A stretch of 64,000 nt of DNA, from positions 25,374 through 89,373 of the IMG/VR virus record IMGVR_UViG_3300014204_000010; one strand, 5' to 3'. How positions within the stretch are numbered: position 1 is the first letter of the stretch; every line of letters starts with the position of its first letter. The DNA is from a virus. Lineage: Duplodnaviria; Caudoviricetes. Of the stretch, positions 1 through 64,000 are shown one piece after another. Below the pieces are notes generated by a model. It searched no databases, was not told where the DNA came from, and saw nothing but the letters and a program-made list of their open reading frames with translations. The position numbers were made by a program, and so were the translations under genes.

Positions 1-29
1 AGAAGGTTAAGGTAGGAGATCACACACCC

Positions 30-221
30 TTGACAGTTTCCATAATGGACTATAGTGCCCGGAAGAAAAATCCTGAAGGTCCTGGTTGGGTAAGACTTCG
101 CATACTGAAGACTTTTCCGAATTTAAAGGAAGCCCAGAAGGCTGCCTTAGAAGTCCTGAGTCTTCATCCTAATCTTTGGCCTACTGCAATTCGGGAGAAG
201 GTAGGGAAGGGAGAGCGATGA
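30..221 (+). CDS. hypothetical protein
   Basis: 63-aa ORF (TTG start); its stop overlaps the next ATG (ATGA at 218-221). Confidence 0.4.
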   Translation: MTVSIMDYSARKKNPEGPGWVRLRILKTFPNLKEAQKAALEVLSLHPNLWPTAIREKVGKGER

Positions 222-604
222 GCATCCTAGACGAAATCAATCAAGAGTGGAAACGGGTTGTAACTGAAATTAAAGAAGAACAGACGTACAGGTTGAAACG
301 GAAAGAGATATTATTTAAGCAGTTGCAGAAAAAGCATAAACAAGGTAACAATACCTTTTATTTGGGCAGGGATGATTTTTATTATTATGAAAAACTCTTA
401 GGTGGGAGTTGTCAGAATGAGGAAGTTCAATGCCCGTTTTGCTTAGGAAAAGAAAAAATCCGGCAAATCAATACAGACATCACTCAGTATTTTGAAAATA
501 AGGTCAAATGTCCATTGTGTAATGGTTATGGTACAGTATTCTTTATTTTTGGATATAAGTATCAGGAAATTAGTAACGATGATAGCGATTACCAGAGGTG
601 GTGA
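218..604 (+). CDS. hypothetical protein with two CxxC motifs (possible Zn finger)
   Basis: ATG at 218 after GGAAGGGAG; CPFCLG and CPLCNG motifs. Confidence 0.6.
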   Translation: MSILDEINQEWKRVVTEIKEEQTYRLKRKEILFKQLQKKHKQGNNTFYLGRDDFYYYEKLLGGSCQNEEVQCPFCLGKEKIRQINTDITQYFENKVKCPLCNGYGTVFFIFGYKYQEISNDDSDYQRW

Positions 605-837
605 AACGAAACGGGAGAAGGTGGATGATTAAGTGGAAGGAACGTCTAAAGATCAGTCCAGTATTTATTCCCCAAAATCTTTGGATTGGGGGAACTTGGG
701 ATAAAAGTTCCATTAAAATAATGTTCCTTTCCTTAGGTGTTATTATCCATATACATAGAGTTAAACCAGTAGTTCGTTCTGATGGAGGAGAAGCTTGCTT
801 CTGCACTACCTGCGGAAAATACTTCGGATTAGATTAG
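598..837 (+). CDS. hypothetical protein, C-terminal CxxC
   Basis: 79-aa ORF overlapping the previous stop; CTTCGK near the C-terminus. Confidence 0.5.
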   Translation: MVKRNGRRWMIKWKERLKISPVFIPQNLWIGGTWDKSSIKIMFLSLGVIIHIHRVKPVVRSDGGEACFCTTCGKYFGLD

Positions 838-870
838 AACGGAGTACACATTAAAACAAAGGAGGAGTGA

Positions 871-1800
871 ATGCCATTACAACTGAAGTACCGACCCTCA
901 GACTTTACAGAAATGATAGGTAACAAGGCCATTTTAACCAGTCTCGAAAGCATCTTTGCCAGAGAGTTTGACTTCCCCCATGCTTGGTTGTTTTACGGAC
1001 CTAAGGGTTGTGGGAAGACTACATTGGCAAGAATTGTTGCCCACAAGTTAAAGTGTAGTGTTGATGACCTTTATGAGTATAACATGGCTAATCTTAAAGG
1101 TATTGACACTGTTCGGGACATCCTGGAAAACGCTGTGTATGCTCCGATCTCAAGTCCCGTTAAGTTCTACATCTTGGATGAAGTACACGAACAAATCAAA
1201 GGTGCCCAGGATGCTCTTCTCAAGATTCTGGAAGAACCTCCTCAGCATGTGTATTTTGCCCTCTGTACAACAAATCCGGAGAAGCTACAAGGGGCAGTCC
1301 GAAGCCGTTGTATGCCATTCTTAGTAAAGACCCTTCTATCTACGGAAATGAAGATGTTACTTGACGGAGTTCTTACCAGAGAAGGTCTACCGGATTACCC
1401 AATAGCAGTCATTAGGGAGATAATTCGTATTGCCGAAGGTATCCCCCGAGATGCTCTGGTGGCCCTTGATTCTGTCATTGACATTCAGAATGAGGAGATG
1501 GCTATTCAAGTCCTGCAAAACATTTCTATCGGGGAAGCAGACCTAGCCGATATTTGTAAAGAGCTGATGGACGGTACCACTTGGGAGGCTATCCGAAAAA
1601 GAGTAAGCACCTTGGCATCAAACATTAATGATGCAGAGAAAATACGGAGGGGTGCTATGGGATGGTTTTCCAAAGTGCTTCTTAACTCAAAAACAAACGA
1701 TAGGGTATCCATGATTCTTCAGATTATGGAAGATAATACTTATGATGGAGGAATACCCAAACTAATCAACATGTTTTACATGGCTACAAAAATAAGATAA
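871..1800 (+). CDS. clamp loader AAA+ ATPase (DNA polymerase III gamma/tau, DnaX-like)
   Basis: N-terminal KYRP, Walker A GPKGCGKTT, Walker B ILDEVH, LLKILEEPP and SRC motifs; SD GGAGGAG. Confidence 0.9.
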   Translation: MPLQLKYRPSDFTEMIGNKAILTSLESIFAREFDFPHAWLFYGPKGCGKTTLARIVAHKLKCSVDDLYEYNMANLKGIDTVRDILENAVYAPISSPVKFYILDEVHEQIKGAQDALLKILEEPPQHVYFALCTTNPEKLQGAVRSRCMPFLVKTLLSTEMKMLLDGVLTREGLPDYPIAVIREIIRIAEGIPRDALVALDSVIDIQNEEMAIQVLQNISIGEADLADICKELMDGTTWEAIRKRVSTLASNINDAEKIRRGAMGWFSKVLLNSKTNDRVSMILQIMEDNTYDGGIPKLINMFYMATKIR

Positions 1801-1810
1801 GGAGGAGGTT

Positions 1811-2518
1811 ATGTCCATAAAAGATGATTTCCTGAAGCACTACAAAGAGATGATTTTACCGAATAAACCGGGTGCAGACAAACTCCTGGAGCACTTGCAA
1901 AAGAGGGATTTCTTCACAGCCCCAGCGTCCACAAAGTTCCACAGTAACTACCGAGGAGGACTGGTAGAACATTCCGTCCTGGTGTATGAAACCCTTAAGT
2001 TTGTTATGGAAGGATTTGCACCGACTACTTATATTGAAAGACCGGAGATGAAAGTCTCTATGGCAGTAGTCGGTTTACTCCATGACATTTGCAAGATGGA
2101 AACTTACTTAGAGGATAAAGAAGCTGCGACAACCCCACAAAAAGAAGCTATTGCCAGATACGGGCTTAAGGTTCCACAAGATCAGATGACGAAAGCATAC
2201 GCAAGTAAGCTTATTGAGTGGTGCAAGGGTGGAAAGACTGGAGCTAAACCGGAGTTCCGGGAGTTCTACCGTGTGGAAGAAGTGTTTCCTTACGGACACG
2301 GGGAGAAGTCAGTCTTTATCCTTCAACAGTATATTAAACTTACGGAGGAAGAGGCATTAGCTATAAGATGGCATATGGGGGGATTCGACCCCGGTATCCA
2401 CTTCGGGTATCCTTCAGGGATGGCATACAAGCAAGCCGTGAAGGATAACAAGCTTCTGGCTGCAATCATTGCGGCTGATCACATAGCAACTTATCTTGTG
2501 GAGTTGTGGAAAGATTAA
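1811..2518 (+). CDS. HD-domain phosphohydrolase
   Basis: FFTAPASTKFH...GGLVEHS...LLHDICK...IRWHMG...AAD signature; SD GGAGG. Confidence 0.85.
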   Translation: MSIKDDFLKHYKEMILPNKPGADKLLEHLQKRDFFTAPASTKFHSNYRGGLVEHSVLVYETLKFVMEGFAPTTYIERPEMKVSMAVVGLLHDICKMETYLEDKEAATTPQKEAIARYGLKVPQDQMTKAYASKLIEWCKGGKTGAKPEFREFYRVEEVFPYGHGEKSVFILQQYIKLTEEEALAIRWHMGGFDPGIHFGYPSGMAYKQAVKDNKLLAAIIAADHIATYLVELWKD

Positions 2519-2546
2519 GGATTGCCAACGGACGATTTTAAAGATG

Positions 2547-2555
2547 TGATATAAT
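2547..2555 (+). promoter_or_regulatory. extended -10 sigma70-type promoter (TGaTATAAT)
   Basis: Exact TGnTATAAT in the intergenic gap before the UvsY/SSB/RecA genes; no good -35 at 17 bp. Confidence 0.5.
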
Positions 2556-2579
2556 AAAAGAAAAAAGCTTGAAAGTGAA

Positions 2580-3170
2580 TTGCTTATGCCAGACGACAAA
2601 GATTTACCGGGAGATGAAGAATTTGAGGAACTGGGAGACGAAGAGGACAAGAACTTCCCTCTCAAAAAACATATTGATGTCTATGAATTGGATCGGTGTG
2701 CAGTCGAACAAGTAGACTTATACCACATATGGGGAGAGCGTTTAGCCCGAGCCGAAAGAACCAAACAGTCCTGTATAGAAGAACTTGCTTATGAGAAGGC
2801 AAAACTTTCGGTAAAAATCAGAGAAGACCCCGAGAAATACGGGTGGGACCTCGAAAAAGAACCTACTGAACCTTGGGTAAAAGAACAGATTATTCTGGAT
2901 GACAATATTCGGGCTTTAGCAAAAAATGTCATTCAGGCTACATACCAATATAATATGATCAATAATGCAAGAAAGGAGGTACTAGAACACAGAAGAAAAA
3001 GTCTGGATATTCTTACTGAGCTTTACAAAGGTGATTATTGGGGAGGTAGATCGAAATGGTCACCTGCTGCTGACATTGCCCGGGAGAATGGTAAAAGGGA
3101 ACAAACGGAAATGTTGAATGCAGACCCCGACTTGAAACAGCGTTTAACAAAGAAAGGGCAACCAGAATGA
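2580..3170 (+). CDS. putative recombination mediator (UvsY-like)
   Basis: Helical 196-aa protein directly upstream of the SSB and RecA-like genes; the call relies mainly on synteny. Confidence 0.45.
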   Translation: MLMPDDKDLPGDEEFEELGDEEDKNFPLKKHIDVYELDRCAVEQVDLYHIWGERLARAERTKQSCIEELAYEKAKLSVKIREDPEKYGWDLEKEPTEPWVKEQIILDDNIRALAKNVIQATYQYNMINNARKEVLEHRRKSLDILTELYKGDYWGGRSKWSPAADIARENGKREQTEMLNADPDLKQRLTKKGQPE

Positions 3171-3302
3171 TACAAGAATCCTTTAAAATCCTTGTCGGAT
3201 TTCTCTTTATCTTGGTTGCCTGGTGGGCTCTACTGAGAGTAGGATCCACCGCAGTATTTCACACATGGTTTAGACTAAAAAAGTATTATGAAGGAGGTAG
3301 TA

Positions 3303-4517
3303 ATGGGATTAACGGCAGAACAAAGAAGGGCACTCTATGATCAGGAGTTACCTCAAAGGCAAGAAGAAAGCTATGCAAGAAAGGACGAGAAAGGTCGTTA
3401 TAGATCAGTCTTTAAGACAGAAGAAAAAGCCGGCATCTCTTTCTGGGGAGCAAAAGACGGCGATCACAGAACAAGAATTATCCCGTATATCGTCGGGGAG
3501 AACAATCCCCAAAATCTAAAACCTGGACAGGTTGCTTTTATATGTGAGATATTTACCCACAGACAAATCGGTATAAATGAGGATTCGATCCTCTGTCCTA
3601 ATCTCACTTTTCGGAAACCTTGCCCCATATGTCAGCATCAAGCAGACCTCAAACGGCGCCAAGGTGAGGGAGAAGACATTCCTAAAGAGGAAATTTCCAA
3701 ACTTAATGCTTCCCGTAGAGCCATCTATAACATAGTTTGTTACGATGACACTTCCCAGGAAGCAAAGGGAGTCCAGGTTTGGGAAGTCTCTTATGTTCTC
3801 TTCTCAGAAGAAGTGGAGAATCTGGCAAATAAGAAGCGTACCGGTGGAAAAATTCTTTATGCACACCACAATCAGGGTTGCATTATTTCCTTCCATAAAC
3901 AAGGGAAGGGAAGAGACACCGAGTTTAGTGCTTTCGAATTTGAGGAAAGATGTCCCATAGATGATAGTTTTCTTGAACAGGCTCACTGTCTGGAAGATTT
4001 GGTTGAGGAACTCACCTACGACGAGATTTACGATATGTACTGGGAGAATGCTTACGAAGCTGCACCGGATTCCCAGGAAGCAGCAGAAGCTACCAGAAAA
4101 CCCAAATTGACGGAAGTTGAAAAGAAACCCGAAGCAATAACAGATAATTCTAAAGCCGAGGCAGAAGCAGCAGCCAAAGCAAAAGCGGAAGCAGAAGCCA
4201 AAGCAAAAGCAGAGGCAGATGCCAAAGCCAAAGCAGAAGCAGCAGCAGCGGCCGAAGCAGCAGCCAAAGCTAAAGCGGAAGCAGAAGCAAAAGAAACTGC
4301 GGCTCTTCAGAAGAAGGAAGAGGACGCCCCAATATTCCCCGCAGATGAATCGGAAGAAGTGGCTTGTCCCTTTGGAGCAGCCTTCGGTGCCGACTTTGAT
4401 CAGTACACGCAATGTGATGATTGCCCGGTTCGGGCAAAGTGCAAGGATAAAAAAGAAGGAAAGAAACCTCCAGTCGAAGAGAAACCTGCTAAGACATTAG
4501 TGAGAAGGAGGGCATAA
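3303..4517 (+). CDS. single-stranded DNA-binding protein (T4 gp32-like) with Ala/Glu/Lys repeat linker and Cys-rich tail
   Basis: H..G....ILCP....KPCPICQ metal-binding motif, RAIYNIV and GVQVWEVS segments; ATG 3303 after AGGAGG; AEAKAK repeats about 4150-4295. Confidence 0.7.
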   Translation: MGLTAEQRRALYDQELPQRQEESYARKDEKGRYRSVFKTEEKAGISFWGAKDGDHRTRIIPYIVGENNPQNLKPGQVAFICEIFTHRQIGINEDSILCPNLTFRKPCPICQHQADLKRRQGEGEDIPKEEISKLNASRRAIYNIVCYDDTSQEAKGVQVWEVSYVLFSEEVENLANKKRTGGKILYAHHNQGCIISFHKQGKGRDTEFSAFEFEERCPIDDSFLEQAHCLEDLVEELTYDEIYDMYWENAYEAAPDSQEAAEATRKPKLTEVEKKPEAITDNSKAEAEAAAKAKAEAEAKAKAEADAKAKAEAAAAAEAAAKAKAEAEAKETAALQKKEEDAPIFPADESEEVACPFGAAFGADFDQYTQCDDCPVRAKCKDKKEGKKPPVEEKPAKTLVRRRA

Positions 4518-4523
4518 ATCCTA

Positions 4524-5621
4524 ATGGGCTTGATCAAGAAAAGACCAGATGATCAGCCAGGGTCAACCAACGAGGACATACTCCGCGAACAAGCGGGGTA
4601 TGTCCAAGAGGTTGAGAAGGCTATAGCGGAACCCACCGACAATGAAATTGTTTCTTTACTGAACCGCAGAGTAGAAGTCAAGCAGGTTATCTCTACAGGA
4701 TCCACTTTGTTAGATTTGAGTATTTGCGGAGAAGTGATTAGGGGCGGGGGCATCCCCGGTGGGTTATTAGTCGAAATTTACGGGAGAGCAGGGTTGGGTA
4801 AAACTGCCATCCTATCAGAAATATGTGCCTCCGCCCAGAGCAATGGGGGTAAGGTCCGTTTTACCGATCCTGAAGCCCGTCTTAACAAGGAGTACACCCG
4901 GATTTATGGAGTTGACTTATCCAAAAAGTTTGAGTATTACCGACCAGACACCGTAAAGGAACTGTTCAATGATTATTTGACCCCTTGGGAAACAAATACC
5001 GATAGTATAAATGTCTTTGCTTCGGATTCCATAGCAGCTTTATCCACTGAAATGGAGATGGAAGAGGAAGACAAACGTGGTCAGCAGCGGGCTAAAGACT
5101 TCTCCCAAGGATTGAGGAAGAATGCCAGAAGCATCGTTGACAAGAATATCCTGATGATCTTTACCAACCAGGTAAGAGCAGGGGAGAGAGGTGACATCAC
5201 CCCAGGAGGGATGGGTATACCGTTCTATGCTTCCATCCGATTAGCAGTAAAACAACCAATGTTAGACCATTTTGTAAAGAAGAGTAAAAACATAGGAGGA
5301 TCAAAGCGAGAGGAAACCATCGGAATAAAGAGTGAAATAACCGTAGTTAAAAACTCCGTAGGAATCTCCTATAGGAAATGCCCCATCTACATCATGAATA
5401 ATTACGGTGTGGACGATCTTCGGGCAAATCTTCAGTACTACAAGGAGATGATGGGGCAAAAATCCTATGATGTCATTGACAGAACCTATATCTCCATAAT
5501 TGATGCCATTCATTACATAGAAGATCACAACCTGGAAGAGAAATTAAGAGAACGGACTATTGATACTTGGGAAATGATTTTTCGGGAGTTCCAGGAAGTT
5601 AGAAAACCCAAAAAACGCTAA
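4524..5621 (+). CDS. recA: RecA/UvsX-like recombinase
   Basis: ISTGSTLLDL, VEIYGRAGLGKT (Walker A), DPEARL, DSIAAL, IFTNQVR, TPGGMGIPFYASIRL, VVKN motifs. Confidence 0.92.
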   Translation: MGLIKKRPDDQPGSTNEDILREQAGYVQEVEKAIAEPTDNEIVSLLNRRVEVKQVISTGSTLLDLSICGEVIRGGGIPGGLLVEIYGRAGLGKTAILSEICASAQSNGGKVRFTDPEARLNKEYTRIYGVDLSKKFEYYRPDTVKELFNDYLTPWETNTDSINVFASDSIAALSTEMEMEEEDKRGQQRAKDFSQGLRKNARSIVDKNILMIFTNQVRAGERGDITPGGMGIPFYASIRLAVKQPMLDHFVKKSKNIGGSKREETIGIKSEITVVKNSVGISYRKCPIYIMNNYGVDDLRANLQYYKEMMGQKSYDVIDRTYISIIDAIHYIEDHNLEEKLRERTIDTWEMIFREFQEVRKPKKR

Positions 5622-5634
5622 GAAAGGAAAGAAC

Positions 5635-5964
5635 GTGGAATACATCATCGTCAGTATTAAACAGTACATGGTGATTGGTAAACTGGAAAAGGAAATAGTA
5701 GATGGTATTCCCACAGGGAATTTTATATTAATTAGCCCTGCCATTGTCCAACAGTCTAACCCAACAACGGACACCCATCAGTTCCTTCTTTTTCCCGGGT
5801 TACCGAAAGTCATACACTTGTCCAAAGGGTTTATGGAACAGACATTTTGGTATGATGTTTCACCCGGAGGTCTTCGGAACTCGTACATCGAAGTAACCTC
5901 TTCCCTGAAGATAACCAATAAAATGCCTCAACCACTTCCTTTCGGGGGAGGTAAACGTCAATGA
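5635..5964 (+). CDS. hypothetical protein
   Basis: 109-aa ORF tightly packed between recA and the exonuclease gene. Confidence 0.65.
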   Translation: MEYIIVSIKQYMVIGKLEKEIVDGIPTGNFILISPAIVQQSNPTTDTHQFLLFPGLPKVIHLSKGFMEQTFWYDVSPGGLRNSYIEVTSSLKITNKMPQPLPFGGGKRQ

Positions 5965-6812
5965 AAATGCTCCTTGACTGCAATATGATTTGCCATATGG
6001 CAAAACACACAACCGGAGATTTAACCTACAGTGAATTGAAAACGGGAGTGATCTTCGGTTTCCTGTGGCAACTTCTTTCTTTGGCAAAGGTATTGCAGAG
6101 TAGGGAGTTTTGCTTCATCTGGGATTCTCCGGAATCCCTTCGCACTAATTTATTTCCTGATTATAAGAAGAACCGAATACAAAAAGAAAAGACCGACGAA
6201 GAGAGAGAAAGGGATGCCATAGCCTTTTCTCAATTCAGTACCATAAGAAAGGATATCCTACCCGCAATAGGGTTTAAGAATATATATAGTCAGAGAGGAT
6301 ACGAAGGAGATGATATAATAGCCAGCATTGTCCAGCATGACCTTGGACCATTCATAATAGTGTCCTCAGACAACGATCTTTACCAACTTTTGAGGGAAGA
6401 GGTCAGTATGTATTCCCTCAAAACAAAGAGTTTTTTTGGAGTAGTGGATTTCCGCAAGGAGTATAGTATTAAACCTCATAGATGGGCTAGAGTAAAAGCC
6501 ATAATGGGATGCAAGACAGACGGGGTGCCAGGAGTACCGGGAATCGGTGTATCTAATGCCGTGAAGTTTGTAGACGGAGTACTTCCCCCGGCATCGAAAG
6601 CTTACCACAGTATAAAGTCGAACAAAGAAATAATAGAACGCAATCAAGTGTTGGTGACCCTACCTTTCCCGGGAGTAGATACATTTTTTATTCAGGAGGA
6701 TGACAACCTCTCTTTGGAAGGGTTCATGTATGTGTGTCAGAAGTATGGATTTCATTCATTTCTTAAATCAGAGGGATTGGATCAATGGATAAGAATTTTT
6801 GGACTGAAGTAG
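5961..6812 (+). CDS. 5'-3' exonuclease / phage RNase H (PIN/FEN family)
   Basis: LLDCN, WDS, YKKNR, GYEGDDIIAS, SSDNDLYQL, IMGCKTDGVPGVPGIG (H3TH) motifs. Confidence 0.9.
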   Translation: MKMLLDCNMICHMAKHTTGDLTYSELKTGVIFGFLWQLLSLAKVLQSREFCFIWDSPESLRTNLFPDYKKNRIQKEKTDEERERDAIAFSQFSTIRKDILPAIGFKNIYSQRGYEGDDIIASIVQHDLGPFIIVSSDNDLYQLLREEVSMYSLKTKSFFGVVDFRKEYSIKPHRWARVKAIMGCKTDGVPGVPGIGVSNAVKFVDGVLPPASKAYHSIKSNKEIIERNQVLVTLPFPGVDTFFIQEDDNLSLEGFMYVCQKYGFHSFLKSEGLDQWIRIFGLK

Positions 6813-6958
6813 GGAAACCTCTAAGGGAACTTGTGACCGATCTGGAGAAGCATCTCAGCAATGATAAGTTGGATCGGGTACGCAGGAATGCAGCAAAGAA
6901 GACCATGGAAAAAATCAAAAAGAATCTTGATAAATCCGAAGAGATTTACAAGATTTAA
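6785..6958 (+). CDS. small hypothetical protein (57 aa, not in ORF track)
   Basis: MDKNFWTEVGKPLRELV...EEIYKI*; GAGGGA upstream; fills the gap before the resolvase gene. Confidence 0.55.
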   Translation: MDKNFWTEVGKPLRELVTDLEKHLSNDKLDRVRRNAAKKTMEKIKKNLDKSEEIYKI

Positions 6959-6969
6959 GGAGTGATCTG

Positions 6970-7569
6970 ATGAATCCCAAGAGACACGGTAATAGTTTTG
7001 AGTGGGAAGTTTGCGGAAGTTTCTCCCGATTCTGGAGTAAAGGTGCTCGTGGTGATCTTTTCGGAAGAACAGATTCTTCGGGTGGTCGGGCTACGACGAG
7101 AGCTAAAACGGGACAGGAGACCGAGGGTCAGTTCGGGGATATGTGTGCCACAGCCGATGAAGGAAAGATCGTTGAAAGAAACTGGCATGTGGAGCTGAAA
7201 ACAGGTTATTCCCAGAAGAGAAAACAAGCATTGGATAAGAGGAAAGTCCTCACCAATTGGTGCATTCTTGACCTAATCGACACAACACAGAAATTAACTG
7301 TATTTGAGGAGTTCTGGCTGCAATGTTTGGAAGGAGCTAACCATACAGGAAGGGAACCAATCCTAGTATTTAGGAGAACCCGTCTACAGAAATGTATTGC
7401 CTTTGAATACGATTATTTCTCCTACCTGATGGACTACTTCGGTAATCCGCCTATCGAGACTCCTCTTATTCACATAGAAACCCTTGACTATAGCATAGTT
7501 ATTATGCTTTTGACCAACTTCTTTACCTGGTTGGAGCCCAGTGAATTGCTATTCAGGAGGAAGCAATGA
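6970..7569 (+). CDS. Holliday junction resolvase (Hjc-like PD-(D/E)xK nuclease)
   Basis: HGNSFEWEV, SGG, GD and VELK motifs; located in the recombination cluster. Confidence 0.7.
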   Translation: MNPKRHGNSFEWEVCGSFSRFWSKGARGDLFGRTDSSGGRATTRAKTGQETEGQFGDMCATADEGKIVERNWHVELKTGYSQKRKQALDKRKVLTNWCILDLIDTTQKLTVFEEFWLQCLEGANHTGREPILVFRRTRLQKCIAFEYDYFSYLMDYFGNPPIETPLIHIETLDYSIVIMLLTNFFTWLEPSELLFRRKQ

Positions 7570-8663
7570 TTAAGTTCCTGGAGTTTGAATTTTTTCAACC
7601 TTATTCTTACGGTTGCCTAGAGCTTTCCCCCGGAGTGAATGTCATAATAGCTCCGTCTGATAAAGGAAAGACTTCTATTCAACGTGGAGTTGAATGGGTA
7701 AGAACAAATAGACCATTGGGAGATGTCTACAATTCTTGGCATGCTCCCGAAGGAGCCCATACAAGCTTCTCAATCTGCAAGACAGATGGAAGTCTAGTGG
7801 GTAAATCACGATTGAAAGGAACAACCAGATACTTCGTAACTAAGGATGACAAAGAGCTGGAGTTCCAAGAAGCTGTAGCCAGAGATGTCCCGTCTGAAGT
7901 AACAGAAGTCCTGAATCTCTCGGATATTAATGTTCAGGAGCAGGAAGCTCCCTACTTCCTCATTCAAAACTCGTCTCCCGGTGAAGTAGCAAAGCTGTTC
8001 AACGGTTTGATGGGTTGGAATATCATAGACCGACTGTTTAAGAATCTGGACGGGAAGATAAGAGCAACCAGGGAATCGGAGAAGTCTACAGAAAAGCTCT
8101 TGAAACAGAGTCAAGCCGAATTCAAAGGGTACGCATATTTAGACGAGTTCCAGCGAAGATTTGATATAGTGCAAGCAAGAAGTCGTCTTTATAAAAATAA
8201 CATGGGCACCATCAGCTCAGTACGCTCAATCCTTGTGGCAATAAGCATTGTAAATGAAGATATTGACAAACTCAAAAAGAAAACCAAGCTTGAAAGCAGA
8301 ATCCTAACTCTTATGGAGAAGGTAGAGATTTTCCAGAACAAAAATACGAAGAAGGAAAAGCTCACGGTTCTGGTTTCTGACATCAAAGAAACTGAAGAGA
8401 TTCTGGAAGCAAAAGAAATAATTGAGGAATTGGACAACAGACTTATCCAACTTACCAGTAAGATCGCGGATCGAGAGAAGATCCAGAATAACATCAGAAA
8501 CCTACAGTCTTTGGTAGTGAGCATAAAGCTGGCTGAGAAGTCTGTCGGAGAAAAGACCAAAATATATGAAAACCAAAAGAAACTATTGGAATCAAAAGTG
8601 AAGGAGTATAAAGTTTGTCCCTTCTGTGGACAACCTATTAAGGAAGATTTTCACTTATGCTAA
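7566..8663 (+). CDS. SbcC/Rad50/gp46-like ATPase, N-terminal half
   Basis: GVNVIIAPSDKGKTS Walker A, Q-loop region, coiled coil, ends just after a CPFCGQ zinc hook; no Walker B. Confidence 0.8.
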   Translation: MIKFLEFEFFQPYSYGCLELSPGVNVIIAPSDKGKTSIQRGVEWVRTNRPLGDVYNSWHAPEGAHTSFSICKTDGSLVGKSRLKGTTRYFVTKDDKELEFQEAVARDVPSEVTEVLNLSDINVQEQEAPYFLIQNSSPGEVAKLFNGLMGWNIIDRLFKNLDGKIRATRESEKSTEKLLKQSQAEFKGYAYLDEFQRRFDIVQARSRLYKNNMGTISSVRSILVAISIVNEDIDKLKKKTKLESRILTLMEKVEIFQNKNTKKEKLTVLVSDIKETEEILEAKEIIEELDNRLIQLTSKIADREKIQNNIRNLQSLVVSIKLAEKSVGEKTKIYENQKKLLESKVKEYKVCPFCGQPIKEDFHLC

Positions 8664-8666
8664 GAT

Positions 8667-8747
8667 TCGGGCTAACCCTTAAACCTCTCGGGGGTTAGTT
8701 CGATCAGGGGAGAGCGGGAAAGAAACCCCCTCGGTCCCGCTCTCCTC
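8667..8747 (+). promoter_or_regulatory. tandem intergenic stem-loops with related loop sequences
   Basis: Stems 8667-8678/8692-8703 and 8707-8719/8735-8747; loops contain AAACCTCTCGG and AAACCCCCTCGG. Confidence 0.5.
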
Positions 8748-8762
8748 ATTAATTAAAAGGAA

Positions 8763-9704
8763 ATGACTATGCTACTTAATACAGGTGACTGGCACATAAC
8801 AGATCAGACACCGGAGAAAAGAACGGATCCAGACTTTTTTGCTACTGTATTGGAGAAAGTAGACTTCCTTCTAAATACGGCTCACAAAGCAAATGCCATC
8901 ATAGTCCAACCAGGAGACTTCTTCGATACAGCTCTAACTCCTTATGATGTCTTTGGTGAGGTATTGAGTCTTATCCGTTCTTATCCAAGTGTGAAGATAC
9001 TAACTGTTCCGGGTCAGCATGACCTTCGTTACCGGCGGGAAAAGAAGATTCCGCTACTGGCTCTTAACCAAGCTTTCCCTGATAGAATCATTATTCTCCG
9101 GGAAACTCCTCATATCATAGGAGATATTGCTTTTTATGGAGCAGGTTTTAATCGGCCCGTACCCCCGATCGTCAATGGAGATCACACTATTAACGTACTT
9201 GTCACCCACCGAATGATCATAAACAATAAGAAGCTTTATCCGTCTCAGGGAAATTACGAAGTGGCTCATAGGTTTCTCCAAGATAATCCCTTTGATCTGA
9301 TCGTGTCTGGAGACAATCATGAAGGATTTATTGTACGGGATAAGGATAAAGTTCTCTTTAATATGGGAAGTTTGGTTCGGACAAGAACAGATCAGATGGA
9401 ACATAAGCCCAGGGCAGTCTTGATGGATCCTCTCTCCGAAGCGAGATGGACTATTATTGATGTACCCATCGAGCCAGCTGAAGACGTATTTGATGCCCGA
9501 AAGATCGAAAAGACCCAGGTAAAAAATGAATTGCTGGAAGAGTACTATGAAAAAGTTAAGGCTATGAGGGATAGAACAACCAACAAAGAAGATCGGTTGT
9601 TTGATTACACAATTATCCTCACCGCTTACATGAAGAACCCAGTAAACGATGTAAGTATAGATGTACAAAAAGAATTGACGGAGGCTTTGGAAGAAAATGA
9701 ATGA
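8763..9704 (+). CDS. SbcD/Mre11/gp47-like metallophosphoesterase nuclease
   Basis: GDWH, GDFFD, GQHD, VTH and SGDNH motifs, plus GSLVR. Confidence 0.88.
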   Translation: MTMLLNTGDWHITDQTPEKRTDPDFFATVLEKVDFLLNTAHKANAIIVQPGDFFDTALTPYDVFGEVLSLIRSYPSVKILTVPGQHDLRYRREKKIPLLALNQAFPDRIIILRETPHIIGDIAFYGAGFNRPVPPIVNGDHTINVLVTHRMIINNKKLYPSQGNYEVAHRFLQDNPFDLIVSGDNHEGFIVRDKDKVLFNMGSLVRTRTDQMEHKPRAVLMDPLSEARWTIIDVPIEPAEDVFDARKIEKTQVKNELLEEYYEKVKAMRDRTTNKEDRLFDYTIILTAYMKNPVNDVSIDVQKELTEALEENE

Positions 9705-9942
9705 TATCCTGGCAGAGTTAAAAAAGATGAAGGATGATGTGGATATATCCAAGAACGAAGTATCTAAAGCAGAAGGAAGGAAAGAGGAGCTGTTCAACCG
9801 ACTGCAAAAAGAATATGGAATGAAGTCTCTGGAAGTAGCCGAGAAACAGATAGAGGAACTGGTTAAAACCTCTTCAGACCTGGAAAAAGAGATTCGGTCA
9901 GAGCATAGCATCTTGAAAAACGACTATAAGTGGGAGGAGTAA
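9697..9942 (+). CDS. small coiled-coil protein
   Basis: 81-aa heptad-rich ORF overlapping both neighbours. Confidence 0.65.
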   Translation: MNDILAELKKMKDDVDISKNEVSKAEGRKEELFNRLQKEYGMKSLEVAEKQIEELVKTSSDLEKEIRSEHSILKNDYKWEE

Positions 9943-10574
9943 TGGATAAAGTATTTGCCGATCTCGAAAAAGCAGGAGAGTTCCTTAAGGATAAGCAAGA
10001 GAGAAAGAAGTTCCTGGAGAAGCAGATTAAAGTGTATGAGGATTCCCTCTCCGTCCTTACAAAGAAGAAAGCCACCCTTGATAAAGCTGTTATGGTGGCT
10101 CAAGTGGTAGCCCAGGATTTACAAAGTAGTTTAGAGGGTTATGTAAGTCAGATGGTGAGTCTTGCCTTAGCCGCCGTCTTCCCCGATCCTTACGAATTTG
10201 TCTTGAGATTTGAGAAGGGCAGAGGCAAGACGGGAGCGGAAATGCTGTTCAAAAAGGGAGAAAATGAAGGTCCCCCGATGAAAGTATCGGGCGGAGGACC
10301 TAAAGACATCGCTTCTCTTGCATTACGTCCGGTTGTATGGTCATTAAACCCTAATGAACCCTTCTTCTACTTGGATGAACCAGCCAAGTTTGTCTCCCGA
10401 GACCTACAGCAAAAGGTCTCCTTTATTATAAAGGATATGAGTGACAAACTAGGCATACAATTCCTGATAAACAGTCATATCCCTGAAATCATCGAATCAG
10501 CGGATAAGGTTTTTGAAGTGGAGCAGGTCAATAGAGTATCAACTATCAAAGAGGTGGACTCCGGTGATATTTGA
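9942..10574 (+). CDS. SbcC/Rad50/gp46-like ATPase, C-terminal half
   Basis: Coiled coil, then signature SGGG, Walker B FYLDEP and H-switch INSH; ATG 9942 after GGAGGAG. Confidence 0.85.
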   Translation: MDKVFADLEKAGEFLKDKQERKKFLEKQIKVYEDSLSVLTKKKATLDKAVMVAQVVAQDLQSSLEGYVSQMVSLALAAVFPDPYEFVLRFEKGRGKTGAEMLFKKGENEGPPMKVSGGGPKDIASLALRPVVWSLNPNEPFFYLDEPAKFVSRDLQQKVSFIIKDMSDKLGIQFLINSHIPEIIESADKVFEVEQVNRVSTIKEVDSGDI

Positions 10575-10800
10575 TCCAGCTATGGAAAGAAACTTGCTGG
10601 ACTTTGATTATCTAATCATTCTCAGAAGTACTGGGGAAGTGATTGCGAAAGGGACTACAAAAGCCAATACTGCCGGTTATGCTTCGACGTATGCCAAACT
10701 TGAACAGAAAAACATTGTGAAATTGTACGGTACGAATTCCGTTAAAGTGATTGTAGGAAAGGGTAGGTTTTCTAATCAGCTACAATTAGATATATTTTAA
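10564..10800 (+). CDS. hypothetical protein
   Basis: GTG start at 10564 after GAGGTGG; same frame as track ORF 10513-10800. Confidence 0.5.
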   Translation: MIFDPAMERNLLDFDYLIILRSTGEVIAKGTTKANTAGYASTYAKLEQKNIVKLYGTNSVKVIVGKGRFSNQLQLDIF

Positions 10801-10810
10801 GGAGGTTGGA

Positions 10811-11599
10811 GTGAAAGGAATAATATTAGCTGGAGGTGCTGGTACAAGACTTTACCCCCTCACCAAAGTAATCTCAAAACAGCTCTTACCGGTTTTCAAC
10901 AAACCAATGATTTACTACCCCTTAGCCACTCTGATGTTGGCGGGGATTCATGAAATAATGATAATTACTACCCCAAGGGATTCCTTGACGTTCAAACGGT
11001 TGTTCAATGACATCTATGCAAAATGTGGTCTGATCATAAGGTGGATTGAACAAAGTAAACCAGAGGGAATTGCTCAAGCTTTGATTCTGGCTGAACCGTA
11101 CCTTGACGGAGGTAGTTCTTGTCTTATTCTCGGAGACAACTTGTTCTTTGGTTCGGGGATGACGGGATTAACAGAGAACTGCACCTCTTTGTTTAAAGGT
11201 GCCATCGTATTCGGATACCATGTTAGTAATCCACAAGATTACGGAGTTATTGAAATTGACAATGACGGTCATATCCTCAGTATCGAAGAGAAACCCAAGG
11301 AACCCAAATCGAACATAGCTGTTCCGGGAATTTACTTCTTTGATGGTTCTGCCCCAGAAAAAGCCAGAACATTGAAGAAGTCTGCCCGTGGAGAGTACGA
11401 GATAATTGACCTCATAAAGAAATATATGGATGAAGACCGTTTGAGATTGGAAATAATGCCCCGAGGAATTGCTTGGTTAGATACCGGTTCTTATGAAAGC
11501 TTGCTTGAAGCCAGCAACTTCATAGCTACCATTGAGCATAGACAAGGATTAAAAGTAGCCGACCTCGAAGAGATAGCAAGACTTAAACAGTTCATTTAG
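10811..11599 (+). CDS. rmlA: glucose-1-phosphate thymidylyltransferase
   Basis: MKGIILAGGAGTRLYPLT..SKQLLPV..KPMIYYPL, LILGDNLFFG, EEKP, KSARGEYEI, RGIAWLDTG; lacks the usual C-terminal helices. Confidence 0.95.
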   Translation: MKGIILAGGAGTRLYPLTKVISKQLLPVFNKPMIYYPLATLMLAGIHEIMIITTPRDSLTFKRLFNDIYAKCGLIIRWIEQSKPEGIAQALILAEPYLDGGSSCLILGDNLFFGSGMTGLTENCTSLFKGAIVFGYHVSNPQDYGVIEIDNDGHILSIEEKPKEPKSNIAVPGIYFFDGSAPEKARTLKKSARGEYEIIDLIKKYMDEDRLRLEIMPRGIAWLDTGSYESLLEASNFIATIEHRQGLKVADLEEIARLKQFI

Positions 11600-11897
11600 G
11601 TGGTACAAGAGCATTCTCATAGCATTGGATGGTAGCTTCCAATGCTCTCATGTATTCACCGACAGCTTTAAGATCATAAAGCTGTGCTTTTATGGTCTCC
11701 TCATCCAAACACTGATAACATACAGCCGTAATCTTATTGCAGATTACGGTTGTTTTATTTCTGTCTATCAAGGTTGGTACTGGTTTTACTGGGGATGGGC
11801 AATAGATTTTGGGTATTACTACTTTGGTTGTTTGGCACCCCATACATATCGGAAAGAATGCCATTGTAAATATCAGTATAATCCATACCTTCTTCAT
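11592..11897 (-). CDS. o-spanin (outer-membrane lipoprotein, Rz1-like)
   Basis: Signal peptide ending in a lipobox-like ..CMG|C, Pro-rich segment, overlaps the i-spanin gene. Confidence 0.7.
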   Translation of the reverse strand: MKKVWIILIFTMAFFPICMGCQTTKVVIPKIYCPSPVKPVPTLIDRNKTTVICNKITAVCYQCLDEETIKAQLYDLKAVGEYMRALEATIQCYENALVPPK

Positions 11898-12165
11898 TTT
11901 TCTTCTCCGAAAGCTTTAGTCGGTTGACTTCCTTCTCCCACTTGGATGCAAGGTTGCGGTACTTCTCCAGACTCTTATTATACACCCGAATCTCTTGCAA
12001 GTTTCCTTCCAAGGTTTTCTTCTCGGTTTGGGCAGCTGCCAGCTCTTTTCTTGCCTCAGATAAATCATCGTTTAAACCCTCATTCCGAAGATAAGCAAAT
12101 CCTCCCACAATGAGTAGAAGGAAAACTAGACCGATGATGATATAAATCAAAATCCGATTGATCAT
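11755..12165 (-). CDS. i-spanin (Rz-like)
   Basis: Single N-terminal TM followed by a coiled coil; directly after the endolysin gene. Confidence 0.75.
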   Translation of the reverse strand: MINRILIYIIIGLVFLLLIVGGFAYLRNEGLNDDLSEARKELAAAQTEKKTLEGNLQEIRVYNKSLEKYRNLASKWEKEVNRLKLSEKKNEEGMDYTDIYNGILSDMYGVPNNQSSNTQNLLPIPSKTSTNLDRQK

Positions 12166-12780
12166 TTACCAGTACCTCATGGATTCTAAAGACTTGTCAA
12201 AGAGTTTAGCGAAGTCGTATATCTTTTCACTGTACCTGTAATTAACCGAGCAGAGATCAAGGGGACCGCTTTTTAACTGAATAATCTTGCGTTTACATGC
12301 TTGTCTCATTTCAAAATGGGATAAGACTTCTGCCCGTTGATATTCCTTATAGAGATTTGCTTTCCCTCCATTGTAAATCTGATAATCTACCCACAAAGGC
12401 TTATGTCCCCAATTCTCTTTCTTGTGGATATGACTGATGTAGAAAGCTTGGGCATTAATAGCTTGAGCAGGATTAGAGGGAAGAAAAGGGGACTTCATTA
12501 AAGTGGATACATATTTAGCAGTCGAAGGCATGAATTGGGCTACACCAGTTCCCCCATCGAATGCTGTAATGTTTCGGCAGTTACTCTCCACCTTTAATTG
12601 AGCTAAACCAAACTTCCAAGGATAAGCAGGTCCTAAATACTTTTGATGACTCTTTCGAACGGCAAGTCGGTAGGATTCACAGCGGTCTTGGGCTAAGACA
12701 ATCGAAGGGATTATCCACCAAAGGACCAAGCAAGCATAAATCCAAGGTAGATACTTATGATAAGCAGATTGTTTGACCAT
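12166..12780 (-). CDS. endolysin, lytic transglycosylase (SLT) with N-terminal hydrophobic/signal segment
   Basis: AQLKVES catalytic Glu motif, GVAQFMPST, YNGG; N-terminal hydrophobic stretch ending in VLA. Confidence 0.85.
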   Translation of the reverse strand: MVKQSAYHKYLPWIYACLVLWWIIPSIVLAQDRCESYRLAVRKSHQKYLGPAYPWKFGLAQLKVESNCRNITAFDGGTGVAQFMPSTAKYVSTLMKSPFLPSNPAQAINAQAFYISHIHKKENWGHKPLWVDYQIYNGGKANLYKEYQRAEVLSHFEMRQACKRKIIQLKSGPLDLCSVNYRYSEKIYDFAKLFDKSLESMRYW

Positions 12781-13028
12781 TCTTTTTCACTCTTGAAGGT
12801 GATGTATCGGAAGGCTAGTTTACGGACTATGTGAGCATTGGCAAAACCAGCATTTACATACAAAGCTTTGGACAAGAATAATGTCCAGAATGCAATCTTC
12901 GGATTGATATTGTCGGATTCCAAATACTCCGGGGGGATTAGACCTATCAGTAATAGAATTACGATGAAGACTGCTAAGGGGATGGATATGCGGTAAAGTT
13001 CCTCTCTTATAGTTTTAAATGTCTTCAT
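12711..13028 (-). CDS. putative holin
   Basis: 105 aa with 2-3 hydrophobic segments, immediately upstream of the endolysin gene. Confidence 0.6.
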   Translation of the reverse strand: MKTFKTIREELYRISIPLAVFIVILLLIGLIPPEYLESDNINPKIAFWTLFLSKALYVNAGFANAHIVRKLAFRYITFKSEKEWSNNLLIISIYLGFMLAWSFGG

Positions 13029-13446
13029 TCTTGGCTCCTATTATCTCAAAAGGTTCGGATTCAAAAGAGTAGGTAACTTTCTTCATCACGGTAGGTTGGT
13101 AGATTAAAGTTATACGAAGTCGGTATTTCCCAGTATGACATAAACCTTTGGGTAGCTTCAGTTCCTGTATCAGCACCCCCTTACCTGTAGGTAAATTAGA
13201 ACGAAGAGGTGGATAAATCAGGGTGTAGTCGTTTACCAGTTGTCTTATGATCTCTCCGGAGAAAGGTTCCTTCTTGTCGTAAACCAATTTGTAGACAATA
13301 GAACCACCCATCTTGATGTCCCCTCTGTTCATAATCTGAATGGGTTGTGTAACATCTATCACAGTAAATGGCCAAAAACTCAGGTACAGTACAAAAATGT
13401 ACGTTATACCCACCAGAACTAATACAGCCTTAAGCATCTGTTTCAT
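13015..13446 (-). CDS. membrane-anchored hypothetical protein (lysis region)
   Basis: N-terminal TM followed by a beta-rich domain. Confidence 0.65.
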   Translation of the reverse strand: MKQMLKAVLVLVGITYIFVLYLSFWPFTVIDVTQPIQIMNRGDIKMGGSIVYKLVYDKKEPFSGEIIRQLVNDYTLIYPPLRSNLPTGKGVLIQELKLPKGLCHTGKYRLRITLIYQPTVMKKVTYSFESEPFEIIGAKNEDI

Positions 13447-13718
13447 TTTTTCTTGATTACCTCCATAACTTTCCCATCTTCAAACACATGACCATGGAAA
13501 TTACTGTTATCCCACAGTTGACGATGGGCTTCCAAGTTTTCTTCGGCAATACACTCGACTCTACCACGTAGAGTCTCTAATCTTTCTTTAACCATGGTTT
13601 CATCGGCTTTGCTAGCAACCTGAGCTTTAAGGGAGGAAATCTCGTTCTTCGCAAGGTATCCGGCAATAGCCATAAGAATCGTGTTTAAGACAACAATTAA
13701 CGTACTAGGTTCTACCAT
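13443..13718 (-). CDS. small single-TM coiled-coil protein (holin/antiholin-like)
   Basis: N-terminal TM then coiled coil; first gene of the lysis cassette. Confidence 0.5.
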   Translation of the reverse strand: MVEPSTLIVVLNTILMAIAGYLAKNEISSLKAQVASKADETMVKERLETLRGRVECIAEENLEAHRQLWDNSNFHGHVFEDGKVMEVIKKK

Positions 13719-13762
13719 TGGCCCGCCCCCATGATAATACCTTTCAAGAGATGTAAGTTTGT

Positions 13763-15883
13763 TTAGGTTTCCTTTATAACATCATCAATAATCCTTAAGG
13801 TGAGCTTCATGGCTGTCAAGTGCTGATCACCCTGGGTCAGTTCTATCTCTGCTTTGTAACGACCGACAGAAGCCGTATCCACGGCAGTTAAGTCTATATA
13901 GCATTGACCAAGCGTTGCGTCCGTCCAAACACAATTCTTAGGACCGATTGCATAAGTCACATCATCAAGGGAAACCTTTGCCGCAAAAGCAGCAGTCCAA
14001 CCGGAATAGTCATCCTCCAGATCAATCACAATTCTCGGAGTGTCTCCACGCACAATCTCTACAGTTTGACTGGCTACGGCTACGGCTGAATAAACCTGAC
14101 CTTGAATGGCTGGGAGAGTATATGTAGCTCCCCACAGACCCTCTCCATGAGTAGAAGAAAGCTGTTCGTCTATCTCTTCGACGGAAGCTCCCCCTCCTCC
14201 CCCACCACCAGCAGGAGCATTATATAAAGAATCCTCGGTGAAGCGACTATTCTCTCCATCAGCTTCTAACATGGTGTCCAACTTATCTAAAATGGAAGCC
14301 ATTGCTTCTTGAACAGCTTCGGTTGCCAATGATGCTACAGCCGAAGCGATTGCAGCTATTGTGGCATTATCCGGTGCTGTGTAAGCTCCTGATGCCAGAC
14401 GTGAGGTGATAGTAGCATCCAATTTAGCTAAGCGGGTATCGGTAGTCAACAAAGGATTTGTGGGTATATTATTGACGCTCGTTTGACTTGCCGCCGACTT
14501 TGCAGCATCGTAGGCACTACTCAAAGTGGCATTACTCACAGTAGGTTGTGTGGTGAAAGCTTTTACGTCGGCTGGTAGATTACCGGAAACATCCCCAGCA
14601 GCCAAACTTACCGCTCTCTTTGCACTAATGAGCTGATCAAGGAAAGCTGCTTTGGCGTTTGTCCAGACCGTATTGTCCAGAGCTGATGAAGCATTGGCTT
14701 TGGAGTCGATCAATGTCTTCAGAGCGGATAGACCACATATCGCATCCTCCAACAGATCATTGATCGCTGTTATTGTAGTATTGTCGGGGGCAGTGGTAGG
14801 TAAATCCCCTATGGCATCAATGATTGCCGCAAGACTGCTTCCTGCTGCTTCTATGGTTGTCTTTATAGCTGTAAGAGCCGTATCGTTGGGGGCATCTATT
14901 AAATTCATTTTGTCCCCGGCTTGTGCTGCCGTCTTTGCAGCATCGTAGGCTTCATCGAGGGTAACTCCGGTTACAGTGGGCTGAACAGTGTAAGCTTTAA
15001 CGTCTGCCGGAAGGTTACCTGATACATCTGCGGCTGCAAGAGTATCAGGAGATTTGGCTACTGCCGCACCGGCCGCATGTCTTGTGCTGATCGCTGCGTC
15101 CAGATAATCTTTGATCAATTTTCCTATGCTGCCGACCGCCGTAATACCGGTAAGCAAAGATTCCCAGATCGCTGCCGCCATTGCTGTGGCAAACGTACTG
15201 CTTTTGAGGATGAGATCGGCACCGGTGGAAGCTAGAGAGAATCCGGTCTTGTCAGATACAGCTACACTCTGTCCATCTGTTAAGTCTACTGTTTGGCTGA
15301 GCTTTGTACCGTTAGTGGTGGGGAGTGCTCCGGCTGTTCCGGGAACACCGTCAGGTAAACTGTTTATCGTACCTGTAGGACTGGCTTTATCAAAGAATTT
15401 CTTAAAGGCAGCTGCAATACGTCCACCGGCTGTTTCAGTTAAAGCCGTATTAAGGATTTTACTTACACTTACTCCAGTTGCTCCAGAAAGAGCGTCGATT
15501 AGGGTTTTTACCGCTGAATTTCCGTAAGTTCCGTTACTGACGACAGCATAAGCATCTCCGCTTTGGACGGCCCTTATCTGGAAAACATGGGATTCAATAG
15601 CCGATACGGAATCTACCGTAGCTTTCACCAAGACGACATAGATTTTACCTCGTTCGAAACCTGCTGCGGCAGTAAGTTGCCGTCTACCATAGTAGAAACC
15701 AACTACTGTATCAAAGGGTGTTGCGGGAGTCATGTCCACATCTTCATCTATTCCAGTTGTGTTACCCTCTTCATAGATTGAATAAGTAAGAACGGTTGCT
15801 GCATAGGCAGCTCCTGAGGAAAACCGATGGGCTACTACCGGAATGGGTACATATTCGTCTATGTCATAAATTCCCAGATACAT
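13763..15883 (-). CDS. tail fibre-like protein with internal repeats
   Basis: Ala/Thr-rich; duplicated DVSGNLPADVKA.T.QPTV...AYDAAK and LDA.I..R motifs; C-terminal baseplate-upper-protein-like beta domain. Confidence 0.6.
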   Translation of the reverse strand: MYLGIYDIDEYVPIPVVAHRFSSGAAYAATVLTYSIYEEGNTTGIDEDVDMTPATPFDTVVGFYYGRRQLTAAAGFERGKIYVVLVKATVDSVSAIESHVFQIRAVQSGDAYAVVSNGTYGNSAVKTLIDALSGATGVSVSKILNTALTETAGGRIAAAFKKFFDKASPTGTINSLPDGVPGTAGALPTTNGTKLSQTVDLTDGQSVAVSDKTGFSLASTGADLILKSSTFATAMAAAIWESLLTGITAVGSIGKLIKDYLDAAISTRHAAGAAVAKSPDTLAAADVSGNLPADVKAYTVQPTVTGVTLDEAYDAAKTAAQAGDKMNLIDAPNDTALTAIKTTIEAAGSSLAAIIDAIGDLPTTAPDNTTITAINDLLEDAICGLSALKTLIDSKANASSALDNTVWTNAKAAFLDQLISAKRAVSLAAGDVSGNLPADVKAFTTQPTVSNATLSSAYDAAKSAASQTSVNNIPTNPLLTTDTRLAKLDATITSRLASGAYTAPDNATIAAIASAVASLATEAVQEAMASILDKLDTMLEADGENSRFTEDSLYNAPAGGGGGGGASVEEIDEQLSSTHGEGLWGATYTLPAIQGQVYSAVAVASQTVEIVRGDTPRIVIDLEDDYSGWTAAFAAKVSLDDVTYAIGPKNCVWTDATLGQCYIDLTAVDTASVGRYKAEIELTQGDQHLTAMKLTLRIIDDVIKET

Positions 15884-15886
15884 TTT

Positions 15887-17008
15887 TTACCTCACTATTG
15901 AACCACCTAAAACGGGGAGACCACCACCTCCACCTGCTCCTGCACCATCACTAAATCCACATATCATTAATCCAGCCGCTATCCTTCTGGTTAAAGTTTC
16001 CTCCGCCCATGCTCCGCCGTCTACTCTCGACGTATAGCGGAAATTGATGCCCCCATCTATAGCTTGCCAATAATTGCGTGTATTAACATCCAAATAAGGA
16101 AGAGCAATATTGGTTGCGGTATCAGCACGAAGACTTAAATAAAAATCAGTATTTGCCGGAATATCTACTACGGAGCTAAAAGGAGCAATGGTAATATCAT
16201 TTGACGACCATGCTCTATTAGCAGCGGTCATACCTGAAGTTACTGTTGTTTCTCCACAGGTTAAAATGATCGAATTGTTACCATCAAAATCGGCCATAAC
16301 CCAGGCACCATCGGCCCTTACAGGGAAAGGAAATTGACCAACCAAAGCGTATTCATCAGGATTAGAACCGCTGTTATAGGTTAAAACACCAGTAGCCGAA
16401 AATATAGTTGAAGTTATTAAAGTTCCGTAAGTTCCATCATCAAAGCAAAGAACTATGTTCGGGGTTCTTGCTAAGGCAAAAGACCAAGTTCCCGTATAAA
16501 GTCCTACAAGTTCTTGTGCATACTTAACACCCCAACCAGAATCTGTGCGTCCTGCAATATTTATTACATCACCTGCATTAAACGTCTGGAACTCCAACAC
16601 CACACAAACAATTTCTCCGGGATTAACGGTCCTTGTTGCAGATAAATTTCCAGTTTCTACCCAAGCATCAGCAGTCATGTTATCCGTACCGTTTACCATG
16701 TCGTAATATTGATCTTGAGTTCCATCTGGGGCAAGACCGACTCCAGATATATTTTGCAGAGATATTCTAACGGCGGTAGGCGTCCCTCCTGCTGTCACAG
16801 TCATGGTAGAACCCCATTTAAAACCAATCTTCTGTATGTTTTTAGAGGTTCTATCTTTCGTAAACACTTTGCCCGAAATTGATATTTTCTCCGTTGCGGT
16901 GCGCAATGGCCCAATATCTCCAAAAGCAAATTTCGTTAGATTATCATAAGAAAACCACTTCCAACTAGGTATAATGACCCCTATACCGGGAATATTCTGG
17001 TAAGCCAT
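15887..17008 (-). CDS. virion structural protein (tail tip/fibre region)
   Basis: 373-aa Gly/Thr-rich beta protein in the tail module. Confidence 0.55.
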   Translation of the reverse strand: MAYQNIPGIGVIIPSWKWFSYDNLTKFAFGDIGPLRTATEKISISGKVFTKDRTSKNIQKIGFKWGSTMTVTAGGTPTAVRISLQNISGVGLAPDGTQDQYYDMVNGTDNMTADAWVETGNLSATRTVNPGEIVCVVLEFQTFNAGDVINIAGRTDSGWGVKYAQELVGLYTGTWSFALARTPNIVLCFDDGTYGTLITSTIFSATGVLTYNSGSNPDEYALVGQFPFPVRADGAWVMADFDGNNSIILTCGETTVTSGMTAANRAWSSNDITIAPFSSVVDIPANTDFYLSLRADTATNIALPYLDVNTRNYWQAIDGGINFRYTSRVDGGAWAEETLTRRIAAGLMICGFSDGAGAGGGGGLPVLGGSIVR

Positions 17009-17010
17009 TG

Positions 17011-17250
17011 TTACACCTTAAATTCTTTTGTATTTATACTGCTAACAATTTTACCCCAGTCTGTTTCTCCAGATACCTTTATATTTGTCTTCAGATTGTG
17101 TAGAACTATATCAAACCTACCTTCTAAAGAAGGTATTTCAGACAGGAGATCATCCTTTGTAGTTACATACGTCCTAGTTTCTCCATCTATCTCAAGATTA
17201 ATGGATATATGGAGACCGCAATCAAGTAACGAAATAGTTGCCTTTGCCAT
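17011..17250 (-). CDS. hypothetical protein
   Basis: 79-aa ORF with SD GGAG. Confidence 0.6.
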   Translation of the reverse strand: MAKATISLLDCGLHISINLEIDGETRTYVTTKDDLLSEIPSLEGRFDIVLHNLKTNIKVSGETDWGKIVSSINTKEFKV

Positions 17251-17368
17251 CTAACACTCCTACAATCGTGCTTGTGTCCTGTTTAATTTGATGTTGATCT
17301 ATTTTGGCGACATAGCATAAATGTTTAAAAAATTCAAGGAAAATCCGCACTTACAAAAATCTTATTTC

Positions 17369-18586
17369 TTACGGGGCAGACGTGGGTGGAACAAAATCGG
17401 TAGTCCACAAAATCCTGTTAGTTAGCACACAACCGTCGATCCATGCTACTGTACCGCTTGAATTATATTGACCGCTTAACCCAAATTCTAAATCAAAATT
17501 ACCCTCCCAAGCATTAGAAAGGGCAGAAGTGAGAGAACCTTTTAATGATCCATTAATATAAACCTTCACAACTCCAGAAGAAGCTGTGATGGCAATGTGA
17601 ATCCAAGTAGAAAAGGGAATGGTTAGAGAGACAGTACCCAAGTTATGACCCCAACGGGTTGAAGCATCATAAGCCTGCATTCCAAATCGGTCGTATTCCA
17701 CATTGTAATATAATTCAATCCACCTGTAATTAGCAGAATAATCCCCGATAAGAAAAGACATCCGAGCAGTCTCATAATTTACCATATCAGCTCTTTCGAT
17801 ACGGAACCAACTATGTAAAGTCCAATTGGTTAAAGGTGTATCTGAAAGATCATAACGTAAACCAGCCCAATCATGGGTGTATGCTGGATGATTAACATAG
17901 AGTGAACCAGAACCGAACTTACTTTGTAGATTGGTAATAGAAGAATAGACATTGTGGGTCAAAGAAGGAGCCGCCGGTGCTTCGTTTATGTAAGTTGTGT
18001 CACCCTCATCCCCTTCAAAATTGAGGACAAGAATTTGATCAGGATCTACATCTAAAACAATGGACGTATGGATTTCATCCGACAATTCACTTTCCTGACC
18101 TCTTCCATCTACAGAGCTTATCCTATAGTAATAATCGCCTGATGAAGTAGGGATGTGGGTGTATGTTAAATCGGTTATACCGGTAATCTTGTTATCTCCA
18201 GTAGTTACTCCTGGAGAAGTATCCCAATATATAATATAAGAAACGGCTCTGGGGGAAGCATCCCAAGATAAAACAGAACTCGACCCACCAGCTACTACGG
18301 GATTTGCGGGGATAGGGGGAGGAGGGGTAGGTACTGTATAAGTAGCCGCCACTCTTGGCAGCAGAGTTCCACCCATCTTGTTCAAGATGACATATTGACC
18401 ATTAACTTTACAAACCAAAACATTCTCTCCTTCGTGGAGATCCGTTAGATCGTAAAGATAACTCCCCGCACTCACAAGACCGTTCTTCAGGAATAAGGAT
18501 ACTCGACCTTTCTCCCTATTGATTGTAATTATCTTTCCTTGTTCGATCTTGTCTGGCTTTATAGTGTTCCCGAGCAATATACTCAT
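17369..18586 (-). CDS. tail protein with fibronectin-III and LamG/concanavalin-like domains
   Basis: LSWDA....SYIIYW...YYYRISSVD...ESELS (FN3); SKFGSGSL, WIHIAIT...VKVYING, IDG (LamG-like). Confidence 0.75.
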   Translation of the reverse strand: MSILLGNTIKPDKIEQGKIITINREKGRVSLFLKNGLVSAGSYLYDLTDLHEGENVLVCKVNGQYVILNKMGGTLLPRVAATYTVPTPPPPIPANPVVAGGSSSVLSWDASPRAVSYIIYWDTSPGVTTGDNKITGITDLTYTHIPTSSGDYYYRISSVDGRGQESELSDEIHTSIVLDVDPDQILVLNFEGDEGDTTYINEAPAAPSLTHNVYSSITNLQSKFGSGSLYVNHPAYTHDWAGLRYDLSDTPLTNWTLHSWFRIERADMVNYETARMSFLIGDYSANYRWIELYYNVEYDRFGMQAYDASTRWGHNLGTVSLTIPFSTWIHIAITASSGVVKVYINGSLKGSLTSALSNAWEGNFDLEFGLSGQYNSSGTVAWIDGCVLTNRILWTTDFVPPTSAP

Positions 18587-19449
18587 CGGAATAGCTCCAA
18601 GTAACTCGCTGTTCTTAATATGGTTATCAAACTCGCTTCCCCATTATCCGCTACATTCCCCGATATAGTCTGGGCAAGAACTTGACTTTTCTGGGTTTTA
18701 TTTCTACGGGTACTGGTATAAGTCACAATGTCACCTACCTCAATTTCGGGAAGATGACAACCTAATGTAATTTCTTTCGACAACGTGGCAAAGGAATGAA
18801 GGTTCAATTCAGCTTCCCCTCTGGAAACTACCAATGTCGAATTGTTGTAAATCGGATCTCTTATCTCGTCTAAGTCGGTAAAAGGTTTGATCTTAAAGAA
18901 TCTGTCTCCTGCAATGAGTTCGGAAAGCTTCAAGTGGTATTCTAGGTCGGAGTAATAGTAACCAACATCCTCATATTCGTCTACAGCTAAAATAACCTTA
19001 AGATTGGCATCAGCTACTCCGTAAGCTACAAGATTAGTACCCGCTAGTAAATCAGCTTGTGTGGAATATAAGTAGACAGCGGTGTTGTTTACCTTCAAAT
19101 ACCAGGTTTGATTAGGACTAACATTCCAATCAAAAATCTCCAGATCAGAATGAACAGTACCTACCTCCGTAGTGACAGAGTAGACTTTGCTCATTATGTA
19201 AAGGGAGTAATTCTGAGGAGCTTTTATTATGCTGAACAAGACGGCTATATCGGTTCGTTTATCTCCAACTTCTACTTCAAACCGAGTTGCCACATTCTGA
19301 AAATTGTAGTAGTCCCAGGATTCGACAAAGAACTCAATACCAATATTGGTAAATAAATCCCGGATTGCTTCAAAGCGGATAACCACATCTTCATAGGTTA
19401 CTGCCGCTAGGGAAAACTCTACTGAGGTGTCGTCGTAACCGTCAGCCAT
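18583..19449 (-). CDS. minor tail protein
   Basis: 288-aa ORF; C-terminal PEIEVGDIVTY is typical of tail hub-associated proteins. Confidence 0.55.
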   Translation of the reverse strand: MADGYDDTSVEFSLAAVTYEDVVIRFEAIRDLFTNIGIEFFVESWDYYNFQNVATRFEVEVGDKRTDIAVLFSIIKAPQNYSLYIMSKVYSVTTEVGTVHSDLEIFDWNVSPNQTWYLKVNNTAVYLYSTQADLLAGTNLVAYGVADANLKVILAVDEYEDVGYYYSDLEYHLKLSELIAGDRFFKIKPFTDLDEIRDPIYNNSTLVVSRGEAELNLHSFATLSKEITLGCHLPEIEVGDIVTYTSTRRNKTQKSQVLAQTISGNVADNGEASLITILRTASYLELFR

Positions 19450-19450
19450 A

Positions 19451-19879
19451 TTATCCTCTTATCACTCGACAAATGGGTTTCCCGACAACCCCTGTCTTCC
19501 ATCCGGAAGTGGGTGATCCTCTAAACTCTTTACCAAACACAGCTTTTACTTCGGAAAGACCACTCCCTGCTAAGTGAAAACCCCTGACTGCCGTGCTGTT
19601 AAAAAGTTTACCAAGAAACCAGAAGGATTGTACTTTCGTTGAACCCGTAATCACATTCTGCATAGCTTCCACAAAGAAGTTGTACTTCTCCATTCCTGAG
19701 ATTTCCATGGAGAAGTTAATGATTTGTTTGGAGAGCTGATCTACTCCCTCAAAATCAAAAAGCATCTTCTCTATCGGAAGACATTGAGAGTCTCTCCAAC
19801 CTGGGTTGTCTGATCGAACATCGGGTAACATCAGCATTGCGGTGTTGGAGAAGAACAGTCTTATCCGCCAGGAGTTCAT
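19451..19879 (-). CDS. hypothetical protein (tail region)
   Basis: 142-aa ORF with SD GGAGG. Confidence 0.6.
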   Translation of the reverse strand: MNSWRIRLFFSNTAMLMLPDVRSDNPGWRDSQCLPIEKMLFDFEGVDQLSKQIINFSMEISGMEKYNFFVEAMQNVITGSTKVQSFWFLGKLFNSTAVRGFHLAGSGLSEVKAVFGKEFRGSPTSGWKTGVVGKPICRVIRG

Positions 19880-19887
19880 AATTCCTC

Positions 19888-20538
19888 CTATGAATATGTG
19901 TAGTGAATGGCAAGAACCAAGTCGTTATTGTACCAGTCGGCTGCATCCCATGAACCCATCGAGTCCAGAAGAATCTGCTTCATGTTCCAATAAACATAAC
20001 CGGCACCGGCAAGAGGATTGTCATCCAGTGTGACGTAAGAATCGGTTCCTGCAAGAGGAGTTCCCGTCCAAGTAGCTGCCCCCGGTACACCGTCTGTAGT
20101 CCCTATTGCCTTGAAGACACTGTTTGCGGGAGTACCGTCACCCAATGGCTTACTGGCCCATGTGGCATGAGTGTTGTCATCGTAAGCTTCAAGGGTAGGT
20201 GCGGTAACTGTAGCTCCGCTGAACCAGGCACAACAAACGTAACGAGTATTTCCACCGCTTCCCCCACCTGCTGTAGTTCCTGCAAGAACTACCTGCTGAT
20301 AGTCCCCTTCACTATTATCCATAAGAAAGAGCTTCGGGACTTCAGAGGAACCAGATTGAGGAATAATGGCAGGATAAGATGCACCTGAGATTAAATCCCC
20401 ACCCATTTGTTGTGAGTCCCTCCATACAATAATGTCCCCTGCACCCATAAGCAAGAAGTTAGAATCTCCTGCAGGGTTAGTACAAGCCACATCATTGGAA
20501 GAGATGTTAAACAGAATATTTACGGTTGGTTTGGACAT
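19888..20538 (-). CDS. virion structural protein (tail region)
   Basis: 216-aa Gly/Ser/Thr-rich ORF with SD GGAGG. Confidence 0.6.
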   Translation of the reverse strand: MSKPTVNILFNISSNDVACTNPAGDSNFLLMGAGDIIVWRDSQQMGGDLISGASYPAIIPQSGSSEVPKLFLMDNSEGDYQQVVLAGTTAGGGSGGNTRYVCCAWFSGATVTAPTLEAYDDNTHATWASKPLGDGTPANSVFKAIGTTDGVPGAATWTGTPLAGTDSYVTLDDNPLAGAGYVYWNMKQILLDSMGSWDAADWYNNDLVLAIHYTYS

Positions 20539-20550
20539 AAAAATTACCTC

Positions 20551-23007
20551 CTAGAAAGGACTCGTTACATAAACTGTGGCATTTGCCGAAACAGTTTGCC
20601 ACTCATAATCTACATAATCTTCACCGGTAATTCGAATACCGATGGATTGATTGCAAGCATTGTTTCCTACCTTCAGACTATTGTTAACCACTTCTACAAA
20701 ACCACTCCCCGAAGTTATTGTCAGAACAAAAGAACCAGACACAACTTCTCCACTTGATCTGCATAAGTAGTAAGGACCAAATGTCTGATCTCCCGGGATT
20801 GTCTTTGTGGGATTGAGAGGACCGGTTATGTTGTAAGTTATCTCTGTACCACTTACTCCACCTGTGTATGTGACTGAGAGGGAAGCAGTCAAACTCTCAC
20901 CCGTTCTGGGATGAACTCCTTGGACAGACACCGATACCGACTGCGAAGGAGTCAACTTATTTGTCGAAAAATACCCTAAGGAGGGAATCTGAAGATAACC
21001 AGAACCACTCGCAGCAATCTTAGTTTGGGTAATGAGTACGGGTGTACCTGTAACTGGATCCATCATGTACAGGTTATAAGGTCCAAACCTTTGAATGTCT
21101 TGTCCCCCGTTTGCATAAACACAGGCTATCGGACCTTCCACGTAAACGGTCGGTTTTGTCTCTCCCCCACCAGTACCTGTATCACTGACAATGCTTACCT
21201 TTATTGACTGAGTTAGTCCTTGCTCGGTGTCTACATCTACGGATACATTTACCTGAGCATCACCGACATGACTACCCTTCAGGTAATTCCTGACGGAACC
21301 TCCCCGAGTATAATCGACAAGAACTTCGGTACCTGTGGCTACAAACGCATTGAGGTCGATTATCCTTCCTACGAAGGAACTATAGAGATTCGATCCTGTT
21401 TTTTGTCCGTAAGCATCAATTAACCAGATACCAGTGACTGTAGTTATGGGGCAAGAAAGAACACATTGGGATTGACCAAATATGTCGTTTACTACCTCAG
21501 TTTTTTCTCCTGTAATTGTAATGGTTTCTGTAGCTTTATCAGCCCAAGCAAGATAGCCATTACCTGTAACTTCAAGCATGTGAACAACTACATTAGCCGG
21601 ACATCCACCATTCTCCACGTAAACGTCTATAACAGACTGACCCGTGGAAATGGTAGTCGGGTTTGCCGTTATTGTCATGCTCGTCTTACATTTGCAGGAG
21701 TTATCCACATAAAGAAGCTTTACATTGTCTCTCCCTGATACAGAGGCAATTACGTTGACTTCCCCAAGTAACTGTACGGCGGTGGGACTTTCGTAAGCCT
21801 TTTCGTCATAGACAATGACATTCTTGACCATTCCTGAAGCCATATAACTAATGACAACCATCTGATCACAGAAGTTAAACTGGGTTAAGGTTAGATACAC
21901 CGTCTTGCCGTCAATGACATAACCGTTATTTGCAGCGTAATTAAAACTTCTCGATTTGTCGGAGTATGCCCAGATACCTAAAATTGAAGAAGCCTCAAAT
22001 TCAGTAGAAACGGAGTTTACCCCGGAAGCTCTTTTAATCTCGCTGGGAATAAGCATCTCTTGGGTATTCTGACTGGCTGTTTTCTGTAAGTTAGCCGGAG
22101 AATGAGGATACTTGAACCACATATCTTTAGCATTAGCAGGTTCAAAGAACCACTCAACCACAGCATTATTTATGGGAACACTGTCACCGTTCTTTACTTG
22201 AGCATAAATAATCAGATCGGTATTTCCGTCTACACCCATACATTCTGAATCCATAGACATTTCTATGCTGTTCTGGGATGTCGTTTGTGCCGGTGTAATC
22301 TTAATCCTATTTCCAAACTCAGGCCACTCTGGTTCTTCATTGTAACTCTGCACGATTAAGTCGGTAATATCTACATCAGAGGTGGTTGGTGCCCTGTCTA
22401 AAACACGGATACAGATGTCTCCTTGACGGTCACAGGTTACGAAACCCTCCGCACCGACAGCTAAGTTGACGAGCTTCTTAAGGACTTCTATAGGAAGCTC
22501 GTTATCGGCTTCGAAATTGTCGGCATAAACATAGAAGTCGGCAAGATCACATTTGTTCTCATCCCAAGTTAGACCTACGGATTCTAACAATTCCTCACAG
22601 ATGTTATAAAAGGTAGTATCTGCCACCCAAAGCTTAGTAATCTTTTGAGCAAAGGGTTCTCCCATTATGGCTGTGGACTGTCTTCCCCAAATCCCTGTAG
22701 TTGTTTCATTGAGACCTACTCGAAAGGTCGGTCGTTCTATAAAGAACTCTCCTTGGGATATCCACGCAGGATCGTATTCGTCTTCATATTCATCTTCGGA
22801 AAGCTCATTGGTTCTGGTGAAAACTTCTATTCGTGGACTCTCCGGGATTATAGAAAAATCCAGAGCATCATAAAAAGTCTCATCGGCAAGTTCCAAAGAT
22901 AATTCCCTACAGAACATCTCAAGACTGGATTCTATATTGAAGGACAGAACCTTGTCTGTTATATCTACAGTCCCGTCTAATACGAATTTCCAACCGTAGT
23001 CTCCCAC
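20551..23007 (-). CDS. tail tip / baseplate hub protein
   Basis: Two genes after the tape measure; N-terminal DITDKVLSFNI..S hub-like segment followed by Ig-like repeats. Confidence 0.65.
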   Translation of the reverse strand: MGDYGWKFVLDGTVDITDKVLSFNIESSLEMFCRELSLELADETFYDALDFSIIPESPRIEVFTRTNELSEDEYEDEYDPAWISQGEFFIERPTFRVGLNETTTGIWGRQSTAIMGEPFAQKITKLWVADTTFYNICEELLESVGLTWDENKCDLADFYVYADNFEADNELPIEVLKKLVNLAVGAEGFVTCDRQGDICIRVLDRAPTTSDVDITDLIVQSYNEEPEWPEFGNRIKITPAQTTSQNSIEMSMDSECMGVDGNTDLIIYAQVKNGDSVPINNAVVEWFFEPANAKDMWFKYPHSPANLQKTASQNTQEMLIPSEIKRASGVNSVSTEFEASSILGIWAYSDKSRSFNYAANNGYVIDGKTVYLTLTQFNFCDQMVVISYMASGMVKNVIVYDEKAYESPTAVQLLGEVNVIASVSGRDNVKLLYVDNSCKCKTSMTITANPTTISTGQSVIDVYVENGGCPANVVVHMLEVTGNGYLAWADKATETITITGEKTEVVNDIFGQSQCVLSCPITTVTGIWLIDAYGQKTGSNLYSSFVGRIIDLNAFVATGTEVLVDYTRGGSVRNYLKGSHVGDAQVNVSVDVDTEQGLTQSIKVSIVSDTGTGGGETKPTVYVEGPIACVYANGGQDIQRFGPYNLYMMDPVTGTPVLITQTKIAASGSGYLQIPSLGYFSTNKLTPSQSVSVSVQGVHPRTGESLTASLSVTYTGGVSGTEITYNITGPLNPTKTIPGDQTFGPYYLCRSSGEVVSGSFVLTITSGSGFVEVVNNSLKVGNNACNQSIGIRITGEDYVDYEWQTVSANATVYVTSPF

Positions 23008-23475
23008 CTAGTATTCTCCTAAGTCTTCTCTTTCCAAAACCACAAAATTCATCTCGTAATTAAACCGGGTCATCCCGTAATGTGAGCTGATCAAGTTTCG
23101 TCTTGAAATGTAGCCTCTCGGTCGTGCAAACTTCACAAGAAAACAGTCATAGCCGTCGGTAAAATAGAATTGCCCATTAGATATTTGACTCGCTGCTATA
23201 AATGCTTGATTAGTCAAAATCGAAAAGGCTGCCTCATCTGAGATCGTTATCCTCTGATCCTGTATCTGTTCTCCAAAGTCTTGAACTACGACTCCCCCTA
23301 GAGTGGGAATGACCGAACCCCTCATCGTGTTTCCCGCGAAAGGATCATATGTACCCTTACCGATCGGGTCTGTATCGAACACTATTAAAACAGAAGGAGC
23401 AGGATTGAAGGCTTCTTGTGGATCAAGAGAAGCTCCTAACTCCGTACTGAATAAAGCAAACTTCGATCTAGCCAT
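23008..23475 (-). CDS. distal tail protein-like
   Basis: 155-aa ORF directly after the tape measure gene. Confidence 0.5.
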   Translation of the reverse strand: MARSKFALFSTELGASLDPQEAFNPAPSVLIVFDTDPIGKGTYDPFAGNTMRGSVIPTLGGVVVQDFGEQIQDQRITISDEAAFSILTNQAFIAASQISNGQFYFTDGYDCFLVKFARPRGYISRRNLISSHYGMTRFNYEMNFVVLEREDLGEY

Positions 23476-26400
23476 GGGATAACCTCATTCTCGCTAATTC
23501 TGTTTCCAGTCTCTTTATCTGTTGCCTGGTGGTTTGTGGGTTACCAACTACTTTCAAGGGAACAGCTTCATTCCCGACCTGTAGATTCAAAGTGAATACT
23601 TCCGAGAGCTGTCGGACAATTCCTCCCTGAGCAAAGTTCTGTGTAGGAGCTTTAAAGTTTGGTACAGAGAAGGTTTTAAGGTTGTTTATGAAATGGAAGA
23701 AACCTTCACCAAGCATCTGCACTACACCCTTTCGAACGACAAATTCTCCCGGGGTAAGATTTGCGGGAACTGAATCAGTATCACCGGTTCCGGGGACATC
23801 TCCACCTTCTCCGAACTGATATGGAATACCGAATCCTGTGAATCCTCCGAAAACGGGTTCTTGCCCTTCTTTAACATACTTAGTCACTACGGTGAAGACA
23901 GCCCTCATACCATTGATTTTATTAAATAAATCGTTCATTCTGGTCTCGACAGAAGCAATCATGGTGGAAAGAGAAGTCATACCCGTTCCGTCACTCCCCA
24001 TAAAATGCACTATAAAGTTAGCACTCTTTGCGGATATAGCAGATGCCAGGTTTTCAAATCTCTTCTTCATGTCGTCGATTAAAGGAGAAAGCATTTTTGC
24101 ACCTTCTCCAGCATCTCCTTTAAGAGCAAAGACAGCTTTGAAGTCCGTTTTCCCTACTTCATCACAAAGTTTACGGAAGGAGTTTTGCGTTTCCGTAATC
24201 TTCAGGGATAGAGATTTCTTCTCTGTACCGTCAGCACCTTCAAAGTAGACAACATAGCTAGGAGGTTTCTCGACAAGCTGTGTCTGGAAGGATGCCAAGG
24301 TTTTCATTACTTCGTTTATGGTATTGGTGAGTGTATCTACAGGAGAAGCCTTACCTAAAATCCTTATGACAATCGCAAACTTATCTCCCCTGTTGCTTTC
24401 GTCAATGGCAGTCAGTAACCGGTTCAACTGAGCCAGAGCCGAGTCAATATTGATTGCTACGGTCAATTCCTTAGCTAGTCTCTCGGCAACATCGTTGTAT
24501 TTGGCCATCAAGGTGTCGATAGTCTTCTCAATTCCCGACATCTTGGACCTTGAAGCATCTGCGGTAGACTGGGCTATATCCACCAGTTTCTTAGTAGCTG
24601 CCTCTTGAGCATTTATTAACTGCCCTATAAAACCGACTCTTGCATTCTTGGTGGCTTCTGCATCCATGACCTCCTTACCTTCAGCATCCTTCTTCATGAC
24701 CGTCAGATTTCCGATCATTCCAGATGCCTTATTGAAGTAATCTTGTGCAGAAGCTACCTTGACCTTTGCAGCATCAAGGGTTAGACTTTTATCGGTTTCA
24801 TTCAGTTGCTTCCAACCAGCACCTATGATAGACTGAATTTCCCGTTCTTTGTCGGCTCTTTGTTGCTCAGAGTCCATTGTCAACCGAAGGGCTTCTCGTC
24901 TTTGTCCTTCTAAGTCTTCCTTGGTTTTAGTCAAAGACCTTTCGGCGTTTTCAATTTCCTTTAAGGCTGCAATGTACTCACTTTTATACCGTTGACCTTC
25001 GGCAATCTTACCATCTATAAGACCTTTGTATTTAACTAGGTCATCTTTGTAAATGGCTGCAAGCTTCTCGGCATTCTCTTGTTCCAAGGCAGCCATCATG
25101 TACTTCTTATTTTCCCCGATTATCTGGGTTTGTTTTTCAAGAAACTCCTTTTTAGCGGCATATACTCTGTTCCAAGCAGCAATCTCCTTGACGGTAGCCT
25201 CTTCAATCATTATCTGGCTTTGCTTGTAGTAGTCGTCTTCAAGTCGGTACTTCTCCATCAAGAAGTTAGTCTGATTAAGGATAGAAGTCTCCGCATGGGA
25301 TATTTCCTGATTCTTTCGAAGCTCAAGAGCTTGTAATTGGGCTTCGGAAGCTGACTTCAGCAGTTTGGCTTCGTCCTGATACATCTTGTCCATCATGGAT
25401 AAGGCTTTTTCAACCATCTTAGCTCTGGATTCCAGAAGCTTATTGAAGTGATCATCAAATACCTTCTCCTTCTCGGCAAGAAGGAGCTGTTCATCCCCGG
25501 TTTCTTTTCTTAAGGTATCGACTGCCTTCTTGGCTGCTTTCTCAGCCAAAGCAGCTTGCTGGAGGACAAAACCCTGACCCTTAATATCCTGAGCCGCATA
25601 ATACTCTTGCCATTTAGCCCCTAGAGCGAATAAGGAATCAAACTGTTTCTGTTGGTAGTCGGACATCCCTGCTTTTAAGGATGCTACCATCTTATCGTTC
25701 AATTCCACAATGTTCTTGACGTTATTGGCATACTCCCCTTGGGGAAGGGAATCTAGGAGTTTTTGTCTCAGTTCCTTAGAAGAATTGATAATAACGGAGG
25801 CAGTTTCCTGATAGATGCCAGCCGATACTCTGTATTGATTGTTAAACATCTGTTGGGCGGCGTAATTGTCTCTACCCTCTTTTGTTAAAGCCGAGAAGGT
25901 TATCTTTAGATTGGTAACAGCCTCTGTATAAGCTGAAGTCTCCATTCCCGCCAGAGACAAAAGCAACTTATAGGGTTTAAGTAAATCCATTACAGAGGAG
26001 ACAGTCGTACCCCATTGAACAAGAAGACCTCTGTCCTCATTCAAGTAATCAGAATAGAGTTTAAGGGACTTTGCGGCATTATCGTATTCCTTAACTAAAT
26101 TCTGGATGGCATCAACAGCCGATCGGGTAGCCATCTTCTCATATTTAGCCGATACTTCCGTAAGAAGACCGGCTTGGGCTTCTAAATTGCCGTTAAACCG
26201 CAGCATTTGGGAAGAAAGTTCAGGGAATGTGTCCTTAACCTGTCGTAAAACTGCCAGATAGTCGTCGGTGATTATCTCTCCTTTACTCTGACGATCATTC
26301 AAATCAAGGAGAGTTTTGGCGTACTCTACGGCTGATTTACTGTTTTCCGTATAAGTTATGGTGTTCTTCTGAAGAGTTTTTCCTAATTCCGCAGAGCTTG

Positions 26401-29400
26401 TACTGAATGCGTAAATGGCTGACCCAAGAGCGATTACTGTGGTTAGTAATAACCCAAAAGGATTGCTGGCAATCACCGCTTTAAGAGCTAACCAAGCTCT
26501 ACTCAATATACCCACAGAGGAAGCTGCTCCCACCGATGCTGTTCCTATGTAGCCTATAGCAGCGGCCGATCCTGTAAGAAAGATAGCCAAAGAAGAAAGA
26601 CTGGCTCTAAATAAGTTCCAAGCTGCGGTGAGGAGTCCTACGGTCGTAGTTAGCCCCATAGCTTCCACAGTGGCTTTACCTAGCCAACCTACTAATGCAA
26701 TGTCTAATACTGCTTTTATAGCTATGGTTAAAATACCTAAGGCAGTCTTGAGAAGGAATACCATTGCTAAGAACTTCGCCATAGCATTGTCGGTAAGATA
26801 AGTCATTACATCAACGATCTTGGTTAGTCCTGTTATCACCGAACCAAAGACATCGGTTAGACCACCCTGACTCATCCTTATTATCATATTAGTAAAGCGG
26901 TTACCTAACACAGATATTTTTACGGAGAGACCTTCGGTCTGGGTACCCGCCATTATGGCAGCAGCCCCGTATTGTTCGGTAAACTTGATCATCATACCAA
27001 GATGTTCGTGCATGGTGGAGATAACCAAAGCAGCATTACCTGCTCTTACGTTAAAGAACTGGACGGCGTTTGTTAAACTTCCACCAACCACTTTACCTAA
27101 GTTCTCAGCAACCTTAGCAAGACCGAGTTTCTTTATACTCAAATCTTCGGTAGTCATCCCCAAATCTTGCAGAGCATTACGGAGTTTAGCCGAAGGATTT
27201 TCTAATCCGATGAACACTTGACGTAAACTCGTACCTATAGTGGACATTCTCATACCTTCGTTTGACAATGCCATTATAGCTCCTAGAGTTTCCCCTAGAC
27301 TGGCTCCTGCAGCATGAGCCGCCGGACCTATGTAGTTAAACACAGTCCGTAAACCCTCAAGATCGGTCTTAGATTTGTTAGCTGCCATGGTCAACATGTC
27401 CATGACTCTTGAAGCATCCTCAGCAGGTATCTTGAATGCACGAAGTACGGTAGTTAGCAAGTCGGCTGCTGTATTCAAAGGTTCAAGAGTACCCTGGGCA
27501 CCTCTAGCAGCAGCGGCAATCACCTGTAAAGATTCCCCTGCACTAAAACCTGCCTGAGCAATGTAAATTGCACCTTTTCCTATTTCAGTAGCCGAATATT
27601 TTGTTTTATCCGATATATCAAGGATTTCATCCCCTAATAAACTGATTTCAGCTTCAGTACCTTGGGATATAGCCTGTAACGCCTTTAACGATTGATCAAA
27701 TTCAGTTACGGCATTTATTGCCTTTGAGATGGATTCAATGAACTCCCCGATGATCATGGCAGCTACTATCCAGGCAGCCAAGCTCGTCAAGGCTCTTGTC
27801 AAGTTTTGTATGTAACCAGCAGCTACATTGGCGGCAGCTCCCCCACCTATTAATCCTTGTGTAAACAAAGACAGGGTGCTCAAGGGGCGGTTTACACCGC
27901 TAGAAAATCTACCCAGTTCTGTGACATGATTCTGGAGAAGTTTTACCGCTTCTTTATGAGTTACATTTCCTGACTGGATGGCTTGGTCAAGAAGCATTAC
28001 CACTCTACCAGTTCTTCCACCAGCACCTTCAACTTTTTCGACTGCTTTCTCCCAAGCAGCCATATTCCTTATTGATTCTCCCCAAGCTTTATCTAAATTA
28101 GTTAGATTCACTTGAGCCATTCTGAAGCTCTGCTGGGTACCTTCCATTTGGGAAATGATTTTTGTGGCACTTTCCCCAAACTTTGTCTGTGACCCTATGA
28201 GACTTTGGTACTTGACATTGAGGTATTCTTGATTGTCGGCAAGGAGTTTGGCTGAGTTAGCTGCCCTGGTAGTCAGCTCCCCATGTGCCCTTAAGTTTTC
28301 TTGGGCTGTTTTTAGAGGGACATTTCCTTCTGCAAACTTCTGTCCCATGTATTCAATGGCACTTGCAGAAGCTTTGGTGTTCTTTTCTGCCCAAGTAACA
28401 AAGTCGGAGTAGGTCTGTATTCCCCTTCCAGCTTCATTGGCTCTATTTGCCACTCCCTGTAAAGCGGCTTGATAGTCTGCCCAAGTTTTGATCTGGGTAC
28501 CAAACTTGTCATGGATGGAATCAGCAGCTTTCCCAAATTCGGAGTACTTAGTTCGAAGGGCATCGACTCTTTCCTCTACTTGTTGGGAACTTCTTCCTAA
28601 CTGTAGGTACTGATCTCCGATCTTTGCAACTTCTCCTCTTAGAAAGGAAGAGGCTACAGCTTGTTTATCGACGGTAGCAGCCCATTTCTCCCCCGCCAAT
28701 CCCATCTGATTCATTCGCTCTATGTTACCAGCAACAGCTTTCTCTGCCGCTATCATGGCGGAGTTAGCCGCACTTTGCTTGTCCCTCAGAGCTTCCAGTT
28801 CCCTTCTTGCATCAGGAACAGTCTTGATGAAATTGCCTAAACGATCTTTTACCGAAGTGAAGTTATCCTTACCAAATTCGTCTTGCATCTGGGCAAAAGT
28901 ACGCTGCAAGGTGGTGAAAGATTGACTCGTGCTGAAAACAACTCCTTGGGAACGGACTAATTCTCCGTTCAAAGCTGAATGAGCAGCCCCTACTCGGTCT
29001 ACCCCATCTGACCAGTTCTTTAAGTCTCTTGGAAGAGCATTCATTCCAAGTTGACTTCGCACTTTACCGAAGGAGGCTTCAGCTTGAAGGACTTTCTTTT
29101 CAGTTCGGTCTAATGCTCCGACTAGATCGTTAAATCGGTTTATGGAAGTACCAGATTCCTTAGCCAATTCGGCAAGAGCTTTCCTGTACTGAAAGCTCTC
29201 ACCACTGGCCGATTTCAATTTCTGTACTAACCTATCATATACTGGACCTTGAAGTTCGGTACTATGGATTGATGAAATGGTAGCGGCATCCAGACCTTTT
29301 AATTGTGCCCTTGTCTCTGCAAGAGTTCTGCCATGGCTTTCTGAAGCTTTCGTAGCCTTATCTTCAGCAGCAACTAGTTCGGTGAGACGGCTCTTGGACT

Positions 29401-29656
29401 CTGTGGTTCCAGCAGCTAAATCCTTCATAGCATCCGTACTTCTCTTGGATGCCTTTTCCGCACTAGCCATAACCTTTTCTTGAGCATTGGCTAGATCACC
29501 CATAGCCTTTGCTCCAGTTTGCCCTATTGATTCCAGAGAAGCGACAAATTGCTTGAGCTTATCCGCAATTTTGTCTACGTTCTGCAGGAAGTCGGTTATT
29601 TGGGCTTGGAATAAAACCCCTAGTCCTAGATTTTGGGAACTATCATCATCAGCCAT
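23468..29656 (-). CDS. tape measure protein
   Basis: 2062 aa, helical and Ala-rich; TP901-type core (EFDQSLKALQAIS...TKYSATEIGKG...AANKSKTDLEGL...GTSLR); follows the chaperone genes. Confidence 0.95.
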   Translation of the reverse strand: MADDDSSQNLGLGVLFQAQITDFLQNVDKIADKLKQFVASLESIGQTGAKAMGDLANAQEKVMASAEKASKRSTDAMKDLAAGTTESKSRLTELVAAEDKATKASESHGRTLAETRAQLKGLDAATISSIHSTELQGPVYDRLVQKLKSASGESFQYRKALAELAKESGTSINRFNDLVGALDRTEKKVLQAEASFGKVRSQLGMNALPRDLKNWSDGVDRVGAAHSALNGELVRSQGVVFSTSQSFTTLQRTFAQMQDEFGKDNFTSVKDRLGNFIKTVPDARRELEALRDKQSAANSAMIAAEKAVAGNIERMNQMGLAGEKWAATVDKQAVASSFLRGEVAKIGDQYLQLGRSSQQVEERVDALRTKYSEFGKAADSIHDKFGTQIKTWADYQAALQGVANRANEAGRGIQTYSDFVTWAEKNTKASASAIEYMGQKFAEGNVPLKTAQENLRAHGELTTRAANSAKLLADNQEYLNVKYQSLIGSQTKFGESATKIISQMEGTQQSFRMAQVNLTNLDKAWGESIRNMAAWEKAVEKVEGAGGRTGRVVMLLDQAIQSGNVTHKEAVKLLQNHVTELGRFSSGVNRPLSTLSLFTQGLIGGGAAANVAAGYIQNLTRALTSLAAWIVAAMIIGEFIESISKAINAVTEFDQSLKALQAISQGTEAEISLLGDEILDISDKTKYSATEIGKGAIYIAQAGFSAGESLQVIAAAARGAQGTLEPLNTAADLLTTVLRAFKIPAEDASRVMDMLTMAANKSKTDLEGLRTVFNYIGPAAHAAGASLGETLGAIMALSNEGMRMSTIGTSLRQVFIGLENPSAKLRNALQDLGMTTEDLSIKKLGLAKVAENLGKVVGGSLTNAVQFFNVRAGNAALVISTMHEHLGMMIKFTEQYGAAAIMAGTQTEGLSVKISVLGNRFTNMIIRMSQGGLTDVFGSVITGLTKIVDVMTYLTDNAMAKFLAMVFLLKTALGILTIAIKAVLDIALVGWLGKATVEAMGLTTTVGLLTAAWNLFRASLSSLAIFLTGSAAAIGYIGTASVGAASSVGILSRAWLALKAVIASNPFGLLLTTVIALGSAIYAFSTSSAELGKTLQKNTITYTENSKSAVEYAKTLLDLNDRQSKGEIITDDYLAVLRQVKDTFPELSSQMLRFNGNLEAQAGLLTEVSAKYEKMATRSAVDAIQNLVKEYDNAAKSLKLYSDYLNEDRGLLVQWGTTVSSVMDLLKPYKLLLSLAGMETSAYTEAVTNLKITFSALTKEGRDNYAAQQMFNNQYRVSAGIYQETASVIINSSKELRQKLLDSLPQGEYANNVKNIVELNDKMVASLKAGMSDYQQKQFDSLFALGAKWQEYYAAQDIKGQGFVLQQAALAEKAAKKAVDTLRKETGDEQLLLAEKEKVFDDHFNKLLESRAKMVEKALSMMDKMYQDEAKLLKSASEAQLQALELRKNQEISHAETSILNQTNFLMEKYRLEDDYYKQSQIMIEEATVKEIAAWNRVYAAKKEFLEKQTQIIGENKKYMMAALEQENAEKLAAIYKDDLVKYKGLIDGKIAEGQRYKSEYIAALKEIENAERSLTKTKEDLEGQRREALRLTMDSEQQRADKEREIQSIIGAGWKQLNETDKSLTLDAAKVKVASAQDYFNKASGMIGNLTVMKKDAEGKEVMDAEATKNARVGFIGQLINAQEAATKKLVDIAQSTADASRSKMSGIEKTIDTLMAKYNDVAERLAKELTVAINIDSALAQLNRLLTAIDESNRGDKFAIVIRILGKASPVDTLTNTINEVMKTLASFQTQLVEKPPSYVVYFEGADGTEKKSLSLKITETQNSFRKLCDEVGKTDFKAVFALKGDAGEGAKMLSPLIDDMKKRFENLASAISAKSANFIVHFMGSDGTGMTSLSTMIASVETRMNDLFNKINGMRAVFTVVTKYVKEGQEPVFGGFTGFGIPYQFGEGGDVPGTGDTDSVPANLTPGEFVVRKGVVQMLGEGFFHFINNLKTFSVPNFKAPTQNFAQGGIVRQLSEVFTLNLQVGNEAVPLKVVGNPQTTRQQIKRLETELARMRLSHG

Positions 29657-29657
29657 T

Positions 29658-29843
29658 TTACTTTGCCCCTTTTGACGCCCATTGTTTCCACTTGCCCATC
29701 ATTTTCTCAGTTAAGGCATTTCTCTCTTCGATTGGCATCTTTTCATAATCTTTGGGGTCTCCGAACAGCAGAAGATTAGACTTACTTTTAGCTGGAGATT
29801 CGGTTTCTTCTATTTTCTCCGGATCGACACCGTGTATAGCCAT
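29658..29843 (-). CDS. tail assembly chaperone, C-terminal extension (-1 frame, gpGT-like)
   Basis: This frame stays open upstream to at least 30047, past the stop of the chaperone ORF. Confidence 0.65.
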   Translation of the reverse strand: MAIHGVDPEKIEETESPAKSKSNLLLFGDPKDYEKMPIEERNALTEKMMGKWKQWASKGAK

Positions 29844-29911
29844 TTGGAACTTGTGATCAATTTCTTCCCACTTTAAGTATTCTTCAAGAAGGTAATCTAT
29901 CTGCCCGAAGG

Positions 29912-30409
29912 TTATGCCTCCTTCTCGAAAGCTTTTTCGGTAGATGTCTTCAAGTCGATATTGGGGGAAGTTTCGGAGGAAGAGGGTAACGACCTCTCCG
30001 AACGTAGCAGACTTTTCATTCGGTCGAAGAGGTCTTTTCCTTTTTTTAAGGCTGGCTCAAAACTCACTTCCCAAATGGTCTCGATAAGGGTGACCAACTG
30101 TAGATTGGTGAGTTCCTCCATAAGGAGCTTGACATCTTTCTCACTCAAGTCTGTTACGGGAATAAGGATTTTCCCGATGTTGCTTTCAAGGTTCTTCAGT
30201 ATTATGGCAATAAAGGCAACATTGTCAATACCCTTATCCTTCTGATATTGACTGACGGTATCCTGGACAATCTTGGTAATAAAAGTGGTTATTCTGGTTT
30301 GATCAGCCGCAGACAGCGGCCAGATGGTGAGTTCCTTCAGAGTCTTTTTTCCATATTGGATTGTTCTCATTTGAGGATTGAGGATTTCCTCTTCCATTTC
30401 GTTCTTCAT
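29912..30409 (-). CDS. tail assembly chaperone (gpG-like)
   Basis: Between major tail and tape measure genes; contains the slippery A AAA AAA heptamer (T7 run at 30041-30047 on +). Confidence 0.75.
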   Translation of the reverse strand: MKNEMEEEILNPQMRTIQYGKKTLKELTIWPLSAADQTRITTFITKIVQDTVSQYQKDKGIDNVAFIAIILKNLESNIGKILIPVTDLSEKDVKLLMEELTNLQLVTLIETIWEVSFEPALKKGKDLFDRMKSLLRSERSLPSSSETSPNIDLKTSTEKAFEKEA

Positions 30410-30438
30410 TAAGACATCTCCTTTAAGAAGATTCCTCC

Positions 30439-30456
30439 CCCTTATTCAGGGGGAGG
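30439..30456 (-). terminator. GC-rich hairpin after major tail gene
   Basis: CCTCCCCCT-TATTC-AGGGG(G)GAGG-type inverted repeat in the intergenic gap; weak U tract; coordinates approximate. Confidence 0.4.
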
Positions 30457-30481
30457 TTGTGATGGTTATACTTGGTAGGGA

Positions 30482-31084
30482 CTAGACCATATCCCCTCCG
30501 GACACGAAAACAATGGTGCCGAGTGGCATAGAATCCCAAGCAGCATCGCCGCCTGTGATTCCCGAGTCCGCTCTTTTTGCTTCGAACGTAACCGGGATAG
30601 CCGCAGCATCCTCAGCCTTCAAATCCATTTCGAAGTTACTGACAGCATTAGCCCTGGGATAGATAACGATCATCTGGGCCAAGTTATTAGGGAAGGTGTA
30701 AACAGCTTCCATTCTGACGTAAGCGGGGGCAACCAAACCTCCTAGAGCAATACTTTCATCGTATTCATCTAAGAGGGTAGGGTCAATACCACGAGCCATA
30801 GCCATGTTTGCAAGAGTTAGCTCTTTGAAAGCCGTCTCAAGCATGTTCGATTCCCTTATTGGAAGAGAAATATCTTCCAGAAGGGGGAACCCTGATTCCA
30901 ACTTCCAGAAGTCTACTTTACCTGTCATCTTGGTAGATGCCAGAGCACCGATGGAATTGGCGGAAGTGAGAGCAGGTGTTGCCGTAGCTATGTTCGCCGC
31001 CGAAGCACCTACTCTGATCTGAGCCAACCCCAAAGCGACAGATTCTGGATGTACAGTCAAAGGGCCTGACCTTGTTAAACTCAT
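30482..31084 (-). CDS. major tail (tube) protein
   Basis: 200 aa, beta-rich with LGLAQIRVG and IPVTFEA motifs; canonical position before the chaperones. Confidence 0.8.
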   Translation of the reverse strand: MSLTRSGPLTVHPESVALGLAQIRVGASAANIATATPALTSANSIGALASTKMTGKVDFWKLESGFPLLEDISLPIRESNMLETAFKELTLANMAMARGIDPTLLDEYDESIALGGLVAPAYVRMEAVYTFPNNLAQMIVIYPRANAVSNFEMDLKAEDAAAIPVTFEAKRADSGITGGDAAWDSMPLGTIVFVSGGDMV

Positions 31085-31089
31085 ACTTC

Positions 31090-31380
31090 TTACCTCCTGT
31101 TTTGATTAATGTTTGCTGCTTCTGGCGTGGTTGCTTCGGATTTCTCCGATTGAAATATATTGGGTAAATAATTTATAACTTGCCAGTGATTACAACCTCT
31201 CCTCAGACATTTCATCTTGACATTACCCTGCAAAAACATTTCTACGGGTATATGCTCATTATTGGAATCCGAGGGTTTACCAAAAATGAAATGCAGAATG
31301 CCATTGGGGCGTCTTTCAATAAGCTTCTTCCCGCACTTTTCACAGTTTACAAAAATTCCTTTTACTGGGCTGCTCCCCAT
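31090..31380 (-). CDS. zinc-ribbon protein (Mu Com-like)
   Basis: CEKCGKKL...KCLRRGCNHW motif. Confidence 0.55.
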   Translation of the reverse strand: MGSSPVKGIFVNCEKCGKKLIERRPNGILHFIFGKPSDSNNEHIPVEMFLQGNVKMKCLRRGCNHWQVINYLPNIFQSEKSEATTPEAANINQNRR

Positions 31381-31832
31381 CGCAATCTCACCGAATAAAG
31401 TTTAAACTTTGTTTCGTCCTCAAGGACTGCTATTGTTGGTGTGGCGTCCCAAAAATCCTGAACAATCATTTGGGCAATAACTTCCCAAGGATTCTGAGTA
31501 ACATCATATAATGGTATTCTCTTCATCCCATCCGTAAAAGTGGAATCAACTAAGAGTCCCTTTACGATGTCGGCCATTTCTGCCAGTTCATCCCCTTCGG
31601 GGTCTTCCCTGGAAAGACAGTAAATCTCAAAGAAGTATTCATTAAGTGCCTGTAAGCCAAAAGAACCGAATGACACACTATACCACTTGAGGACTGCTGC
31701 ATTTCCCTGTGTTCTTGTATCAGGGGCAGCTAGTGAAACATCAAAGGTGACGGCCGTACCAAGAACGTCCAGAAAGAATTTCTTCAATGATCGTGTTACA
31801 TTCACTTCTTTTGACAATTTATGGAGACTCAT
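31362..31832 (-). CDS. tail terminator protein
   Basis: 156 aa, acidic, with FEIYCLSRE motif; position before the major tail gene. Confidence 0.6.
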   Translation of the reverse strand: MSLHKLSKEVNVTRSLKKFFLDVLGTAVTFDVSLAAPDTRTQGNAAVLKWYSVSFGSFGLQALNEYFFEIYCLSREDPEGDELAEMADIVKGLLVDSTFTDGMKRIPLYDVTQNPWEVIAQMIVQDFWDATPTIAVLEDETKFKLYSVRLRWGAAQ

Positions 31833-31833
31833 G

Positions 31834-32019
31834 TTATTTCCACACAGACCTGATCAAGTTTTTAGCAAGTTCCACCTTCTGAACAAACGTGGGATAGAAG
31901 TCCCTAAAAGTATTTCCCACAAGAGGTCTTGGGGGAATGTTATGCGAAGGAAAGCCGTACTCTATGGCATAGACGTAAATGTTTGGATCCTTCGGTTTAG
32001 GAGTTTTCTTCTCGCTCAC
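31834..32019 (-). CDS. neck/tail-completion-region small protein
   Basis: YAIEYGFPSHNIPPRPL motif, typical of HK97 gp10-like C-terminal parts. Confidence 0.5.
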   Translation of the reverse strand: MSEKKTPKPKDPNIYVYAIEYGFPSHNIPPRPLVGNTFRDFYPTFVQKVELAKNLIRSVWK

Positions 32020-32557
32020 GTTTTTTCACCAGTAACGGGTTAGTCAATGACTGAGAATGTACCTTCGTTTGTGGTACATAGCCCTCAATGGATATATGTC
32101 TGAGGGTACTCATAGCTTCATGCCTTCGTTCCGTTGCACTCGTAGGTCTTTGTGTACTCTTCACTTCTTTACGCTTTACTACAGTTCTTTTGGTCGGTCG
32201 GGCAGCACCTTGAACTATGGCTCCTCCTACATACTTAAAACCGACAAAATATGATGTTCTTATGGGGGAGTTATCCACAGACCAATAGTTTATAGATTTC
32301 ATCGCTGTGCCCAACCACAACCAGTACTGACTTGAATTTGAAAACGCTTTCTTCCAAGATGCGGTTCTAGGGTGACCAAAATCGGAGTAGGTCTGTTCGA
32401 CAATGTTCTTGCGGAGCTGCTTGGAGAAAGCAATAGCAGAGTCCAAGGGTATTCGGTTCTTCTGATCGACCACAACCTTCTTCACTCTTTCTAAAGCTGT
32501 TAGGATGCGGTTGAAATCACCTTGGTTCACTGTTATCTTAATCATCGTAAATGTCAC
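31997..32557 (-). CDS. tail completion / neck protein (HK97 gp10-like N-terminal part)
   Basis: Basic 186-aa ORF in the head-tail joining cluster. Confidence 0.5.
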   Translation of the reverse strand: MTFTMIKITVNQGDFNRILTALERVKKVVVDQKNRIPLDSAIAFSKQLRKNIVEQTYSDFGHPRTASWKKAFSNSSQYWLWLGTAMKSINYWSVDNSPIRTSYFVGFKYVGGAIVQGAARPTKRTVVKRKEVKSTQRPTSATERRHEAMSTLRHISIEGYVPQTKVHSQSLTNPLLVKKREREENS

Positions 32558-33203
32558 CGTCTATAACTACTGCTTTGGGTCTGGTATCTTCTACTAAAAG
32601 AGCCATGCAAACACTGGGGAAGTTATACCTTTGGATATTCTCAATCTTGTAATACTCAGTCTCCGAGACAAAAACTCTATCCAAGGGTTTCAGATCGTAT
32701 GAAGCCGGGTAATAAAAATCCAGTCGATAAATAGCATTCTGTCCAGTTCTTACATTCTCCTCAAGTTGTGAACCAAAAAGTCGATCTGTTATCAGACCGT
32801 AAACCGGAGACTCTTTAATCACTTGCCATCCTGAAATCATCTTCAAGGTTTCATTGTCTCGCACTTCTACGGGTCTTAGGATATGAGCCGTTACCGGAAG
32901 ATTACAGAGGTAAAGAACTACACTCCACTCTACTACCTCATCCTCAAACATCTCGGGTGTTTTGTTCATAACCAAGTAGTTGCGATTTAACTCGGTTATG
33001 TTCAGAACATCTCCGACAACGGCTTCCGAATCATAAGGAAAAGTGGCATCAAGATGATGCTCCCGAATAAAAGGTTTAGTTGCCTGGGAATTTATATCGT
33101 AAATAACCCACTGATCAGTGACCACTGGGTCTCTACTTATGATCGTAGTGGCAGAACCTTCTTCGGTGTAGACTTCCTTTATATCCTCCCCCAAGGATGC
33201 CAT
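32538..33203 (-). CDS. head closure / stopper protein
   Basis: Position after the adaptor; LKPLDRVFVSETEYYKIENI motif. Confidence 0.55.
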   Translation of the reverse strand: MASLGEDIKEVYTEEGSATTIISRDPVVTDQWVIYDINSQATKPFIREHHLDATFPYDSEAVVGDVLNITELNRNYLVMNKTPEMFEDEVVEWSVVLYLCNLPVTAHILRPVEVRDNETLKMISGWQVIKESPVYGLITDRLFGSQLEENVRTGQNAIYRLDFYYPASYDLKPLDRVFVSETEYYKIENIQRYNFPSVCMALLVEDTRPKAVVIDGDIYDD

Positions 33204-33670
33204 TATTCAACCTCTCCCGGGGTGAAAACTACATAATTCCGGACATCGTAAGTAAGATCGGCTCCATCTATGTCGTAAAGAAAACCGGCATCAATCTTCG
33301 TTCCAAACAATTTGTACAAGTCAACCCCACCAAATGCAGTCGGGTTTTCTGCCATAGCATCCTCAAACTCCTTATCCATCGTTTCGATAAGCTTCTGGAA
33401 ATGCTCAAACCTGTTTTGCAGATTAACGAGCTTGTATTTAAACTTGTTGGCAGAAGCTATTCGGAGAATGTCTACGCAATGTCTGGAAGCTCGATTGATC
33501 AACCAGAGAGCCTTTGTTGGGTCAGTCACTGGATACGACCAACCCAACTCACTGATGGCCTTGTTTCCCGCAAACTCATATCCATCCGCAGATATTAGAG
33601 TGTTGAGGGAGGATAATTGGATGACCACATAATCCGTAAGTTCGGCGGCATTATTAATGGTAAAAGACAT
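33203..33670 (-). CDS. head-tail adaptor protein
   Basis: 155-aa helical protein two genes after the major capsid gene. Confidence 0.55.
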   Translation of the reverse strand: MSFTINNAAELTDYVVIQLSSLNTLISADGYEFAGNKAISELGWSYPVTDPTKALWLINRASRHCVDILRIASANKFKYKLVNLQNRFEHFQKLIETMDKEFEDAMAENPTAFGGVDLYKLFGTKIDAGFLYDIDGADLTYDVRNYVVFTPGEVE

Positions 33671-33672
33671 GG

Positions 33673-34065
33673 TTACTCCGTATTCTGTCTTTTCTTGATA
33701 AGGGTCTTAACCGGTGCCGGTACTTCATCTGAAACGGGAGCAGTTGCCGGAACCGGTTCTTTCTTTTCCAGAGACCGTTTTGCTCGTGGAGCCTTTATTT
33801 CTTTCTCTGCGGCCTCTTTGCGGGCTATGATAGCCGCTTGCTTTTTCTTCTCCTCCGATGTGTCATCAAAATTCACTGATACCTTTGCTTCAGTTTGGGG
33901 AGGAGGGGAGACTGAGGAGGGTTCTGGAATAACTTCAGCTTGCCCCCTCCTCAATCTCTTGAACATGAACTCAGGAATGGGTTCCTTGGAATCATCGAAA
34001 ACCGTCCCTGCCGCGACCACTTGACCGCTACCTATTTTCAAATTCACCTTGAGCATAAGTTTCAT
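33673..34065 (-). CDS. hypothetical protein following major capsid
   Basis: ATG at 34065 with SD GGAGG; the longer track start at 34311 lies inside the capsid gene. Confidence 0.6.
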   Translation of the reverse strand: MKLMLKVNLKIGSGQVVAAGTVFDDSKEPIPEFMFKRLRRGQAEVIPEPSSVSPPPQTEAKVSVNFDDTSEEKKKQAAIIARKEAAEKEIKAPRAKRSLEKKEPVPATAPVSDEVPAPVKTLIKKRQNTE

Positions 34066-34090
34066 GGTGATTGCACCTCCTTCAAGACGT

Positions 34091-35320
34091 TTAGTATTCT
34101 GCCATATCGTAGGCTGTGATCTTGTACGTGGTATCCGGATAGTAAAGCACCGGAAGACCTTTATCCTGTACACGCAGCCAGATTCCTTCAGGATCCCATT
34201 CGTCTTTCGTGTCGGCGTAGAAACCCCAGCGCCGAGTATTGCCGTAAGGTGCCTGCATGAACTCTGCAATCTTCTGTCCGCCCTGGGTAGAGCTGAAGAG
34301 GAAGAACTCATTATCCAATATGAATTTTTTCTTCATAAGGACTTTGTCTCTTCCGCCTATGAAGGTTGCAGTGGGCTGTGCTCCAACGGTTACGGTATTG
34401 GCAGTCTTATCCACAGCCGTAATCACTTCGTCTTCATAGGTGTTGTAAGTAACCATGTTGACGAAACGGAGTTTTCCGCCTACTTCAAAATCGGAGGCGT
34501 CGTCCACGTAAATCGTAGTTCCGGACGGTGTCTGAGTCAACCATGCCTGAACTTCGTAAAGTTCGTCGTATATGGTCAAAGCACCGATTCCGAGAAGTAC
34601 AGCAAGGACCTGAGCCGGACGAGAGAAGAGATCACCATTACCGAAAGCACTCTTCGTAAGAAGAGCCTGAATCTTCGTGTCCAGCATGAGGACTTTCAGC
34701 ATCTGGGTATTACAAATGGCATAGTCGGGAACTACCGAAGCATCGTCGGCAAGAGCTACTTTTCCTTCGAAAATATCTTCGACTACATTCCGGGAAGCAC
34801 CGTCCACCCAGTTACGGTCATCGTCCAGAGTTACGAAATGGGAAGTAGGTACTCCGTAACTGAGGGAGAATTTGGTTCCACCGGCCATCGTGTAAGAGAG
34901 GGAGCCGTTCAGAAGCATCTGAGCGACCATCCATTCTCTCCTGCGATCACAACGGAAGCGGAGTTTTTTTGCACCTCGGGAGAGTTTTCTCTCAGCCGTC
35001 TGATAAGTAGCCCAACTACCGGGCTCTCTCATATTGTTGAGGAACTCTTCATCGAAGTACATCTTTTCTTTCCAGTAAGCGGCTTTTGCTGAAGCTTCGC
35101 CGGTTCCGTCGACTCCAATAGCGGGAGCTACTGAACCCGGAGCAACAAACGGAGTCATCCCACCGGAACTGTATTCAATTTCCCACTTGATGCTGTCCGA
35201 ATCATAATTCTGACTCGGGAACAATCCGGTGAAGAAATTCGCGGGCGGCCTCTCAAACTTGGAAATGAGTTTGTTCAGCGTAGTTAGCTGAAGAGCCGGG
35301 ATTCCTGTTGAACCTTTCAT
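34091..35320 (-). CDS. major capsid protein (lambda gpE-like family, with insertion)
   Basis: FF.GLFP, MTPFVAPGS, RRREWMVAQMLLNG and C-terminal LPV motifs; follows the decoration gene. Confidence 0.88.
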   Translation of the reverse strand: MKGSTGIPALQLTTLNKLISKFERPPANFFTGLFPSQNYDSDSIKWEIEYSSGGMTPFVAPGSVAPAIGVDGTGEASAKAAYWKEKMYFDEEFLNNMREPGSWATYQTAERKLSRGAKKLRFRCDRRREWMVAQMLLNGSLSYTMAGGTKFSLSYGVPTSHFVTLDDDRNWVDGASRNVVEDIFEGKVALADDASVVPDYAICNTQMLKVLMLDTKIQALLTKSAFGNGDLFSRPAQVLAVLLGIGALTIYDELYEVQAWLTQTPSGTTIYVDDASDFEVGGKLRFVNMVTYNTYEDEVITAVDKTANTVTVGAQPTATFIGGRDKVLMKKKFILDNEFFLFSSTQGGQKIAEFMQAPYGNTRRWGFYADTKDEWDPEGIWLRVQDKGLPVLYYPDTTYKITAYDMAEY

Positions 35321-35351
35321 GTAAAGACCTCCTGATAATTTATCTGACCAG

Positions 35352-36044
35352 TTATTTCAGAATGAAGAAACGACCGTCCGTCGAACCGAGGGAAGTTATT
35401 GCTGCCGCCGACAAATTGGTCATGTTGTTCTTGTACAAGACCGCATTGGAGACCACGACGGAGGTAAGGGCACCTTCAGCATCCGTGCCTTCCCCGGTGT
35501 CAACGTCTTTGTCGAGAACGTAAGCGGCTACTGAATAAGTACCGGACTCTGCGGTCTGGACATAGCAGTAAGCCCCCTTCGCTACTGTGAAGTTCCCGTG
35601 GGAGAACGCAGTAGTCGTTATTTCCGCATAGATTGCACTGGTAGTGCGATCTATGACGGTGATTGCCGCTGCTTTTATCGGACCGTCTCCATCTGCATTC
35701 TCCAAGTACAGATCGTCACCGACCTGAAACTTGTACGAATCGTTTTTGGAAACTCTGATCTTTCCTGAGGCAGAGTCCAGAACGCAAGCAGCTACTCCTA
35801 TGGATGTGATTCCGTCACCGAGAGTTACGGAAGCCGGAACAAAAGGAACCAGTTCCCCTACCCCGCCTGCGTCGGAGCAGTTCACGGCCATCACGGTTCC
35901 CGCCTTCAGATAACCATAGCCCTTAGCGACAGTCTTATCTATGATAAGAGCAATGTCTCGAACGGAATGGAACAACGGTTTAATTCCATATCCTTCAGGA
36001 CCTCGATTAATCTGAGGCATTGAACTTCTTACAAAATTGTCCAT
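35352..36044 (-). CDS. head decoration protein
   Basis: GYGYLKAGTVMA and YVLDKDVD motifs; position between protease/scaffold and capsid. Confidence 0.7.
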   Translation of the reverse strand: MDNFVRSSMPQINRGPEGYGIKPLFHSVRDIALIIDKTVAKGYGYLKAGTVMAVNCSDAGGVGELVPFVPASVTLGDGITSIGVAACVLDSASGKIRVSKNDSYKFQVGDDLYLENADGDGPIKAAAITVIDRTTSAIYAEITTTAFSHGNFTVAKGAYCYVQTAESGTYSVAAYVLDKDVDTGEGTDAEGALTSVVVSNAVLYKNNMTNLSAAAITSLGSTDGRFFILK

Positions 36045-36098
36045 TTGGACCTCCTTCTAAAGCTTTTGAACCTTGGTTTGAATTAGTCTTTAAATGGT

Positions 36099-37211
36099 TT
36101 AGTAACCCATCATTCGCTCTACTATCTTGTCCTCTGCCATTTCGTGAACCTTCTCGGATGAAGCAGAGAAACCCATACCGAGGATAGAAGGTTCAGGACC
36201 TTCTCCTTCTACCGGTGCCCAATCCTTCAGTTCCGTCTCTACGGATGCTGCGAATTTGACTTTGTCCAGATTCCCGTTTTCGATGAAGGCTTCATGACTG
36301 ATCTGCTTTTTGATCTTGGTATGAAGTCTCACCGGAATCTCTTTGTGAGCCGACAAAGCATTTTCGACGATTGCATCGGCGGAAGCTTTAAGCTCTCGCT
36401 CGGATCTCAAAGCGTCATTCTTTTCCAGTTCTTTCAAACGGTCTTCCTGGGTTTTCCCCGTCTCTTTCAGCTTCGCATTCTCAGCCTCCAGTGACGTAAT
36501 TTTTCCCGACATACTGGTCTTCTCCGCAGAGAAAGACACTTCTGCTTCAGTCTTTCCTTCTGCGTAGATGGCCGCATAAATATCCGGGAACTCGGCCTTC
36601 AGTTGGTCTTTTGTCATTGGAACCTCCTCTACCTTTCCTTTAAATGTGGTAACTTCTACTTCCATGTCTTCGTTTTCGGACATGGCAACCGATTTAGTGT
36701 TCGGGTCGGCACCAAAGGTGACAACCGAACCCTCTTTAAATGCTGACTCTCGCCAGATAACAGCCGGACCTTTTAAAACATAGCCATTAACCTCTGCCTG
36801 AGAACCTTCCATAATCTCTTCGATCTTAGAGGGTTTAGCAAAGATGGAAGCTTCATAGGGGAAGCCCGCTTTGGAGTTGGCTACAAACTCCTGTGCAAAA
36901 GGGGTATCAAGGACTTTGGCGTTCTTAGCCACCAATTTGTAATCCTCGGTTACCACGTAGTTAGCAAATCCGATCTTCTTGTCTATGTCGTGCTCTGAGA
37001 GGATGGGATTTACTTTCTTGGCAAACTTCATTCCGGATAGATCAATGGCTAGAGTTCCCCAGTACCAATGACCTTTGATGGGTTTACCCGAGTAAGCCGT
37101 CATCTCCATAATAGGATCACCACCATCTTCCGTGAATCTGAACTCCGCCGCTTCACTGAAGCAAAGAGAGTTCTTTGGGCATTTCTTTGTGATGGATTTT
37201 TTCTCTTCCAT
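36099..37211 (-). CDS. prohead protease / scaffold
   Basis: N-terminal AYSG, PILSEH, YEASI, EGSVVTFGAD (HK97-like protease), C-terminal coiled-coil scaffold. Confidence 0.8.
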   Translation of the reverse strand: MEEKKSITKKCPKNSLCFSEAAEFRFTEDGGDPIMEMTAYSGKPIKGHWYWGTLAIDLSGMKFAKKVNPILSEHDIDKKIGFANYVVTEDYKLVAKNAKVLDTPFAQEFVANSKAGFPYEASIFAKPSKIEEIMEGSQAEVNGYVLKGPAVIWRESAFKEGSVVTFGADPNTKSVAMSENEDMEVEVTTFKGKVEEVPMTKDQLKAEFPDIYAAIYAEGKTEAEVSFSAEKTSMSGKITSLEAENAKLKETGKTQEDRLKELEKNDALRSERELKASADAIVENALSAHKEIPVRLHTKIKKQISHEAFIENGNLDKVKFAASVETELKDWAPVEGEGPEPSILGMGFSASSEKVHEMAEDKIVERMMGY

Positions 37212-37235
37212 TTCTGACCTCCGGTTGGACTCTCC

Positions 37236-37916
37236 TTAATCAATAGCGGAAAGATCCACTGTGATTGTGTATGTTACGGTTAATTGTGCGCCGTTTGCAA
37301 CCTCTACGGGTACTCCAAGAACGCTTCTTTCAAGGAGAATCTGAGTACCATTAAAAGAAGAAAGACCGGTTTCTTTTACCGTAATAGAAGAACCCGAGTT
37401 GTTATTGAAAACCCTGGACATAGTAAGAGTCCAAGATTTTGTACCTGCTGTGTAAGAAGCTGTTACAGCGGAGTTGGCTGCGTAGCTCAGTTGAGAGGCA
37501 CTGTTACCATGAGCTATTAGAGTAGCAAGAGCAACATTGGCGGCCGACCAAGCTGTATTTCCTGTGCCTACACATATACCATTAGTGGCACCTGCCCCCG
37601 AACTCTTGTGGTTAAGAGGACCATAAGACGCAGCTCCTGCTGCATAATAATTTCCGGCAATGTCCTTGATAGAAATATATCCAGCAGCAAAACCTCCGGT
37701 TCCTTTTACCCCTGCGGAACAGAGAAACATGTCGATGAAGGAATTGTAATAATTCCTCACCCAACTGTGGCCCCGTTCCAGATGATTGTGCAGCAATTTG
37801 CCGTTCTTGTCATGCACTTCAAAGCGGATGAAAACATCAGGTGGGGGGAGAACATGCAGTTCGGCACACATTTCCTTCAAACGCTTAAATTTTAATTCCT
37901 CATCCTTATTCAACAT
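37236..37916 (-). CDS. putative virion structural protein
   Basis: Gly/Ala/Thr-rich; GICVGTGNTA and ITVKETGL motifs. Confidence 0.55.
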   Translation of the reverse strand: MLNKDEELKFKRLKEMCAELHVLPPPDVFIRFEVHDKNGKLLHNHLERGHSWVRNYYNSFIDMFLCSAGVKGTGGFAAGYISIKDIAGNYYAAGAASYGPLNHKSSGAGATNGICVGTGNTAWSAANVALATLIAHGNSASQLSYAANSAVTASYTAGTKSWTLTMSRVFNNNSGSSITVKETGLSSFNGTQILLERSVLGVPVEVANGAQLTVTYTITVDLSAID

Positions 37917-37934
37917 TGGTTATGTTCCCTCCTA

Positions 37935-38114
37935 CTAGGATGTTGCAACATCTACATCGGCTAAGGTTTCAGCCGCTGACGTTATCTCTACCGCTGTGGA
38001 TACCGGTGTTTCTGCGAGTACACTTAAAGCAACAGAAGGAACAGCAACACCTGGGGATGTTGACAATTCCAGACGCGGTGGTCCCGGTTTCCCTTTTGAG
38101 ATAAAAATAATCAT
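37935..38114 (-). CDS. small Ser/Thr/Ala-rich protein (59 aa, not in ORF track)
   Basis: MIIFISKGKPGPPRLELSTS...DVATS*; fills the gap between flanking genes. Confidence 0.5.
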   Translation of the reverse strand: MIIFISKGKPGPPRLELSTSPGVAVPSVALSVLAETPVSTAVEITSAAETLADVDVATS

Positions 38115-38122
38115 ACAGTCAC

Positions 38123-38737
38123 CTATGGTAAGGCAAATGCCATTTCCACGATTAAACCTTTAGGGGCCGTTGTGCTTACCCCGTCAACGTCAATTCTCAG
38201 AAGGTCACCTGTAACCACGTCATCATGGGTAGCATCAATAGTCCCGGGTGTTCCCGAAGTTCTTGTGGAGCTTTCTGTAGATTCAATATTCATAAGGGTT
38301 GAGAGCATGTCTTGGTTATCGGTCACATTATGAATCTGGATAGTGGTTGCATTTGTCGTTCCTGCCGTTAAAACGGTAGCTGCTACCCTCACAAGATTCA
38401 TTCCGTTTAGTTCGGGGGGGACTACGAAGTAACCTTTACCATCCCCGGCAATAACATCTGCGGCAGCATCGAAGATCACCATTTGAACGACTTGCGTTCC
38501 TATATTGGAACCTGCCAGAGCGTCCGCTGTTACGAACTTTGCATTATCCGTACCTGCATTAATATCAGCACTTGAAGCTAGAAGGAGGGATAAGGCACTC
38601 TTTAACTCGGCGAGTGTCTTCTTTGCCCAAACAAGTGGAGAACCTCCACCCATAAGAACATCATTCTCTGCTGTCGGGGAAACAAGACTGCTTCCACCAC
38701 TTCCGCTGTCAGGAGGATTGTTATAAGGACTCTTCAT
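38123..38737 (-). CDS. putative virion structural protein
   Basis: ASSADINAGTDNAKFVT repeat unit common in fibres; C-terminal GDLLRIDVDGV beta domain. Confidence 0.6.
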   Translation of the reverse strand: MKSPYNNPPDSGSGGSSLVSPTAENDVLMGGGSPLVWAKKTLAELKSALSLLLASSADINAGTDNAKFVTADALAGSNIGTQVVQMVIFDAAADVIAGDGKGYFVVPPELNGMNLVRVAATVLTAGTTNATTIQIHNVTDNQDMLSTLMNIESTESSTRTSGTPGTIDATHDDVVTGDLLRIDVDGVSTTAPKGLIVEMAFALP

Positions 38738-38738
38738 G

Positions 38739-39095
38739 CTACCTCCTTGACCATCTTTGAATGCTCACTTGACAGTCTTGCTCACTTATGAGGGAAACAT
38801 GGGTCAGTTGGGTGGAGAAGCTCACATTACAAATTAACCCCGGGTTGAGAAGGGGAGCACTTCCGTCAACAACATCATACTCATCGGGAACCTCAACCTC
38901 TACATCAGACCCTCCAAAGAGAACCCAGATGTCTTTGGACGGAGTAAATAGAATAAGGTCTGTTCCTGTGGGTATGGCATATCGTTTCGCAGTATTGGCA
39001 GTCAAGGACAACCTATCAGAAGCCGTCAACTGTGTAGACAGTATCGGGTTGTTATAGGTAGGATCGGCTGCCTGTAGGAACTTTTTCATATCCAT
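38739..39095 (-). CDS. hypothetical protein
   Basis: 118-aa ORF with SD AGGAG. Confidence 0.65.
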   Translation of the reverse strand: MDMKKFLQAADPTYNNPILSTQLTASDRLSLTANTAKRYAIPTGTDLILFTPSKDIWVLFGGSDVEVEVPDEYDVVDGSAPLLNPGLICNVSFSTQLTHVSLISEQDCQVSIQRWSRR

Positions 39096-39106
39096 TGAAA
39101 ATCCTC

Positions 39107-40822
39107 CTAAATTGCAACGTAAGCACCTGCATCCTCTTCAAGAATGCTTTTTAGTAGCCCATAGTTTGGATCGTGTTTGAAACTTCTATTATCAGGATTA
39201 TGTGCAGTTGTCAAGCCCTTTTTTCCTACCATACCCTTCATACCCATTGTGATTATCTTAGGACTTCTAAATATCAGTTTTTCAACAGTTTTTGCTTTTC
39301 GGTCATACACAAATTCGGCCCCTCTTTTTGCTCGGGCTCTCATTTTTATACTTTCGGGAATATTATTTTCGAAGATTTGTCCTGCAGGAAGAATTGTACC
39401 ACTACTTAATTTCAGAGAAGTGGTCAACCTAACTTTCTCTATTTTGTCATAGGTTTGGAAAACTTCCTTCCACAGCTTCACGTCCACAAGACCCTTCCCC
39501 GCCAATTCATAATCTTTCCCAGCACTCTCGCAAATAGAATTTAATCGAGGGATTATACTGGCTCTGAATGCCGTTTGTGAAAAGGCTGGTTGTTTAACAG
39601 TCTGCTTCTCCATATATTTACCTATGCTCGGATAGTAAAAGATCAGATTGCCAAAGCCCACCAATTCCGCTTTATCTAGTAACTGAGACATCGTATCCAG
39701 ATAAGTGGCGTGATACCAGTCATCATCCTCCATTATCATTATCTTGTCACATTTTACTTTGGTTAATGCTAGGAGAAGGTTCAAGCAAAGGGTGTGCGTG
39801 TAATCATTCGGTGTTGGATTTCTTCTGTAATATTCCATGTCCCTTGTAGGGGTTATTGGGGTTTTTCCATCATCGACTACAATCCATTGAGTAGGTTGGA
39901 GTATTTGCTTATCTTTCCATCTCTTTAAAAGAGCCATACATTCCGGACGATCACTTGTGCATGTTATGACTGAGATCGGTTCGATCCTCTTAGGAATAGG
40001 AGGGGGAGCTGGACGAGGTCTTACATTTGTTATTTGGGGAGGAGGTTTGGGAAGAAACTGGTTTACTCTCCCCATAGACCGAGTTGTACCGACAAGCAGA
40101 GCACTTTCAAAGCTTTGCCCCACATGTTTCATTATTAACTTGGCATTATCTATCCCTATCCATTTTATCAGATTCTCCAGAGCAATGTCCGGATAGTAGT
40201 AACGAGATTCAGGATTATGACCTGTACCAATACCCTTTCTCCCTTTTAAACCCTTCAAGGAACAGTGGAGATGAAGTTCGTCTTTGATATCCTCAATCAG
40301 GTATTTGCGAAGAGTCGGAACAGCCCATATACGAGCATCGACGTAAGGATCACCTTCCAGACATTTCTTGAAAAAAGATAATGCTCCGGATGTAAATCCT
40401 GTCTGACATAAACTGGCATGAGCCGTGTTTGCAATCCTTCTAAACTTCATTATGGGAGCATGATAATACCTGGCACATTTCTCTCCCACTAAGTCAAAAT
40501 GAAGAAGATAATGATTCATGGTGGCTATATAATTAGGACCATACCAGTCATCATCCTCTATGATAAGGATTTTATCTCCTTTTATGTGCTTAACAGCTTC
40601 TTTGAGGTTAAGGGTAAGGGTGTGACCCTCTCCCTCTTTCGGTTCCCTACGGACGTATTTGATATTGATGTTTGCACAATACTTTAGGTAATCGGGCATA
40701 GGAGTAAAACCGTCATCTACAATGATCCATTGATCAGGTTTTACTACCTGATCAGCCATCCATCTCCGACAAAGTTCGAACGCTTCTGTCCTATCCCCTG
40801 TGGGTGTAATACACGTTATCAT
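39107..40822 (-). CDS. tandem double glycosyltransferase (two GT-A/GT2-like domains)
   Basis: ITCITPT.DR...QWIIVDDG...IIEDDDWY occurs twice (again as VITCTSDR...QWIVVDDG...IMEDDDWY), separated by a Pro-rich linker. Confidence 0.85.
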   Translation of the reverse strand: MITCITPTGDRTEAFELCRRWMADQVVKPDQWIIVDDGFTPMPDYLKYCANINIKYVRREPKEGEGHTLTLNLKEAVKHIKGDKILIIEDDDWYGPNYIATMNHYLLHFDLVGEKCARYYHAPIMKFRRIANTAHASLCQTGFTSGALSFFKKCLEGDPYVDARIWAVPTLRKYLIEDIKDELHLHCSLKGLKGRKGIGTGHNPESRYYYPDIALENLIKWIGIDNAKLIMKHVGQSFESALLVGTTRSMGRVNQFLPKPPPQITNVRPRPAPPPIPKRIEPISVITCTSDRPECMALLKRWKDKQILQPTQWIVVDDGKTPITPTRDMEYYRRNPTPNDYTHTLCLNLLLALTKVKCDKIMIMEDDDWYHATYLDTMSQLLDKAELVGFGNLIFYYPSIGKYMEKQTVKQPAFSQTAFRASIIPRLNSICESAGKDYELAGKGLVDVKLWKEVFQTYDKIEKVRLTTSLKLSSGTILPAGQIFENNIPESIKMRARAKRGAEFVYDRKAKTVEKLIFRSPKIITMGMKGMVGKKGLTTAHNPDNRSFKHDPNYGLLKSILEEDAGAYVAI

Positions 40823-41496
40823 ACCTGACCTCTATTCAGTTCCCAAGCTCCTTCTATTTCGGAGACACCGTTTTGTTTTCTCATTTTCCTGGTACCAGCT
40901 ACTTCATGCTTAATGTACTTATCCAAACCGGGAAACTCTTTCAGTACTCTATTGGATAAACCCTTCTTATATATATCCAGCATTGTCAACGTACAGGGAG
41001 CACCATGATGAATGTAAGGGTAAAACTTCTTGTAGTTTTCGATGTTCATTAATTGGAAGTACGGGTGAAGATAAGGCATCCACCCCTCATTTCGATGGGT
41101 CGGTTTAAAACCATAAGAGAATCCGTCAAAACCTGTTCTCTCAATTCTCCCTACTCCAAACGTATCAGCTTCCATCATTGACATCATCTTGGGTACGGGT
41201 GATTTTAACATCTCTATGTCGGAATCAAAGAAGAGGGCATATTTGGTTAGGGTGTAGTACAAACCAATGCACATCCCCCTACCATGTCCGATATTGTAAC
41301 CGACTGTAATTACTTCTGTTTTCTCAGATGCCAATGATTTGACGTAACTGTAACAAGGGCCATCGAAGTCAGAACCGTCAATAATAATGATCCTCATATC
41401 TGGGTGGAACTTCCTAAACGAGTTATAAGACTTCTCAATTAGGCTTTTTGTCTTCCAGGATACAGTTATTCCAGTAATGTCACTCAGCTTGTCCAC
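40819..41496 (-). CDS. glycosyltransferase family 2-like
   Basis: ITVSW, IIIIDGSD, NIGHGRG, LFFDSD motifs. Confidence 0.8.
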   Translation of the reverse strand: MDKLSDITGITVSWKTKSLIEKSYNSFRKFHPDMRIIIIDGSDFDGPCYSYVKSLASEKTEVITVGYNIGHGRGMCIGLYYTLTKYALFFDSDIEMLKSPVPKMMSMMEADTFGVGRIERTGFDGFSYGFKPTHRNEGWMPYLHPYFQLMNIENYKKFYPYIHHGAPCTLTMLDIYKKGLSNRVLKEFPGLDKYIKHEVAGTRKMRKQNGVSEIEGAWELNRGQV

Positions 41497-42640
41497 GACT
41501 AACCCTCAAAGTCTTTGTGTAAACAACATCATCCCGCCAGTACACTTCGGTTTTGGATTTAAACACAGTATTAATAAACTGGAAATCCCCCGTTTGCATG
41601 GCAAAGAAACATTGTATGTATTTTTGGTAAAGGTCATTTCTGACCACGACATTGGACGTACCTATATGGTTTTGGAAAAGTACGTCTTTTTTCCATACCA
41701 TATCAGTAGGGTAATTCTCTCCGTTTATGTACATGCGAACAAATATCATGCCTACATTGGGTTGCTTTTGGACAATGGACTTCAAATCCTCCACAAACTT
41801 ATTGGATATAAAAACGTCATCGTCATCCAGCATAAAGACGTATTTACCCTTTATTCTTTTTCGGTTCCTGTAGAAACTAAGGTTGGCTTTTGCTACACCG
41901 CATCCTATATTGTCGTATATGATCACATGTTCAAAGTCCGGGTCTGTTTGGGCATTAACACTTTCCATGTGCTGCTTATACATAATCGGTCTATTGAATA
42001 GATGTCTGGTAACTATGGTTAGAAAGGGCTCATGCTTTATTGGCATAACGTACAGATAAGGTGGGGGAACCACATAATTCTTATTATGGTTTCCCTTCAC
42101 ATCCCTTATTGCAAAATGGACATGATATGCTTTGAGAGTAAGACTGGGGTTGGTGATGTGGTATCCAGCCCTCTGAATCTCATAAGCAATGCGGTTGTCA
42201 CAACCAAGTCTACCGATCTCAAAATCTCCATATACATTGTTGATCATGCCTTTGAATATCCAAACATCCTGACTGTCTTGATGAAAGAAATGAACAGGAG
42301 TACCGTCTTCTGTGATGTCCCAACGACTCAAAGCGAAACAGTCCCCTTCAGACATGTTATCCAAAAGAGCCAAGCTCCCGAAGTAAATATCCGTGTTTGC
42401 AATGATTGAATGTCCTGATTCCAGAGAGTTTGCTATATTGAAGATGTCCGTATAAGTAGGTCTTTTGTTCAAGATATGATGTGTGACCTTTGGATGCTGA
42501 GGTAGATTCCTGTCGTTCTCAGCTATTAAGTGGATTCTACTTATATCGGCGCAGGCTATGTTTGCATCCAAGCAAGCTCTGTTCTCTTCATTTCTCTGCG
42601 GATTAGAATCTGTATACCAAGGGGTAAAAAGTCTGATCAT
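41480..42640 (-). CDS. two-domain glycosyltransferase
   Basis: N-terminal IIANTDIYF...SQDVWIF...GCDNRIAY domain plus C-terminal GT2 (YVFMLDDDD, GDFQF). Confidence 0.75.
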   Translation of the reverse strand: MIRLFTPWYTDSNPQRNEENRACLDANIACADISRIHLIAENDRNLPQHPKVTHHILNKRPTYTDIFNIANSLESGHSIIANTDIYFGSLALLDNMSEGDCFALSRWDITEDGTPVHFFHQDSQDVWIFKGMINNVYGDFEIGRLGCDNRIAYEIQRAGYHITNPSLTLKAYHVHFAIRDVKGNHNKNYVVPPPYLYVMPIKHEPFLTIVTRHLFNRPIMYKQHMESVNAQTDPDFEHVIIYDNIGCGVAKANLSFYRNRKRIKGKYVFMLDDDDVFISNKFVEDLKSIVQKQPNVGMIFVRMYINGENYPTDMVWKKDVLFQNHIGTSNVVVRNDLYQKYIQCFFAMQTGDFQFINTVFKSKTEVYWRDDVVYTKTLRVSRGQAE

Positions 42641-43353
42641 CTTGTCACCTCAGGGAAAAGCTTCCCGTTATACTTAGTTATACCAAAACCAAACTTCTCT
42701 TTGGATTCTTTAAGAACCTCGAAGCAGGTGGATTGTTTTATGAATTTCCAGGTTTGATGATGCTTTACATGGAAAATGTCATCCAAGACAAAATGACATG
42801 GGGTTTTGATCTTGGATAAACTGTAGGTAAACTCCGTTAAACCTAGATGCCCACCGCTATCGAGCATCATCAAATCCACACAACCATCTACTGATTTCAG
42901 TATTCTTCCAAGAGCGTCGTCTGGTATATTAGGAAAGTCGGTTTCCTGGAAGTATTTAGTTACCCTCTGTTCTTCTGGATGATCTACCCAAATATCATCC
43001 TTCTTAACATTCTCAATAAGCTCTTTTCGGAGTTCGTCTTCCTTGGGTAGAAGATTTCTAGGCAATGACAGGGCATGAATCAGCTTAATCTTGGGAAAGC
43101 TCTGAAGATGAAGCTTGGCTCGCTGATAGTATTGGAGATTGCATTCTATGGTATAAAATTCGTAATCGGTAATATTGCAGGTTGCAAGACTTCTGGCTAT
43201 GATTTCCGTACTACCATTACCCAGATAAGTACCTGTCTCTATAATTCTTTTCGGTTTGATACTGGAGATCAAACCGAGGACGGATTCTTCAAACACCGTC
43301 CCCTCTATGCTCATACCTGCTCCGGTCGCGACCTTAGCCATTCTTCCTCCCAC
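42637..43353 (-). CDS. class I SAM-dependent methyltransferase-like protein
   Basis: IIETGTYLGNG (motif I), DLMMLDSGGH and FVLDD. Confidence 0.7.
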   Translation of the reverse strand: MGGRMAKVATGAGMSIEGTVFEESVLGLISSIKPKRIIETGTYLGNGSTEIIARSLATCNITDYEFYTIECNLQYYQRAKLHLQSFPKIKLIHALSLPRNLLPKEDELRKELIENVKKDDIWVDHPEEQRVTKYFQETDFPNIPDDALGRILKSVDGCVDLMMLDSGGHLGLTEFTYSLSKIKTPCHFVLDDIFHVKHHQTWKFIKQSTCFEVLKESKEKFGFGITKYNGKLFPEVTR

Positions 43354-44074
43354 ATATTGTCATGTCTTGAATGAACACACCCGGTTTGCATATATCAACT
43401 GTCAAACCTACCCTTTTGAATAACTCCGTAATGGACAAAACATTGAAGATGTAAAGGTGTTCTTCTGGATAGTAATGACGGAAACGAAGACCTTCTCCGC
43501 GATACCAGGGTGTCTGAAGAATCAAAACACCATTCGGTTTCAGGTAGTTTACCATAGATTGGACTGCTGCTAAAGGATCAAGGAAGTGTTCCAATACATC
43601 AAAACCAACTACAAAGTCGAAATGACCATCTATCTGTACATCAGGGAAAACACCGCAGATGATCTCTTCCAGACCGAATCGGGTTTTGGCAAACTCGCAT
43701 GTTCCTTTACTCACTTCCACCCCTACTACCCTTCTGAACCCTTCTAACTGACATTGGTAGAGAAAGCCACCGTGACAGCAACCGACTTCAAGTATTGAAC
43801 CTCTTTCCGGAGAAAGCTCCTTAATAGTTTCTATCCATTTAGGGATTCTGTCGTGGAAGTCTGAGGTAGACCGTCTTTCGATCTCGGGATTATGGAGGTC
43901 TTTCGTCTGACGGGTATGCCAGTAATCCTGGAAATCATAAAACTTAGAAACATCCTGTACGGTCTTCGTGGAAACTAACGCCGTACATTCTGGACATTCC
44001 TTATAGTCCGGGTGTATAAACTTTTGGAGATTTATATTTCCACACCAGCATTTTTCCATTCTACGACCTCCCAA
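43334..44074 (-). CDS. class I SAM-dependent methyltransferase with N-terminal Zn ribbon
   Basis: CWCG...CPEC, ILEVGCCHG, GVEVS, FDFVVGFDVLEHFLDP, LKPNG, HLYIF. Confidence 0.88.
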   Translation of the reverse strand: MGGRRMEKCWCGNINLQKFIHPDYKECPECTALVSTKTVQDVSKFYDFQDYWHTRQTKDLHNPEIERRSTSDFHDRIPKWIETIKELSPERGSILEVGCCHGGFLYQCQLEGFRRVVGVEVSKGTCEFAKTRFGLEEIICGVFPDVQIDGHFDFVVGFDVLEHFLDPLAAVQSMVNYLKPNGVLILQTPWYRGEGLRFRHYYPEEHLYIFNVLSITELFKRVGLTVDICKPGVFIQDMTICGRKNG

Positions 44075-44724
44075 TCATTGCTTATAAGGGTATTATTCCA
44101 ATTCCAAGCATTCCTGGCAGTTTTGTAATAAACCTTTCTTCCTTTGTAAGGTAGAACCTCAACAAAGTTGCAAAGGCTACTGTCGATACAATGAATCTCC
44201 TTGGCACTCATTATTACCTGATACCAATCAAATATGTTGTAATCCTCGAACTCCCTAAACTCTACTTTGTTAGGGAAATCCATTTTTACGTGGGAACCGT
44301 CATGTGTAGATTCATGACACAGAATGTAGGGCTGAGTATTGGCTACTCGGAGAAAAAGACCTGCTTCCCTACCAAAACTTCTATTCCAAACTAGGTTTCG
44401 TCTATAAGAAATAGGGACTCCGGCAAGAAAATACTTTGCCTTTACAAAGCTCTCGTTATTCTCCCGTCGCTTTTCCCACCATTTGTGGACTTCTGAGTAC
44501 TTCTCCAGACCGAACTCCAGATGGAGAGTTCTGGCATACTCTCCATCTGGTCTATCAACGGGTCGGCAGTAATTGATGTTTCGGAAGTTACTATGGTACT
44601 GGGAAGGACAAAGCCAATCAATCTGGTAAAACTGTGAGTAATAATGTGCAATCGGGAGGCATATTATTATATCACCATGCCTCCCTGGTTGATTAATCAG
44701 TAGTCTCTTCATGCTTCGGGTCAT
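44032..44724 (-). CDS. GT-B fold glycosyltransferase (GT9-like)
   Basis: LLINQPGRHGDIIICLP and IHCIDSSL motifs. Confidence 0.6.
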   Translation of the reverse strand: MTRSMKRLLINQPGRHGDIIICLPIAHYYSQFYQIDWLCPSQYHSNFRNINYCRPVDRPDGEYARTLHLEFGLEKYSEVHKWWEKRRENNESFVKAKYFLAGVPISYRRNLVWNRSFGREAGLFLRVANTQPYILCHESTHDGSHVKMDFPNKVEFREFEDYNIFDWYQVIMSAKEIHCIDSSLCNFVEVLPYKGRKVYYKTARNAWNWNNTLISNDWEVVEWKNAGVEI

Positions 44725-46414
44725 CCGATTGTTTTTGGGCTTGAGTTCTCTTTATAATCTTAGTTGCCGGTTTCGCTGGAGCTGCTACTGGCTTTCCTGG
44801 GGCTGCTGGCTTTCCTGGAACAGCTCCCGGTTTCTGCTGCTGATTGCCTCTTACCTTTTGAACACCTGGTTCAAGCTGCTGTCCACCAGCATCTACCGGG
44901 GGAAGAGGTTCAGGATACTTATCTCTCTCTGTGGCATCTTCCAGAAGTAGTCTTCGGTAGTTGCCAAGTCCCAGATTCTTTGCAATGGTTCTATTGGGGA
45001 TATGGAGTGTGTCATTGACCGAACCGTGTTTAACTCCCAGTAAAGCTCTGGTCCTTGCTTCCATGTTAAGCGTTTCCGATACCGGGAAGCTCACTTCAAT
45101 AAGCTGTTCCGGTTTGAATTGCTTTTCCTTAAATATGGGTTTCTTCTTTTCAAAATCTACAGCTACCTTCTGAGCGATCTTCTCCGGGAAACCTGATACC
45201 TTGCTTTTTATGAAGAAGATAGCCCTCCAGAAGTCAAACAGAAGGAATCGTTCGAAGTAGGCTACCTCATCACTGGTTCGATCGGACATCGGACCTCTTG
45301 TGGCTTTTACTGCGGCAAAAGTACCACTAGATTTGCCGGTCATGATGTCTTCTGGCTCATTTAAGCCGCTGGCGACCATATCCAGCAAATCTGTGTCTTC
45401 GTCTGAGATAGTCGGGAGTTTGGGGTTATGGACTTCCATCTTCATCCCTGGAGGAAGAACTAACGTACTACCCGGGGTCTTCTTAGCCATTATGCCTGTT
45501 TTTCTTCTATCTTCATCTGATAGAGCTAACCAGGTCTTGAAGGACTTTGCATCCTCAATGGTGACTACCCACAAGTAAGAACCTGCCGACTTCTTGTGAT
45601 CTATCTCGTATTTCTTCAGGTTCTCATAATGGTTTAACCATTCAAGAACTGTCCTCAGGTAAGAGACATTCCTCTTTGTCAAGAAGGATTTATCCCAAGC
45701 TACGATGAACCTTCGGAATCCCCCGAATTTGTTGAATTTGTTACGAGGAGACCGACTATCCTTAAGCTCCGATTCGTTCAGCTCGTTTTTAACGGTTTTA
45801 TACATTTCAGGGAAATAGGCTATATTGATAGAAGGAACTATAACCTTCCCTGTTTGAGACTTGAACGGACTACCTGCTGTGTCTATATAGTAGAAAAGAG
45901 GGAAGGTGGTTTTCATGGGGTGGTAGACTATTCCTTCTTCACCTCCCCCACCGACAAACTTGGGGTCAATGAAGTCCACCTCAACAAAGCCGTCTTCGTG
46001 TACGGTCAGGCAAAGAAAGAGTTCCCCTTCAATGATGGATCTACCTGAGTAGGGAGTCCAGAAGTGATACAGTCGATTTCTTGGATCATAAGTAATTTCA
46101 TCCAATACTTCTTGCACTTCGTCTACGGGTGAGGTAACTTCAAAGCCCATACCAGTCAAACGACCTACTTGACCTCTAACAGCCGTGTTGACATGGGGGT
46201 TTCGATTGAACTTTTCCCAACAGGAGTTCTGGAGAAGTTTCCTGTTCCCTTCTGTAGCTACGGAAGTAGTCACCATACCGGTTTTATCGAAGCCGTCCGG
46301 GTCCTTGTCTTCATCAATAGCTGTGTACTGCCAGGGCATTGTAAACTTCAATGCCGAAAGCTCGTCCTCAGTCAGTTTGTCTAAACCTGAAAACGCCAGA
46401 TCAAAGTTACTCAT
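44693..46414 (-). CDS. portal protein
   Basis: 573 aa from ATG 46414; NPHVNTAV, IIEGELFL, LPPGM, VASGLNEPE; follows the terminase gene. Confidence 0.85.
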   Translation of the reverse strand: MSNFDLAFSGLDKLTEDELSALKFTMPWQYTAIDEDKDPDGFDKTGMVTTSVATEGNRKLLQNSCWEKFNRNPHVNTAVRGQVGRLTGMGFEVTSPVDEVQEVLDEITYDPRNRLYHFWTPYSGRSIIEGELFLCLTVHEDGFVEVDFIDPKFVGGGGEEGIVYHPMKTTFPLFYYIDTAGSPFKSQTGKVIVPSINIAYFPEMYKTVKNELNESELKDSRSPRNKFNKFGGFRRFIVAWDKSFLTKRNVSYLRTVLEWLNHYENLKKYEIDHKKSAGSYLWVVTIEDAKSFKTWLALSDEDRRKTGIMAKKTPGSTLVLPPGMKMEVHNPKLPTISDEDTDLLDMVASGLNEPEDIMTGKSSGTFAAVKATRGPMSDRTSDEVAYFERFLLFDFWRAIFFIKSKVSGFPEKIAQKVAVDFEKKKPIFKEKQFKPEQLIEVSFPVSETLNMEARTRALLGVKHGSVNDTLHIPNRTIAKNLGLGNYRRLLLEDATERDKYPEPLPPVDAGGQQLEPGVQKVRGNQQQKPGAVPGKPAAPGKPVAAPAKPATKIIKRTQAQKQSDDPKHEETTD

Positions 46415-46492
46415 TTTTTCACCTTTTTTCGGACCTATAAGAGGGTTGTTAGCACTTTTTGGACAAAAAATCAAGGTTTTTATTAATTTTCC

Positions 46493-46666
46493 TTAATTTT
46501 TTTCTCTTTTTCTTTTAAATATCTCTTTATCCACGAAATAAAATACTATCCCTCCTGCTAGGTTAGCTATAATCACTCCGGTCATTCCTTTGATAATGTC
46601 CGTAATGACGTACAGAATTGGAGAACTTAGTTGCCATCTTATCAAATACAGTAGGAAAGCTTTCAC
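46493..46666 (-). CDS. small two-TM membrane protein (57 aa, not in ORF track)
   Basis: GTG start after GAGG; MKAFLLYLIRWQLSSPILYVITDIIKGMTGVIIANLAGGIVFYFVDKEIFKRKREKN. Confidence 0.65.
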   Translation of the reverse strand: MKAFLLYLIRWQLSSPILYVITDIIKGMTGVIIANLAGGIVFYFVDKEIFKRKREKN

Positions 46667-46671
46667 TGTAC

Positions 46672-48735
46672 TTACCTCGGGCCTAGGTGGTCGTTGCTCA
46701 TTATCATTGTTCCAAAATAAGGAGTTTGCCGTCTTTCTTTAAAATCTGTGGCATTTAGCTCCCTACCCCCATAAACAGTCCAAGATGCACAAAAGATGGC
46801 ATCATCTTGAACCCCGCCCCTTTCATTCTTTTCGGGAGAACCGAACCAGTGTTTGTCAGCATCATGGAAGAAGTATTTCATCTCCTCCCGAAGCATATCC
46901 ATTTCTTTACTCCCCATAACTGCCATTGGGGGAGCTTTGAACCTTCCCTCTCTGGAAAGCAGATAGAACTCACTGAATGCCGCCTTTTGTTTGTCGTAGG
47001 TCGGGAACACAGCCTCAAACTTTATCTCTTCGTCTTCACACCAAGGTTGCAAATCCCAAATTCCCCACCGTTCTCCACATAGTATATCTACCCCATCAAA
47101 CTCTTCTTTGCAGTCAAGGATGAGGTTTTTTAAGTCTTCTAGGCTATGACTCTCGACATGAACCAAATTCAGAAGCAAATAGATGTATGATGGTACCTGG
47201 CCCGGAGTATCAGTAGACTGAAACAGCATCGGTTTGGACTTACTACCAGGTAAACCCTTAGCCATACAAGTAAATATTGTCCGTGCTCCTCTATTTGATA
47301 CTTTCATCGGGTCAGCACGGTCGATACCTGCAAGAATAGCCCAATTAGTATCCAGAATCCCTCCCAGCATCTCCAAGTCTTGAAGAGTTGCCATTACGGG
47401 CATTCCGAGTTTATCTTTCAGGGTGTAGTACTTCTCGACCGGTATCAATCTCTGGACAACCTTATTGATGACCCCTCTTTCTTCATTGAGGTCTCTGTTC
47501 TGGGCTCTCCGTTCGATTAGCATCCGCATTTGTTGTTCGACCTCAACCTTGCGAGTGATAGCTTCCATCATAACTTGATTATTACCCAGGACACCGTCGA
47601 TTCCCATATATCCGATACCTTGAATCATTTCGTCAGTGAATACCTGCTCAGAAGCACTTCCCCAGGTGTTCTTGAAGTATCTTTCGAAGTCCCCCATCGG
47701 AAACTTGGCAGAATAGTCGTCCAGTTGATCCTGAGTCATATTGGGATTCCAATAATCCTCATGATTCGCCTTAGCACTAAACCTGTAACTAAAGTAAACA
47801 GTCTTGCTCTTTCGGGTCACATAGCCGTCAAAAAGGTTATAAAGGATGTGCTGCTTTGACGAAACGGTGGAATCTATTACTCCCAGAGCGTTTGGGATGT
47901 TACGAATAGAACCATCCAGTTGAACAAAGAAGGTGGGCTTTCTCATGTCGAAGATTTCAGAGAAGGTATATCCGGTAATGTTGGAAACGATACCACTGAA
48001 GCTACTAATCGACCGAATAACCGAAACAATGTTATTGCTCTCATCCTTGATCATAATTCTTCTCTCCTGGATGTTTCTTTTCCCCACTAAATCCTGGAGA
48101 GTAGGAGAATTGAGAATGATGTCGCGCATGATGTCGAAATGGACGAAGGTGACCTGTTCCTTAGAGTTAGCTCCAAGAACGATCTGCTGCTTTGTCCAGT
48201 TAAAGAACTTCCAGAGTTGGATAAGACAAGCCAGCAAAGACTTACCCTCCCCGCGCATCCAACACAGAATGATTAACCGGTATATAAACTGACCGTTTAT
48301 CATTCTCAGACATTCTCGGACTACTTCTTTCTGGGCATCCCAAAACTCCCAGTAGGATCGGCCAGTGCTTGGATTTTTAACCCTTGGCAATTTCGAGATA
48401 GGGCACCAGACGGCCATGGTCGATCCTACCGGATAAATGGGGATTGCTACGTGGTCTTCACACCATTTAATGAAGCCTTCAGGACCGTCTCTGTAGGAAT
48501 CGGGCTCGTATATTTCGTAAGGAGGCAAATCCCAAGGATTGACTCCTGGGAGAAATACCTTAGCCTCAAACAAGTCTTCGATTTCCTTTTCAGAGAGGGT
48601 TTCATCCGGTTCTAAGGATTCTTGTTCCTTCTTCTTTGCCAGTTGTTGTTCTTCGTACAACTCTTCGGTCTTCTTCCGATAACCGTCCAGCAAAGGTCTC
48701 TTTATTAATTTCCTTCTTTTCAGAGTTAAAGCCAT
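46672..48735 (-). CDS. terL: terminase large subunit
   Basis: WMRGEGKS Walker A, GANSKEQ, FSEI Walker B variant, RNase H-like nuclease GIDRAD ... QDDAI. Confidence 0.9.
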   Translation of the reverse strand: MALTLKRRKLIKRPLLDGYRKKTEELYEEQQLAKKKEQESLEPDETLSEKEIEDLFEAKVFLPGVNPWDLPPYEIYEPDSYRDGPEGFIKWCEDHVAIPIYPVGSTMAVWCPISKLPRVKNPSTGRSYWEFWDAQKEVVRECLRMINGQFIYRLIILCWMRGEGKSLLACLIQLWKFFNWTKQQIVLGANSKEQVTFVHFDIMRDIILNSPTLQDLVGKRNIQERRIMIKDESNNIVSVIRSISSFSGIVSNITGYTFSEIFDMRKPTFFVQLDGSIRNIPNALGVIDSTVSSKQHILYNLFDGYVTRKSKTVYFSYRFSAKANHEDYWNPNMTQDQLDDYSAKFPMGDFERYFKNTWGSASEQVFTDEMIQGIGYMGIDGVLGNNQVMMEAITRKVEVEQQMRMLIERRAQNRDLNEERGVINKVVQRLIPVEKYYTLKDKLGMPVMATLQDLEMLGGILDTNWAILAGIDRADPMKVSNRGARTIFTCMAKGLPGSKSKPMLFQSTDTPGQVPSYIYLLLNLVHVESHSLEDLKNLILDCKEEFDGVDILCGERWGIWDLQPWCEDEEIKFEAVFPTYDKQKAAFSEFYLLSREGRFKAPPMAVMGSKEMDMLREEMKYFFHDADKHWFGSPEKNERGGVQDDAIFCASWTVYGGRELNATDFKERRQTPYFGTMIMSNDHLGPR

Positions 48736-48754
48736 GATCTTTGCAGCTCTTTTC

Positions 48755-48988
48755 TTATCTCACATGTTCGAGGTAAACGTCGTCTTCCACTCTTTCCCGA
48801 ATTGTTTCAAGCTCAGACAGTATTTTATCTTTCTCTTTCTTGAATAATTGGGCTACAGCTTCATCCACGATGCTTCCTTTGTCTTTACCAGTTACCCTCT
48901 GCATAGTATTAATCATGCTGATGGTATTGGTATGCAACGCTACGCGGAACTCTCCGGAATGATTTCGATGTCTTGGGGTGGTGGTCAT
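48755..48988 (-). CDS. small DNA-binding protein (ribbon-helix-helix-like)
   Basis: FRVAL followed by two helices (KGSIVDEAVAQL). Confidence 0.45.
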   Translation of the reverse strand: MTTTPRHRNHSGEFRVALHTNTISMINTMQRVTGKDKGSIVDEAVAQLFKKEKDKILSELETIRERVEDDVYLEHVR

Positions 48989-49004
48989 CGCTATCTATCC
49001 TCCT

Positions 49005-49262
49005 TTATTTAATTGTCGTTAGTGGTTCCCCCTTAATCTCCGTAAAGTCAAAGGGTTTACTATGTACACAAAGGCGACAGAAAACCAGTTCCTGAAGACC
49101 TTTATTAGTGCTGTAGACAGTTTCCTTGCCCAGACTGTTCCGGTATCCGTACACGATCAGAGGTTCTTTATTGAACACGCACTCCTGATCGCAGGTCTTC
49201 CTGGAATAGAGGATATTAGTTTTGATTACTGGCATAGTGGTTCTGGATTTCTTACCACTCAT
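49005..49262 (-). CDS. hypothetical Cys-containing protein
   Basis: CDQEC...CRLC motifs. Confidence 0.5.
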   Translation of the reverse strand: MSGKKSRTTMPVIKTNILYSRKTCDQECVFNKEPLIVYGYRNSLGKETVYSTNKGLQELVFCRLCVHSKPFDFTEIKGEPLTTIK

Positions 49263-49486
49263 TTCCCGTCCCTTTCAGCAAGAGTTTGCCTGAGATACAT
49301 CACAAGGTCTAACGCTTCCTGGTAGGCATCAAGCAAAGGATCTCTGCCGTTATGGGTTTGTAGAGTAGTCCCGTACTTATCGGTGCCCATCTTATCCCGG
49401 GCTTTCAAATCCTCCATAACAAGTGGTAGCACATCCATCTTACCTTTAATCGGCATTTCTTGTCTAGTGGCAGCATCCAAAACCAT
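49259..49486 (-). CDS. small helical phage protein (possible MazG/NTP-pyrophosphatase-like fold)
   Basis: KYGTTL...DAYQEALDLVMYL motif. Confidence 0.45.
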   Translation of the reverse strand: MVLDAATRQEMPIKGKMDVLPLVMEDLKARDKMGTDKYGTTLQTHNGRDPLLDAYQEALDLVMYLRQTLAERDGK

Positions 49487-49487
49487 A

Positions 49488-49778
49488 CTACTTATCCCCC
49501 TTTTCTAGGTTGCCTAACAGGCTGCGGACGCGGTTGATTCCTTTCTTGAACCCGGTCTCCTCAACCGTCTCTTTAGCCATCTTTTCAGCTCCGCCGTGGC
49601 TCAGAACCCAATTTCGCAACACCTTTCTAACACCCTTTTCTCCTTGACTATTGAGGCATTTAAGCCCCTCCTCAAACTCTTGGTTATGGTCGTCGCAAAG
49701 ATCAGCCCACGGTAAGCCTCTCCTGTCCAGAAGCACGATAACACCCTCTTTTTCACAACCCTTCCAAGTACATTTCAT
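49488..49778 (-). CDS. hypothetical protein with Cys/His cluster
   Basis: KCTWKGC...LCDDH. Confidence 0.55.
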   Translation of the reverse strand: MKCTWKGCEKEGVIVLLDRRGLPWADLCDDHNQEFEEGLKCLNSQGEKGVRKVLRNWVLSHGGAEKMAKETVEETGFKKGINRVRSLLGNLEKGDK

Positions 49779-50023
49779 CCTTCCCCTCCGGTTTCTACAG
49801 CACTAAAAACCAAAGTAATTTCCCGATCTTGAGGATTAACAAAGTCGATAAAATCCCCGTACATCGGTATATCTCCAGAAGGATCCTTTCGACAAAGCCG
49901 GTAGGAAGCTTTTAAAGGGTAATCAAATTCCTTACGAACAGCTTCCACCATTTTATCCACCTTCATGAGAAGCCCAAAATGAAACTCCGAAGTGCCACGG
50001 TCGCAGGCAACAAACACCTTCAT
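49775..50023 (-). CDS. hypothetical protein
   Basis: 82-aa ORF overlapping both neighbours by 4 nt. Confidence 0.55.
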   Translation of the reverse strand: MKVFVACDRGTSEFHFGLLMKVDKMVEAVRKEFDYPLKASYRLCRKDPSGDIPMYGDFIDFVNPQDREITLVFSAVETGGEG

Positions 50024-50661
50024 CTAATAACCCCCTTTTTATTGGTATCTTCTTGCGACATCTGCTTATAATAGGATCTGTCACCAGTCTCTGACTTATT
50101 GACATCATCCCCTAGATTCGGCTTGTAATTGAAGGTAAAGGCTAACTCTAAGTCTTTCCACATAATATGGATAGTTTTCAAAGTTTCCCGTATCTCTTTA
50201 TAAACCGGATGAATCTTTTCCCCCTGAGGTGTTGGTACCATCACGCTTGTAATGCTCATCTCTAACAACTGTAATCGACAAAGCTGCATATAAAGCGGTA
50301 CAATCTGCACTCCCAGCTTAAAAGTCATTACTTCGTCTAAGAATTGATACGTTGAAAAGATCGTTTGGTAGAACGCTTTTAAATAGTCTACTTGTACTAG
50401 GCACTTCCCGCCTTTTTCAAATTGGCAACGATTATAAACGGGACAGTTGCTCTGGCATGACTGAACGATGTCCCAAGAAAAAAGGGTAACGCCCTCGCGG
50501 ACATTGCCCTTCTGAATATCCATCTCTCCAATCTTCTCGGAGTTTACGATTTCTAGCGGCTTTCGCACTAAGTCCATATGATTCACCATCGTTTTTTCTT
50601 CGGAATAGCAGGTACAAAACACAAAGTCAAGAAAAAAGTTAAGGAAAAATAGAAATTCCAT
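50020..50661 (-). CDS. putative terminase small subunit (P27-like)
   Basis: GEKIHPVYKEIRETLKTIHIMWKDL resembles the P27 'NP...L..L' segment; first gene of the late operon; true start may be ATG 50589. Confidence 0.5.
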   Translation of the reverse strand: MEFLFFLNFFLDFVFCTCYSEEKTMVNHMDLVRKPLEIVNSEKIGEMDIQKGNVREGVTLFSWDIVQSCQSNCPVYNRCQFEKGGKCLVQVDYLKAFYQTIFSTYQFLDEVMTFKLGVQIVPLYMQLCRLQLLEMSITSVMVPTPQGEKIHPVYKEIRETLKTIHIMWKDLELAFTFNYKPNLGDDVNKSETGDRSYYKQMSQEDTNKKGVIR

Positions 50662-50751
50662 AGAAAAATTTAGAAAACCTCTCAGCTTTTGAAAGCAACC
50701 ATAGAAAAACTAAAAAGGGCGGGGGCTACTCCTTCGATAACTACGTCCCAG

Positions 50752-50823
50752 TAGAGCCAGGTTCACCAAAACTGGAATAAATTATGCCAATAGAGCCAGG
50801 TTCACCAAAACTGGAATAAATTA
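50752..50823. repeat. 33-bp exact direct repeat, 2 copies, period 39
   Basis: TAGAGCCAGGTTCACCAAAACTGGAATAAATTA at 50752-50784 and 50791-50823. Confidence 0.95.
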
Positions 50824-50850
50824 CGTGGTGAGGACCTACACGCTGCACAC

Positions 50851-50880
50851 AAAAAAGAGCGTCAAGATAAAGCTTGACGC
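50851..50880 (-). terminator. intrinsic terminator-like hairpin
   Basis: GCGTCAAG/CTTGACGC 8-bp stem followed on the - strand by TCTTTTTT. Confidence 0.6.
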
Positions 50881-50981
50881 CCCCTACAGTGTTTTTGAAG
50901 CTGTATGATTTGATCATATCTCTTGAGATTGCAGCGTAGAGTTAATCTCACACGCTTTAAATTTGATATAGAACACAAACA

Positions 50982-51024
50982 AAAAGAGCGAATAAAGCTT
51001 GTGATTCGCTCTATTCGCTCTTTT
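50982..51024 (-). terminator. hairpin/terminator downstream of the GG/CC-free gene
   Basis: AAAAGAGCGAATA/TATTCGCTCTTTT 13-bp stem with T tracts, 20 nt after the stop of ORF 51045-51458. Confidence 0.6.
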
Positions 51025-51044
51025 GTTTTCAAAGCTTGTATAGC

Positions 51045-51458
51045 TTACGTCAATGACACTTCACGCTTTTTCAGTCTACTTACAGTGTCACTCGTCAAGT
51101 GTCTCTTTACTCTTTGTAACACACTCTTAGCATCTGCTTTATCTTTAAACTGAATCTTGTTTGTTTCGATGATTGCTTGCAGTTTAGCAGTAGCTCTTGC
51201 GTCTTTAGCAATCACTTTAGCAAGATCATTGATCGTCATTTCTTTGCTTTTAAGAATTGACGTAATGAGATGATCACTTGCACTTGCTTGACTAACTTTC
51301 GCATAATCGAATTTATCATCAGTCAATGACGCTGCGATTGCATTGTCTGTACGCATAATCTGTCTATATTCTTTATGCGTATCTCGCAACACAATAACAG
51401 TCTTTTTGTTGTTGTTTGCATTTACATTTGCAGTCTTTTCGTTTTTCTCTTCGCTCAT
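51045..51458 (-). CDS. basic helical hypothetical protein lacking Gly, Pro and Trp
   Basis: 137-aa ORF inside the GG/CC-free segment; RBS is AAAGTGAG (no GG); terminator downstream. Confidence 0.75.
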   Translation of the reverse strand: MSEEKNEKTANVNANNNKKTVIVLRDTHKEYRQIMRTDNAIAASLTDDKFDYAKVSQASASDHLITSILKSKEMTINDLAKVIAKDARATAKLQAIIETNKIQFKDKADAKSVLQRVKRHLTSDTVSRLKKREVSLT

Positions 51459-52123
51459 TTCATTAACTCACTTTCTTTTAGTTTAGAGATTGCAGCTTTC
51501 TTGCTACTCTCAATAATTGCACTTGAGCAATCTCAAGTAGTAATAAGCTTTTGTTTGACTGCTTATTTCAAAGAGCAAAGCGCATAAAGCGCAATTCTGT
51601 TTTCTCAAAATAAACGCTTTTTTGCAACTATTTATTTTTTAAGCATTTTTTGACAATGTAGCTCCGATTAACCATATAAATCAATATTACTACCGGTTAT
51701 TATTAATATTCCCCTATATAAGGCTTATATGTATTAACACTATGCGGCGTAACGGAATAATCCAGGTTCCTCAAAAACAGGTATTTCCTAAATCCGATAT
51801 AGCATCTCAGTATTAACAATTTGTTATAACTGTAGCACCTGAATCCATGGTATAGTAACGGTCTCTGTATTAACAATTTGTTATAACAGTAAAACATTAT
51901 AGGTTTGGATGGTTATCCACCACCTGGGATTGGAGCAGGATTAAGGAATAGAAAGACCGTCTGGAGGAGGACCATCAACCGGAAAAAGGAATTAATTAAA
52001 AAATCCTCATTTACGGTTGGGCCCTCCCGAAAATCCAGAGACCCTACCCAGGGGGAGGAACTCCATCCCCAGGACCTGGATTTCCTTCCCCACCGACCTT
52101 AAAAAACAAACAAAAAACAATCC

Positions 52124-52153
52124 TTGACATCGTGTTGAGGACCCCTATATACT
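52124..52153 (+). promoter_or_regulatory. sigma70-like promoter
   Basis: TTGACA (52124-52129), 18 nt, TATACT (52148-52153), with A-tract UP-like element upstream. Confidence 0.55.
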
Positions 52154-52295
52154 CGACTCATTCAGCAAAGGAGAGGAAAAGCAGGTCCGATCCATGGTTC
52201 GGTAGTAAAAGGGCCGTAGGTTATTTCAGACCTGATATAGGCGAATCAGCCGCGGTTATTAGGTTTCGGTGCGCCTTGGCTCGGGGAGTCCTCCC

Positions 52296-52390
52296 CGGTA
52301 CCTTTCCGGTCCTTTTCGGTACCTTTCCGGTCCTTTCCCGATACCTACCGGTACTTTTTCGGTACTTTTCCAGACACTTTTCGGTTACCA
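52296..52390. repeat. degenerate ~10-11-bp tandem repeat (CGGTACCTTTC-like)
   Basis: About 8 units such as CCGGTACCTTT, CCGGTCCTTTT, CGGTACCTTT, CCGGTACTTTTT, CGGTACTTTT. Confidence 0.85.
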
Positions 52391-53210
52391 AACCTTCCTA
52401 AAACCACTATAAATCCACAAAACTTCTGGTTTCCTAAAGACTTTTTTCCGTAAACAAGGATTAATTTACCGATAAAATACTGATGCGCTTAATTCCTTTA
52501 TATCGGTTATTTCCATACCTTTTCCTTATATGTACCTACTACACTACACTTATTTCTGATGGGTTATTTCCTACCTTTTATTTATACCTATCCTTCCTTT
52601 ATCTTATATTGACAATGAGTATTCCTTTCCTTTATTTATTGCTTTATATACCTTTTACTTATATATGGATTGGTTTATTCCTTTCCTTTTTCTTATTTAT
52701 ATTTACTTATTCTATACTCCTAAATACTTTCTATTTGGTGGTATTCCTCATTACTGGCTTGGCTACTCTTTATTGTTTCTTCTCTCTTTGGGCCTTCTTT
52801 GGTGGTCGGTTCTGATTCTTGGGATTGGTTATGTTTGGGGGAGGATGCGGTGGTGGTTGCTGTTATAACAAATTGTTACAACTGAGAAGTTCTTTGATGG
52901 CTTGGTGGTGGAAAGGATCCACCTCGATTTTGGCTAGGGGGAGATTTTTTGGGCCTTCCTTTTTTGAGGATTAGGTACATGTGTGATAAACCTGCTTCAG
53001 AGCTTGATTTGCCCTCTTTTTAAGCTGTACCATCCGTCTTGTACCGCGGTAACCATTCTCTTTTGAGTTCTTCTACAGAACCGCGATGGACAGCTTGGAG
53101 TCCTTAAATCCGAACATTTTTTCCTAAGGAACCGGAGGCAGAAATTGGTGACTGCCAGAAATCCTAAGGAACTACTTGAAATGCTTAGTGAAAAAAAATA
53201 ATTTTTTTTC

Positions 53211-53239
53211 TTGACACTCCAGCATTTTTTCTCTATAAA
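53211..53239 (+). promoter_or_regulatory. strong sigma70-type early promoter
   Basis: TTGACA (53211-53216), 17 nt, TATAAA (53234-53239), preceded by AAAAAAAATAATTTTTTTTC (UP-element-like). Confidence 0.85.
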
Positions 53240-53668
53240 GTAGATATGAAAGTGATATGAAAGTGAGATGCAGTTATGAACCAACTTCATATTGTGAGAC
53301 TTAACTCTAACCCATTCTTTGACATAAAGCTTAGAAACCTCGGTTCTAAGCTTGATTCTGAAATACTTTCCGGCAAGAATATTTGAGGCTTGCTTAAAAA
53401 CAGAGACACCGGGAAAGTGAGTAAAGAATCTGACTGAACATGCTGAGAGCTGTCTAGGTATCGTTTTCACAATGGAATCTCTTAGTCAACCAAAAACAGA
53501 CACTAAAACAGACAGACGATCTTACCGACGTAGGTAGCACTTATTTTCCAGTGCTGACAGATGAGTTTTTGGAGGTGTTACAATTAGTGCAACGAATGAA
53601 ACTTAACATGGTGGCTTAGCTGTTGGAAACAGTTTCTACTCTCTTTCTTTTCTCCTAGGTGCGTTAGG

Positions 53669-53704
53669 TGGGTAGAGATTGAGATTGACTTCAATCTCTA
53701 CCCA
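53669..53704 (+). other. perfect 14-bp hairpin just before the first early RBS
   Basis: TGGGTAGAGATTGA / TCAATCTCTACCCA with an 8-nt loop. Confidence 0.7.
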
Positions 53705-53731
53705 TTCTTTAAATTGAGTATGGAGGCAGAA

Positions 53732-54082
53732 ATGAACAAACCACAATGGTTTATTTACGAGCTGACTGATGCTGGAAAAGTTAGGATTTATCCTAACAGA
53801 CCGGCTTCGTCTATTGCAGTTGTCCAAGCTCGTTTGGAAGGTCTCACAAGAGATCGCAAGGGTCGAAATCAAACAAGAATGTTTGAGGTTTGGTGTGATC
53901 TTTGCTTGATCTGCAATACAGAGGTACGGAACGGGATTATCTTGAGTGTCCATTATTATCAAGAAGTCCGCACGGAAGGTGAAATTGACGCTGATTTCTA
54001 TTATGCAAATCGTAATAGAAAGATTAGGTTTGGTAGAGCTGCTGGCGATGTCAGCAGATGGATACTTAAAGCTGCTATTTAG
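53732..54082 (+). CDS. early hypothetical protein
   Basis: ATG 53732 after GGAGG; first ORF of the early operon. Confidence 0.7.
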   Translation: MNKPQWFIYELTDAGKVRIYPNRPASSIAVVQARLEGLTRDRKGRNQTRMFEVWCDLCLICNTEVRNGIILSVHYYQEVRTEGEIDADFYYANRNRKIRFGRAAGDVSRWILKAAI

Positions 54083-54088
54083 GAGTGT

Positions 54089-54295
54089 GTGAAAATGAGA
54101 AAGAAAGTGGTGGTGGATGATCGCACAGCTATCCACAGTGTTTACTCTTCTGAGAAACATAAGTGGTCAAAAGCTGGAAAGATGATACGCATAAAAGTTA
54201 AACCCACCAAAAATGGTGAGATCATCAAAGTCGATCCTAGGAAGTATGAGCCTACGGAAAAGCTAACGCAGATTATATTTGCGGATAGAGGATAG
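54089..54295 (+). CDS. early hypothetical basic protein
   Basis: 68 aa, SD AGGAG; ends 5 nt before ribozyme copy 1. Confidence 0.65.
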   Translation: MKMRKKVVVDDRTAIHSVYSSEKHKWSKAGKMIRIKVKPTKNGEIIKVDPRKYEPTEKLTQIIFADRG

Positions 54296-54300
54296 TAGAT

Positions 54301-54356
54301 GCAGAGGGACACAGTGTAATGTGGTAATGCACTATGCTAGCTTCCCAAGGGCTAGC
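54301..54356 (+). ncRNA. degenerate twister ribozyme (copy 1)
   Basis: GCAGAGGG, weak P1 (CACA/TGTG), TAATGCAC, P4 GCTAGC/GCTAGC; loop is TTCCCAAGG instead of TCCCAAGT. Confidence 0.55.
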
Positions 54357-54387
54357 CTACTATTAATACATGGAAGGTCGGAAGGTT

Positions 54388-54445
54388 GCAGAGGGGAGCC
54401 ATGATATGTGGCTCTAATGCACGATTCCCGTCCCAAGTCGGGAAT
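54388..54445 (+). ncRNA. twister ribozyme, permuted (P5-type opening), copy 2
   Basis: GCA-GAGGG-P1(GAGCCA/TGGCTC)-TAA-TGC-AC-P4(ATTCCCG/CGGGAAT, loop TCCCAAGT); predicted cut U54415|A54416. Confidence 0.9.
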
Positions 54446-54467
54446 ATGTCTTATAAAGGAGGAAAGA

Positions 54468-54596
54468 GTGGAAATTATTGTCAAGAATAGATGCTTGCAA
54501 TGGTTAACCAAGTTCATCCCTTACTGGCTTGTAAAGGAAGGTAATTTGGTTAAGGTTCGTTACGGTAAACTGTTTGCCACTAAGATCACATTCTAA
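54468..54596 (+). CDS. small early protein (42 aa)
   Basis: GTG 54468 after AAAGGAGG, in frame with track ORF 54408-54596. Confidence 0.55.
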   Translation: MEIIVKNRCLQWLTKFIPYWLVKEGNLVKVRYGKLFATKITF

Positions 54597-54621
54597 CTGA
54601 AAAGGACAAAGGAGGAAAGAG

Positions 54622-54999
54622 ATGGCTGATGTTCATTTGATTGAACCGCATGAGCAACCGGTGGAGCAAACACGATCGGTACAGTACTCAAAATTGGAAC
54701 TCATTCTTTCGGTTAAGAATGAGGAAGAGGAGACAGTCAAAGATGTTCTGGATATCATTGAGCTGGAGGCTAAAGCTCTCAATGACATGTTGGAAACGGT
54801 TGATGGTAATCCTCATCGACTCACCGTCATCACAGACACAAATGGTTTCAAGGACGAATTCTTGGTGGTAACGTCCAATATTTTCAGCTTTCGAGAGATT
54901 TCCGAGATTCTGGTTAGGATGACGGAAAGTATCGCCGTAGCATCGGCAAACACGTTCTTCACGGAACGCAAAATCAAGTGGGAAGAAATTGCACAGTAG
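54622..54999 (+). CDS. early hypothetical acidic protein
   Basis: 125 aa, SD AAGGAGG. Confidence 0.75.
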   Translation: MADVHLIEPHEQPVEQTRSVQYSKLELILSVKNEEEETVKDVLDIIELEAKALNDMLETVDGNPHRLTVITDTNGFKDEFLVVTSNIFSFREISEILVRMTESIAVASANTFFTERKIKWEEIAQ

Positions 55000-55005
55000 A
55001 GCATG

Positions 55006-55064
55006 GCAGAGGGAGACCCGAGCAATCGGGTCTTAATGCACATATCCCGTCCCAAGTCGGGATA
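55006..55064 (+). ncRNA. twister ribozyme copy 3
   Basis: P1 AGACCCGA/TCGGGTCT with GCAA tetraloop; P4 TATCCCG/CGGGATA; cut U55034|A55035. Confidence 0.92.
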
Positions 55065-55089
55065 ATAAAACTTAAGGAGGGAAGAGAGT

Positions 55090-55917
55090 ATGGAAAAGGA
55101 AAGCGTAAGAAATGCTGAAATCTACCGTCTAAAGATGGTAGAAAATAAGAGTAACTCGGAAATTGCTAAGGTGTATGGCATCTCCCCGGTGAGGGTCGCT
55201 CAGATAATCTGGGACATCTCGGAAAGCGAGTCAAAAGGTAGAGTTGCAGGTCTTCATCCCTTCCCATCTCAGTGGGAAGAACATATCCTGATCAATACTC
55301 GGGAGATAAACGTCCTGACGAGAAAAGGAATTAAGACTCTGAAGGAACTCACGACTTACACGATCAAGGAACTTCGGGGACTCAAGAATGCTGGACCGAA
55401 ATCATTCGGCAGTCTCCAAGAGAAGCTTGAGGAACTCGGTTATTACATTGCTGGTACTCAGCCAGAAATCAAGCTGAGGCAGGATGACATCGTTTACCTA
55501 CTGATGCAAAAATTAAAGGATCACGCCACTTCTTGTAAGAAGGGTACATACAATCAGTCCGATCCGACAGCTTACGAGAAAGTAACCAGTAAGCTCTTTC
55601 TCCAGTATGGATTCAGCTTCCCCATAGTATCGGAGGATGAAGAGCCAGAACTTTTTGATGACTTCTGTCCCGATCCTGAGACTGTTATCATCCAAGCAAA
55701 CGACTGTACATGGGGAATCAACTTCACCATTAAAGCTTCGAATGGTAAACATGTCGGTTACTGGTCAAGAGAATCAACCGGAGCTGATGGTAAATGGACG
55801 GGATGCTCACCGGAGTTTATCCCCGTCATCACACGATTGTTCCTTGGAGGAACTAGGGAACCGAGTGAGAATGACATAGAAGACCCGTACAGACGGGAAA
55901 TTGATCTTAACAAGTAG
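55090..55917 (+). CDS. HTH plus RNA polymerase alpha-CTD-like domain protein
   Basis: N-terminal sigma-4-like HTH (NSEIAKVYGISPVRVAQII); then NTREINVLTRKGIKTLKELTTYTIKELRGLKNAGPKS, matching the alpha-CTD pattern. Confidence 0.75.
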   Translation: MEKESVRNAEIYRLKMVENKSNSEIAKVYGISPVRVAQIIWDISESESKGRVAGLHPFPSQWEEHILINTREINVLTRKGIKTLKELTTYTIKELRGLKNAGPKSFGSLQEKLEELGYYIAGTQPEIKLRQDDIVYLLMQKLKDHATSCKKGTYNQSDPTAYEKVTSKLFLQYGFSFPIVSEDEEPELFDDFCPDPETVIIQANDCTWGINFTIKASNGKHVGYWSRESTGADGKWTGCSPEFIPVITRLFLGGTREPSENDIEDPYRREIDLNK

Positions 55918-55925
55918 GTAGAAAG

Positions 55926-55982
55926 GCAGAGGGCAGCCGTTCTAGGGACGGCTGTAATGCACGAAACCGGTCCCAAGTCCGG
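55926..55982 (+). ncRNA. twister ribozyme copy 4
   Basis: P1 CAGCCGT/ACGGCTG; P4 CCGG/CCGG; cut U55955|A55956. Confidence 0.88.
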
Positions 55983-56009
55983 ATTAACAAAGAAGGGAGA
56001 GAAGAGAGT

Positions 56010-56360
56010 ATGGAAGATAAATCGAAACCTAAGACCACGATTATTCTTGCTACCAGATTAAAGTTTACACTTATTATCCGAAATGAGTCCGGGGAGGCAG
56101 GAGAAGACATCATCAATGGTGTAACGGCTTTCGTGAGGAAGCTTAATTACCTCTTTGAAAGCCAAAAGTGTGCGCCACTAGATGTTACTGTGGAGATTGA
56201 TTCTTGTAAACTGGAGGATGAATTGTCGGCTTCCGTTACTGACTTGCGAGGATTCAGTCTGTTTGCCAAACACATACCGCATTTGCTTGACAGTATCACC
56301 GGATCGTCGTCTAACTTCTCATTTACGGGTAAGAAAATCCGTATTGAGAATTTGGAGTAA
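56010..56360 (+). CDS. early hypothetical protein
   Basis: 116 aa directly after ribozyme copy 4. Confidence 0.7.
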   Translation: MEDKSKPKTTIILATRLKFTLIIRNESGEAGEDIINGVTAFVRKLNYLFESQKCAPLDVTVEIDSCKLEDELSASVTDLRGFSLFAKHIPHLLDSITGSSSNFSFTGKKIRIENLE

Positions 56361-56378
56361 GGGTCGGAAATAAACGAT

Positions 56379-56434
56379 GCAGAGGGGAGCCATGATATGT
56401 GGCTCTAATGCACGGCACAGTCCCAAGTCTGTGC
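56379..56434 (+). ncRNA. twister ribozyme copy 5
   Basis: P1 identical to copy 2; P4 GCACAG/CTGTGC; cut U56406|A56407. Confidence 0.92.
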
Positions 56435-56462
56435 AAAAACTAAACTAAGGAGGAAAGAGAGT

Positions 56463-57290
56463 ATGAAAAAGACAGCAAAAGGATTGGTTAAAAAAGCGGG
56501 TAAGGTCGAAGAGAAGAATCAGGTTAAGGATGCTGCGGAAGTAACTGCTGAGGATAAAGCAGTTGCATTGGCTCCGGTAGCTGAAGTTGCTCCGGTAGCT
56601 GAAGTTGCTCCGGTAGTTGATGCTTCGGTAGCTGAAGTTGCTCCGGTAGTTGAAGCTGCACCGGTTTCCGAAGCTGTGCAAGCTGAAGCTACACCGGTAG
56701 CTGAAGTTGCTCCGGTAGTTGATGCTCCGGTGAGACCCGAGATTCCTGCTGATTTCTGCTTAGAGCAGGATTTTTGGGCAGGCAATGAAGCTTGCTTTGA
56801 CCCGGAGAACAAAGACTGTAAGGATTGTGCTGAAAACTATGCACAAGCCTTCGAGGCATGCCAGAAGAGACATGAATTTCTGAAGGCATTGGCCAAGAAG
56901 TCTCCGGCAATGAAGCGAAAGTCTCCTCTTCTCAGTAAGAAACCTCAGTCCATCATGATTGACGATATGATCAAGTTGAGTATGCCCTTGGTGGATATGG
57001 TCGCTAAGTTGTCGGTGGATGAGTTCAACAGTGTGGAGAAGGACGCTCGTAAACGTCTTGACAGTCACATCAAGGCTATCAGGACGGGAACTTACTGCAG
57101 GGCGGAGGCTATGCGTCCGTTCATCGGTTATCTTGAAGCTCCGGCAGCAACGACAGCTCCAGCTGCTTCCGCTCCGAAAGCAGCGGATCCGAAAGCGGTA
57201 GCTCCGAAAGCTAAAGCAGCAAAACCCAAAGCTGCTTCGGCAACGACACTGAAACCGAAGGCAGTGGAAGCGGCATCACCTGCTGCTTAG
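56463..57290 (+). CDS. early protein with APVAEV repeats, central Cys-rich domain and histone-H1-like AKP tail
   Basis: 18-bp GCTCCGGTAGCTGAAGTT tandem units at about 56571-56730; CFDPENKDCKDC; C-terminal APKAKAAKPKAA. Confidence 0.8.
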   Translation: MKKTAKGLVKKAGKVEEKNQVKDAAEVTAEDKAVALAPVAEVAPVAEVAPVVDASVAEVAPVVEAAPVSEAVQAEATPVAEVAPVVDAPVRPEIPADFCLEQDFWAGNEACFDPENKDCKDCAENYAQAFEACQKRHEFLKALAKKSPAMKRKSPLLSKKPQSIMIDDMIKLSMPLVDMVAKLSVDEFNSVEKDARKRLDSHIKAIRTGTYCRAEAMRPFIGYLEAPAATTAPAASAPKAADPKAVAPKAKAAKPKAASATTLKPKAVEAASPAA

Positions 57291-57295
57291 AAATT

Positions 57296-57358
57296 GCAGA
57301 GGGCTCGGGGACAACTGATGTCCCCGAGTAATGCACAGCCTGAGTCCCAAGTCTCAGG
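57296..57358 (+). ncRNA. twister ribozyme copy 6
   Basis: P1 CTCGGGGACA/TGTCCCCGAG; P4 CCTGAG/CTCAGG; cut U57329|A57330. Confidence 0.92.
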
Positions 57359-57387
57359 TAAATAAACTAAAGGAGGAAAGAGAGAAG

Positions 57388-58119
57388 ATGACCAAGGAAG
57401 ACATCATCAACAAGGTTCTGAAGTTACTGCAATTGGGAGATGCCAACAAGAACGAGAACATTCACCAGAGGGAAGCAGCCATGAACAAAGCTGCAAAGCT
57501 CATGGCGGAACATGCTGTAAGCTTTGCAGACCTCAGGGAAGGTAGGGTAAAAGAAAGTCCCTTCACCCATGTTGTCATTGACGGTTCTTCCATCAACCCT
57601 AAAGTCTGGGAACTGATACTCTGTACCAGTATAGCAAAAGTGTTCGATTGCTCTTCCGTCAACTCTTTAAAACCATCATTTCAGATGCACGTCCTCGGTG
57701 AAAAAAGTGACGTGGAGCTGGCTGTGTTCTTCTATACTTATCTCAGCAGATCGGTAAGGAACATGGTGAGAGTCCACACCACCAAAGAAAAGCTTCTCAA
57801 AGAAGGATATCTTGGAAACGAGAGTGTGTTTCGGGACTCATATGCAAACGGTATTACGGAGAAAATCCGATCCAGACTGGAGGACCTGTACTCAAAGAGG
57901 GAAGCTTTTATTCCCTCTACGGGTAAGGAACTCATGGTTGTAAAAATGAACGAGGTTTCAAGCTATGTAAAATCTGTATTCCCCAATCTAACTAAAGTCA
58001 CCAAGACCATGGTCAGAGACGGTCATGCTTACATGAAAGGTCTGAATGACGGGGAAAAAGTGAACATCTCTCGGCCCATTGCAGGCAATGGAGCAACACA
58101 GGAAGGAGCTATCGAATGA
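57388..58119 (+). CDS. DUF2786-domain protein
   Basis: IINKVLKLLQLG....IHQREAAMNKAAKLMAEH N-terminal motif; ATG 57388 after AAAGGAGG. Confidence 0.75.
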   Translation: MTKEDIINKVLKLLQLGDANKNENIHQREAAMNKAAKLMAEHAVSFADLREGRVKESPFTHVVIDGSSINPKVWELILCTSIAKVFDCSSVNSLKPSFQMHVLGEKSDVELAVFFYTYLSRSVRNMVRVHTTKEKLLKEGYLGNESVFRDSYANGITEKIRSRLEDLYSKREAFIPSTGKELMVVKMNEVSSYVKSVFPNLTKVTKTMVRDGHAYMKGLNDGEKVNISRPIAGNGATQEGAIE

Positions 58120-58262
58120 TGTACCTTATGATTTCCCATATGATCGTTTTGATTCTCGGAATCATCGTCGGGTGGACAATGAGAAATTGCATCCGACGGA
58201 GGCTAGCATCAGCCCGCTTGATTGATTTTGACAGCTGGTTTGCTGCTGGAAAAAGGAAATAG
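58116..58262 (+). CDS. small single-TM protein (48 aa, not in ORF track)
   Basis: MMYLMISHMIVLILGIIVGWTMRNC...GKRK*; ATGA overlap with the upstream gene; its TAG overlaps ribozyme copy 7. Confidence 0.6.
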   Translation: MMYLMISHMIVLILGIIVGWTMRNCIRRRLASARLIDFDSWFAAGKRK

Positions 58263-58319
58263 CAGAGGGGACGGGGAGAAATCCCCGTCTAATGCACAGC
58301 CTGAGTCCCAAGTCTCAGG
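58262..58319 (+). ncRNA. twister ribozyme copy 7
   Basis: P1 GACGGGGA/TCCCCGTC with GAAA tetraloop; P4 identical to copy 6; cut U58290|A58291. Confidence 0.92.
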
Positions 58320-58346
58320 AAACCTAATTAAAGGAGGAAAGAGAGT

Positions 58347-58934
58347 ATGAAACAGGATTTTGATAAGGTCTTAAACTCGGTGGTTCTGGAAGAGTATGGT
58401 GGGTGTAATCCCAGTAAAGATCCGATAATCACGCTCAAAGCTCGGATTGAGGAAGGTGCAATCCTTGTCTTTCTCGTAGGCAAATGGCGACCCATAAGGT
58501 CTTATTTCGGTAGAAAGTCCAGCATAACGAACAAAGTTATACTGAAGGATATGAGGGACATTATCCGAAGAAACACCGGATGGAGTAAGACTGCCCTCAA
58601 AGATAAACCTATTGAGTTCAAATGGGTTTATCTCGGTTCTAAGGACTTTCCAATAGTCCTTAATAATTGGTCGGTAATCAGCTTTAGAAATTCTCCATTC
58701 GACGCTCCGGAGCTTCATCAAACAGCCCTTGCTGGCACCACCGTAGAGCATCCGGTTCTGGGCAAAGATTACCGTGTACGAACTACGGGTATCCAAGAAG
58801 TCGATGGTCTTCTTGCCAAGACTAAGCATCATTGGTACAAGCTGGGGTCGGTAGATCCTATGTATAGGATTTATCTGAAAGACCACAACATTCCGTTCGA
58901 TGAGAAAAATCCAATCAAGCTCAAAACTAAGTAG
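58347..58934 (+). CDS. early hypothetical protein
   Basis: 195 aa after the canonical RBS; C-terminal GTTVEHP...RTTGI...YKLG motif. Confidence 0.75.
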   Translation: MKQDFDKVLNSVVLEEYGGCNPSKDPIITLKARIEEGAILVFLVGKWRPIRSYFGRKSSITNKVILKDMRDIIRRNTGWSKTALKDKPIEFKWVYLGSKDFPIVLNNWSVISFRNSPFDAPELHQTALAGTTVEHPVLGKDYRVRTTGIQEVDGLLAKTKHHWYKLGSVDPMYRIYLKDHNIPFDEKNPIKLKTK

Positions 58935-58990
58935 CAGAGGGGACGGGGATTCTCCCCGTCTAATGCACACAGTCCGTCCCAAGTCGGACT
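58934..58990 (+). ncRNA. twister ribozyme copy 8
   Basis: P1 GACGGGGA/TCCCCGTC; P4 AGTCCG/CGGACT; cut U58961|A58962. Confidence 0.92.
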
Positions 58991-59012
58991 AATAACTTAA
59001 AGGAGGAAAGAG

Positions 59013-59309
59013 ATGGCAGAAACAAAGATTCAGTGGATCGTTGAGGCTGATCCTACCGGAAAGTCTCTCTTTGAGAACTTGATCCGCAGCCGCAACGACG
59101 AGAAGCTGGCGGAGAACATTCTGAACCTTCTGAGTTGGGCAAAACCTGACATCATGAAAGAAAGTCCTCTTGCCGTCCTGTTTGAGCTAATCTACAATTC
59201 TAACTGGGAGGATGCGGAGCATACAATAATAGACTTGTCTGAGGACAAGAAATGGATCACTATCGAATCCCGTTGTCCAGAAGTTTTCGTTCATTTGGGG
59301 GAGAAATAG
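59013..59309 (+). CDS. early hypothetical acidic protein
   Basis: 98 aa between ribozyme copies 8 and 9. Confidence 0.75.
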   Translation: MAETKIQWIVEADPTGKSLFENLIRSRNDEKLAENILNLLSWAKPDIMKESPLAVLFELIYNSNWEDAEHTIIDLSEDKKWITIESRCPEVFVHLGEK

Positions 59310-59363
59310 CAGAGGGTGGCTGCTTTGGCAGCCATAATGCACGGCACAGTCCCAAGTCTGTGC
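59309..59363 (+). ncRNA. twister ribozyme copy 9
   Basis: P1 TGGCTGC/GCAGCCA; P4 GCACAG/CTGTGC; cut U59335|A59336. Confidence 0.92.
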
Positions 59364-59391
59364 AAAAACTAAACTAAGGAGGAAAGAGAGT

Positions 59392-60258
59392 ATGGAATTA
59401 GGAGCATTTGTCCAGGAAAGAAGTAGTCAGGAACGTCGGGGTATCCAGGAAAGATACCCGGATATTAGATTTCCTCAACCTCAATTAGAGCCGGTCTTCT
59501 ATGGTCGTCGTGAGAAATTCAGGATAGACGGCAAGAAAGCCATAGTCGATCAAGCCGACAAAGACCTTGTTTTCGGTATATGTAGTGAGGATTACAAGGT
59601 TGTTCATTATGAAGACCTCATAATGATGACCGAAGAAGTGATGGCAAAACAAGGGTTCATGGTGAAGATGAACCCCAGAATCCTCTCAAACGGAGGAAAG
59701 TTCGTGTTGTCTCTCCAGTTTCCCGATTACGGAGAAAGTATCAGAAAAGGGGATGACATCTTCCCAAAGATGGACATCCAGTCCAGTTATGATCTAAAAT
59801 GGAAGCTCACAGGCAGATTTGGTGCTATTCAGCTCAGATGCACCAATGGCTGTGGAACATGGAAAATGTTCAAAAGGTTCGCTCGTAGGCATCTCCAGTC
59901 ACTGATAGTCTCAGAATTGGGAGACACCATCAGTGAAGCTTTGCCAATCTTTACGGAACAAGCAAAGCTCTGGAAGAAGTGGGCACACATGAAAGTACCC
60001 GTTCTGGCTTACGAAGAAATGTGGGCTGATCTCCCATTCAGTCCGGCACAAAAAGAAAAGATTCAGTTACTCCCCGAAATTGGCACCGGTCTCGCAATAG
60101 ATGGTGCCCTGAAGAGGGGAAATCTTGATCTTTGGACTCTTAACTCCATTTTAACTCAGTATGCAACCCACGAACTTAAATCCGATCTCAAAATGGTTGA
60201 AATTGAACCGGTGATTGCAAAAGTCATGGAAGATACTTACGAAAAACTAGCGGCATAG
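59392..60258 (+). CDS. DUF932-family protein
   Basis: FGICSEDYKVVHYED, NGGKF, SSYD, RFGAIQLRCTNG...RRH and LWTLNSILTQYATH motifs. Confidence 0.75.
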   Translation: MELGAFVQERSSQERRGIQERYPDIRFPQPQLEPVFYGRREKFRIDGKKAIVDQADKDLVFGICSEDYKVVHYEDLIMMTEEVMAKQGFMVKMNPRILSNGGKFVLSLQFPDYGESIRKGDDIFPKMDIQSSYDLKWKLTGRFGAIQLRCTNGCGTWKMFKRFARRHLQSLIVSELGDTISEALPIFTEQAKLWKKWAHMKVPVLAYEEMWADLPFSPAQKEKIQLLPEIGTGLAIDGALKRGNLDLWTLNSILTQYATHELKSDLKMVEIEPVIAKVMEDTYEKLAA

Positions 60259-60279
60259 AAACTTCAGGAGGGGGAACTT

Positions 60280-60504
60280 TTGAAATCAAACCCGGTAAAA
60301 TCTATCACTTTGCAAGAAGCCCAAAAAGAACTGGAGAAGGCTGAGCAAAAAGTGAAAGACGGTAATGCTTCACATCTGGATCGGTATGAGTTAATGGAAC
60401 TTGCAGCCCATGTTGCTATCTGGCAAACGATAAGGAATCATGTGTTCGTAGGCAAGATGGTGACCATGGATCTAGTGACAGGTACCCTTAAACTTTGGGA
60501 TTAA
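60280..60504 (+). CDS. early hypothetical protein
   Basis: 74 aa, TTG start after AGGAGGGG. Confidence 0.6.
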   Translation: MKSNPVKSITLQEAQKELEKAEQKVKDGNASHLDRYELMELAAHVAIWQTIRNHVFVGKMVTMDLVTGTLKLWD

Positions 60505-60507
60505 AAA

Positions 60508-60572
60508 GCAGAGGGAGTGAGCGGGGGAGAAATCCCGCTCATTTAATGCACGGCACAGTCCCAAGTCTGTGC
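60508..60572 (+). ncRNA. twister ribozyme copy 10
   Basis: P1 AGTGAGCGGG/CCCGCTCATT (one G-U pair); P4 GCACAG/CTGTGC; cut U60544|A60545. Confidence 0.92.
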
Positions 60573-60600
60573 AAAAACTAAACTAAGGAGGAAAGAGAGT

Positions 60601-61026
60601 ATGTCCAAAACAAAGGAAGCATATGTAGAAGAAATCCTGGTTAGGTTGGCAACAAACCATTCCCCAGACTCTCACATCTACAAAACAGTGGAATCGGGTC
60701 TGAGACTTATGAGTAAGGAATTTGTAGACGCTCTTTGGTCCCTGGTGATATGTATGGCCGAAAGTACCACTGTCAAGGATAATATTAAACTGTTTGCGAA
60801 AACCATTGAGGAGGCTGCAAGAATCCGAGAGGAATCTTGGCATCAACAAAACCACTTTTACAAGAAAAACATAGAGACTGCTGTTCGGGAGGCTGTAGGA
60901 AATACTGAATTGGACTTCAGATTTGCACCAATTATTGAGCTTCTTCTTTCATGTGTCTGGAATGATGCTCTGGAATGGGCAGAAGAGATTAATCAAGAAA
61001 AAGCATCGTCCCAATCGCAAAAGTAG
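60601..61026 (+). CDS. early hypothetical helical protein
   Basis: 141 aa after the canonical RBS. Confidence 0.75.
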   Translation: MSKTKEAYVEEILVRLATNHSPDSHIYKTVESGLRLMSKEFVDALWSLVICMAESTTVKDNIKLFAKTIEEAARIREESWHQQNHFYKKNIETAVREAVGNTELDFRFAPIIELLLSCVWNDALEWAEEINQEKASSQSQK

Positions 61027-61145
61027 TTGAATGAAGATTTACTCGTCTTTTGCGATGGGCAGAGCTGTCCGTCTCTCTCAGAAGCGGACAAAGCTTGTTC
61101 TTGCTAGCATCTAAGCAGAAGACAAAGGGCCTTAAAGGGGGAATT

Positions 61146-61325
61146 ATGATCTCCGAGGATGTATGCAAAGAGGATTGTCGTAAGTTTTATGTACCCGAAC
61201 CCAAGATGACTTGCCCAAACGGTCACACGGGTAGAGTTTACCATGTAAGAACGGGTAAGCTCAATAAGGATTGGTACGAATGTGAAACCTGTTTGATTCA
61301 GTGGGGAGGAACCGATGAGGGGTAA
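61146..61325 (+). CDS. small Zn-ribbon-like protein
   Basis: ATG 61146 after AAGGGGG; CPNGH...YECETC. Confidence 0.55.
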   Translation: MISEDVCKEDCRKFYVPEPKMTCPNGHTGRVYHVRTGKLNKDWYECETCLIQWGGTDEG

Positions 61326-61698
61326 ATTCTACGGTAATATTCTGCGGATTGAAGTAGATACCCATGAAGAGAAGTTAGACGCTGGGGAAGGTCTTCAATG
61401 GCTTCCCTGTGATCTCTGTGGGGAGCTACAAAAGGTAAGTTTGGACCTAACATCCTTTGTCTGTACACCATGTAAAGCAGCCAAAGGAGCTTCTGTCTAT
61501 ATAGAGGAAGAAGATGAGGATGAGGGGAACGTCTTTTGTAGAAGTGAAGATTCCTTGGAATCTTTTCTGAAAGACGGAGGTTGGGAATCAATAGAAGACT
61601 TCGAAGAGGAAACCGGTGTTGCCCGGGAGTTACTTCTCAGACACTGGTTTTGTGTCGTTCATGGTCGAGTGTACATCAAACCTATTCCAGACTTGTAG
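61315..61698 (+). CDS. acidic protein with CxxC motifs
   Basis: CDLCG...CTPCK; acidic C-terminal half. Confidence 0.65.
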   Translation: MRGKFYGNILRIEVDTHEEKLDAGEGLQWLPCDLCGELQKVSLDLTSFVCTPCKAAKGASVYIEEEDEDEGNVFCRSEDSLESFLKDGGWESIEDFEEETGVARELLLRHWFCVVHGRVYIKPIPDL

Positions 61699-61714
61699 GA
61701 AAGGAGGTGAGCTA

Positions 61715-61849
61715 TTGTTCCAAATTATTGGTTTTAGTTTCCTGCTTATCATTCTCCTGTTAGGATCTATTTTCAGACCTAATAGACTTCCTCAAAACAG
61801 GGAAATCAAAAAACCACCACACCCGTTGTATTTTGTAAAGAAAAAGTAG
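61715..61849 (+). CDS. small single-TM protein
   Basis: TTG 61715 after AGGAGG, in frame with track ORF 61616-61849; its TAG overlaps ribozyme copy 11. Confidence 0.55.
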   Translation: MFQIIGFSFLLIILLLGSIFRPNRLPQNREIKKPPHPLYFVKKK

Positions 61850-61904
61850 CAGAGGGCAGGCACTCCGGTGCCTGTAATGCACAGAGACAGTCCCAAGTCT
61901 GTCT
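61849..61904 (+). ncRNA. twister ribozyme copy 11
   Basis: P1 CAGGCAC/GTGCCTG with cUCCGg tetraloop; P4 AGACAG/CTGTCT; cut U61875|A61876. Confidence 0.92.
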
Positions 61905-61930
61905 AACCTAAACTAAGGAGGAAAGAGAGT

Positions 61931-62341
61931 ATGAAAGTAGTGCCGCATATCGTGTTACAGGTGAAAGAAACAGACGAACTTATACTTGTGTCAGGTCCTA
62001 ACGGATGGAACCTAAGTAGGATTTCCTTTGGTTGTCAGTTGCACACTGAACCACCACTGCTGGGCTTAAACGATGTTACTTACCCGGAAGAAGTCGTGTT
62101 CACTATACTCTGGTCCGGTGGCCAGGATGGCTCTATATCTGCAACCGTAGTGGAAACAGTGGTAGATGGGGAATCGAGGGTGTTGTACTCCAAGCGAAAT
62201 ATTCGGGCAGGATATGTTCTTCCTGTTGAGTTTATAGCTGAGGTTATAAACAAAGAGATTGATTCCTGGAATCGCTCCCGTAGGAGGGCAGATGAGTTTG
62301 CCAAAAAGGTAGGGATGACACTACACGAAGGTTCTTGGTAG
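61931..62341 (+). CDS. early hypothetical protein
   Basis: 136 aa after the canonical RBS. Confidence 0.7.
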   Translation: MKVVPHIVLQVKETDELILVSGPNGWNLSRISFGCQLHTEPPLLGLNDVTYPEEVVFTILWSGGQDGSISATVVETVVDGESRVLYSKRNIRAGYVLPVEFIAEVINKEIDSWNRSRRRADEFAKKVGMTLHEGSW

Positions 62342-62626
62342 ATGGAGGATACGAAAATGCCGAAGATTAAGGTTTATCTGAATGGTACTGACAAGAATCC
62401 GTTCGAAAAGATGGGATTGTTACAGAATCCGTTCCCGCAGCTTGCCGAAGCGGAAAGCAACGAAGCAATCTTCCGACTACAGAAGCTGGGAGGACCGCCA
62501 ATTCCTAAGAATGAGGCGGAGAAATACATCAGAGAAACCCTGACAGGATTTAGCCAGGAATTTGTTGATCTGTGTGTGAAGAATTTTGAGGTGGGCAAGT
62601 ATGTCGAATTTACAGTCACATGGTAG
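62342..62626 (+). CDS. early hypothetical protein
   Basis: 94 aa, abuts the previous stop. Confidence 0.65.
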   Translation: MEDTKMPKIKVYLNGTDKNPFEKMGLLQNPFPQLAEAESNEAIFRLQKLGGPPIPKNEAEKYIRETLTGFSQEFVDLCVKNFEVGKYVEFTVTW

Positions 62627-62945
62627 GAAGTACAAAGGTTATAAAATCGTTCATGCCACGGAACGAGATGATGAAGTTCTGTCCATTGCTGATCATTCTT
62701 TCACCATCAAACTTCAAAAGGCTTATAGGTGCTTCCCCGGAGCTGGTTTGTTTCTGGGTTTAACCAAACAATACTGTCTGGACTACTTCTCTATAGCCGG
62801 GGAAGAGGGAGCATTACCCGAATTGCTTCTTACCTATGAATTTAGGGAGAAAGATGTTATCAATGGTGACCCAACATATCAGAATGGAGAGGTACAAGTC
62901 AGGTGGGCTAAGTACCTGGCAAAAGAGAAAGTTGAAGGCAAATAG
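62601..62945 (+). CDS. early hypothetical protein
   Basis: ATG 62601 after GAGG; its TAG overlaps ribozyme copy 12. Confidence 0.65.
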   Translation: MSNLQSHGRKYKGYKIVHATERDDEVLSIADHSFTIKLQKAYRCFPGAGLFLGLTKQYCLDYFSIAGEEGALPELLLTYEFREKDVINGDPTYQNGEVQVRWAKYLAKEKVEGK

Positions 62946-63001
62946 CAGAGGGGTCGGGAGGTAACTCCCGACTAATGCACGGCACAGTCCCAAGTCTGTG
63001 T
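62945..63001 (+). ncRNA. twister ribozyme copy 12
   Basis: P1 GTCGGGAG/CTCCCGAC with GUAA tetraloop; P4 GCACAG/CTGTGT; cut U62973|A62974. Confidence 0.92.
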
Positions 63002-63029
63002 AAACACAAATTAAAGGAGGAAAGAGAGT

Positions 63030-63578
63030 ATGGGAAAAGATCAAAAAATTAAGACAGAAGTAAATCCTGTTCCCAAGATTGCGGAAGCCTTAGTGGGAAA
63101 AACTATGACTGTAAATCTCGGAGGAAAGAAATATGATGTCCACTTCAGAACATCATTCTACACCCTTTCTAAATCCCCCGCTATCGAATTGGTTCTCGCA
63201 GATGGAGAACCGTTTGGAACGCTTACAGTCAATATTCCAGAGGCACTCGAAGTCCATAAGGAAAAGCTTGGTGACATGGAAATCGTCGTCAAGACCTGGT
63301 CAGAGAATGAAGCTCTGGCTGAAGCAGCCTTAAAAACGGGTCTCTTTGAAGACACGGGTCGCCGAATCTCGACGGGCTTTGTGCTTGCCCAAATATGGAG
63401 AGTGAAAGCTGTAGCAACAAATATGCGTCATGAAGGAAAGATTATCGTAACCTTCTCCAGTAAAACAACCGAAGAAGAAAAGGTAAAGATACTCTTTGCC
63501 ATCGAGCAGGTTCTCAATAGTTCGGTGAGTACCATCATTTACCGCTTCACTAACGCTGGCATCCGTGTTCATCTGTAG
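63030..63578 (+). CDS. DUF4313-like early protein
   Basis: GEPFGTLTVNIP...VKTWSENE...GLFEDTG...STGFV motif. Confidence 0.55.
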   Translation: MGKDQKIKTEVNPVPKIAEALVGKTMTVNLGGKKYDVHFRTSFYTLSKSPAIELVLADGEPFGTLTVNIPEALEVHKEKLGDMEIVVKTWSENEALAEAALKTGLFEDTGRRISTGFVLAQIWRVKAVATNMRHEGKIIVTFSSKTTEEEKVKILFAIEQVLNSSVSTIIYRFTNAGIRVHL

Positions 63579-63634
63579 CAGAGGGGTCGGGAGGTAACTC
63601 CCGACTAATGCACATCTCGGTCCCAAGTCCGAGA
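63578..63634 (+). ncRNA. twister ribozyme copy 13
   Basis: P1 identical to copy 12; P4 TCTCGG/CCGAGA; cut U63606|A63607. Confidence 0.92.
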
Positions 63635-63659
63635 AATAAATTAAAGGAGGAAAGAGAGT

Positions 63660-64000
63660 ATGTTAGAGTTCAGGAAAATTTCCCTGTACACAGAGGAAGA
63701 GCTTGAAGAGATGGACAGTTGGCAAAAGAGTGACTACCACGTTTTACGGATGGATGGTGCTGCATTTTTCCTAAATCCGAAAACCATGGTAACCGATCTG
63801 ATGGATTCCCTGGAGTTGCCGGGTTCTTATGACACAGCAGTTCCAGAAAATTGGGCTAGGTCCAATAACTATCCTAAGGGGATGGATTTTGCTTTTTGGT
63901 ATTATCCCCGGGATACCCATGCTGAAGGTCATCTTTTCGGAAAGCCTTTCACTGTCAGAGAAATGATTGTAGCCCTTCGGAAAGAGGTGCAACTTCACCC
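63660..64000 (+). CDS. early hypothetical protein (runs off window end)
   Basis: ATG 63660 after AAAGGAGGAAAGAGAGT; MLEFRKISLYTEEELEEMDSW... open to the edge. Confidence 0.7.
   Translation, partial: MLEFRKISLYTEEELEEMDSWQKSDYHVLRMDGAAFFLNPKTMVTDLMDSLELPGSYDTAVPENWARSNNYPKGMDFAFWYYPRDTHAEGHLFGKPFTVREMIVALRKEVQLH

What the first reader, a model, noticed from the sequence alone, without database searches (positions are those of the whole stretch)
50885..51663. A ~780-bp GG/CC-free island encoding a protein with no Gly, Pro or Trp
Seen in the sequence: no GG or CC occurs between 50885 and 51663, while the flanks (e.g. 51900-52100) and the rest of the genome are rich in both. A rough independence estimate at about 35% GC predicts several tens. 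The exclusion covers the coding region, upstream region and terminator. ORF 51045-51458 uses no GGN, CCN or TGG codons, and its RBS is AAAGTGAG, whereas most other genes use GGAGG-type SDs. Inference: strong DNA-level selection against a GG/CC target. Candidates are CRISPR PAMs (CC for type I-F, NGG for many Cas9), GG/CC-containing restriction sites (CCGG, GGCC, CCWGG, GGNCC), or a GG/CC-specific DNA modification that must be absent here. The island lies next to the putative terminase small subunit gene and the 33-bp repeats. It may be the first-injected end and encode an anti-defence protein made before the rest of the genome is exposed, analogous to T7 ocr or T5 first-step transfer DNA.
Basis: partly seen in the sequence, partly recalled or inferred. 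Interest (0 to 1): 0.88.

Follow-up and report, generated by a model that had tools for sequence, protein, structure and literature searches.

The report
GG/CC-free early gene cassette in phage
An uncultured 89-kb phage and its relatives keep one small, complete gene unit free of the DNA steps GG and CC, so its protein has no glycine, proline or tryptophan, most likely so that this one gene escapes the phage's own guanine-modifying enzyme.

Summary
Window 50885-51663 has no GG or CC, where about 48 are expected. The next-longest gap in the whole 89,373-bp genome is 64 bp.

The stretch is one transcription unit on the minus strand:
- a sigma-70-like promoter
- a long leader
- a GG-free ribosome-binding site
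- a 137-aa basic helical protein
- two terminators

At least 14 diverged relatives keep such an island at the same place (terminase 50-69% identical, island protein 14-46%). Their proteins have 0-1 Gly/Pro/Trp.

The phage carries a DpdA/preQ0 (7-deazaguanine) DNA-modification cluster. So do all four island-bearing phages whose replication module is covered. One island-less relative lacks the cluster at the syntenic site, and lacks the gene too.

In the three complete island-bearing genomes, G/C-rich 6-bp palindromes are purged (O/E 0.19-0.29) unless they contain GG/CC (0.76-0.88). Five other DpdA phages show no such contrast.

My best reading, at about 50%, is that GG is the target of the phage's own modification and the cassette is the one stretch that stays ordinary DNA. 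Why it must stay unmodified is inference.

This scan noted the same idea before on a 91-kb relative (e1-5769485) and noted GG/CC-free cassettes in unrelated phages. I found nothing in print.

The parts
50885..51663 (.). GG/CC-free island, which equals one complete transcription unit
   Evidence: zero GG/CC, 47.6 expected, unique in the genome.
51627..51656 (-). Sigma-70-like promoter (TTGTCA, 18-nt spacer, AATAGT). Its -35 hexamer lies 8 nt inside the island edge.
   Evidence: Nine relatives have TTGACA-N16-18-TATAAT-like promoters inside their islands.
51459..51620 (-). Leader of about 160 nt with a long hairpin (inverted copies of GAGATTGC at 51486-51496 and 51526-51536) and the GG-free RBS AAAGTGAG (51467-51474)
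   Evidence: Relatives use AGAAAG[T/C/A]GAG-type RBSs without GG.
51045..51458 (-). ORF P0001: 137 aa, pI 9.8, no Gly/Pro/Trp. Helical, with a weak winged-helix look.
50977..51029 (-). First intrinsic terminator, with a stem written without GG/CC
   Evidence: (inverted repeat I2).
50854..50885 (-). Second terminator. Its G5 run marks the island's left edge.
50826..50837 (-). AGGTCCTCACCA motif just past the island. One exact copy in this genome, kept in closer relatives. Its role is unknown (late promoter or packaging site?).
50748..50823 (.). Two 37-bp direct repeats between the island and the late operon
   Evidence: D2. Relatives also have tandem repeats here.
50020..50661 (-). First gene of the late operon. 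Called small terminase by position only.
   Evidence: No family hit. Its homologue sits directly before TerL in relatives.
46672..48735 (-). Terminase large subunit, used to fetch relatives
52124..52153 (+). Sigma-70-like promoter of the divergent early operon

Best explanation
The island is a self-contained early gene unit: a host-type promoter, a leader, a GG-free ribosome-binding site, a gene for a small basic, probably DNA-binding protein, and terminators.

It is kept free of GG on both strands because GG is the target of the phage's own post-replicative guanine modification. In that reading, DpdA exchanges G for a 7-deazaguanine made by the phage's FolE/QueD/QueE/QueC pathway. The cassette is then the only stretch of the packaged genome that stays chemically ordinary DNA.

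Shown:
- the ban, its conservation and its DNA-level character
- the presence of the DpdA cluster
- the co-occurrence of cluster, gene and island
- the exemption of GG/CC-containing palindromes from restriction-type avoidance

Inferred:
- that DpdA here reads GG
- the reason the unit must stay unmodified

My preferred reason is that the host RNA polymerase must read this gene right after injection, independently of the modification state, and that its product then acts on the modified genome.
For: 1. The ban is total, unique in the genome, and far beyond codon and composition nulls.

2. It is conserved. Three complete genomes each have exactly one island: 781, 664 and 688 bp. At least 14 relatives have islands of 440-1250 bp at the syntenic place. 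Homologues at 31-46% identity have 0-1 Gly/Pro/Trp.

3. In two relatives the cassette is inverted relative to TerL and is still GG/CC-free. The trait therefore follows the gene unit.

4. It acts at the DNA level. The predicted non-transcribed promoter and upstream parts of nine islands total 1053 bp. They should hold 30.6 GG/CC and hold none. Both strands are affected.

5. DpdA (phrog_887, E 2e-37), QueD, QueE, FolE and QueC are in the genome.

6. DpdA is present at the syntenic site in G001, G002 and the G003/G011 phage.

7. The island-less relative G006 has 2.9 kb where G000 has the 10.9-kb interval holding the cluster. That 2.9 kb has no que or dpdA gene, and G006 has no island gene.

8. 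Among 6-bp palindromes with four G/C, those without GG/CC have O/E 0.29, 0.19 and 0.22. Those with GG/CC have 0.88, 0.76 and 0.79. None of 20,000 word permutations reaches this contrast. Non-palindromic hexamers show none, and five other DpdA phages show none.

9. The same kind of test ranks GA/TC first in 9g and NP1. That is the motif measured in CAjan and in iggy, phages of the same subfamily.

10. Known phage DpdAs read a G plus its 3' neighbour (GA in iggy at 97% of sites; GA and GGC in CAjan; PMC10484667). A two-letter target therefore has precedent. GG steps make up 25.6% of G, within the range of known replacement levels.
Against: - No direct evidence of modification or of its motif exists.
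- The 4-bp palindromes GGCC and CCGG are avoided as much as the others, with O/E 0.42-0.75.
- The G003/G011 phage has both an island and DpdA but shows no palindrome exemption: 0.48 against 0.53.
- Five cultured DpdA phages, including CAjan, whose motif (GA and GGC) has been measured, have no motif-free island.
- This scan's notes report GG/CC-free cassettes in unrelated phages without a known DpdA (unverified). That would favour a more general reader.
- The co-occurrence rests on four positive lineages and one negative lineage, and they are related to each other.
- It is unclear why a single modified base anywhere in 700-1000 bp, on either strand, would be costly enough to strip Gly, Pro and Trp from a protein.
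Confidence: 0.5

Rival explanations
1. The island is the physical end of the genome, a terminal repeat or the first-entering DNA. One version: this DNA is made or exposed when DpdA cannot act, for example by end synthesis at packaging. It would then be unmodified and must carry no unprotected GG/CC sites. Another version: it enters first and must survive host nucleases. This shares the premise that GG is the modification target but gives a different reason for the ban.
For: - The edges are very sharp. GG/CC density returns to normal within a few bases.
- The island sits between the late packaging genes and the early operon, next to repeats and a conserved motif that occurs only once.
- A lethal cost per site would explain how strict the ban is on both strands and in non-coding DNA.
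Against: - The island edges hug a promoter and terminators rather than a fixed length.
- The gene itself is missing from the island-less clade. A property of the ends alone would not predict that.
- The cassette is inverted in two relatives.
- There are no data on termini. The 123-bp record repeat looks like an assembly overlap.
Confidence: 0.13
2. An unidentified factor that has nothing to do with DpdA reads GG/CC in many phage-host systems. The DpdA link in this family is then a coincidence.
For: This scan's notes list GG/CC-free cassettes in rhizobial phage-plasmids, SSU5-like phage-plasmids, T4-like, sediment and rumen phages. These are AI notes and are not verified here.
Against: - SSU5 itself shows only a mild depletion, 40 against 111 sites per kb, with a longest gap of 154 bp.
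- I know of no universal cellular reader of a bare GG/CC step.
- In this family the island, the gene, the DpdA cluster and the palindrome exemption go together.
Confidence: 0.15
3. The ban is PAM avoidance. The cassette carries no CC (type I-F) or NGG (Cas9) PAM, so host CRISPR can neither target it nor take spacers from it. This would protect an early anti-defence or regulatory gene.
For: - PAMs are among the few known two-letter readers.
- The ban is symmetric between strands and covers the promoter.
- The unit has a strong host-type promoter, as anti-CRISPR loci do.
Against: - A cut anywhere else in the genome is as harmful, and the rest of the genome has about 9,900 GG/CC.
- The island usually holds a single basic protein, not an acr-aca pair.
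- The host and its CRISPR type are unknown.
- It does not explain the palindrome exemption or the link with DpdA.
Confidence: 0.1
4. The constraint acts on the RNA. The transcript must lack GG and CC to escape an endoribonuclease, or to avoid Shine-Dalgarno-like pairing.
For: - The RBS is rewritten without GG in every relative.
- Leaks inside ORFs are all CC, never GG, on the sense strand. This is only four events.
Against: - The ban also covers predicted non-transcribed promoter and upstream DNA: 30.6 expected, 0 seen.
- Both GG and CC are banned.
- No RNase with this specificity is known to me.
Confidence: 0.05
5. The island is an artefact: an assembly chimera, a low-complexity stretch, or a by-product of the protein's amino-acid composition.
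For: None found.
Against: - It recurs in independent assemblies and collections.
- GC and CG steps are present.
- The codon-permutation nulls never reach zero.
- The non-coding parts are equally free.
Confidence: 0.01

Closest known systems
Phage DpdA / 7-deazaguanine DNA modification with short target motifs (iggy: GA; CAjan: GA and GGC; PMC10484667, PMC7544227)
   Same: - The genome has a DpdA homologue plus FolE, QueD, QueE and QueC.
- A target of G plus its 3' neighbour would give the two-letter, strand-symmetric ban seen here.
- About a quarter of G would be replaced, as in known cases.
   Different: - A GG motif has not been reported.
- None of the five cultured DpdA phages checked has a motif-free island.
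- The DpdA here is only 36-38% identical to that of NP1 (Nipunavirus).
- The cluster has extra enzymes: a second radical-SAM protein and a HAD phosphatase.
Phage T5 pre-early (first-step-transfer) genes in the terminal repeat, and the T7 leading region with gene 0.3 (from my own knowledge, not checked here)
   Same: A small block of first-expressed genes read by host RNA polymerase. It is set apart from the rest of the genome and reported to lack certain restriction sites.
   Different: - In those phages a few specific sites are missing. Here a whole dinucleotide is banned, with consequences for the protein.
- A terminal location is not shown here.
- The product is basic, not an acidic DNA mimic.
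Restriction-site avoidance and CRISPR-PAM depletion in phage genomes (general knowledge)
   Same: Selection removes short words from phage DNA. These genomes show strong avoidance of 6-bp palindromes.
   Different: - Known avoidance is genome-wide and statistical. This ban is local, total and tied to one transcription unit.
- The banned word is abundant elsewhere in the genome.
- The island is not poor in palindromes.
T4 hydroxymethylcytosine DNA with Alc, and SPO1 hmU DNA with TF1: transcription that tells modified DNA from unmodified DNA (from my own knowledge)
   Same: A phage DNA modification is coupled to which DNA gets transcribed.
   Different: In those phages the whole genome is modified. 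No unmodified gene island is known there, and no Alc or TF1 homologue was found here.
Cleavage-site-free transcripts of toxin systems, such as ACA-less mRNAs that resist MazF (from my own knowledge)
   Same: A whole gene is written without a short word in order to escape a sequence reader.
   Different: Those act on RNA, on one strand. Here both strands and untranscribed DNA are affected.

Membership tests
DpdA / 7-deazaguanine DNA modification system | DNA transglycosylase DpdA | tested here: met
   L056:8976-9848 matches phrog_887 at E 2e-37. It has tblastn matches to annotated phage enzymes. There was no Pfam hit at E 0.01 or better.
DpdA / 7-deazaguanine DNA modification system | preQ0 synthesis genes FolE, QueD, QueE and QueC | tested here: met
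   PF01227 at 8e-43, PF01242 at 2e-32, radical SAM at 3e-13, and PF06508 at 6e-16.
DpdA / 7-deazaguanine DNA modification system | A 7-deazaguanine base is present in virion DNA at a defined motif | not testable with these tools
   There is only indirect evidence for a GG target: the palindrome exemption, which is not seen in G003/G011.
Restriction-site avoidance (local) | The region is depleted of restriction-type palindromes | tested here: not met
   The islands have 11.5-22.6 six-bp palindromes per kb, against 8.1-12.1 in the rest of the genome.
First-step-transfer / terminal-repeat pre-early region (T5-like) | Lies at the physical end of virion DNA | not testable with these tools
The record repeat is 123 bp. 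The island lies at different distances from the record ends in three genomes.
First-step-transfer / terminal-repeat pre-early region (T5-like) | Genes are read from host-type promoters | tested here: met
   Sigma-70-like promoters lie inside nine islands. This is a consensus match only.
Ocr-like DNA-mimic anti-restriction protein | A strongly acidic protein | tested here: not met
   pI is 9.4-9.9 in ten family members.
Anti-CRISPR operon (acr plus aca) | A small acr gene followed by an HTH aca gene in one unit | tested here: not met
   Most islands hold a single ORF of 109-165 aa. Only G003 has a second small ORF.
Winged-helix / HTH DNA-binding regulator | A winged-helix fold | tested here: inconclusive
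   In the AF2 model the core has pLDDT above 90. The best VIA Z is 5.2, with several winged-helix domains at Z 3.7-5.2. Foldseek found nothing against PDB or BFVD, and there was no Pfam hit.

The most novel reading that the evidence does not exclude
The phage marks every GG in its DNA with a bulky 7-deazaguanine. This would be a DpdA specificity not yet described. It keeps one 'boot' gene written in plain, unmarkable DNA. Host RNA polymerase can read that gene immediately after injection. Its DNA-binding product then licenses or times the expression of the modified genome. DNA modification would then act as a barrier or switch for transcription, not only as armour against restriction.
Probability: 0.25. 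Interest if true: 0.85.

Novelty: new variant of a known kind. Interest (0 to 1): 0.78.

Why it matters
If the reading is right, it has four consequences.

- **A predicted new specificity.** It predicts a DpdA that targets GG, from sequence alone.
- **A cheap way to infer motifs.** The modification motif of an uncultured phage could be inferred from which palindromes escape avoidance.
- **A cost of hypermodification.** At least one gene has to be kept out of the modification. The selection is strong enough to remove three amino acids from a protein family.
- **Testability.** The cassette and its protein give direct handles on how modified phage DNA is transcribed and regulated.

This scan has seen similar islands in other phage groups, so the answer may be general.

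Tried and rejected
**Searches for relatives and reads**
- A search of viral contigs with P0001 found nothing. The word-index homologue search found only the query itself.
- Family alignments A1 and A2 were too diverged for locus searches.
- Metagenome records could not be searched through handles.
- A search for complete genomes of the island-less clade through its DNA polymerase found only fragments.

**Protein function**
- Pfam and PHROG gave no significant hit.
- The PDB profile search gave none.
- Foldseek against PDB and BFVD gave none.
- VIA wide gave a best Z of 5.2.
- The protein atlas gave nothing usable, and the atlas fold library was unavailable.
- Rfam found no family in the island.

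**Other tests**
- The search for a T7-like RNA polymerase (PF00940) was inconclusive, because the control genomes did not match either.
- I looked for dinucleotide-free islands in five cultured DpdA phages and found none.
- SSU5 served as a check on the scan's notes. It has only a mild depletion and no DpdA.
- The palindrome test without G+C matching gave a weaker, mixed signal.
- The 4-bp palindromes show no exemption.
- The AGGTCCTCACCA motif is not a multi-copy late promoter. The genome has one exact copy, plus one near copy on the far side of the island, and the motif is kept only in the closer relatives.
- I rejected a hypermutation (deaminase) origin. The ORF, RBS, promoter and terminators are all intact and conserved as functional elements.

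Full report
**1.

Counting every GG and CC in the window gives one gap of 781 bp, with flanking sites at 50883 and 51664. The next-longest gap is 62 bp. In the whole 89,373-bp virus record (the window is bases 25374-89373) the next-longest is 64 bp. No other dinucleotide class has a comparable gap.

The island has 34.8% G+C and contains 49 GC and 24 CG steps. Its own composition predicts 47.6 GG+CC.

The ORF lies on the minus strand (51458..51045). It encodes 137 residues without Gly, Pro or Trp. The nulls are all:
- Re-coding the same protein with the genome's codon usage gives 25.2 GG/CC on average, and never fewer than 9 in 20,000 trials.
- Merely permuting the ORF's own synonymous codons gives 8.6, and never zero. 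Even the order of codons is therefore constrained.
- Genome proteins are 12% G+P+W, so zero in 137 residues has P of about 2e-8.
- The 365 non-coding bases should hold 19.4.

**2. Anatomy: one transcription unit**

On the minus strand the island contains the following elements:
- a sigma-70-like promoter whose -35 hexamer lies 8 nt inside the right edge (51656..51627)
- a leader of about 160 nt with a long hairpin
- the RBS AAAGTGAG
- the ORF
- a strong hairpin terminator at 50977-51029, whose stem is written without GG/CC
- a second terminator at 50854-50885, whose G5 run is the left edge

The unit sits between the leftward late operon and a rightward early operon. The late operon holds a first gene that may be the small terminase (by position only), then TerL at 46672-48735 and the portal gene. 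The early operon starts from a promoter at 52124.

**3. The ban is conserved while the sequence is not**

TerL fetched 52 viral and 33 metagenomic loci.
- Many loci that cover the region upstream of TerL have an island there. Lengths include 664, 688, 709, 614, 1056, 956+294, 808+340, 566+343 and 440 bp.
- The three complete genomes (G000, G001, G002) each have exactly one island and no other anomalous dinucleotide gap.
- Each island holds one ORF of 109-165 aa with no Gly, Pro or Trp.
- An exhaustive protein search found nine homologues at 31-46% identity, with 0-1 such residues each.
- The locus of the closest one has a perfect 754-bp island. A 544-bp contig carrying another homologue has no GG/CC at all.
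- A profile of the family finds the gene only in island-bearing genomes, always with 0 G/P/W, and in none of the island-less relatives.
- In two relatives the cassette is inverted relative to TerL and is still free of GG/CC.
- Edges are sharp, and the few leaks are single sites.

**4. A shared design at the DNA level**

All islands show three features: a TTGACA-N16-18-TATAAT-like promoter, an RBS of the form AGAAAG[T/C/A]GAG (a Shine-Dalgarno sequence rewritten without GG), and an intrinsic terminator with a GG/CC-free stem.

The predicted non-transcribed parts of nine islands total 1053 bp. They should hold 30.6 GG/CC from their own composition and hold none. With the two longest upstream parts left out, my own sum of the per-island values printed gives about 600 bp and about 12 expected, still with none seen. 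Together with the symmetry between strands, this argues for a reader of DNA rather than RNA. The caveat is that the promoters are predictions.

**5. The protein**

The family is basic, with pI 9.4-9.9. It shares the motifs [ST]QAxxxD and R[IV]xRH[IL]..D....R..KR.

In the AlphaFold model the residues 50-137 have pLDDT above 90 and are helical. Fold searches gave no clear match. The best VIA Z is 5.2, with several winged-helix domains among the top rows.

I read it as probably nucleic-acid-binding, with low confidence. It is not an acidic DNA mimic.

**6. The link to guanine modification**

A note from this scan (e1-5845911) pointed to a 7-deazaguanine cluster. I confirmed QueD, QueE, FolE, a second radical-SAM enzyme, QueC, a HAD phosphatase and DpdA at genome 12.5-20.3 kb, directly before the processivity factor and DNA polymerase.
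- G001 and G002 have the same cluster.
- The 54-kb island-bearing record G003 ends just short of this region.
- A 37-kb record from the same sample (G011) shares its SSB gene at 100% identity. It carries DpdA, FolE, QueD and QueE at the syntenic place.
- The island-less relative G006 has only 2.9 kb between the initiator-like gene and the polymerase, where G000 has 10.9 kb. That interval holds the processivity factor and two unknown genes, and no que or dpdA gene.

The tally is therefore four of four island-bearing phages with the cluster, and one of one island-less phage without it at that site. The lineages are few and related.

**7. An independent genome-wide signal**

These genomes purge 6-bp palindromes strongly. 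I compared palindromes with four G/C, using a maximal-order Markov expectation.

| Class | G000 | G001 | G002 |
|---|---|---|---|
| 16 words without GG/CC, O/E | 0.29 | 0.19 | 0.22 |
| 8 words with GG/CC, O/E | 0.88 | 0.76 | 0.79 |

- Examples of purged words are GAGCTC at 0/14.7, 0/7.6 and 0/11.0.
- No random 8-of-24 split of the words reaches the observed contrast in 20,000 trials.
- Non-palindromic hexamers show no difference (0.99 against 0.98).
- Five other DpdA phages show none (0.47-0.83 against 0.49-0.81).
- Island-less relatives avoid GG/CC palindromes more: 0.43-0.70 in the relatives with no island upstream of TerL, and the lowest ratio of any dinucleotide class in the pooled test.
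- The same kind of test ranks GA/TC first in 9g and NP1. That is the motif measured in CAjan and in iggy, phages of the same subfamily (PMC10484667).

This is what is expected if sites containing GG are protected by a GG-directed modification.

Evidence against this reading:
- GGCC and CCGG are avoided at the 4-mer level.
- The G003/G011 phage shows no exemption.
- The signal is weaker without G+C matching.

**8.

- The islands have more 6-bp palindromes per kb than the rest of the genome. General restriction-site avoidance is therefore not the cause.
- Nothing places the island at a physical end. The 123-bp record repeat is the size of an assembly overlap, and the record ends differ between genomes. 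Read data were unavailable.
- PAM avoidance remains possible. It does not explain why one unit among about 9,900 GG/CC sites is spared, and it does not explain sections 6 and 7.

**9. Controls and context**

- Five cultured DpdA phages (ZHS, RHEph04, NP1, CAjan, 9g) have no dinucleotide-free island. A motif-free cassette is therefore not a general property of DpdA phages.
- This scan's notes report GG/CC-free cassettes in unrelated phages, and another agent reached the same DpdA idea on a 91-kb relative. These are leads, not evidence.
- My one check was SSU5. It showed only a mild depletion and no DpdA.
- Literature searches found no description of such islands.

**10. Verdict**

The feature is real, strongly selected and conserved.

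The best-supported cause, at about 0.5, is escape from the phage's own GG-directed guanine modification. The purpose of keeping this early, probably regulatory gene unmodified is inferred, not shown.

Two experiments would settle most of it: direct mapping of the modification and mapping of the termini.

Noticed in passing
window 54387-63632 (+): Twelve Twister-P5 ribozymes (RF02684, 45.7-57.1 bits) are spread through the early operon. This agrees with scan note e1-5845921.
   Followed up: partly
whole genome G000, and also G001 and G002: Six-bp palindromes are very strongly avoided, for example ATCGAT 0 seen against 21.9 expected, AGATCT 0 against 19.4, and GAGCTC 0 against 14.7. GA-containing palindromes are among the most avoided, so the DpdA here is unlikely to protect GA.
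   Followed up: yes
window 50826-50837 (-), with a second similar copy at 52133-52144 (-): The motif AGGTCCTCACCA sits directly after the island's terminators. It has one exact copy in the genome. It is kept in closer relatives (G001, G004, L096) and is followed by tandem repeats. It could be the late promoter or a packaging site.
   Followed up: partly
window 55090-55917 (+): An early protein carries a domain like the C-terminal domain of the RNA polymerase alpha subunit (PF03118, E 1.7e-8).
   Followed up: no
genome G000 21748-24330 (outside the window): The family A DNA polymerase has an N-terminal uracil-DNA-glycosylase-superfamily domain (PF03167 plus PF00476).
   Followed up: no
L019 684-884 (-), inside the G003 island: This larger island holds a second small ORF of 66 aa. 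It is acidic and also free of Gly, Pro and Trp.
   Followed up: no
L145 (G006) 869-2550: In the island-less relative, two genes of unknown family (167 and 379 aa) occupy the place of the 7-deazaguanine cluster, before the processivity factor and the polymerase.
   Followed up: partly
G011 12219-17729: The G003/G011 phage has DpdA, FolE, QueD and QueE. QueC, the second radical-SAM enzyme and the HAD phosphatase were not detected by tblastn. It may make a different base, which could explain why it shows no palindrome exemption.
   Followed up: no
window 51805-51891: Two 30-bp direct repeats with an internal near-palindrome (TTAACAATTTGTTATAA) lie between the island promoter and the early operon. 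They look like operators.
   Followed up: no

Follow-up and report, generated by a model that had tools for sequence, protein, structure and literature searches.

Tandem twister ribozymes between the genes of a predicted early region in an uncultivated phage

The genome of an uncultivated phage carries a dense array of twister self-cleaving ribozymes, with 13 intact copies in 10.6 kb and one to four genes separating neighbouring copies. The array elements are genuine twisters with the strand order of type P5, in an open form that lacks the P5 helix. What our data establish is the family to which they belong, their fold and its covariation, where they are placed, and that they are conserved within the phage lineage; we infer from sequence that they cleave in vivo, that the region is read early and as a single transcript, and that cleavage affects message stability and translation. 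Self-processing of a single long early transcript is, in our judgement, the most likely function of the array. A new detail is that ribozyme halves have been shuffled among copies, and that gene cassettes have been reordered among relatives.

The window, the whole stretch of 64,000 nt that was analysed, corresponds to bases 25374-89373 of an 89,373-bp record which bears a 123-bp terminal repeat and is circular or terminally redundant. Genes for terminase, portal and replication proteins identify it as a phage, which is probably lytic.

Identity, fold and covariation of the twister copies

The initial annotation had described 12 intact twisters and a degenerate one, and had proposed a search with the Rfam covariance models as a check. 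Rfam cmscan with the Twister-P5 model (RF02684, gathering score 37.6 bits) bears this out: 12 copies on the + strand of the window score 45.7-57.1 bits, each spanning model positions 1-58, and a single further copy falls below the threshold, all at the places where they had been described (Table 1). The array continues past the window end and across the join of the record, where a 13th intact twister is likewise aligned over model positions 1-58. A scan of the whole genome located no twister copy in the replication or structural regions, and an Rfam scan of the same sequence revealed no other ribozyme family. The degenerate copy retains the core, with a short, mismatched P1; its L4 loop reads UUCCCAAGG, so that one T2 pair is lost. 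It lies 31 nt upstream of an intact copy and has neither a ribosome-binding site (RBS) nor a gene behind it.

Table 1. Positions of the twister copies and associated features (window coordinates unless marked as genome).
Feature	Position	Strand	Score (bits)	Predicted cut	Remarks
Sigma-70-like promoter candidate	53211..53239	+			TTGACA 53211-53216, 17-nt spacer, TATAAA 53234-53239
17-bp hairpin	53667..53706	+			in ~490-nt leader, just 5' of first gene (53732-54082)
Degenerate twister	54300-54355	+	21.7		E 0.81, below gathering score; 22.3 bits in a second model search
Twister 1	54387-54442	+	49.1	T54415/A54416	
Twister 2	55005-55061	+	54.3	before A55035	
Twister 3	55925-55982	+	54.5	before A55956	
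Twister 4	56378-56432	+	45.7	before A56407	
Twister 5	57295-57356	+	49.5	before A57330	
Twister 6	58261-58317	+	53.3	before A58291	upstream TAG shares G with P2
Twister 7	58933-58988	+	49.6	before A58962	upstream TAG shares G with P2
Twister 8	59308-59361	+	48.1	before A59336	upstream TAG shares G with P2
Twister 9	60507-60570	+	48.6	before A60545	longest P1 (12 bp)
Twister 10	61848-61902	+	55.2	before A61876	UCCG loop caps P1
Twister 11	62944-62999	+	54.9	before A62974	
Twister 12	63577-63632	+	57.1	before A63607	
Twister 13	genome 939-995 (locus L014), outside window		58	before A969	
Translation-start modules	54443..63662	+			11-14-nt A-rich linker, AAGGAGG(A/G)AAGAGAG(T), ATG or GTG

The end-to-end alignment by Rfam agrees with the earlier assignment of a twister core in P5-type strand order. 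Three segments, GCAGAGGG, UAAUGC and UCCCAAGU, are invariant across the 13 intact copies and comprise the core and the U|A cleavage-site context; P2 consists of 3 bp (GCA/UGC) and is invariant as well. The stems had been described as variable in sequence while always pairing, and in this genome 12 of 17 predicted pairs indeed carry compensatory double changes, with P1 almost never broken. The loops reported as GNRA or UNCG tetraloops are present (GCAA, GUAA and GAAA; UCCG), as are the G-U pairs.

Covariation was also evaluated in a wider set of 68 distinct copies from five phages, which was compared with 500 shuffles and with slid controls. The alignment was fitted to a model from this genome's copies, which biases it towards the nested helices; the pseudoknots, absent from that model, gain no such advantage. 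In this alignment 98.8% of the cells are paired, as against 70.5% in the shuffles and 27-45% in the slid alignments; none of the 500 shuffles reaches the observed values. Double changes occur in 16 of 21 pairs, including all three of T1, and amount to 8/8 pairs in P1 and 4/5 in P4. The T1 pseudoknot, proposed as GGG/CCC, has G-C replaced by A-U in 3, 14 and 1 distinct copies for its three pairs, with one unpaired cell, and in 14 copies from related phages a GAGAG variant is accompanied by UCUC, mismatched combinations being found in none. For T2, the proposed replacement of the consensus GC/GC by AC/GU is seen in 60 copies, while two have GC/GC. As judged from these alignments, the pattern shows that purifying selection on the RNA fold is strong and that the RNA function is primary.

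The claimed absence of a P5 helix holds up, as the duplex between cognate flanks (-1.45 kcal/mol) is no better than that between non-cognate flanks (-1.41 kcal/mol). P5 is an optional stem of the twister class (PMC5408937), and the copies are thus an open form with P5-type strand order and are not excluded from the class.

Related phage contigs, in which a search for the same architecture had been suggested, do possess it: phages with 62-66% terminase identity carry 7, 14 and 20 twisters at the equivalent position. Comparable twister arrays were found in six other phage contigs.

Gene context and the predicted transcription unit

All 13 intact copies are on the coding strand, and each occupies the interval from a stop codon to an RBS that is nearly the same every time. 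The upstream stop ends between -1 and 18 nt before the GCA, and in 6 of the 13 copies a TAG shares its G with P2. As had been noted at the outset, an A-rich linker comes next on the 3' side of every intact copy, then AAGGAGGAAAGAGAGT and the start codon. The distance from the predicted cut to the start codon is 51-58 nt in this phage, and four other phages have medians of 50-56 nt. The modules are separated by about 24 small + strand genes, almost all without an assigned function in Pfam, PHROGs and NCBIfam searches, and at gene junctions that have no ribozyme the genes overlap or are at most ~25 nt apart. The P1 hairpin would be flush with the predicted 3' ends (-11 to -20.5 kcal/mol), while P4 sits 2-9 nt from the predicted 5' end, and the SD is unpaired in most of the predicted leaders.

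The array is flanked by a divergent control region on one side and by helicase, primase, clamp-loader, SSB and RecA genes on the other; genes for packaging (terminase, portal) are encoded on the opposite strand. The promoter sequence that had been named at 53211 is present as read directly and is a candidate by consensus match, with an A/T-rich tract upstream. Our consensus promoter scan skipped this site, as it accepts only -10 hexamers with a T in position 6. Further on, the first canonical promoter on the + strand lies at genome position 2309. The unit of ~13 kb that holds the array has a sigma-70-like promoter at either boundary and precedes the replication genes. Within the array, promoter-like sites are no more frequent than expected by chance, and no convincing + strand terminator was found in the unit. 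The order of promoter, hairpin and first gene is repeated in the relative G005 (L183 1607-1635 and 2133-2160). The candidate promoter at 53211 probably starts the transcription unit, and gene order together with the promoter consensus matches suggests that the array is an early region and that it is read as one transcript.

Function of the array and alternative readings

We favour, with fair confidence, an explanation in which P5-less twisters split one ~13-kb early transcript and so insulate gene cassettes from each other. The transcript would begin at or near the 53211 promoter, and each twister would fold during transcription and cut UAAUGC between its U and the following A. The predicted self-cleavage, with pieces of 374-1331 nt, is very likely; the products would be a 5' piece of ~1.2 kb, twelve internal pieces in this size range, with 1-4 genes each (the initial annotation had estimated ~0.4-1.3 kb and the same number of genes), and one 3' piece. 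An upstream product would end a few bases past its stop codon with the stable P1 hairpin and a 2',3'-cyclic phosphate, and a downstream product would begin with a 5'-hydroxyl, the P4 hairpin, the unstructured A-rich linker and the common strong RBS. The likely benefit would be insulation, in that each cassette receives an identical, context-independent leader and its own ends. Translation and decay of each cassette would then be uncoupled from its neighbours without a host nuclease, and cassettes could be gained, lost or reordered without retuning.

Activity of such elements has precedents. About 94% of natural type-P1 twisters were active in a published assay, although the assayed forms did not include P5-type twisters that lack the P5 helix and have A-U in T2 (PMC11662667). 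Tandem hammerheads from prophage operons cleave polycistronic RNAs of ~2 kb in vitro (PMC3088659).

The mosaic structure of the copies has to be considered separately. Twisters 1 and 4 are 100% identical in the 5' half and only 62% in the 3' half; twisters 11 and 12 are 100% identical in the 5' half and 79% in the 3' half; and twisters 4, 8 and 9 are 98% alike in the 3' half plus leader, with 39-45% in the 5' half. Identity between copies ends at the start codon and at the 5' edge of the ribozyme. In addition, relatives have the same gene families in another order and joined by other ribozymes: the arrangement is 'R F5 F6 R' in this genome and in G006, and 'R F6 R F7 R. F5 R' in G005. Both patterns, and also the gene-less degenerate copy in front of an intact one, of the kind expected from a deletion between copies, speak for a module that acts mainly at the DNA level, where the invariant cores GCAGAGGG, TAATGCAC and GTCCCAAGTC would serve as short recombination homologies. 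Co-infecting relatives, or copies within a genome, would recombine and shuffle early-gene cassettes, comparable to the promoter or boundary repeats of other mosaic phages, and RNA cleavage would make the new junctions work. We regard a mainly DNA-level role as rather unlikely, as gene conversion or selection for the best leader could give the same mosaic pattern, and the accessory early regions of most phages are in flux with or without ribozymes. It would complement cassette insulation rather than replace it, and the purifying selection on the RNA fold marks the RNA function as primary.

Insulation also has to be weighed against a role of active twisters in shortening or timing the early messages, either by exposing a 5'-hydroxyl for rapid independent decay or by cleavage that is conditional on Mg2+, on a ribosome at the abutting stop, or on a phage or host factor. 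Cleavage could affect message stability in either direction, and glmS, the sole bacterial ribozyme with a settled role, acts through a cut after which cellular RNases degrade the RNA (PMC6765202). In the copies with a stop codon that overlaps P2, the same bases are needed both for translation and for folding. A ribosome that terminates at a stop abutting P2 would cover the 5' strand of the ribozyme, and reading of the upstream gene could in this way delay or reduce twister folding. Without P5, moreover, the halves are joined only by P2, T1 and T2, and the title of a 2024 paper in Biochemistry states that flanking sequence regulates twister activity co-transcriptionally. Nevertheless, the stable hairpins at both product ends look protective, not exposing. 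No conserved ligand-binding or switch element was found beside the core, and the spacers contain nothing besides ribozyme and RBS. We therefore consider a primary role in message decay or timing to be distinctly improbable.

Each excised gene-length RNA would begin with a ribozyme's 3' half and finish with a 5' half. Any 5' half can dock with any 3' half, because P1 and P4 are self-contained and P2, T1 and T2 are invariant. There is a slim chance that such ends could rebuild a twister site and be joined into circular or cassette-skipping 'spliced' mRNAs, either via the reverse reaction of the twister or by a host RtcB-type ligase acting on the 5'-OH and the cyclic phosphate. If true, this would amount to a rearrangement of the phage operon at the RNA level.

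That the copies are selfish or decaying repeats devoid of present function is hardly credible: one member of the repeat family is degenerate, but 13 exceed the curated cut-off, all on the coding strand and exactly between stop and RBS, the replication and structural regions are free of copies, phages at 62-66% terminase identity have retained the array, and the compensatory changes in P1, P4 and T1 already contradict such a reading.

Comparison with known systems

The array copies resemble the type-P5 twister (RF02684, clan CL00120; class of Roth et al. 2014, PMC5408937) in P1, P2, P4, T1, T2 and the UAA context, and in the strand order GCA-GAGGG-P1-UAA-UGC-P4 with full-length model matches. 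They differ in the missing P5, in a P2 of 3 bp, in a T2 of A-U/C-G instead of the consensus G-C/C-G, and in being fused to a stop codon (5') and a fixed RBS module (3').

Gene-by-gene punctuation had been suggested to be possibly novel, but phage genes flanked by multiple ribozymes were published in 2011 (PMC3088659). Perreault et al. reported that single genes or short gene blocks in prophages are flanked by multiple hammerheads, proposed that these process mRNAs to gene length, and found that three tandem arrangements were cleaved in vitro (PMC3088659); a 2019 review carried the idea of phage-transcript processing over to twisters (PMC6765202). The present array corresponds to that description, with several coding-strand ribozymes close together, flanking single genes or short blocks of mostly unassigned phage genes, and the same role is proposed. 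It differs in ribozyme class, in number (three tandem sets were assayed there, one a triple, versus 13 copies in this phage and 20 at most in a relative), in the probably lytic nature of the phage, and in the welding of the ribozyme to a uniform leader. The array is a large and clear-cut case of an arrangement that has been proposed for phages since 2011, and not a new kind of element.

The glmS ribozyme is likewise self-cleaving and embedded in a bacterial mRNA, and what becomes of the message downstream depends on its cut (PMC6765202), as would be the case in the array. It differs in that it requires a ligand, is present only once and leads to decay, whereas no ligand pocket or regulation is evident in the array.

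In the early mRNA of T7, RNase III cuts a long transcript between genes, and the resulting messages end in hairpins. Cutting of a long early transcript between genes would be common to both systems, a functional analogy only, as in T7 a host protein enzyme recognises hairpins, whereas in the array cleavage would be by the RNA itself, giving 5'-OH and 2',3'-cyclic-phosphate ends. Synthetic insulators of the RiboJ type are engineered hammerhead-based parts that place a ribozyme, a hairpin and an RBS before each gene of an operon, which frees expression from the influence of whatever sequence lies upstream. The array has the same ribozyme-hairpin-RBS order and, as a putative insulator, would be their natural counterpart.

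Family assignment and fold of the ribozymes

An Rfam scan of the window recovered the same 12 intact copies and one degenerate copy that the initial annotation had described from the sequence. Across the whole window, RF02684 (the type-P5 twister) gave 12 full-model matches, all on the + strand and scoring 45.7–57.1 bits, the curated threshold being 37.6 bits. The degenerate copy reached 21.7 bits in a permissive scan of the window, which returned nothing else notable. About 1.2 kb beyond the window end is another intact twister, the 13th (58 bits); the remaining 25 kb of the genome gave no match to further ribozymes of Rfam, and no ribozyme class other than twister was found across the genome. 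The virus record, of 89,373 bp with the window at bases 25374–89373, is rated 100% complete in IMG/VR and repeats 123 bp at both ends, and is thus circular or terminally redundant; with the 13th twister located beyond the window end, the array therefore runs on across the join of the record.

When the copies are aligned, the blocks GCAGAGGG, UAAUGCAC and GUCCCAAGUC are invariant, while the intervening stems are variable yet always complementary. RNAalifold predicted helices P2, P1 and P4 from the 13 intact copies, with compensatory double changes in 12 of the 17 pairs, and the G-U pairs in these stems are compatible with a + strand RNA only. A covariance model built from the copies of this genome gave 71 matches (68 distinct), found here and in four contigs from other phages; pseudoknots T1 and T2, absent from the model, were entered by hand on the resulting alignment. 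With T1 and T2 included, 98.8% of the cells in paired columns are paired, versus 70.5% after column shuffling and 27–45% with slid partners, and both sides have changed in 16 of 21 pairs. T1 covaries cleanly, although the pseudoknots lay outside the model: GAGAG is matched by UCUC (14 copies), GAGGG by UCCC (all others), and mixed combinations are absent. For T2, 60 copies have AC/GU and two have the GC/GC of the consensus. The GAGAG/UCUC form of T1 is found in about one third of the twisters of two other phage contigs, G005 and G008 (loci L183–L186), and these variants are a natural swap-and-rescue set.

A closing P5 helix was considered and rejected, as cognate flanks (-1.45 kcal/mol) paired no better than flanks taken from other copies (-1.41 kcal/mol). 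Within the twister class, a P5 stem is optional (PMC5408937). Given the family match, the covariation, the presence of T1 and T2 and the absence of a stem that is optional, the copies are, as judged from sequence, genuine twisters: open forms whose strand order is that of type P5. Among the natural twisters of type P1 tested in a high-throughput assay of 2024, about 94% were active; the study did not extend to the P5 permutation (PMC11662667).

Spacer anatomy and predicted processing

The spacers are built to a tight plan. In the 13 copies, the GCA of P2 begins between -1 and 18 nt from the end of the upstream stop codon, and in six of them a TAG stop contributes its G as the first base of P2. 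P4 is followed by 11–14 A-rich bases, then AAGGAGG(A/G)AAGAGAG(T) and the start codon, so placed that the predicted cut, at U|A of UAAUGC, lies 51–58 nt before the start codon in all 13 intact copies. Four other phages have the same tight geometry, with medians of 50–56 nt. Where a junction of the operon has no ribozyme, the genes overlap or are separated by about 25 nt at most; a longer spacer in practice always consists of a ribozyme and a ribosome-binding site, and nothing beyond.

Cleavage at the predicted sites would yield pieces of 619, 921, 451, 923, 961, 671, 374, 1209, 1331, 1098, 633 and 1239 nt with one to four genes each, in agreement with the size and gene content estimated in the initial annotation. 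The predicted 3' end of each upstream piece is flush with the P1 hairpin (-11 to -20.5 kcal/mol), the predicted 5' end of each downstream piece has 2–9 free bases ahead of the P4 hairpin, and the Shine-Dalgarno sequence is unpaired in most predicted leader folds. For four copies, folding predicts that UGCAC/GUGCA pairing of the freed 5' end (AAUGCACGG...) lengthens P4, so that just two bases stay free and the P2 strand is sequestered; the predicted folds of the other copies lack this extension. In the four copies, the longer P4 may serve as a lock after cleavage.

We consider it likely that self-cleavage and processing of the array transcript do occur. The account with the best support is that the RNA cleaves itself at every ribozyme junction during transcription. 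This would produce messages of one to four genes that share a uniform leader and have ends capped by hairpins, independently of host nucleases. As the stop codon adjoins P2, a terminating ribosome and the folded ribozyme would contend for the same bases, so that there may be room for a coupling of cleavage to translation. Any effect on RNA stability may run in either direction: a 5'-OH may be protective or, as in glmS, mark the onset of decay (PMC6765202). A scan of metagenome contigs (mostly DNA) with AATGCAC-N7-12-TCCCAAGTC gave, among the matches listed, none that starts at the cut, the closest beginning 4 nt upstream of it.

Operon context, relatives and host

Ahead of the array lie a canonical promoter candidate and a leader, about 490 nt long and with a strong hairpin, that may work in attenuation or in stabilising the 5' end. 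The same order of promoter, strong hairpin and first gene is seen in the relative G005 (L183 1607–1635 and 2133–2160). The next canonical promoter follows directly on the last ribozyme cassette. In the interval bounded by these two promoters, the frequency of promoter-like sites does not exceed that in shuffled sequence, and the search for + strand terminators gave no convincing candidate.

Features of the array and its surroundings (window coordinates unless genome or locus L014, in genome coordinates, is stated)
Feature	Position	Strand	Remarks
Promoter candidate TTGACA-17-TATAAA	53211-53239	+	within divergent control region; direct reading
17-bp hairpin	53667-53706		in leader (53240-53731) between promoter and first gene
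Degenerate twister	54300-54355	+	
Protein of 275 aa	55090-55917		array gene; segment like the RNA polymerase alpha C-terminal domain at residues ~68-120; weak sigma region-4-like N-terminus
P4-extension copies (four)	56407-56434, 59336-59363, 60545-60572, 62974-63001		predicted folds
13th intact twister	genome 939-995		outside window
13th twister and 19-codon ORF	L014:939-1085		outside window
Next canonical promoter	genome 2309-2337	+	directly after last ribozyme cassette
7-deazaguanine synthesis genes	L014:12897-18863		GTP cyclohydrolase I, QueC, two radical-SAM proteins; replication arm

The array genes are small and nearly all without a known family in Pfam, PHROGs and NCBIfam; matches are limited to an RNA polymerase alpha-CTD-like domain, DUF2786/DUF7168 and DUF932, the others being orphans. 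The alpha-CTD-like protein is a candidate factor for the takeover of host transcription. Downstream on the same strand lie genes for a helicase, a primase, a DnaB-like helicase, a clamp loader, a gp32-like SSB, a RecA-like recombinase, a 5'-3' exonuclease and 7-deazaguanine synthesis, the last of which suggests modified DNA; terminase and portal genes are on the opposite strand. The layout is that expected of an early accessory operon, the timing being read from gene order. The non-coding control region at 51700–52900 is dense in repeats: two copies of CAGTATTAACAATTTGTTATAAC and, near 52862, a related inverted sequence; units resembling GGTACCTTTCCGGTCC, in tandem, at 52300–52370; and a pyrimidine-rich repetitive stretch at 52480–52800. 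These could be origin or packaging signals.

The standard ribosome-binding site of the 13th twister serves an ORF of a mere 19 codons, the stop of which overlaps (ATGA) the start of a 305-aa gene at genome position 1082. The arrangement resembles a coupled leader peptide. ORFs of 6–13 codons also follow some ribozymes in the relatives.

Among 50,697 deposited phage genomes there was no match to the terminase protein or to the whole array. IMG/VR holds terminase relatives at 48–69% identity, including two complete ones, G005 (90.6 kb) with 20 twisters and G006 (91.8 kb) with seven; G008, a 48-kb fragment, has 14. In each of these three contigs the twisters are confined to one same-strand block. 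No twisters were seen in the recovered parts of contigs with about 51–56% terminase identity, all of them at most 63% complete. A pattern scan found 15 matches, three slightly under the cut-off, in G001 (82.9 kb, complete), which is not among the listed terminase relatives, and seven in a 10.6-kb fragment. Among the matches listed, the AC/GU-type 3' half of the twister also occurs in metagenome loci L268–L347, the record names of which include bioreactor, activated-sludge and human-gut metagenomes and many others of unstated origin; one contig, Ga0209507_1000149 (93.9 kb), has at least three copies.

Shine-Dalgarno pairing is probably in use in the host, given the strong AGGAGG sites. The genome has no tRNA genes, and its RmlA-like gene gives no host signal, with relatives at 51–60% identity spread over many phyla.

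Mosaic copies and comparison with known systems

The two halves of the ribozymes have been shuffled among copies (window 54388–63634 and L014:940–999). Twisters 1 and 4 have an identical P1 half and are 62% identical in the remainder, twisters 11 and 12 also share an identical P1 half, and twisters 4, 8 and 9 are 98–100% identical in the P4-leader-RBS half and 39–45% in P1. The switch point is the TAATGCAC core, and identity between copies extends beyond neither the start codon nor the 5' edge of the ribozyme. The parts before and after the cut differ in history within this genome, a pattern best explained by gene conversion or by recombination, taking place at the invariant core. The arrays have several gene families in common, in differing order and with differing ribozyme junctions. 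The arrangement of ribozyme, families F5 and F6, ribozyme is kept in this genome and in G006, yet the stem sequences of the flanking ribozymes are unrelated. Shuffled halves and reordered cassettes together hint that the ribozyme-RBS module also eases gene exchange.

The initial annotation had raised the possibility that gene-by-gene punctuation is novel, and this does not hold. Multiple hammerheads beside single genes or short blocks were described in prophages by Perreault et al. (2011, PMC3088659), who proposed processing into operon- or gene-length mRNAs, observed in vitro cleavage of three tandem sets, and sought spliced or circular products without finding them. A 2019 review restates the processing idea for twisters, regards the purpose as undefined, and describes the role of the thousands of self-cleaving ribozymes of bacteria and phages as still largely elusive (PMC6765202). 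We found no description of arrays of 13–20 twisters in phages in the literature, which is not proof of absence. The array is real, unusually large and tidy and a useful test system; in view of the hammerhead precedent, and as similar twister arrays are readily found in other phage contigs, it is not a new principle.

As a natural experiment, an operon in which one twister is fused to one standard ribosome-binding site in each sizeable spacer, in a lineage that keeps 7–20 copies, is about as clear as can be expected from comparative data, and it points to host-independent message processing and the insulation of gene cassettes. The array, from an uncultivated phage, supplies a test set of 13 natural, mutually compatible ribozyme-leader parts. 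Message processing with insulated cassettes, as proposed for the phage array, is also the design that synthetic biology has reached independently.

Follow-up and report, generated by a model that had tools for sequence, protein, structure and literature searches.

Mosaic exchange of hairpins among Twister-P5 ribozyme-RBS repeats in the early region of a tailed phage

The early region of this phage is punctuated by copies of a self-cleaving ribozyme motif whose two halves seem to have been combined independently of each other, and the locus thus raises the question of what is exchanged between copies, by which route, and whether early genes travel with it. A sequence-only reading of the window (the whole 64,000-nt stretch of DNA that was analysed) had proposed that ribozyme halves are shuffled at the 8-nt core TAATGCAC containing the scissile bond, the elements acting as joints through which early genes are gained, lost or reordered, and had added ligation of cleaved RNA halves followed by copying into DNA as a more exotic route.

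Architecture of the ribozyme-RBS repeat array

Fourteen type-P5 twister copies are sited between early genes of the complete 89-kb phage genome, forming an array of direct repeats of a ribozyme-RBS unit within ~10.5 kb. The window holds 12 Rfam matches and one degenerate copy, and the 14th copy lies just beyond its end, over the contig join. The 12 window copies score 45.7-57.1 bits with the Twister-P5 covariance model RF02684 (gathering score 37.6 bits), every one on the + strand (Table 1). Copy 1 gave no match in the RF02684 search even at E<=1 and is probably a relic. The unit runs from a stop codon through GCAGAGGG, the P1 hairpin, TAATGCAC and the P4 hairpin with its loop GTCCCAAGTC to an A-rich leader and the RBS block AAGGAGGAAAGAGAGTATG, the longest invariant block of the unit, all 12 genome-wide occurrences of which fall inside the array.

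The P2 helix (GCA/UGC), which flanks the closed P1 hairpin with its UAA cleavage-site loop, is formed in 14/14 copies, and relatives carry the compensated variants GUG/CAC and GGG/CCC. Similarly, the T1 pseudoknot between L1 GAGGG and the L4 loop UCCC is GGG/CCC in all 14 copies of the array and covaries in relatives (GAGAG/UCUC, GAAGG/CCU, GAGGA/UUCC, GACGG/CCG and GAUGG/CCA), where 21 of 22 non-standard copies are compensated; T1 is the sole variable cross-half pairing. P1 and P4 are each self-contained, and as the halves touch only via P2 and T1, both invariant in this array, left and right halves should be freely interchangeable. The T2 pseudoknot, in which the AC 3' of UAAUGC pairs with a loop GU, is present in 72 of 81 copies, with GC/GC and CC/GG variants. 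P2, P1, the UAA loop, P4 with its conserved L4 loop and both pseudoknots are found in 13 copies here, in agreement with the Twister-P5 architecture (RF02684; reviewed in PMC5408937). In contrast to the Rfam consensus, in which T2 is GC/GC, T2 is here A-U/C-G (AC with GU), and, unlike typical Twister-P5 ribozymes, the copies form a 14-member array in which the stop codon of the upstream gene overlaps the first ribozyme nucleotides.

Each unit would cut the polycistronic early transcript at the predicted site between U and A of UAAUGCAC, so that the upstream message would end in the P1 hairpin and the downstream message would carry a 5'-OH and open with the P4 hairpin, followed by a strong RBS. 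The arrangement resembles engineered polycistronic expression in pRAP (PMC9872166), where every gene obtains a separate message from a self-cleaving ribozyme set between cistrons ahead of a standard RBS, although the array described here is natural and evolving, its 'standard parts' being homogenised by recombination instead of design.

Table 1 Features of the ribozyme array, the shared tracts and the recombination gene. Positions are those of the window except for copy 14; c, copy.
Feature	Position	Strand	Score	Remarks
Copy 1, degenerate twister-like	54301-54356	+		GCAGAGGG and TAATGCAC kept; loop TTCCCAAGG replaces GTCCCAAGTC; no ORF separates c1 and c2
Copy 2, Twister-P5	54387-54442	+	49.1 bits	P1 as in c5; P4 83% like c3
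Copy 3, Twister-P5	55005-55061	+	54.3 bits	P1 75% like c14, two compensatory pair changes apart
Copy 4, Twister-P5	55925-55982	+	54.5 bits	left and right halves both unique
Copy 5, Twister-P5	56378-56432	+	45.7 bits	hybrid: P1 of c2, P4 and leader of c9/c10
Copy 6, Twister-P5	57295-57356	+	49.5 bits	P4 common to c7
Copy 7, Twister-P5	58261-58317	+	53.3 bits	hybrid: P4 of c6, P1 stem of c8
Copy 8, Twister-P5	58933-58988	+	49.6 bits	
Copy 9, Twister-P5	59308-59361	+	48.1 bits	right half as in c5 and c10
Copy 10, Twister-P5	60507-60570	+	48.6 bits	right half as in c5 and c9
Copy 11, Twister-P5	61848-61902	+	55.2 bits	
Copy 12, Twister-P5	62944-62999	+	54.9 bits	hybrid: P1 of c13, P4 of c5/c9/c10
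Copy 13, Twister-P5	63577-63632	+	57.1 bits	
Copy 14	genome 939-995		58 bits	1.24 kb beyond c13
Right-half tract, 60 nt	56406-56465	+		TAATGCAC-P4-leader-RBS to ATG; exact at 59335-59394 and 60544-60603 (c5=c9=c10); also found as blastn self-matches
Right-half (P4) tract, 30 nt	57329-57358	+		exact at 58290-58319 (c6=c7)
Left-half tract, 37 nt	54387-54423	+		GCAGAGGG, P1, TAATGCAC; exact at 56378-56414 (c2=c5)
Left-half tract, 38 nt	62943-62980	+		exact at 63576-63613 (c12=c13)
Phage RecA homologue	4638-5411	+	114.5 bits	PF00154; E 1.8e-34; 367-aa open frame

Shared halves and their junctions

Exact-match runs anchored on TAATGCAC recovered the shared tracts (Table 1) and reproduced to the nucleotide every tract coordinate of the sequence-only reading. 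Copy 12 additionally has 28 nt of the copy 5/9/10 tract (62973-63000), and copies 7 and 8 have both P1 stem strands in common around a different loop. In the ten sharing pairs identity switches, as had been claimed, within TAATGCAC (10/10, +/-1 nt), the run across the other side of the 8-mer being 0-1 nt and both sides being common in 0/10, and the unshared half lies at background identity (39-67% over full segments, 26-64% over the variable parts only). The incongruence of left and right halves that the reading had proposed as a check is borne out, since left-half distances show no correlation with right-half distances (r=-0.14) and five L-class/R-class pairs fail the four-gamete test. P1 and the P4-leader segment are thus shared independently of each other, and the halves are indeed shuffled. 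Sharing is enriched in adjacent copies (5/12 against 14% expected, P=0.02, the pairs being non-independent).

The significance attached to the scissile-bond core does not follow from this pattern. TAATGCAC, invariant in 14/14 copies, is all that separates the variable hairpins, so that junctions between hairpins necessarily map to it; the switch position is largely forced by the repeat structure and therefore carries no mechanistic information. Moreover, every shared block has a second junction, at GCAGAGGG, at the RBS/ATG or at the P4 end. Left-half identity runs just 1-2 nt beyond GCAGAGGG, with the 30 nt upstream of shared left halves at background identity (38-59%), and right-half identity extends to the ATG or to the P4 end and no further. 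The genes after copies 5, 9 and 10 are mutually unrelated, as are those before copies 2 and 5 and those before copies 12 and 13, and no cassette therefore travelled with a shared half. The mosaic consists of short patches, not of cassette-carrying crossovers; exchange between the joints is upheld, but not the movement of cassettes with the shared halves.

These second junctions and unrelated neighbours make it unlikely that crossing-over within the TAATGCAC core, reciprocal or unequal, moves, duplicates or deletes gene cassettes and leaves the mosaic as its scar. With a direct repeat at each gene boundary, the region does offer an obvious substrate for such crossovers, as shown for the T4 PeSLs (PMC2839356), and the topology of copy 7 fits an unequal crossover, its right half being shared with the upstream neighbour (copy 6) and its left half with the downstream neighbour (copy 8). 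The topology of copy 5 is the opposite, however, with the left half from upstream and the right half from downstream. Sharing is enriched in adjacent copies (5/12 against 14% expected, P=0.02, the pairs being non-independent).

That collapsed or mis-joined repeats in the assembly gave rise to false hybrids is hardly credible. Short contigs of the same phage from other samples do have their ends within repeats (L084 stops in copy 13 and L085 spans the copy 9 to copy 10 repeats), but two independent full-length assemblies (IMG/VR, 89,373 bp; ENA, 89,391 bp) and two fragments agree over the array without a mismatch (100% identity), the repeats of <=60 nt are shorter than the assembly k-mer, 141 to judge from the ENA contig name k141_2421659, and the same mosaic pattern was found in five other genomes.

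Exchange events in relatives

The collections contain neither a strain variant of this phage nor a near-identical relative; three other assemblies are 100% identical to it, and the nearest homologue of a 288-aa array gene is 54% identical; the donor and recipient evidence therefore comes from relatives. Contigs L014 and L054 are 99.65% identical across 7.1 kb, and 10 of their 25 differences cluster (Poisson P ~2e-21) within ~30 nt of a single orthologous ribozyme, in its P4 stem and leader; its left half, TAATGCACAA and RBS, like the gene that follows, are unchanged. The new right half of L014 has an exact 28-nt match in the right half of another copy of that genome, 1.25 kb farther downstream, and the L014 and L054 versions both score 55 bits as Twister-P5. 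An orthologous site that differs between near-identical genomes and matches a paralogue of the same genome is the mark of ectopic gene conversion. Further likenesses to ectopic conversion and concerted evolution are the identical short tracts in unrelated contexts, the four-gamete failures and the greater similarity within than between genomes, halves being shared by 3.1% (left) and 4.3% (right) of pairs within a genome and by 0.11% and 0.45% between genomes. Left and right sharing was uncorrelated in 6/6 arrays examined. In four comparisons of close pairs the variable hairpin parts differ by 7-18%, the neighbouring genes by 0.2-4% and the cores by 0%, except for one right half at 2.8% against genes at 3.1% and another comparison with 3 core differences (5.8%). 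In relatives, one P1 is wholly swapped after 1.98 kb of 100% identity.

The same pair of contigs bears on two further readings. Independent re-selection of hairpins for protein binding or optimal mRNA-end stability, with identical P1 and P4 arising by convergence and not by recombination, would account for the hairpin CACCGACGAAAGTCGGTG, which is present in four different contigs and in G004 occurs as a P1 with three different core classes, an arrangement that patch exchange can produce only with very short flanks or later core mutation. Convergence is nevertheless very improbable, as each genome has many unrelated hairpins, identity reaches up to 60 nt and takes in the leader, which is unstructured, chance would yield the same 19-nt hairpin twice with a probability of ~1e-8 per pair, and the new half of L014 matches a nearby paralogue on a 99.7%-identical background. 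The RNA route, in which a left fragment ending in a 2',3'-cyclic phosphate would be joined to another copy's 5'-OH right fragment, by ribozyme reversal or RtcB, and the product then copied into DNA, has a chemical basis, since small nucleolytic ribozymes catalyse both strand scission and its reversal, ligation (PMC5408937), and the position of the junction fits the scissile bond. Ligation should, however, bring the whole downstream RNA and gene, whereas right tracts stop at the ATG or the P4 end, left tracts stop at GCAGAGGG and the gene downstream is the same in L014 and L054. The sequence-only reading had seen no reverse transcriptase in the window, and profile searches of the complete phage genome likewise found neither reverse transcriptase (PF00078) nor RtcB (PF01139). 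Contradicted by the two-junction patches and by a genome lacking both enzymes, ligation followed by reverse transcription was rejected as extremely unlikely.

Early-gene content and order vary among relatives, with accessory genes at differing places on a conserved backbone, as both the sequence-only reading and crossover at the core would have it. The junctions fall elsewhere: two gene-plus-ribozyme indels were mapped in relatives (L054 against L014, with a 16-nt RBS-block junction, and L069 against G001, with a 10-nt RBS junction), and both join in the RBS block (AAAGGAGAAAGAGAGA or AAAAGGAGAA) and carry a complete ribozyme. Gain, loss and reordering of early genes thus stand, but not the core as the point of joining.

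Route of exchange and comparison with mobile early cassettes

Short-patch gene conversion or template switching among the ribozyme-RBS repeats probably explains the hairpin mosaic, and the swapping is most likely DNA-level gene conversion, a fairly ordinary homogenisation of repeats, and not RNA splicing. The invariant blocks of the 14 units would act as microhomologies between which stretches of ~20-50 nt would be copied from unit to unit by ectopic short-patch gene conversion or replicative template switching, the latter being a guess. Phage RecA or host functions may take part. RecA is the only recombination enzyme found in the genome (Table 1). Tyrosine and serine recombinases (PF00589, PF00239) are absent from it, and a dedicated recombinase of the integron kind was not found; HNH and GIY-YIG endonucleases (PF01844, PF13392, PF01541), as expected for homing-endonuclease co-conversion, are also absent. 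Flanking identities of 8-10 nt are shorter than what RecA-type recombination normally needs.

Selection on RNA pairing would then determine which patches are seen. A patch replacing a whole hairpin would be neutral and would survive, and one with its end in a stem would disrupt pairing and disappear; such a filter would place the visible junctions in the invariant cores, TAATGCAC included, which may be why they always appear to lie there. In contrast to usual ectopic gene conversion, the tracts are very short (~20-50 nt) and flanked by just 8-19 nt of identity, and the units converted are the two hairpins from which a catalytic RNA is built, base pairing in the RNA apparently filtering where tracts end. 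Cassette gain and loss in the phage group uses the same ribozyme-RBS unit, recombination having occurred in the RBS block in the two mapped cases.

The array recalls the promoter-early stem-loops (PeSLs) of T4-type phages, which are mobile regulatory cassettes (Arbiol et al. 2010, PMC2839356; Comeau et al. 2014, PMC4122927). In both systems a short conserved regulatory motif recurs in direct orientation at the borders of small early genes that are non-essential and lie in a plastic region, and in both, the indels that distinguish close relatives are joined within the motif, which here was seen in relatives and not in this genome. In contrast to the PeSL, a sigma-70 promoter with a terminator stem-loop, the motif here is a self-cleaving ribozyme with an RBS block, and promoter-like sites are not enriched (13 against 15.9 expected). 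The copies described here also exchange internal hairpin modules, an exchange not found in the PeSL abstract consulted. A bolder reading, quite unlikely in our estimate, regards the ribozyme-RBS unit as a selected recombination scaffold, the ribozyme counterpart of PeSL and integron cassettes, whose hairpins would stall replication and promote template switching. If this were true, the early genes, probably concerned with host takeover or anti-defence, would turn over faster than the remaining genome, and the hairpins at message ends would diversify faster, possibly through packaged mini-circles.

Organization of the ribozyme array

The complete IMG/VR phage record comprises 89,373 bp with a terminal repeat of 123 bp, and the window covers its final 64 kb. 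The + strand carries 12 matches to Twister-P5 (RF02684, Rfam) of 45.7-57.1 bits, where the gathering score is 37.6. Copy 1, which retains the two conserved octamers and has a defective loop, gives no Rfam match even at E<=1, while copy 14 lies 1.24 kb past copy 13, across the contig join. Copy 2 begins ~30 nt after the degenerate copy 1 with no gene between them, an arrangement suggestive of a cassette lost from this place. At its start, each copy abuts or overlaps the stop codon that closes the upstream ORF. The order within a unit is GCAGAGGG, the P1 hairpin, the octamer core TAATGCAC, the P4 hairpin (loop GTCCCAAGTC), an A-rich leader and the block AAGGAGGAAAGAG(AGTATG), which occurs 12 times genome-wide, every time within the array. 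The left half denotes GCAGAGGG with P1, and the right half P4 with the leader. Promoter-like sites in the array show no excess over shuffled sequence, which fits one long transcript. The twister architecture comprises stems P1, P2 and P4 and pseudoknots T1 and T2 (PMC5408937), and on all testable sequence criteria the elements belong to the type-P5 family; the predicted scissile bond, as read from the Rfam alignment, is the U-A step of UAAUGCAC. Twister and hammerhead ribozymes are known near phage genes, and a role in the processing of polycistronic messages has been proposed for them (PMC6765202).

A terminator scan retrieved a 17-bp perfect stem-loop immediately upstream of the array, possibly the limit of the transcription unit before it. 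The DUF2786/DUF7168 gene, the DUF932 gene and the 275-aa gene F2 are part of a backbone conserved across relatives. Distant paralogy (24% identity, E 1e-9) connects two small genes of the array, the first having an RBS block upstream without a ribozyme.

Positions of the array features, shared tracts and related sequences in the window
Feature	Position	Description
RecA homologue	4638-5411	
Stem-loop	53667-53706	upstream of array
Copy 1	54301-54356	degenerate
Copy 1 to copy 2 interval	54301-54442	no gene between
Twister-P5 matches	54387-63632	
Small gene, first	54622-54999	
Array gene	55090-55917	PF03118 (RNA polymerase alpha C-terminal-domain-like), precomputed Pfam
Small gene, second	56010-56360	
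Gene F2	56463-57290	
Array gene	57388-58119	DUF2786/DUF7168, precomputed Pfam
Array gene	59392-60258	DUF932 (PF06067), precomputed Pfam
Right-half tract, copies 5, 9 and 10	56406-56465, 59335-59394, 60544-60603	60 nt, to ATG, exact match
Right-half tract, copy 12		first 28 nt of the copy 5/9/10 tract, exact match
Tract, copies 6 and 7		30 nt, exact match
Tract, copies 2 and 5		37 nt, exact match
Tract, copies 12 and 13		38 nt, exact match
Contig L084 (JGI 3300035208)	58897-63608	same phage
Contig L085 (Logan SRR18595299)	59365-60573	same phage

Shared tracts and the ends of the exchanged patches

Exact-match runs anchored on TAATGCAC reproduced all shared-tract coordinates of the sequence-only reading and confirmed its claim that the two halves are shuffled between copies. 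In all 10 sharing pairs the run extends only 0-1 nt beyond the octamer on the opposite side; two-sided sharing is absent. Global identity of P1 is 100% for copies 2/5 and 12/13, 80% for 7/8 and 75% for 3/14, the latter difference consisting of two compensatory base-pair changes. Similarly, P4 identity is 100% among copies 5, 9 and 10, 95% between copy 12 and these, 96% for 6/7 and 83% for 2/3. The unshared half stands at background identity in every pair sharing the other half, and a 19-nt hairpin would be identical by chance with a probability of ~1e-8 per pair. Because the variable parts span only ~20 nt, uncoupling of the halves was judged by four-gamete and Mantel-type tests in place of half-trees. 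Distances between left halves do not correlate with those between right halves (r=-0.14). The four-gamete test is failed by five left-class/right-class pairs, which link up as the zig-zag chain c14-c3-c2-c5-{c9,c10,c12}-c13 together with c6-c7-c8 (c, copy). Sharing is enriched in adjacent copies of this genome (5/12 pairs, P=0.02, the pairs being non-independent).

The switch of identity at the core holding the scissile bond had been taken as a mechanistic clue. The octamer TAATGCAC is invariant in 14/14 copies and is the sole sequence between the variable hairpins, so that any hairpin-hairpin junction must map there; its coincidence with the scissile bond is thus mechanistically uninformative. 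The outer ends of the tracts are defined as well. Left-half identity ends 1-2 nt upstream of GCAGAGGG, the preceding 30 nt being at background (38-59%), and right-half identity ends at the ATG or, for copy 12 and copies 6/7, at the end of P4. When the array proteins were compared all against all by BLASTP, the only matches were g2b with g4 (24% identity, E 1e-9) and, weakly, g10 with g13; neither pairing matches a shared half. Since the shared blocks are two-ended and the genes adjoining them are unrelated, the shared unit is a patch, not a cassette. Unequal crossovers at the core as the source of the mosaic are unlikely and were rejected as a general explanation, as copy 5 shows a topology opposite to that of copy 7 and no paralogy links the flanking genes.

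The two-junction patches also contradict the proposed ligation of RNA halves followed by reverse transcription, and the complete genome encodes no reverse transcriptase, RtcB, tyrosine or serine recombinase, HNH, HNH_3 or GIY-YIG domain. Shuffling of RNA at the scissile bond, an attractive but unsupported idea, is extremely improbable and is removed from consideration. A RecA homologue is encoded in the complete genome; RecA-type exchange normally needs longer identity than the 8-19 nt that flank these tracts, which makes replicative template switching between repeats an equally good candidate. Hybrids created during assembly are scarcely credible: although breaks of short contigs occur in these repeats, independent assemblies are identical. 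Contigs L084 and L085, which come from other samples, end inside repeated ribozyme tracts, and repeats of 30-60 nt fragment short-read assemblies of such phages.

Exchange events seen by comparison of close relatives

The array gave no match in INPHARED by megablast, and a search of IMG/VR by peptide pattern, based on the 288-aa array gene, retrieved no close relative, the nearest non-self homologue in a protein search being 54% identical. Three other assemblies encoding the identical 288-aa protein are 100% identical to this genome in DNA, and strain variation is therefore absent among them. Near-identical pairs were drawn instead from 63 IMG/VR stretches that share the core pattern of this array. 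Contigs L014 and L054 are 99.65% identical over 7.1 kb, with 25 differences, 10 of which fall within ~30 nt covering the P4 stem and leader of one orthologous ribozyme (P ~2e-21). The P1 hairpin, TAATGCACAA, the RBS and the downstream gene are unchanged, the new right half of L014 shows a 28-nt identity to the right half of another L014 copy, located 1.25 kb downstream, and both versions score 55 bits. This change is a short-patch intragenomic conversion, visible as a difference between sister genomes. In a second pair, G001 and L069 (~95% identical), an orthologous P1 differs at 6/21 nt and the L069 version is identical to the P1 of another G001 copy. Contigs L047 and L053 are identical (100%) over 1.98 kb, after which P1 is wholly different and the downstream genes are unrelated. 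A junction within that ribozyme was rejected, as the recent crossover lies at least 70 nt upstream, within the gene; the pair is thus counted only as P1 turnover and gene replacement at the ATG.

Pairwise differences amount to 0% in cores, 0.2-4% in genes and 7-18% in the variable hairpin parts; the exceptions among the four comparisons are one right half at 2.8% against 3.1% in genes and another comparison with 3 core differences (5.8%). Half-sharing is 10-30 times commoner within than between genomes and is never coupled.

Accessory genes occupy differing places along the relatives' conserved backbone. Relative to L014, L054 contains an extra cassette composed of a 199-aa ORF, a complete ribozyme and leader, whose junction is the 16-nt RBS block AAAGGAGAAAGAGAGA, beyond which identity drops to 94.6%. 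An ORF-plus-ribozyme cassette likewise distinguishes G001 from L069, with its junction in AAAAGGAGAA. Both mapped junctions therefore lie in the RBS block and whole ribozymes are carried. Of the view that the copies serve as recombination joints, gene conversion among copies is supported, whereas gain, loss or reordering of cassettes at the core is not.

Pseudoknot compatibility and significance

Both P1 and P4 close on themselves as hairpins, and P2 is formed from nucleotides on both sides of P1. The halves are linked only via T1, in which the GGG of GAGGG pairs with the CCC of the loop. With communication restricted to this three-base pseudoknot, P1 and P4 hairpins would be freely swappable. 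Five related phage records with 7-20 copies each display T1 covariation across the halves (GAGAG/UCUC, GAAGG/CCU, GAGGA/UUCC, GACGG/CCG and GAUGG/CCA), compensated in 21/22 non-standard copies. In the present phage T1 is GGG/CCC in 14/14 copies, and every chimera is predicted to be functional. Selection would purge patches that end inside a stem, leaving visible junctions only within the invariant blocks.

In the relatives, several T1 classes coexist in one array (GGG/CCC, GAG/CUC, AGG/CCU, GGA/UCC, CGG/CCG and UGG/CCA; L077-L082, G001, G002, G004, G005). G004 also presents P2 variants GUG/CAC and GGG/CCC, and in G001 different T1 classes occur with identical P4 stems. This diversity may reflect neutral drift through G-U intermediates, or it may be selected, for example against mis-pairing of neighbouring ribozymes. 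The 18-nt GAAA-tetraloop P1 hairpin CACCGACGAAAGTCGGTG recurs in four contigs (L081, L042, L055, L063) and is found with three core classes in G004 (L081 copies 5, 12, 13), which is not easily covered by a simple patch model.

A literature search found no paper on exchange of hairpins or halves between ribozyme copies. T4-type phages have promoter-early stem-loop (PeSL) cassettes whose repeated promoter/terminator motifs recombine, shuffling small early genes (PMC2839356). PeSL cassettes are the closest parallel to the evolutionary behaviour of the array; the two differ in that the motif here combines a ribozyme with an RBS, and internal hairpins pass between copies as well. The array would act as a natural set of interchangeable ribozyme parts. 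It offers the biochemistry of ribozymes a series of chimeras already made in nature and a testable compatibility rule, namely that T1 triplets have to match. In phage genomics, it joins PeSLs as a second repeated regulatory element, here a non-promoter one, from which gene-cassette indels arise.
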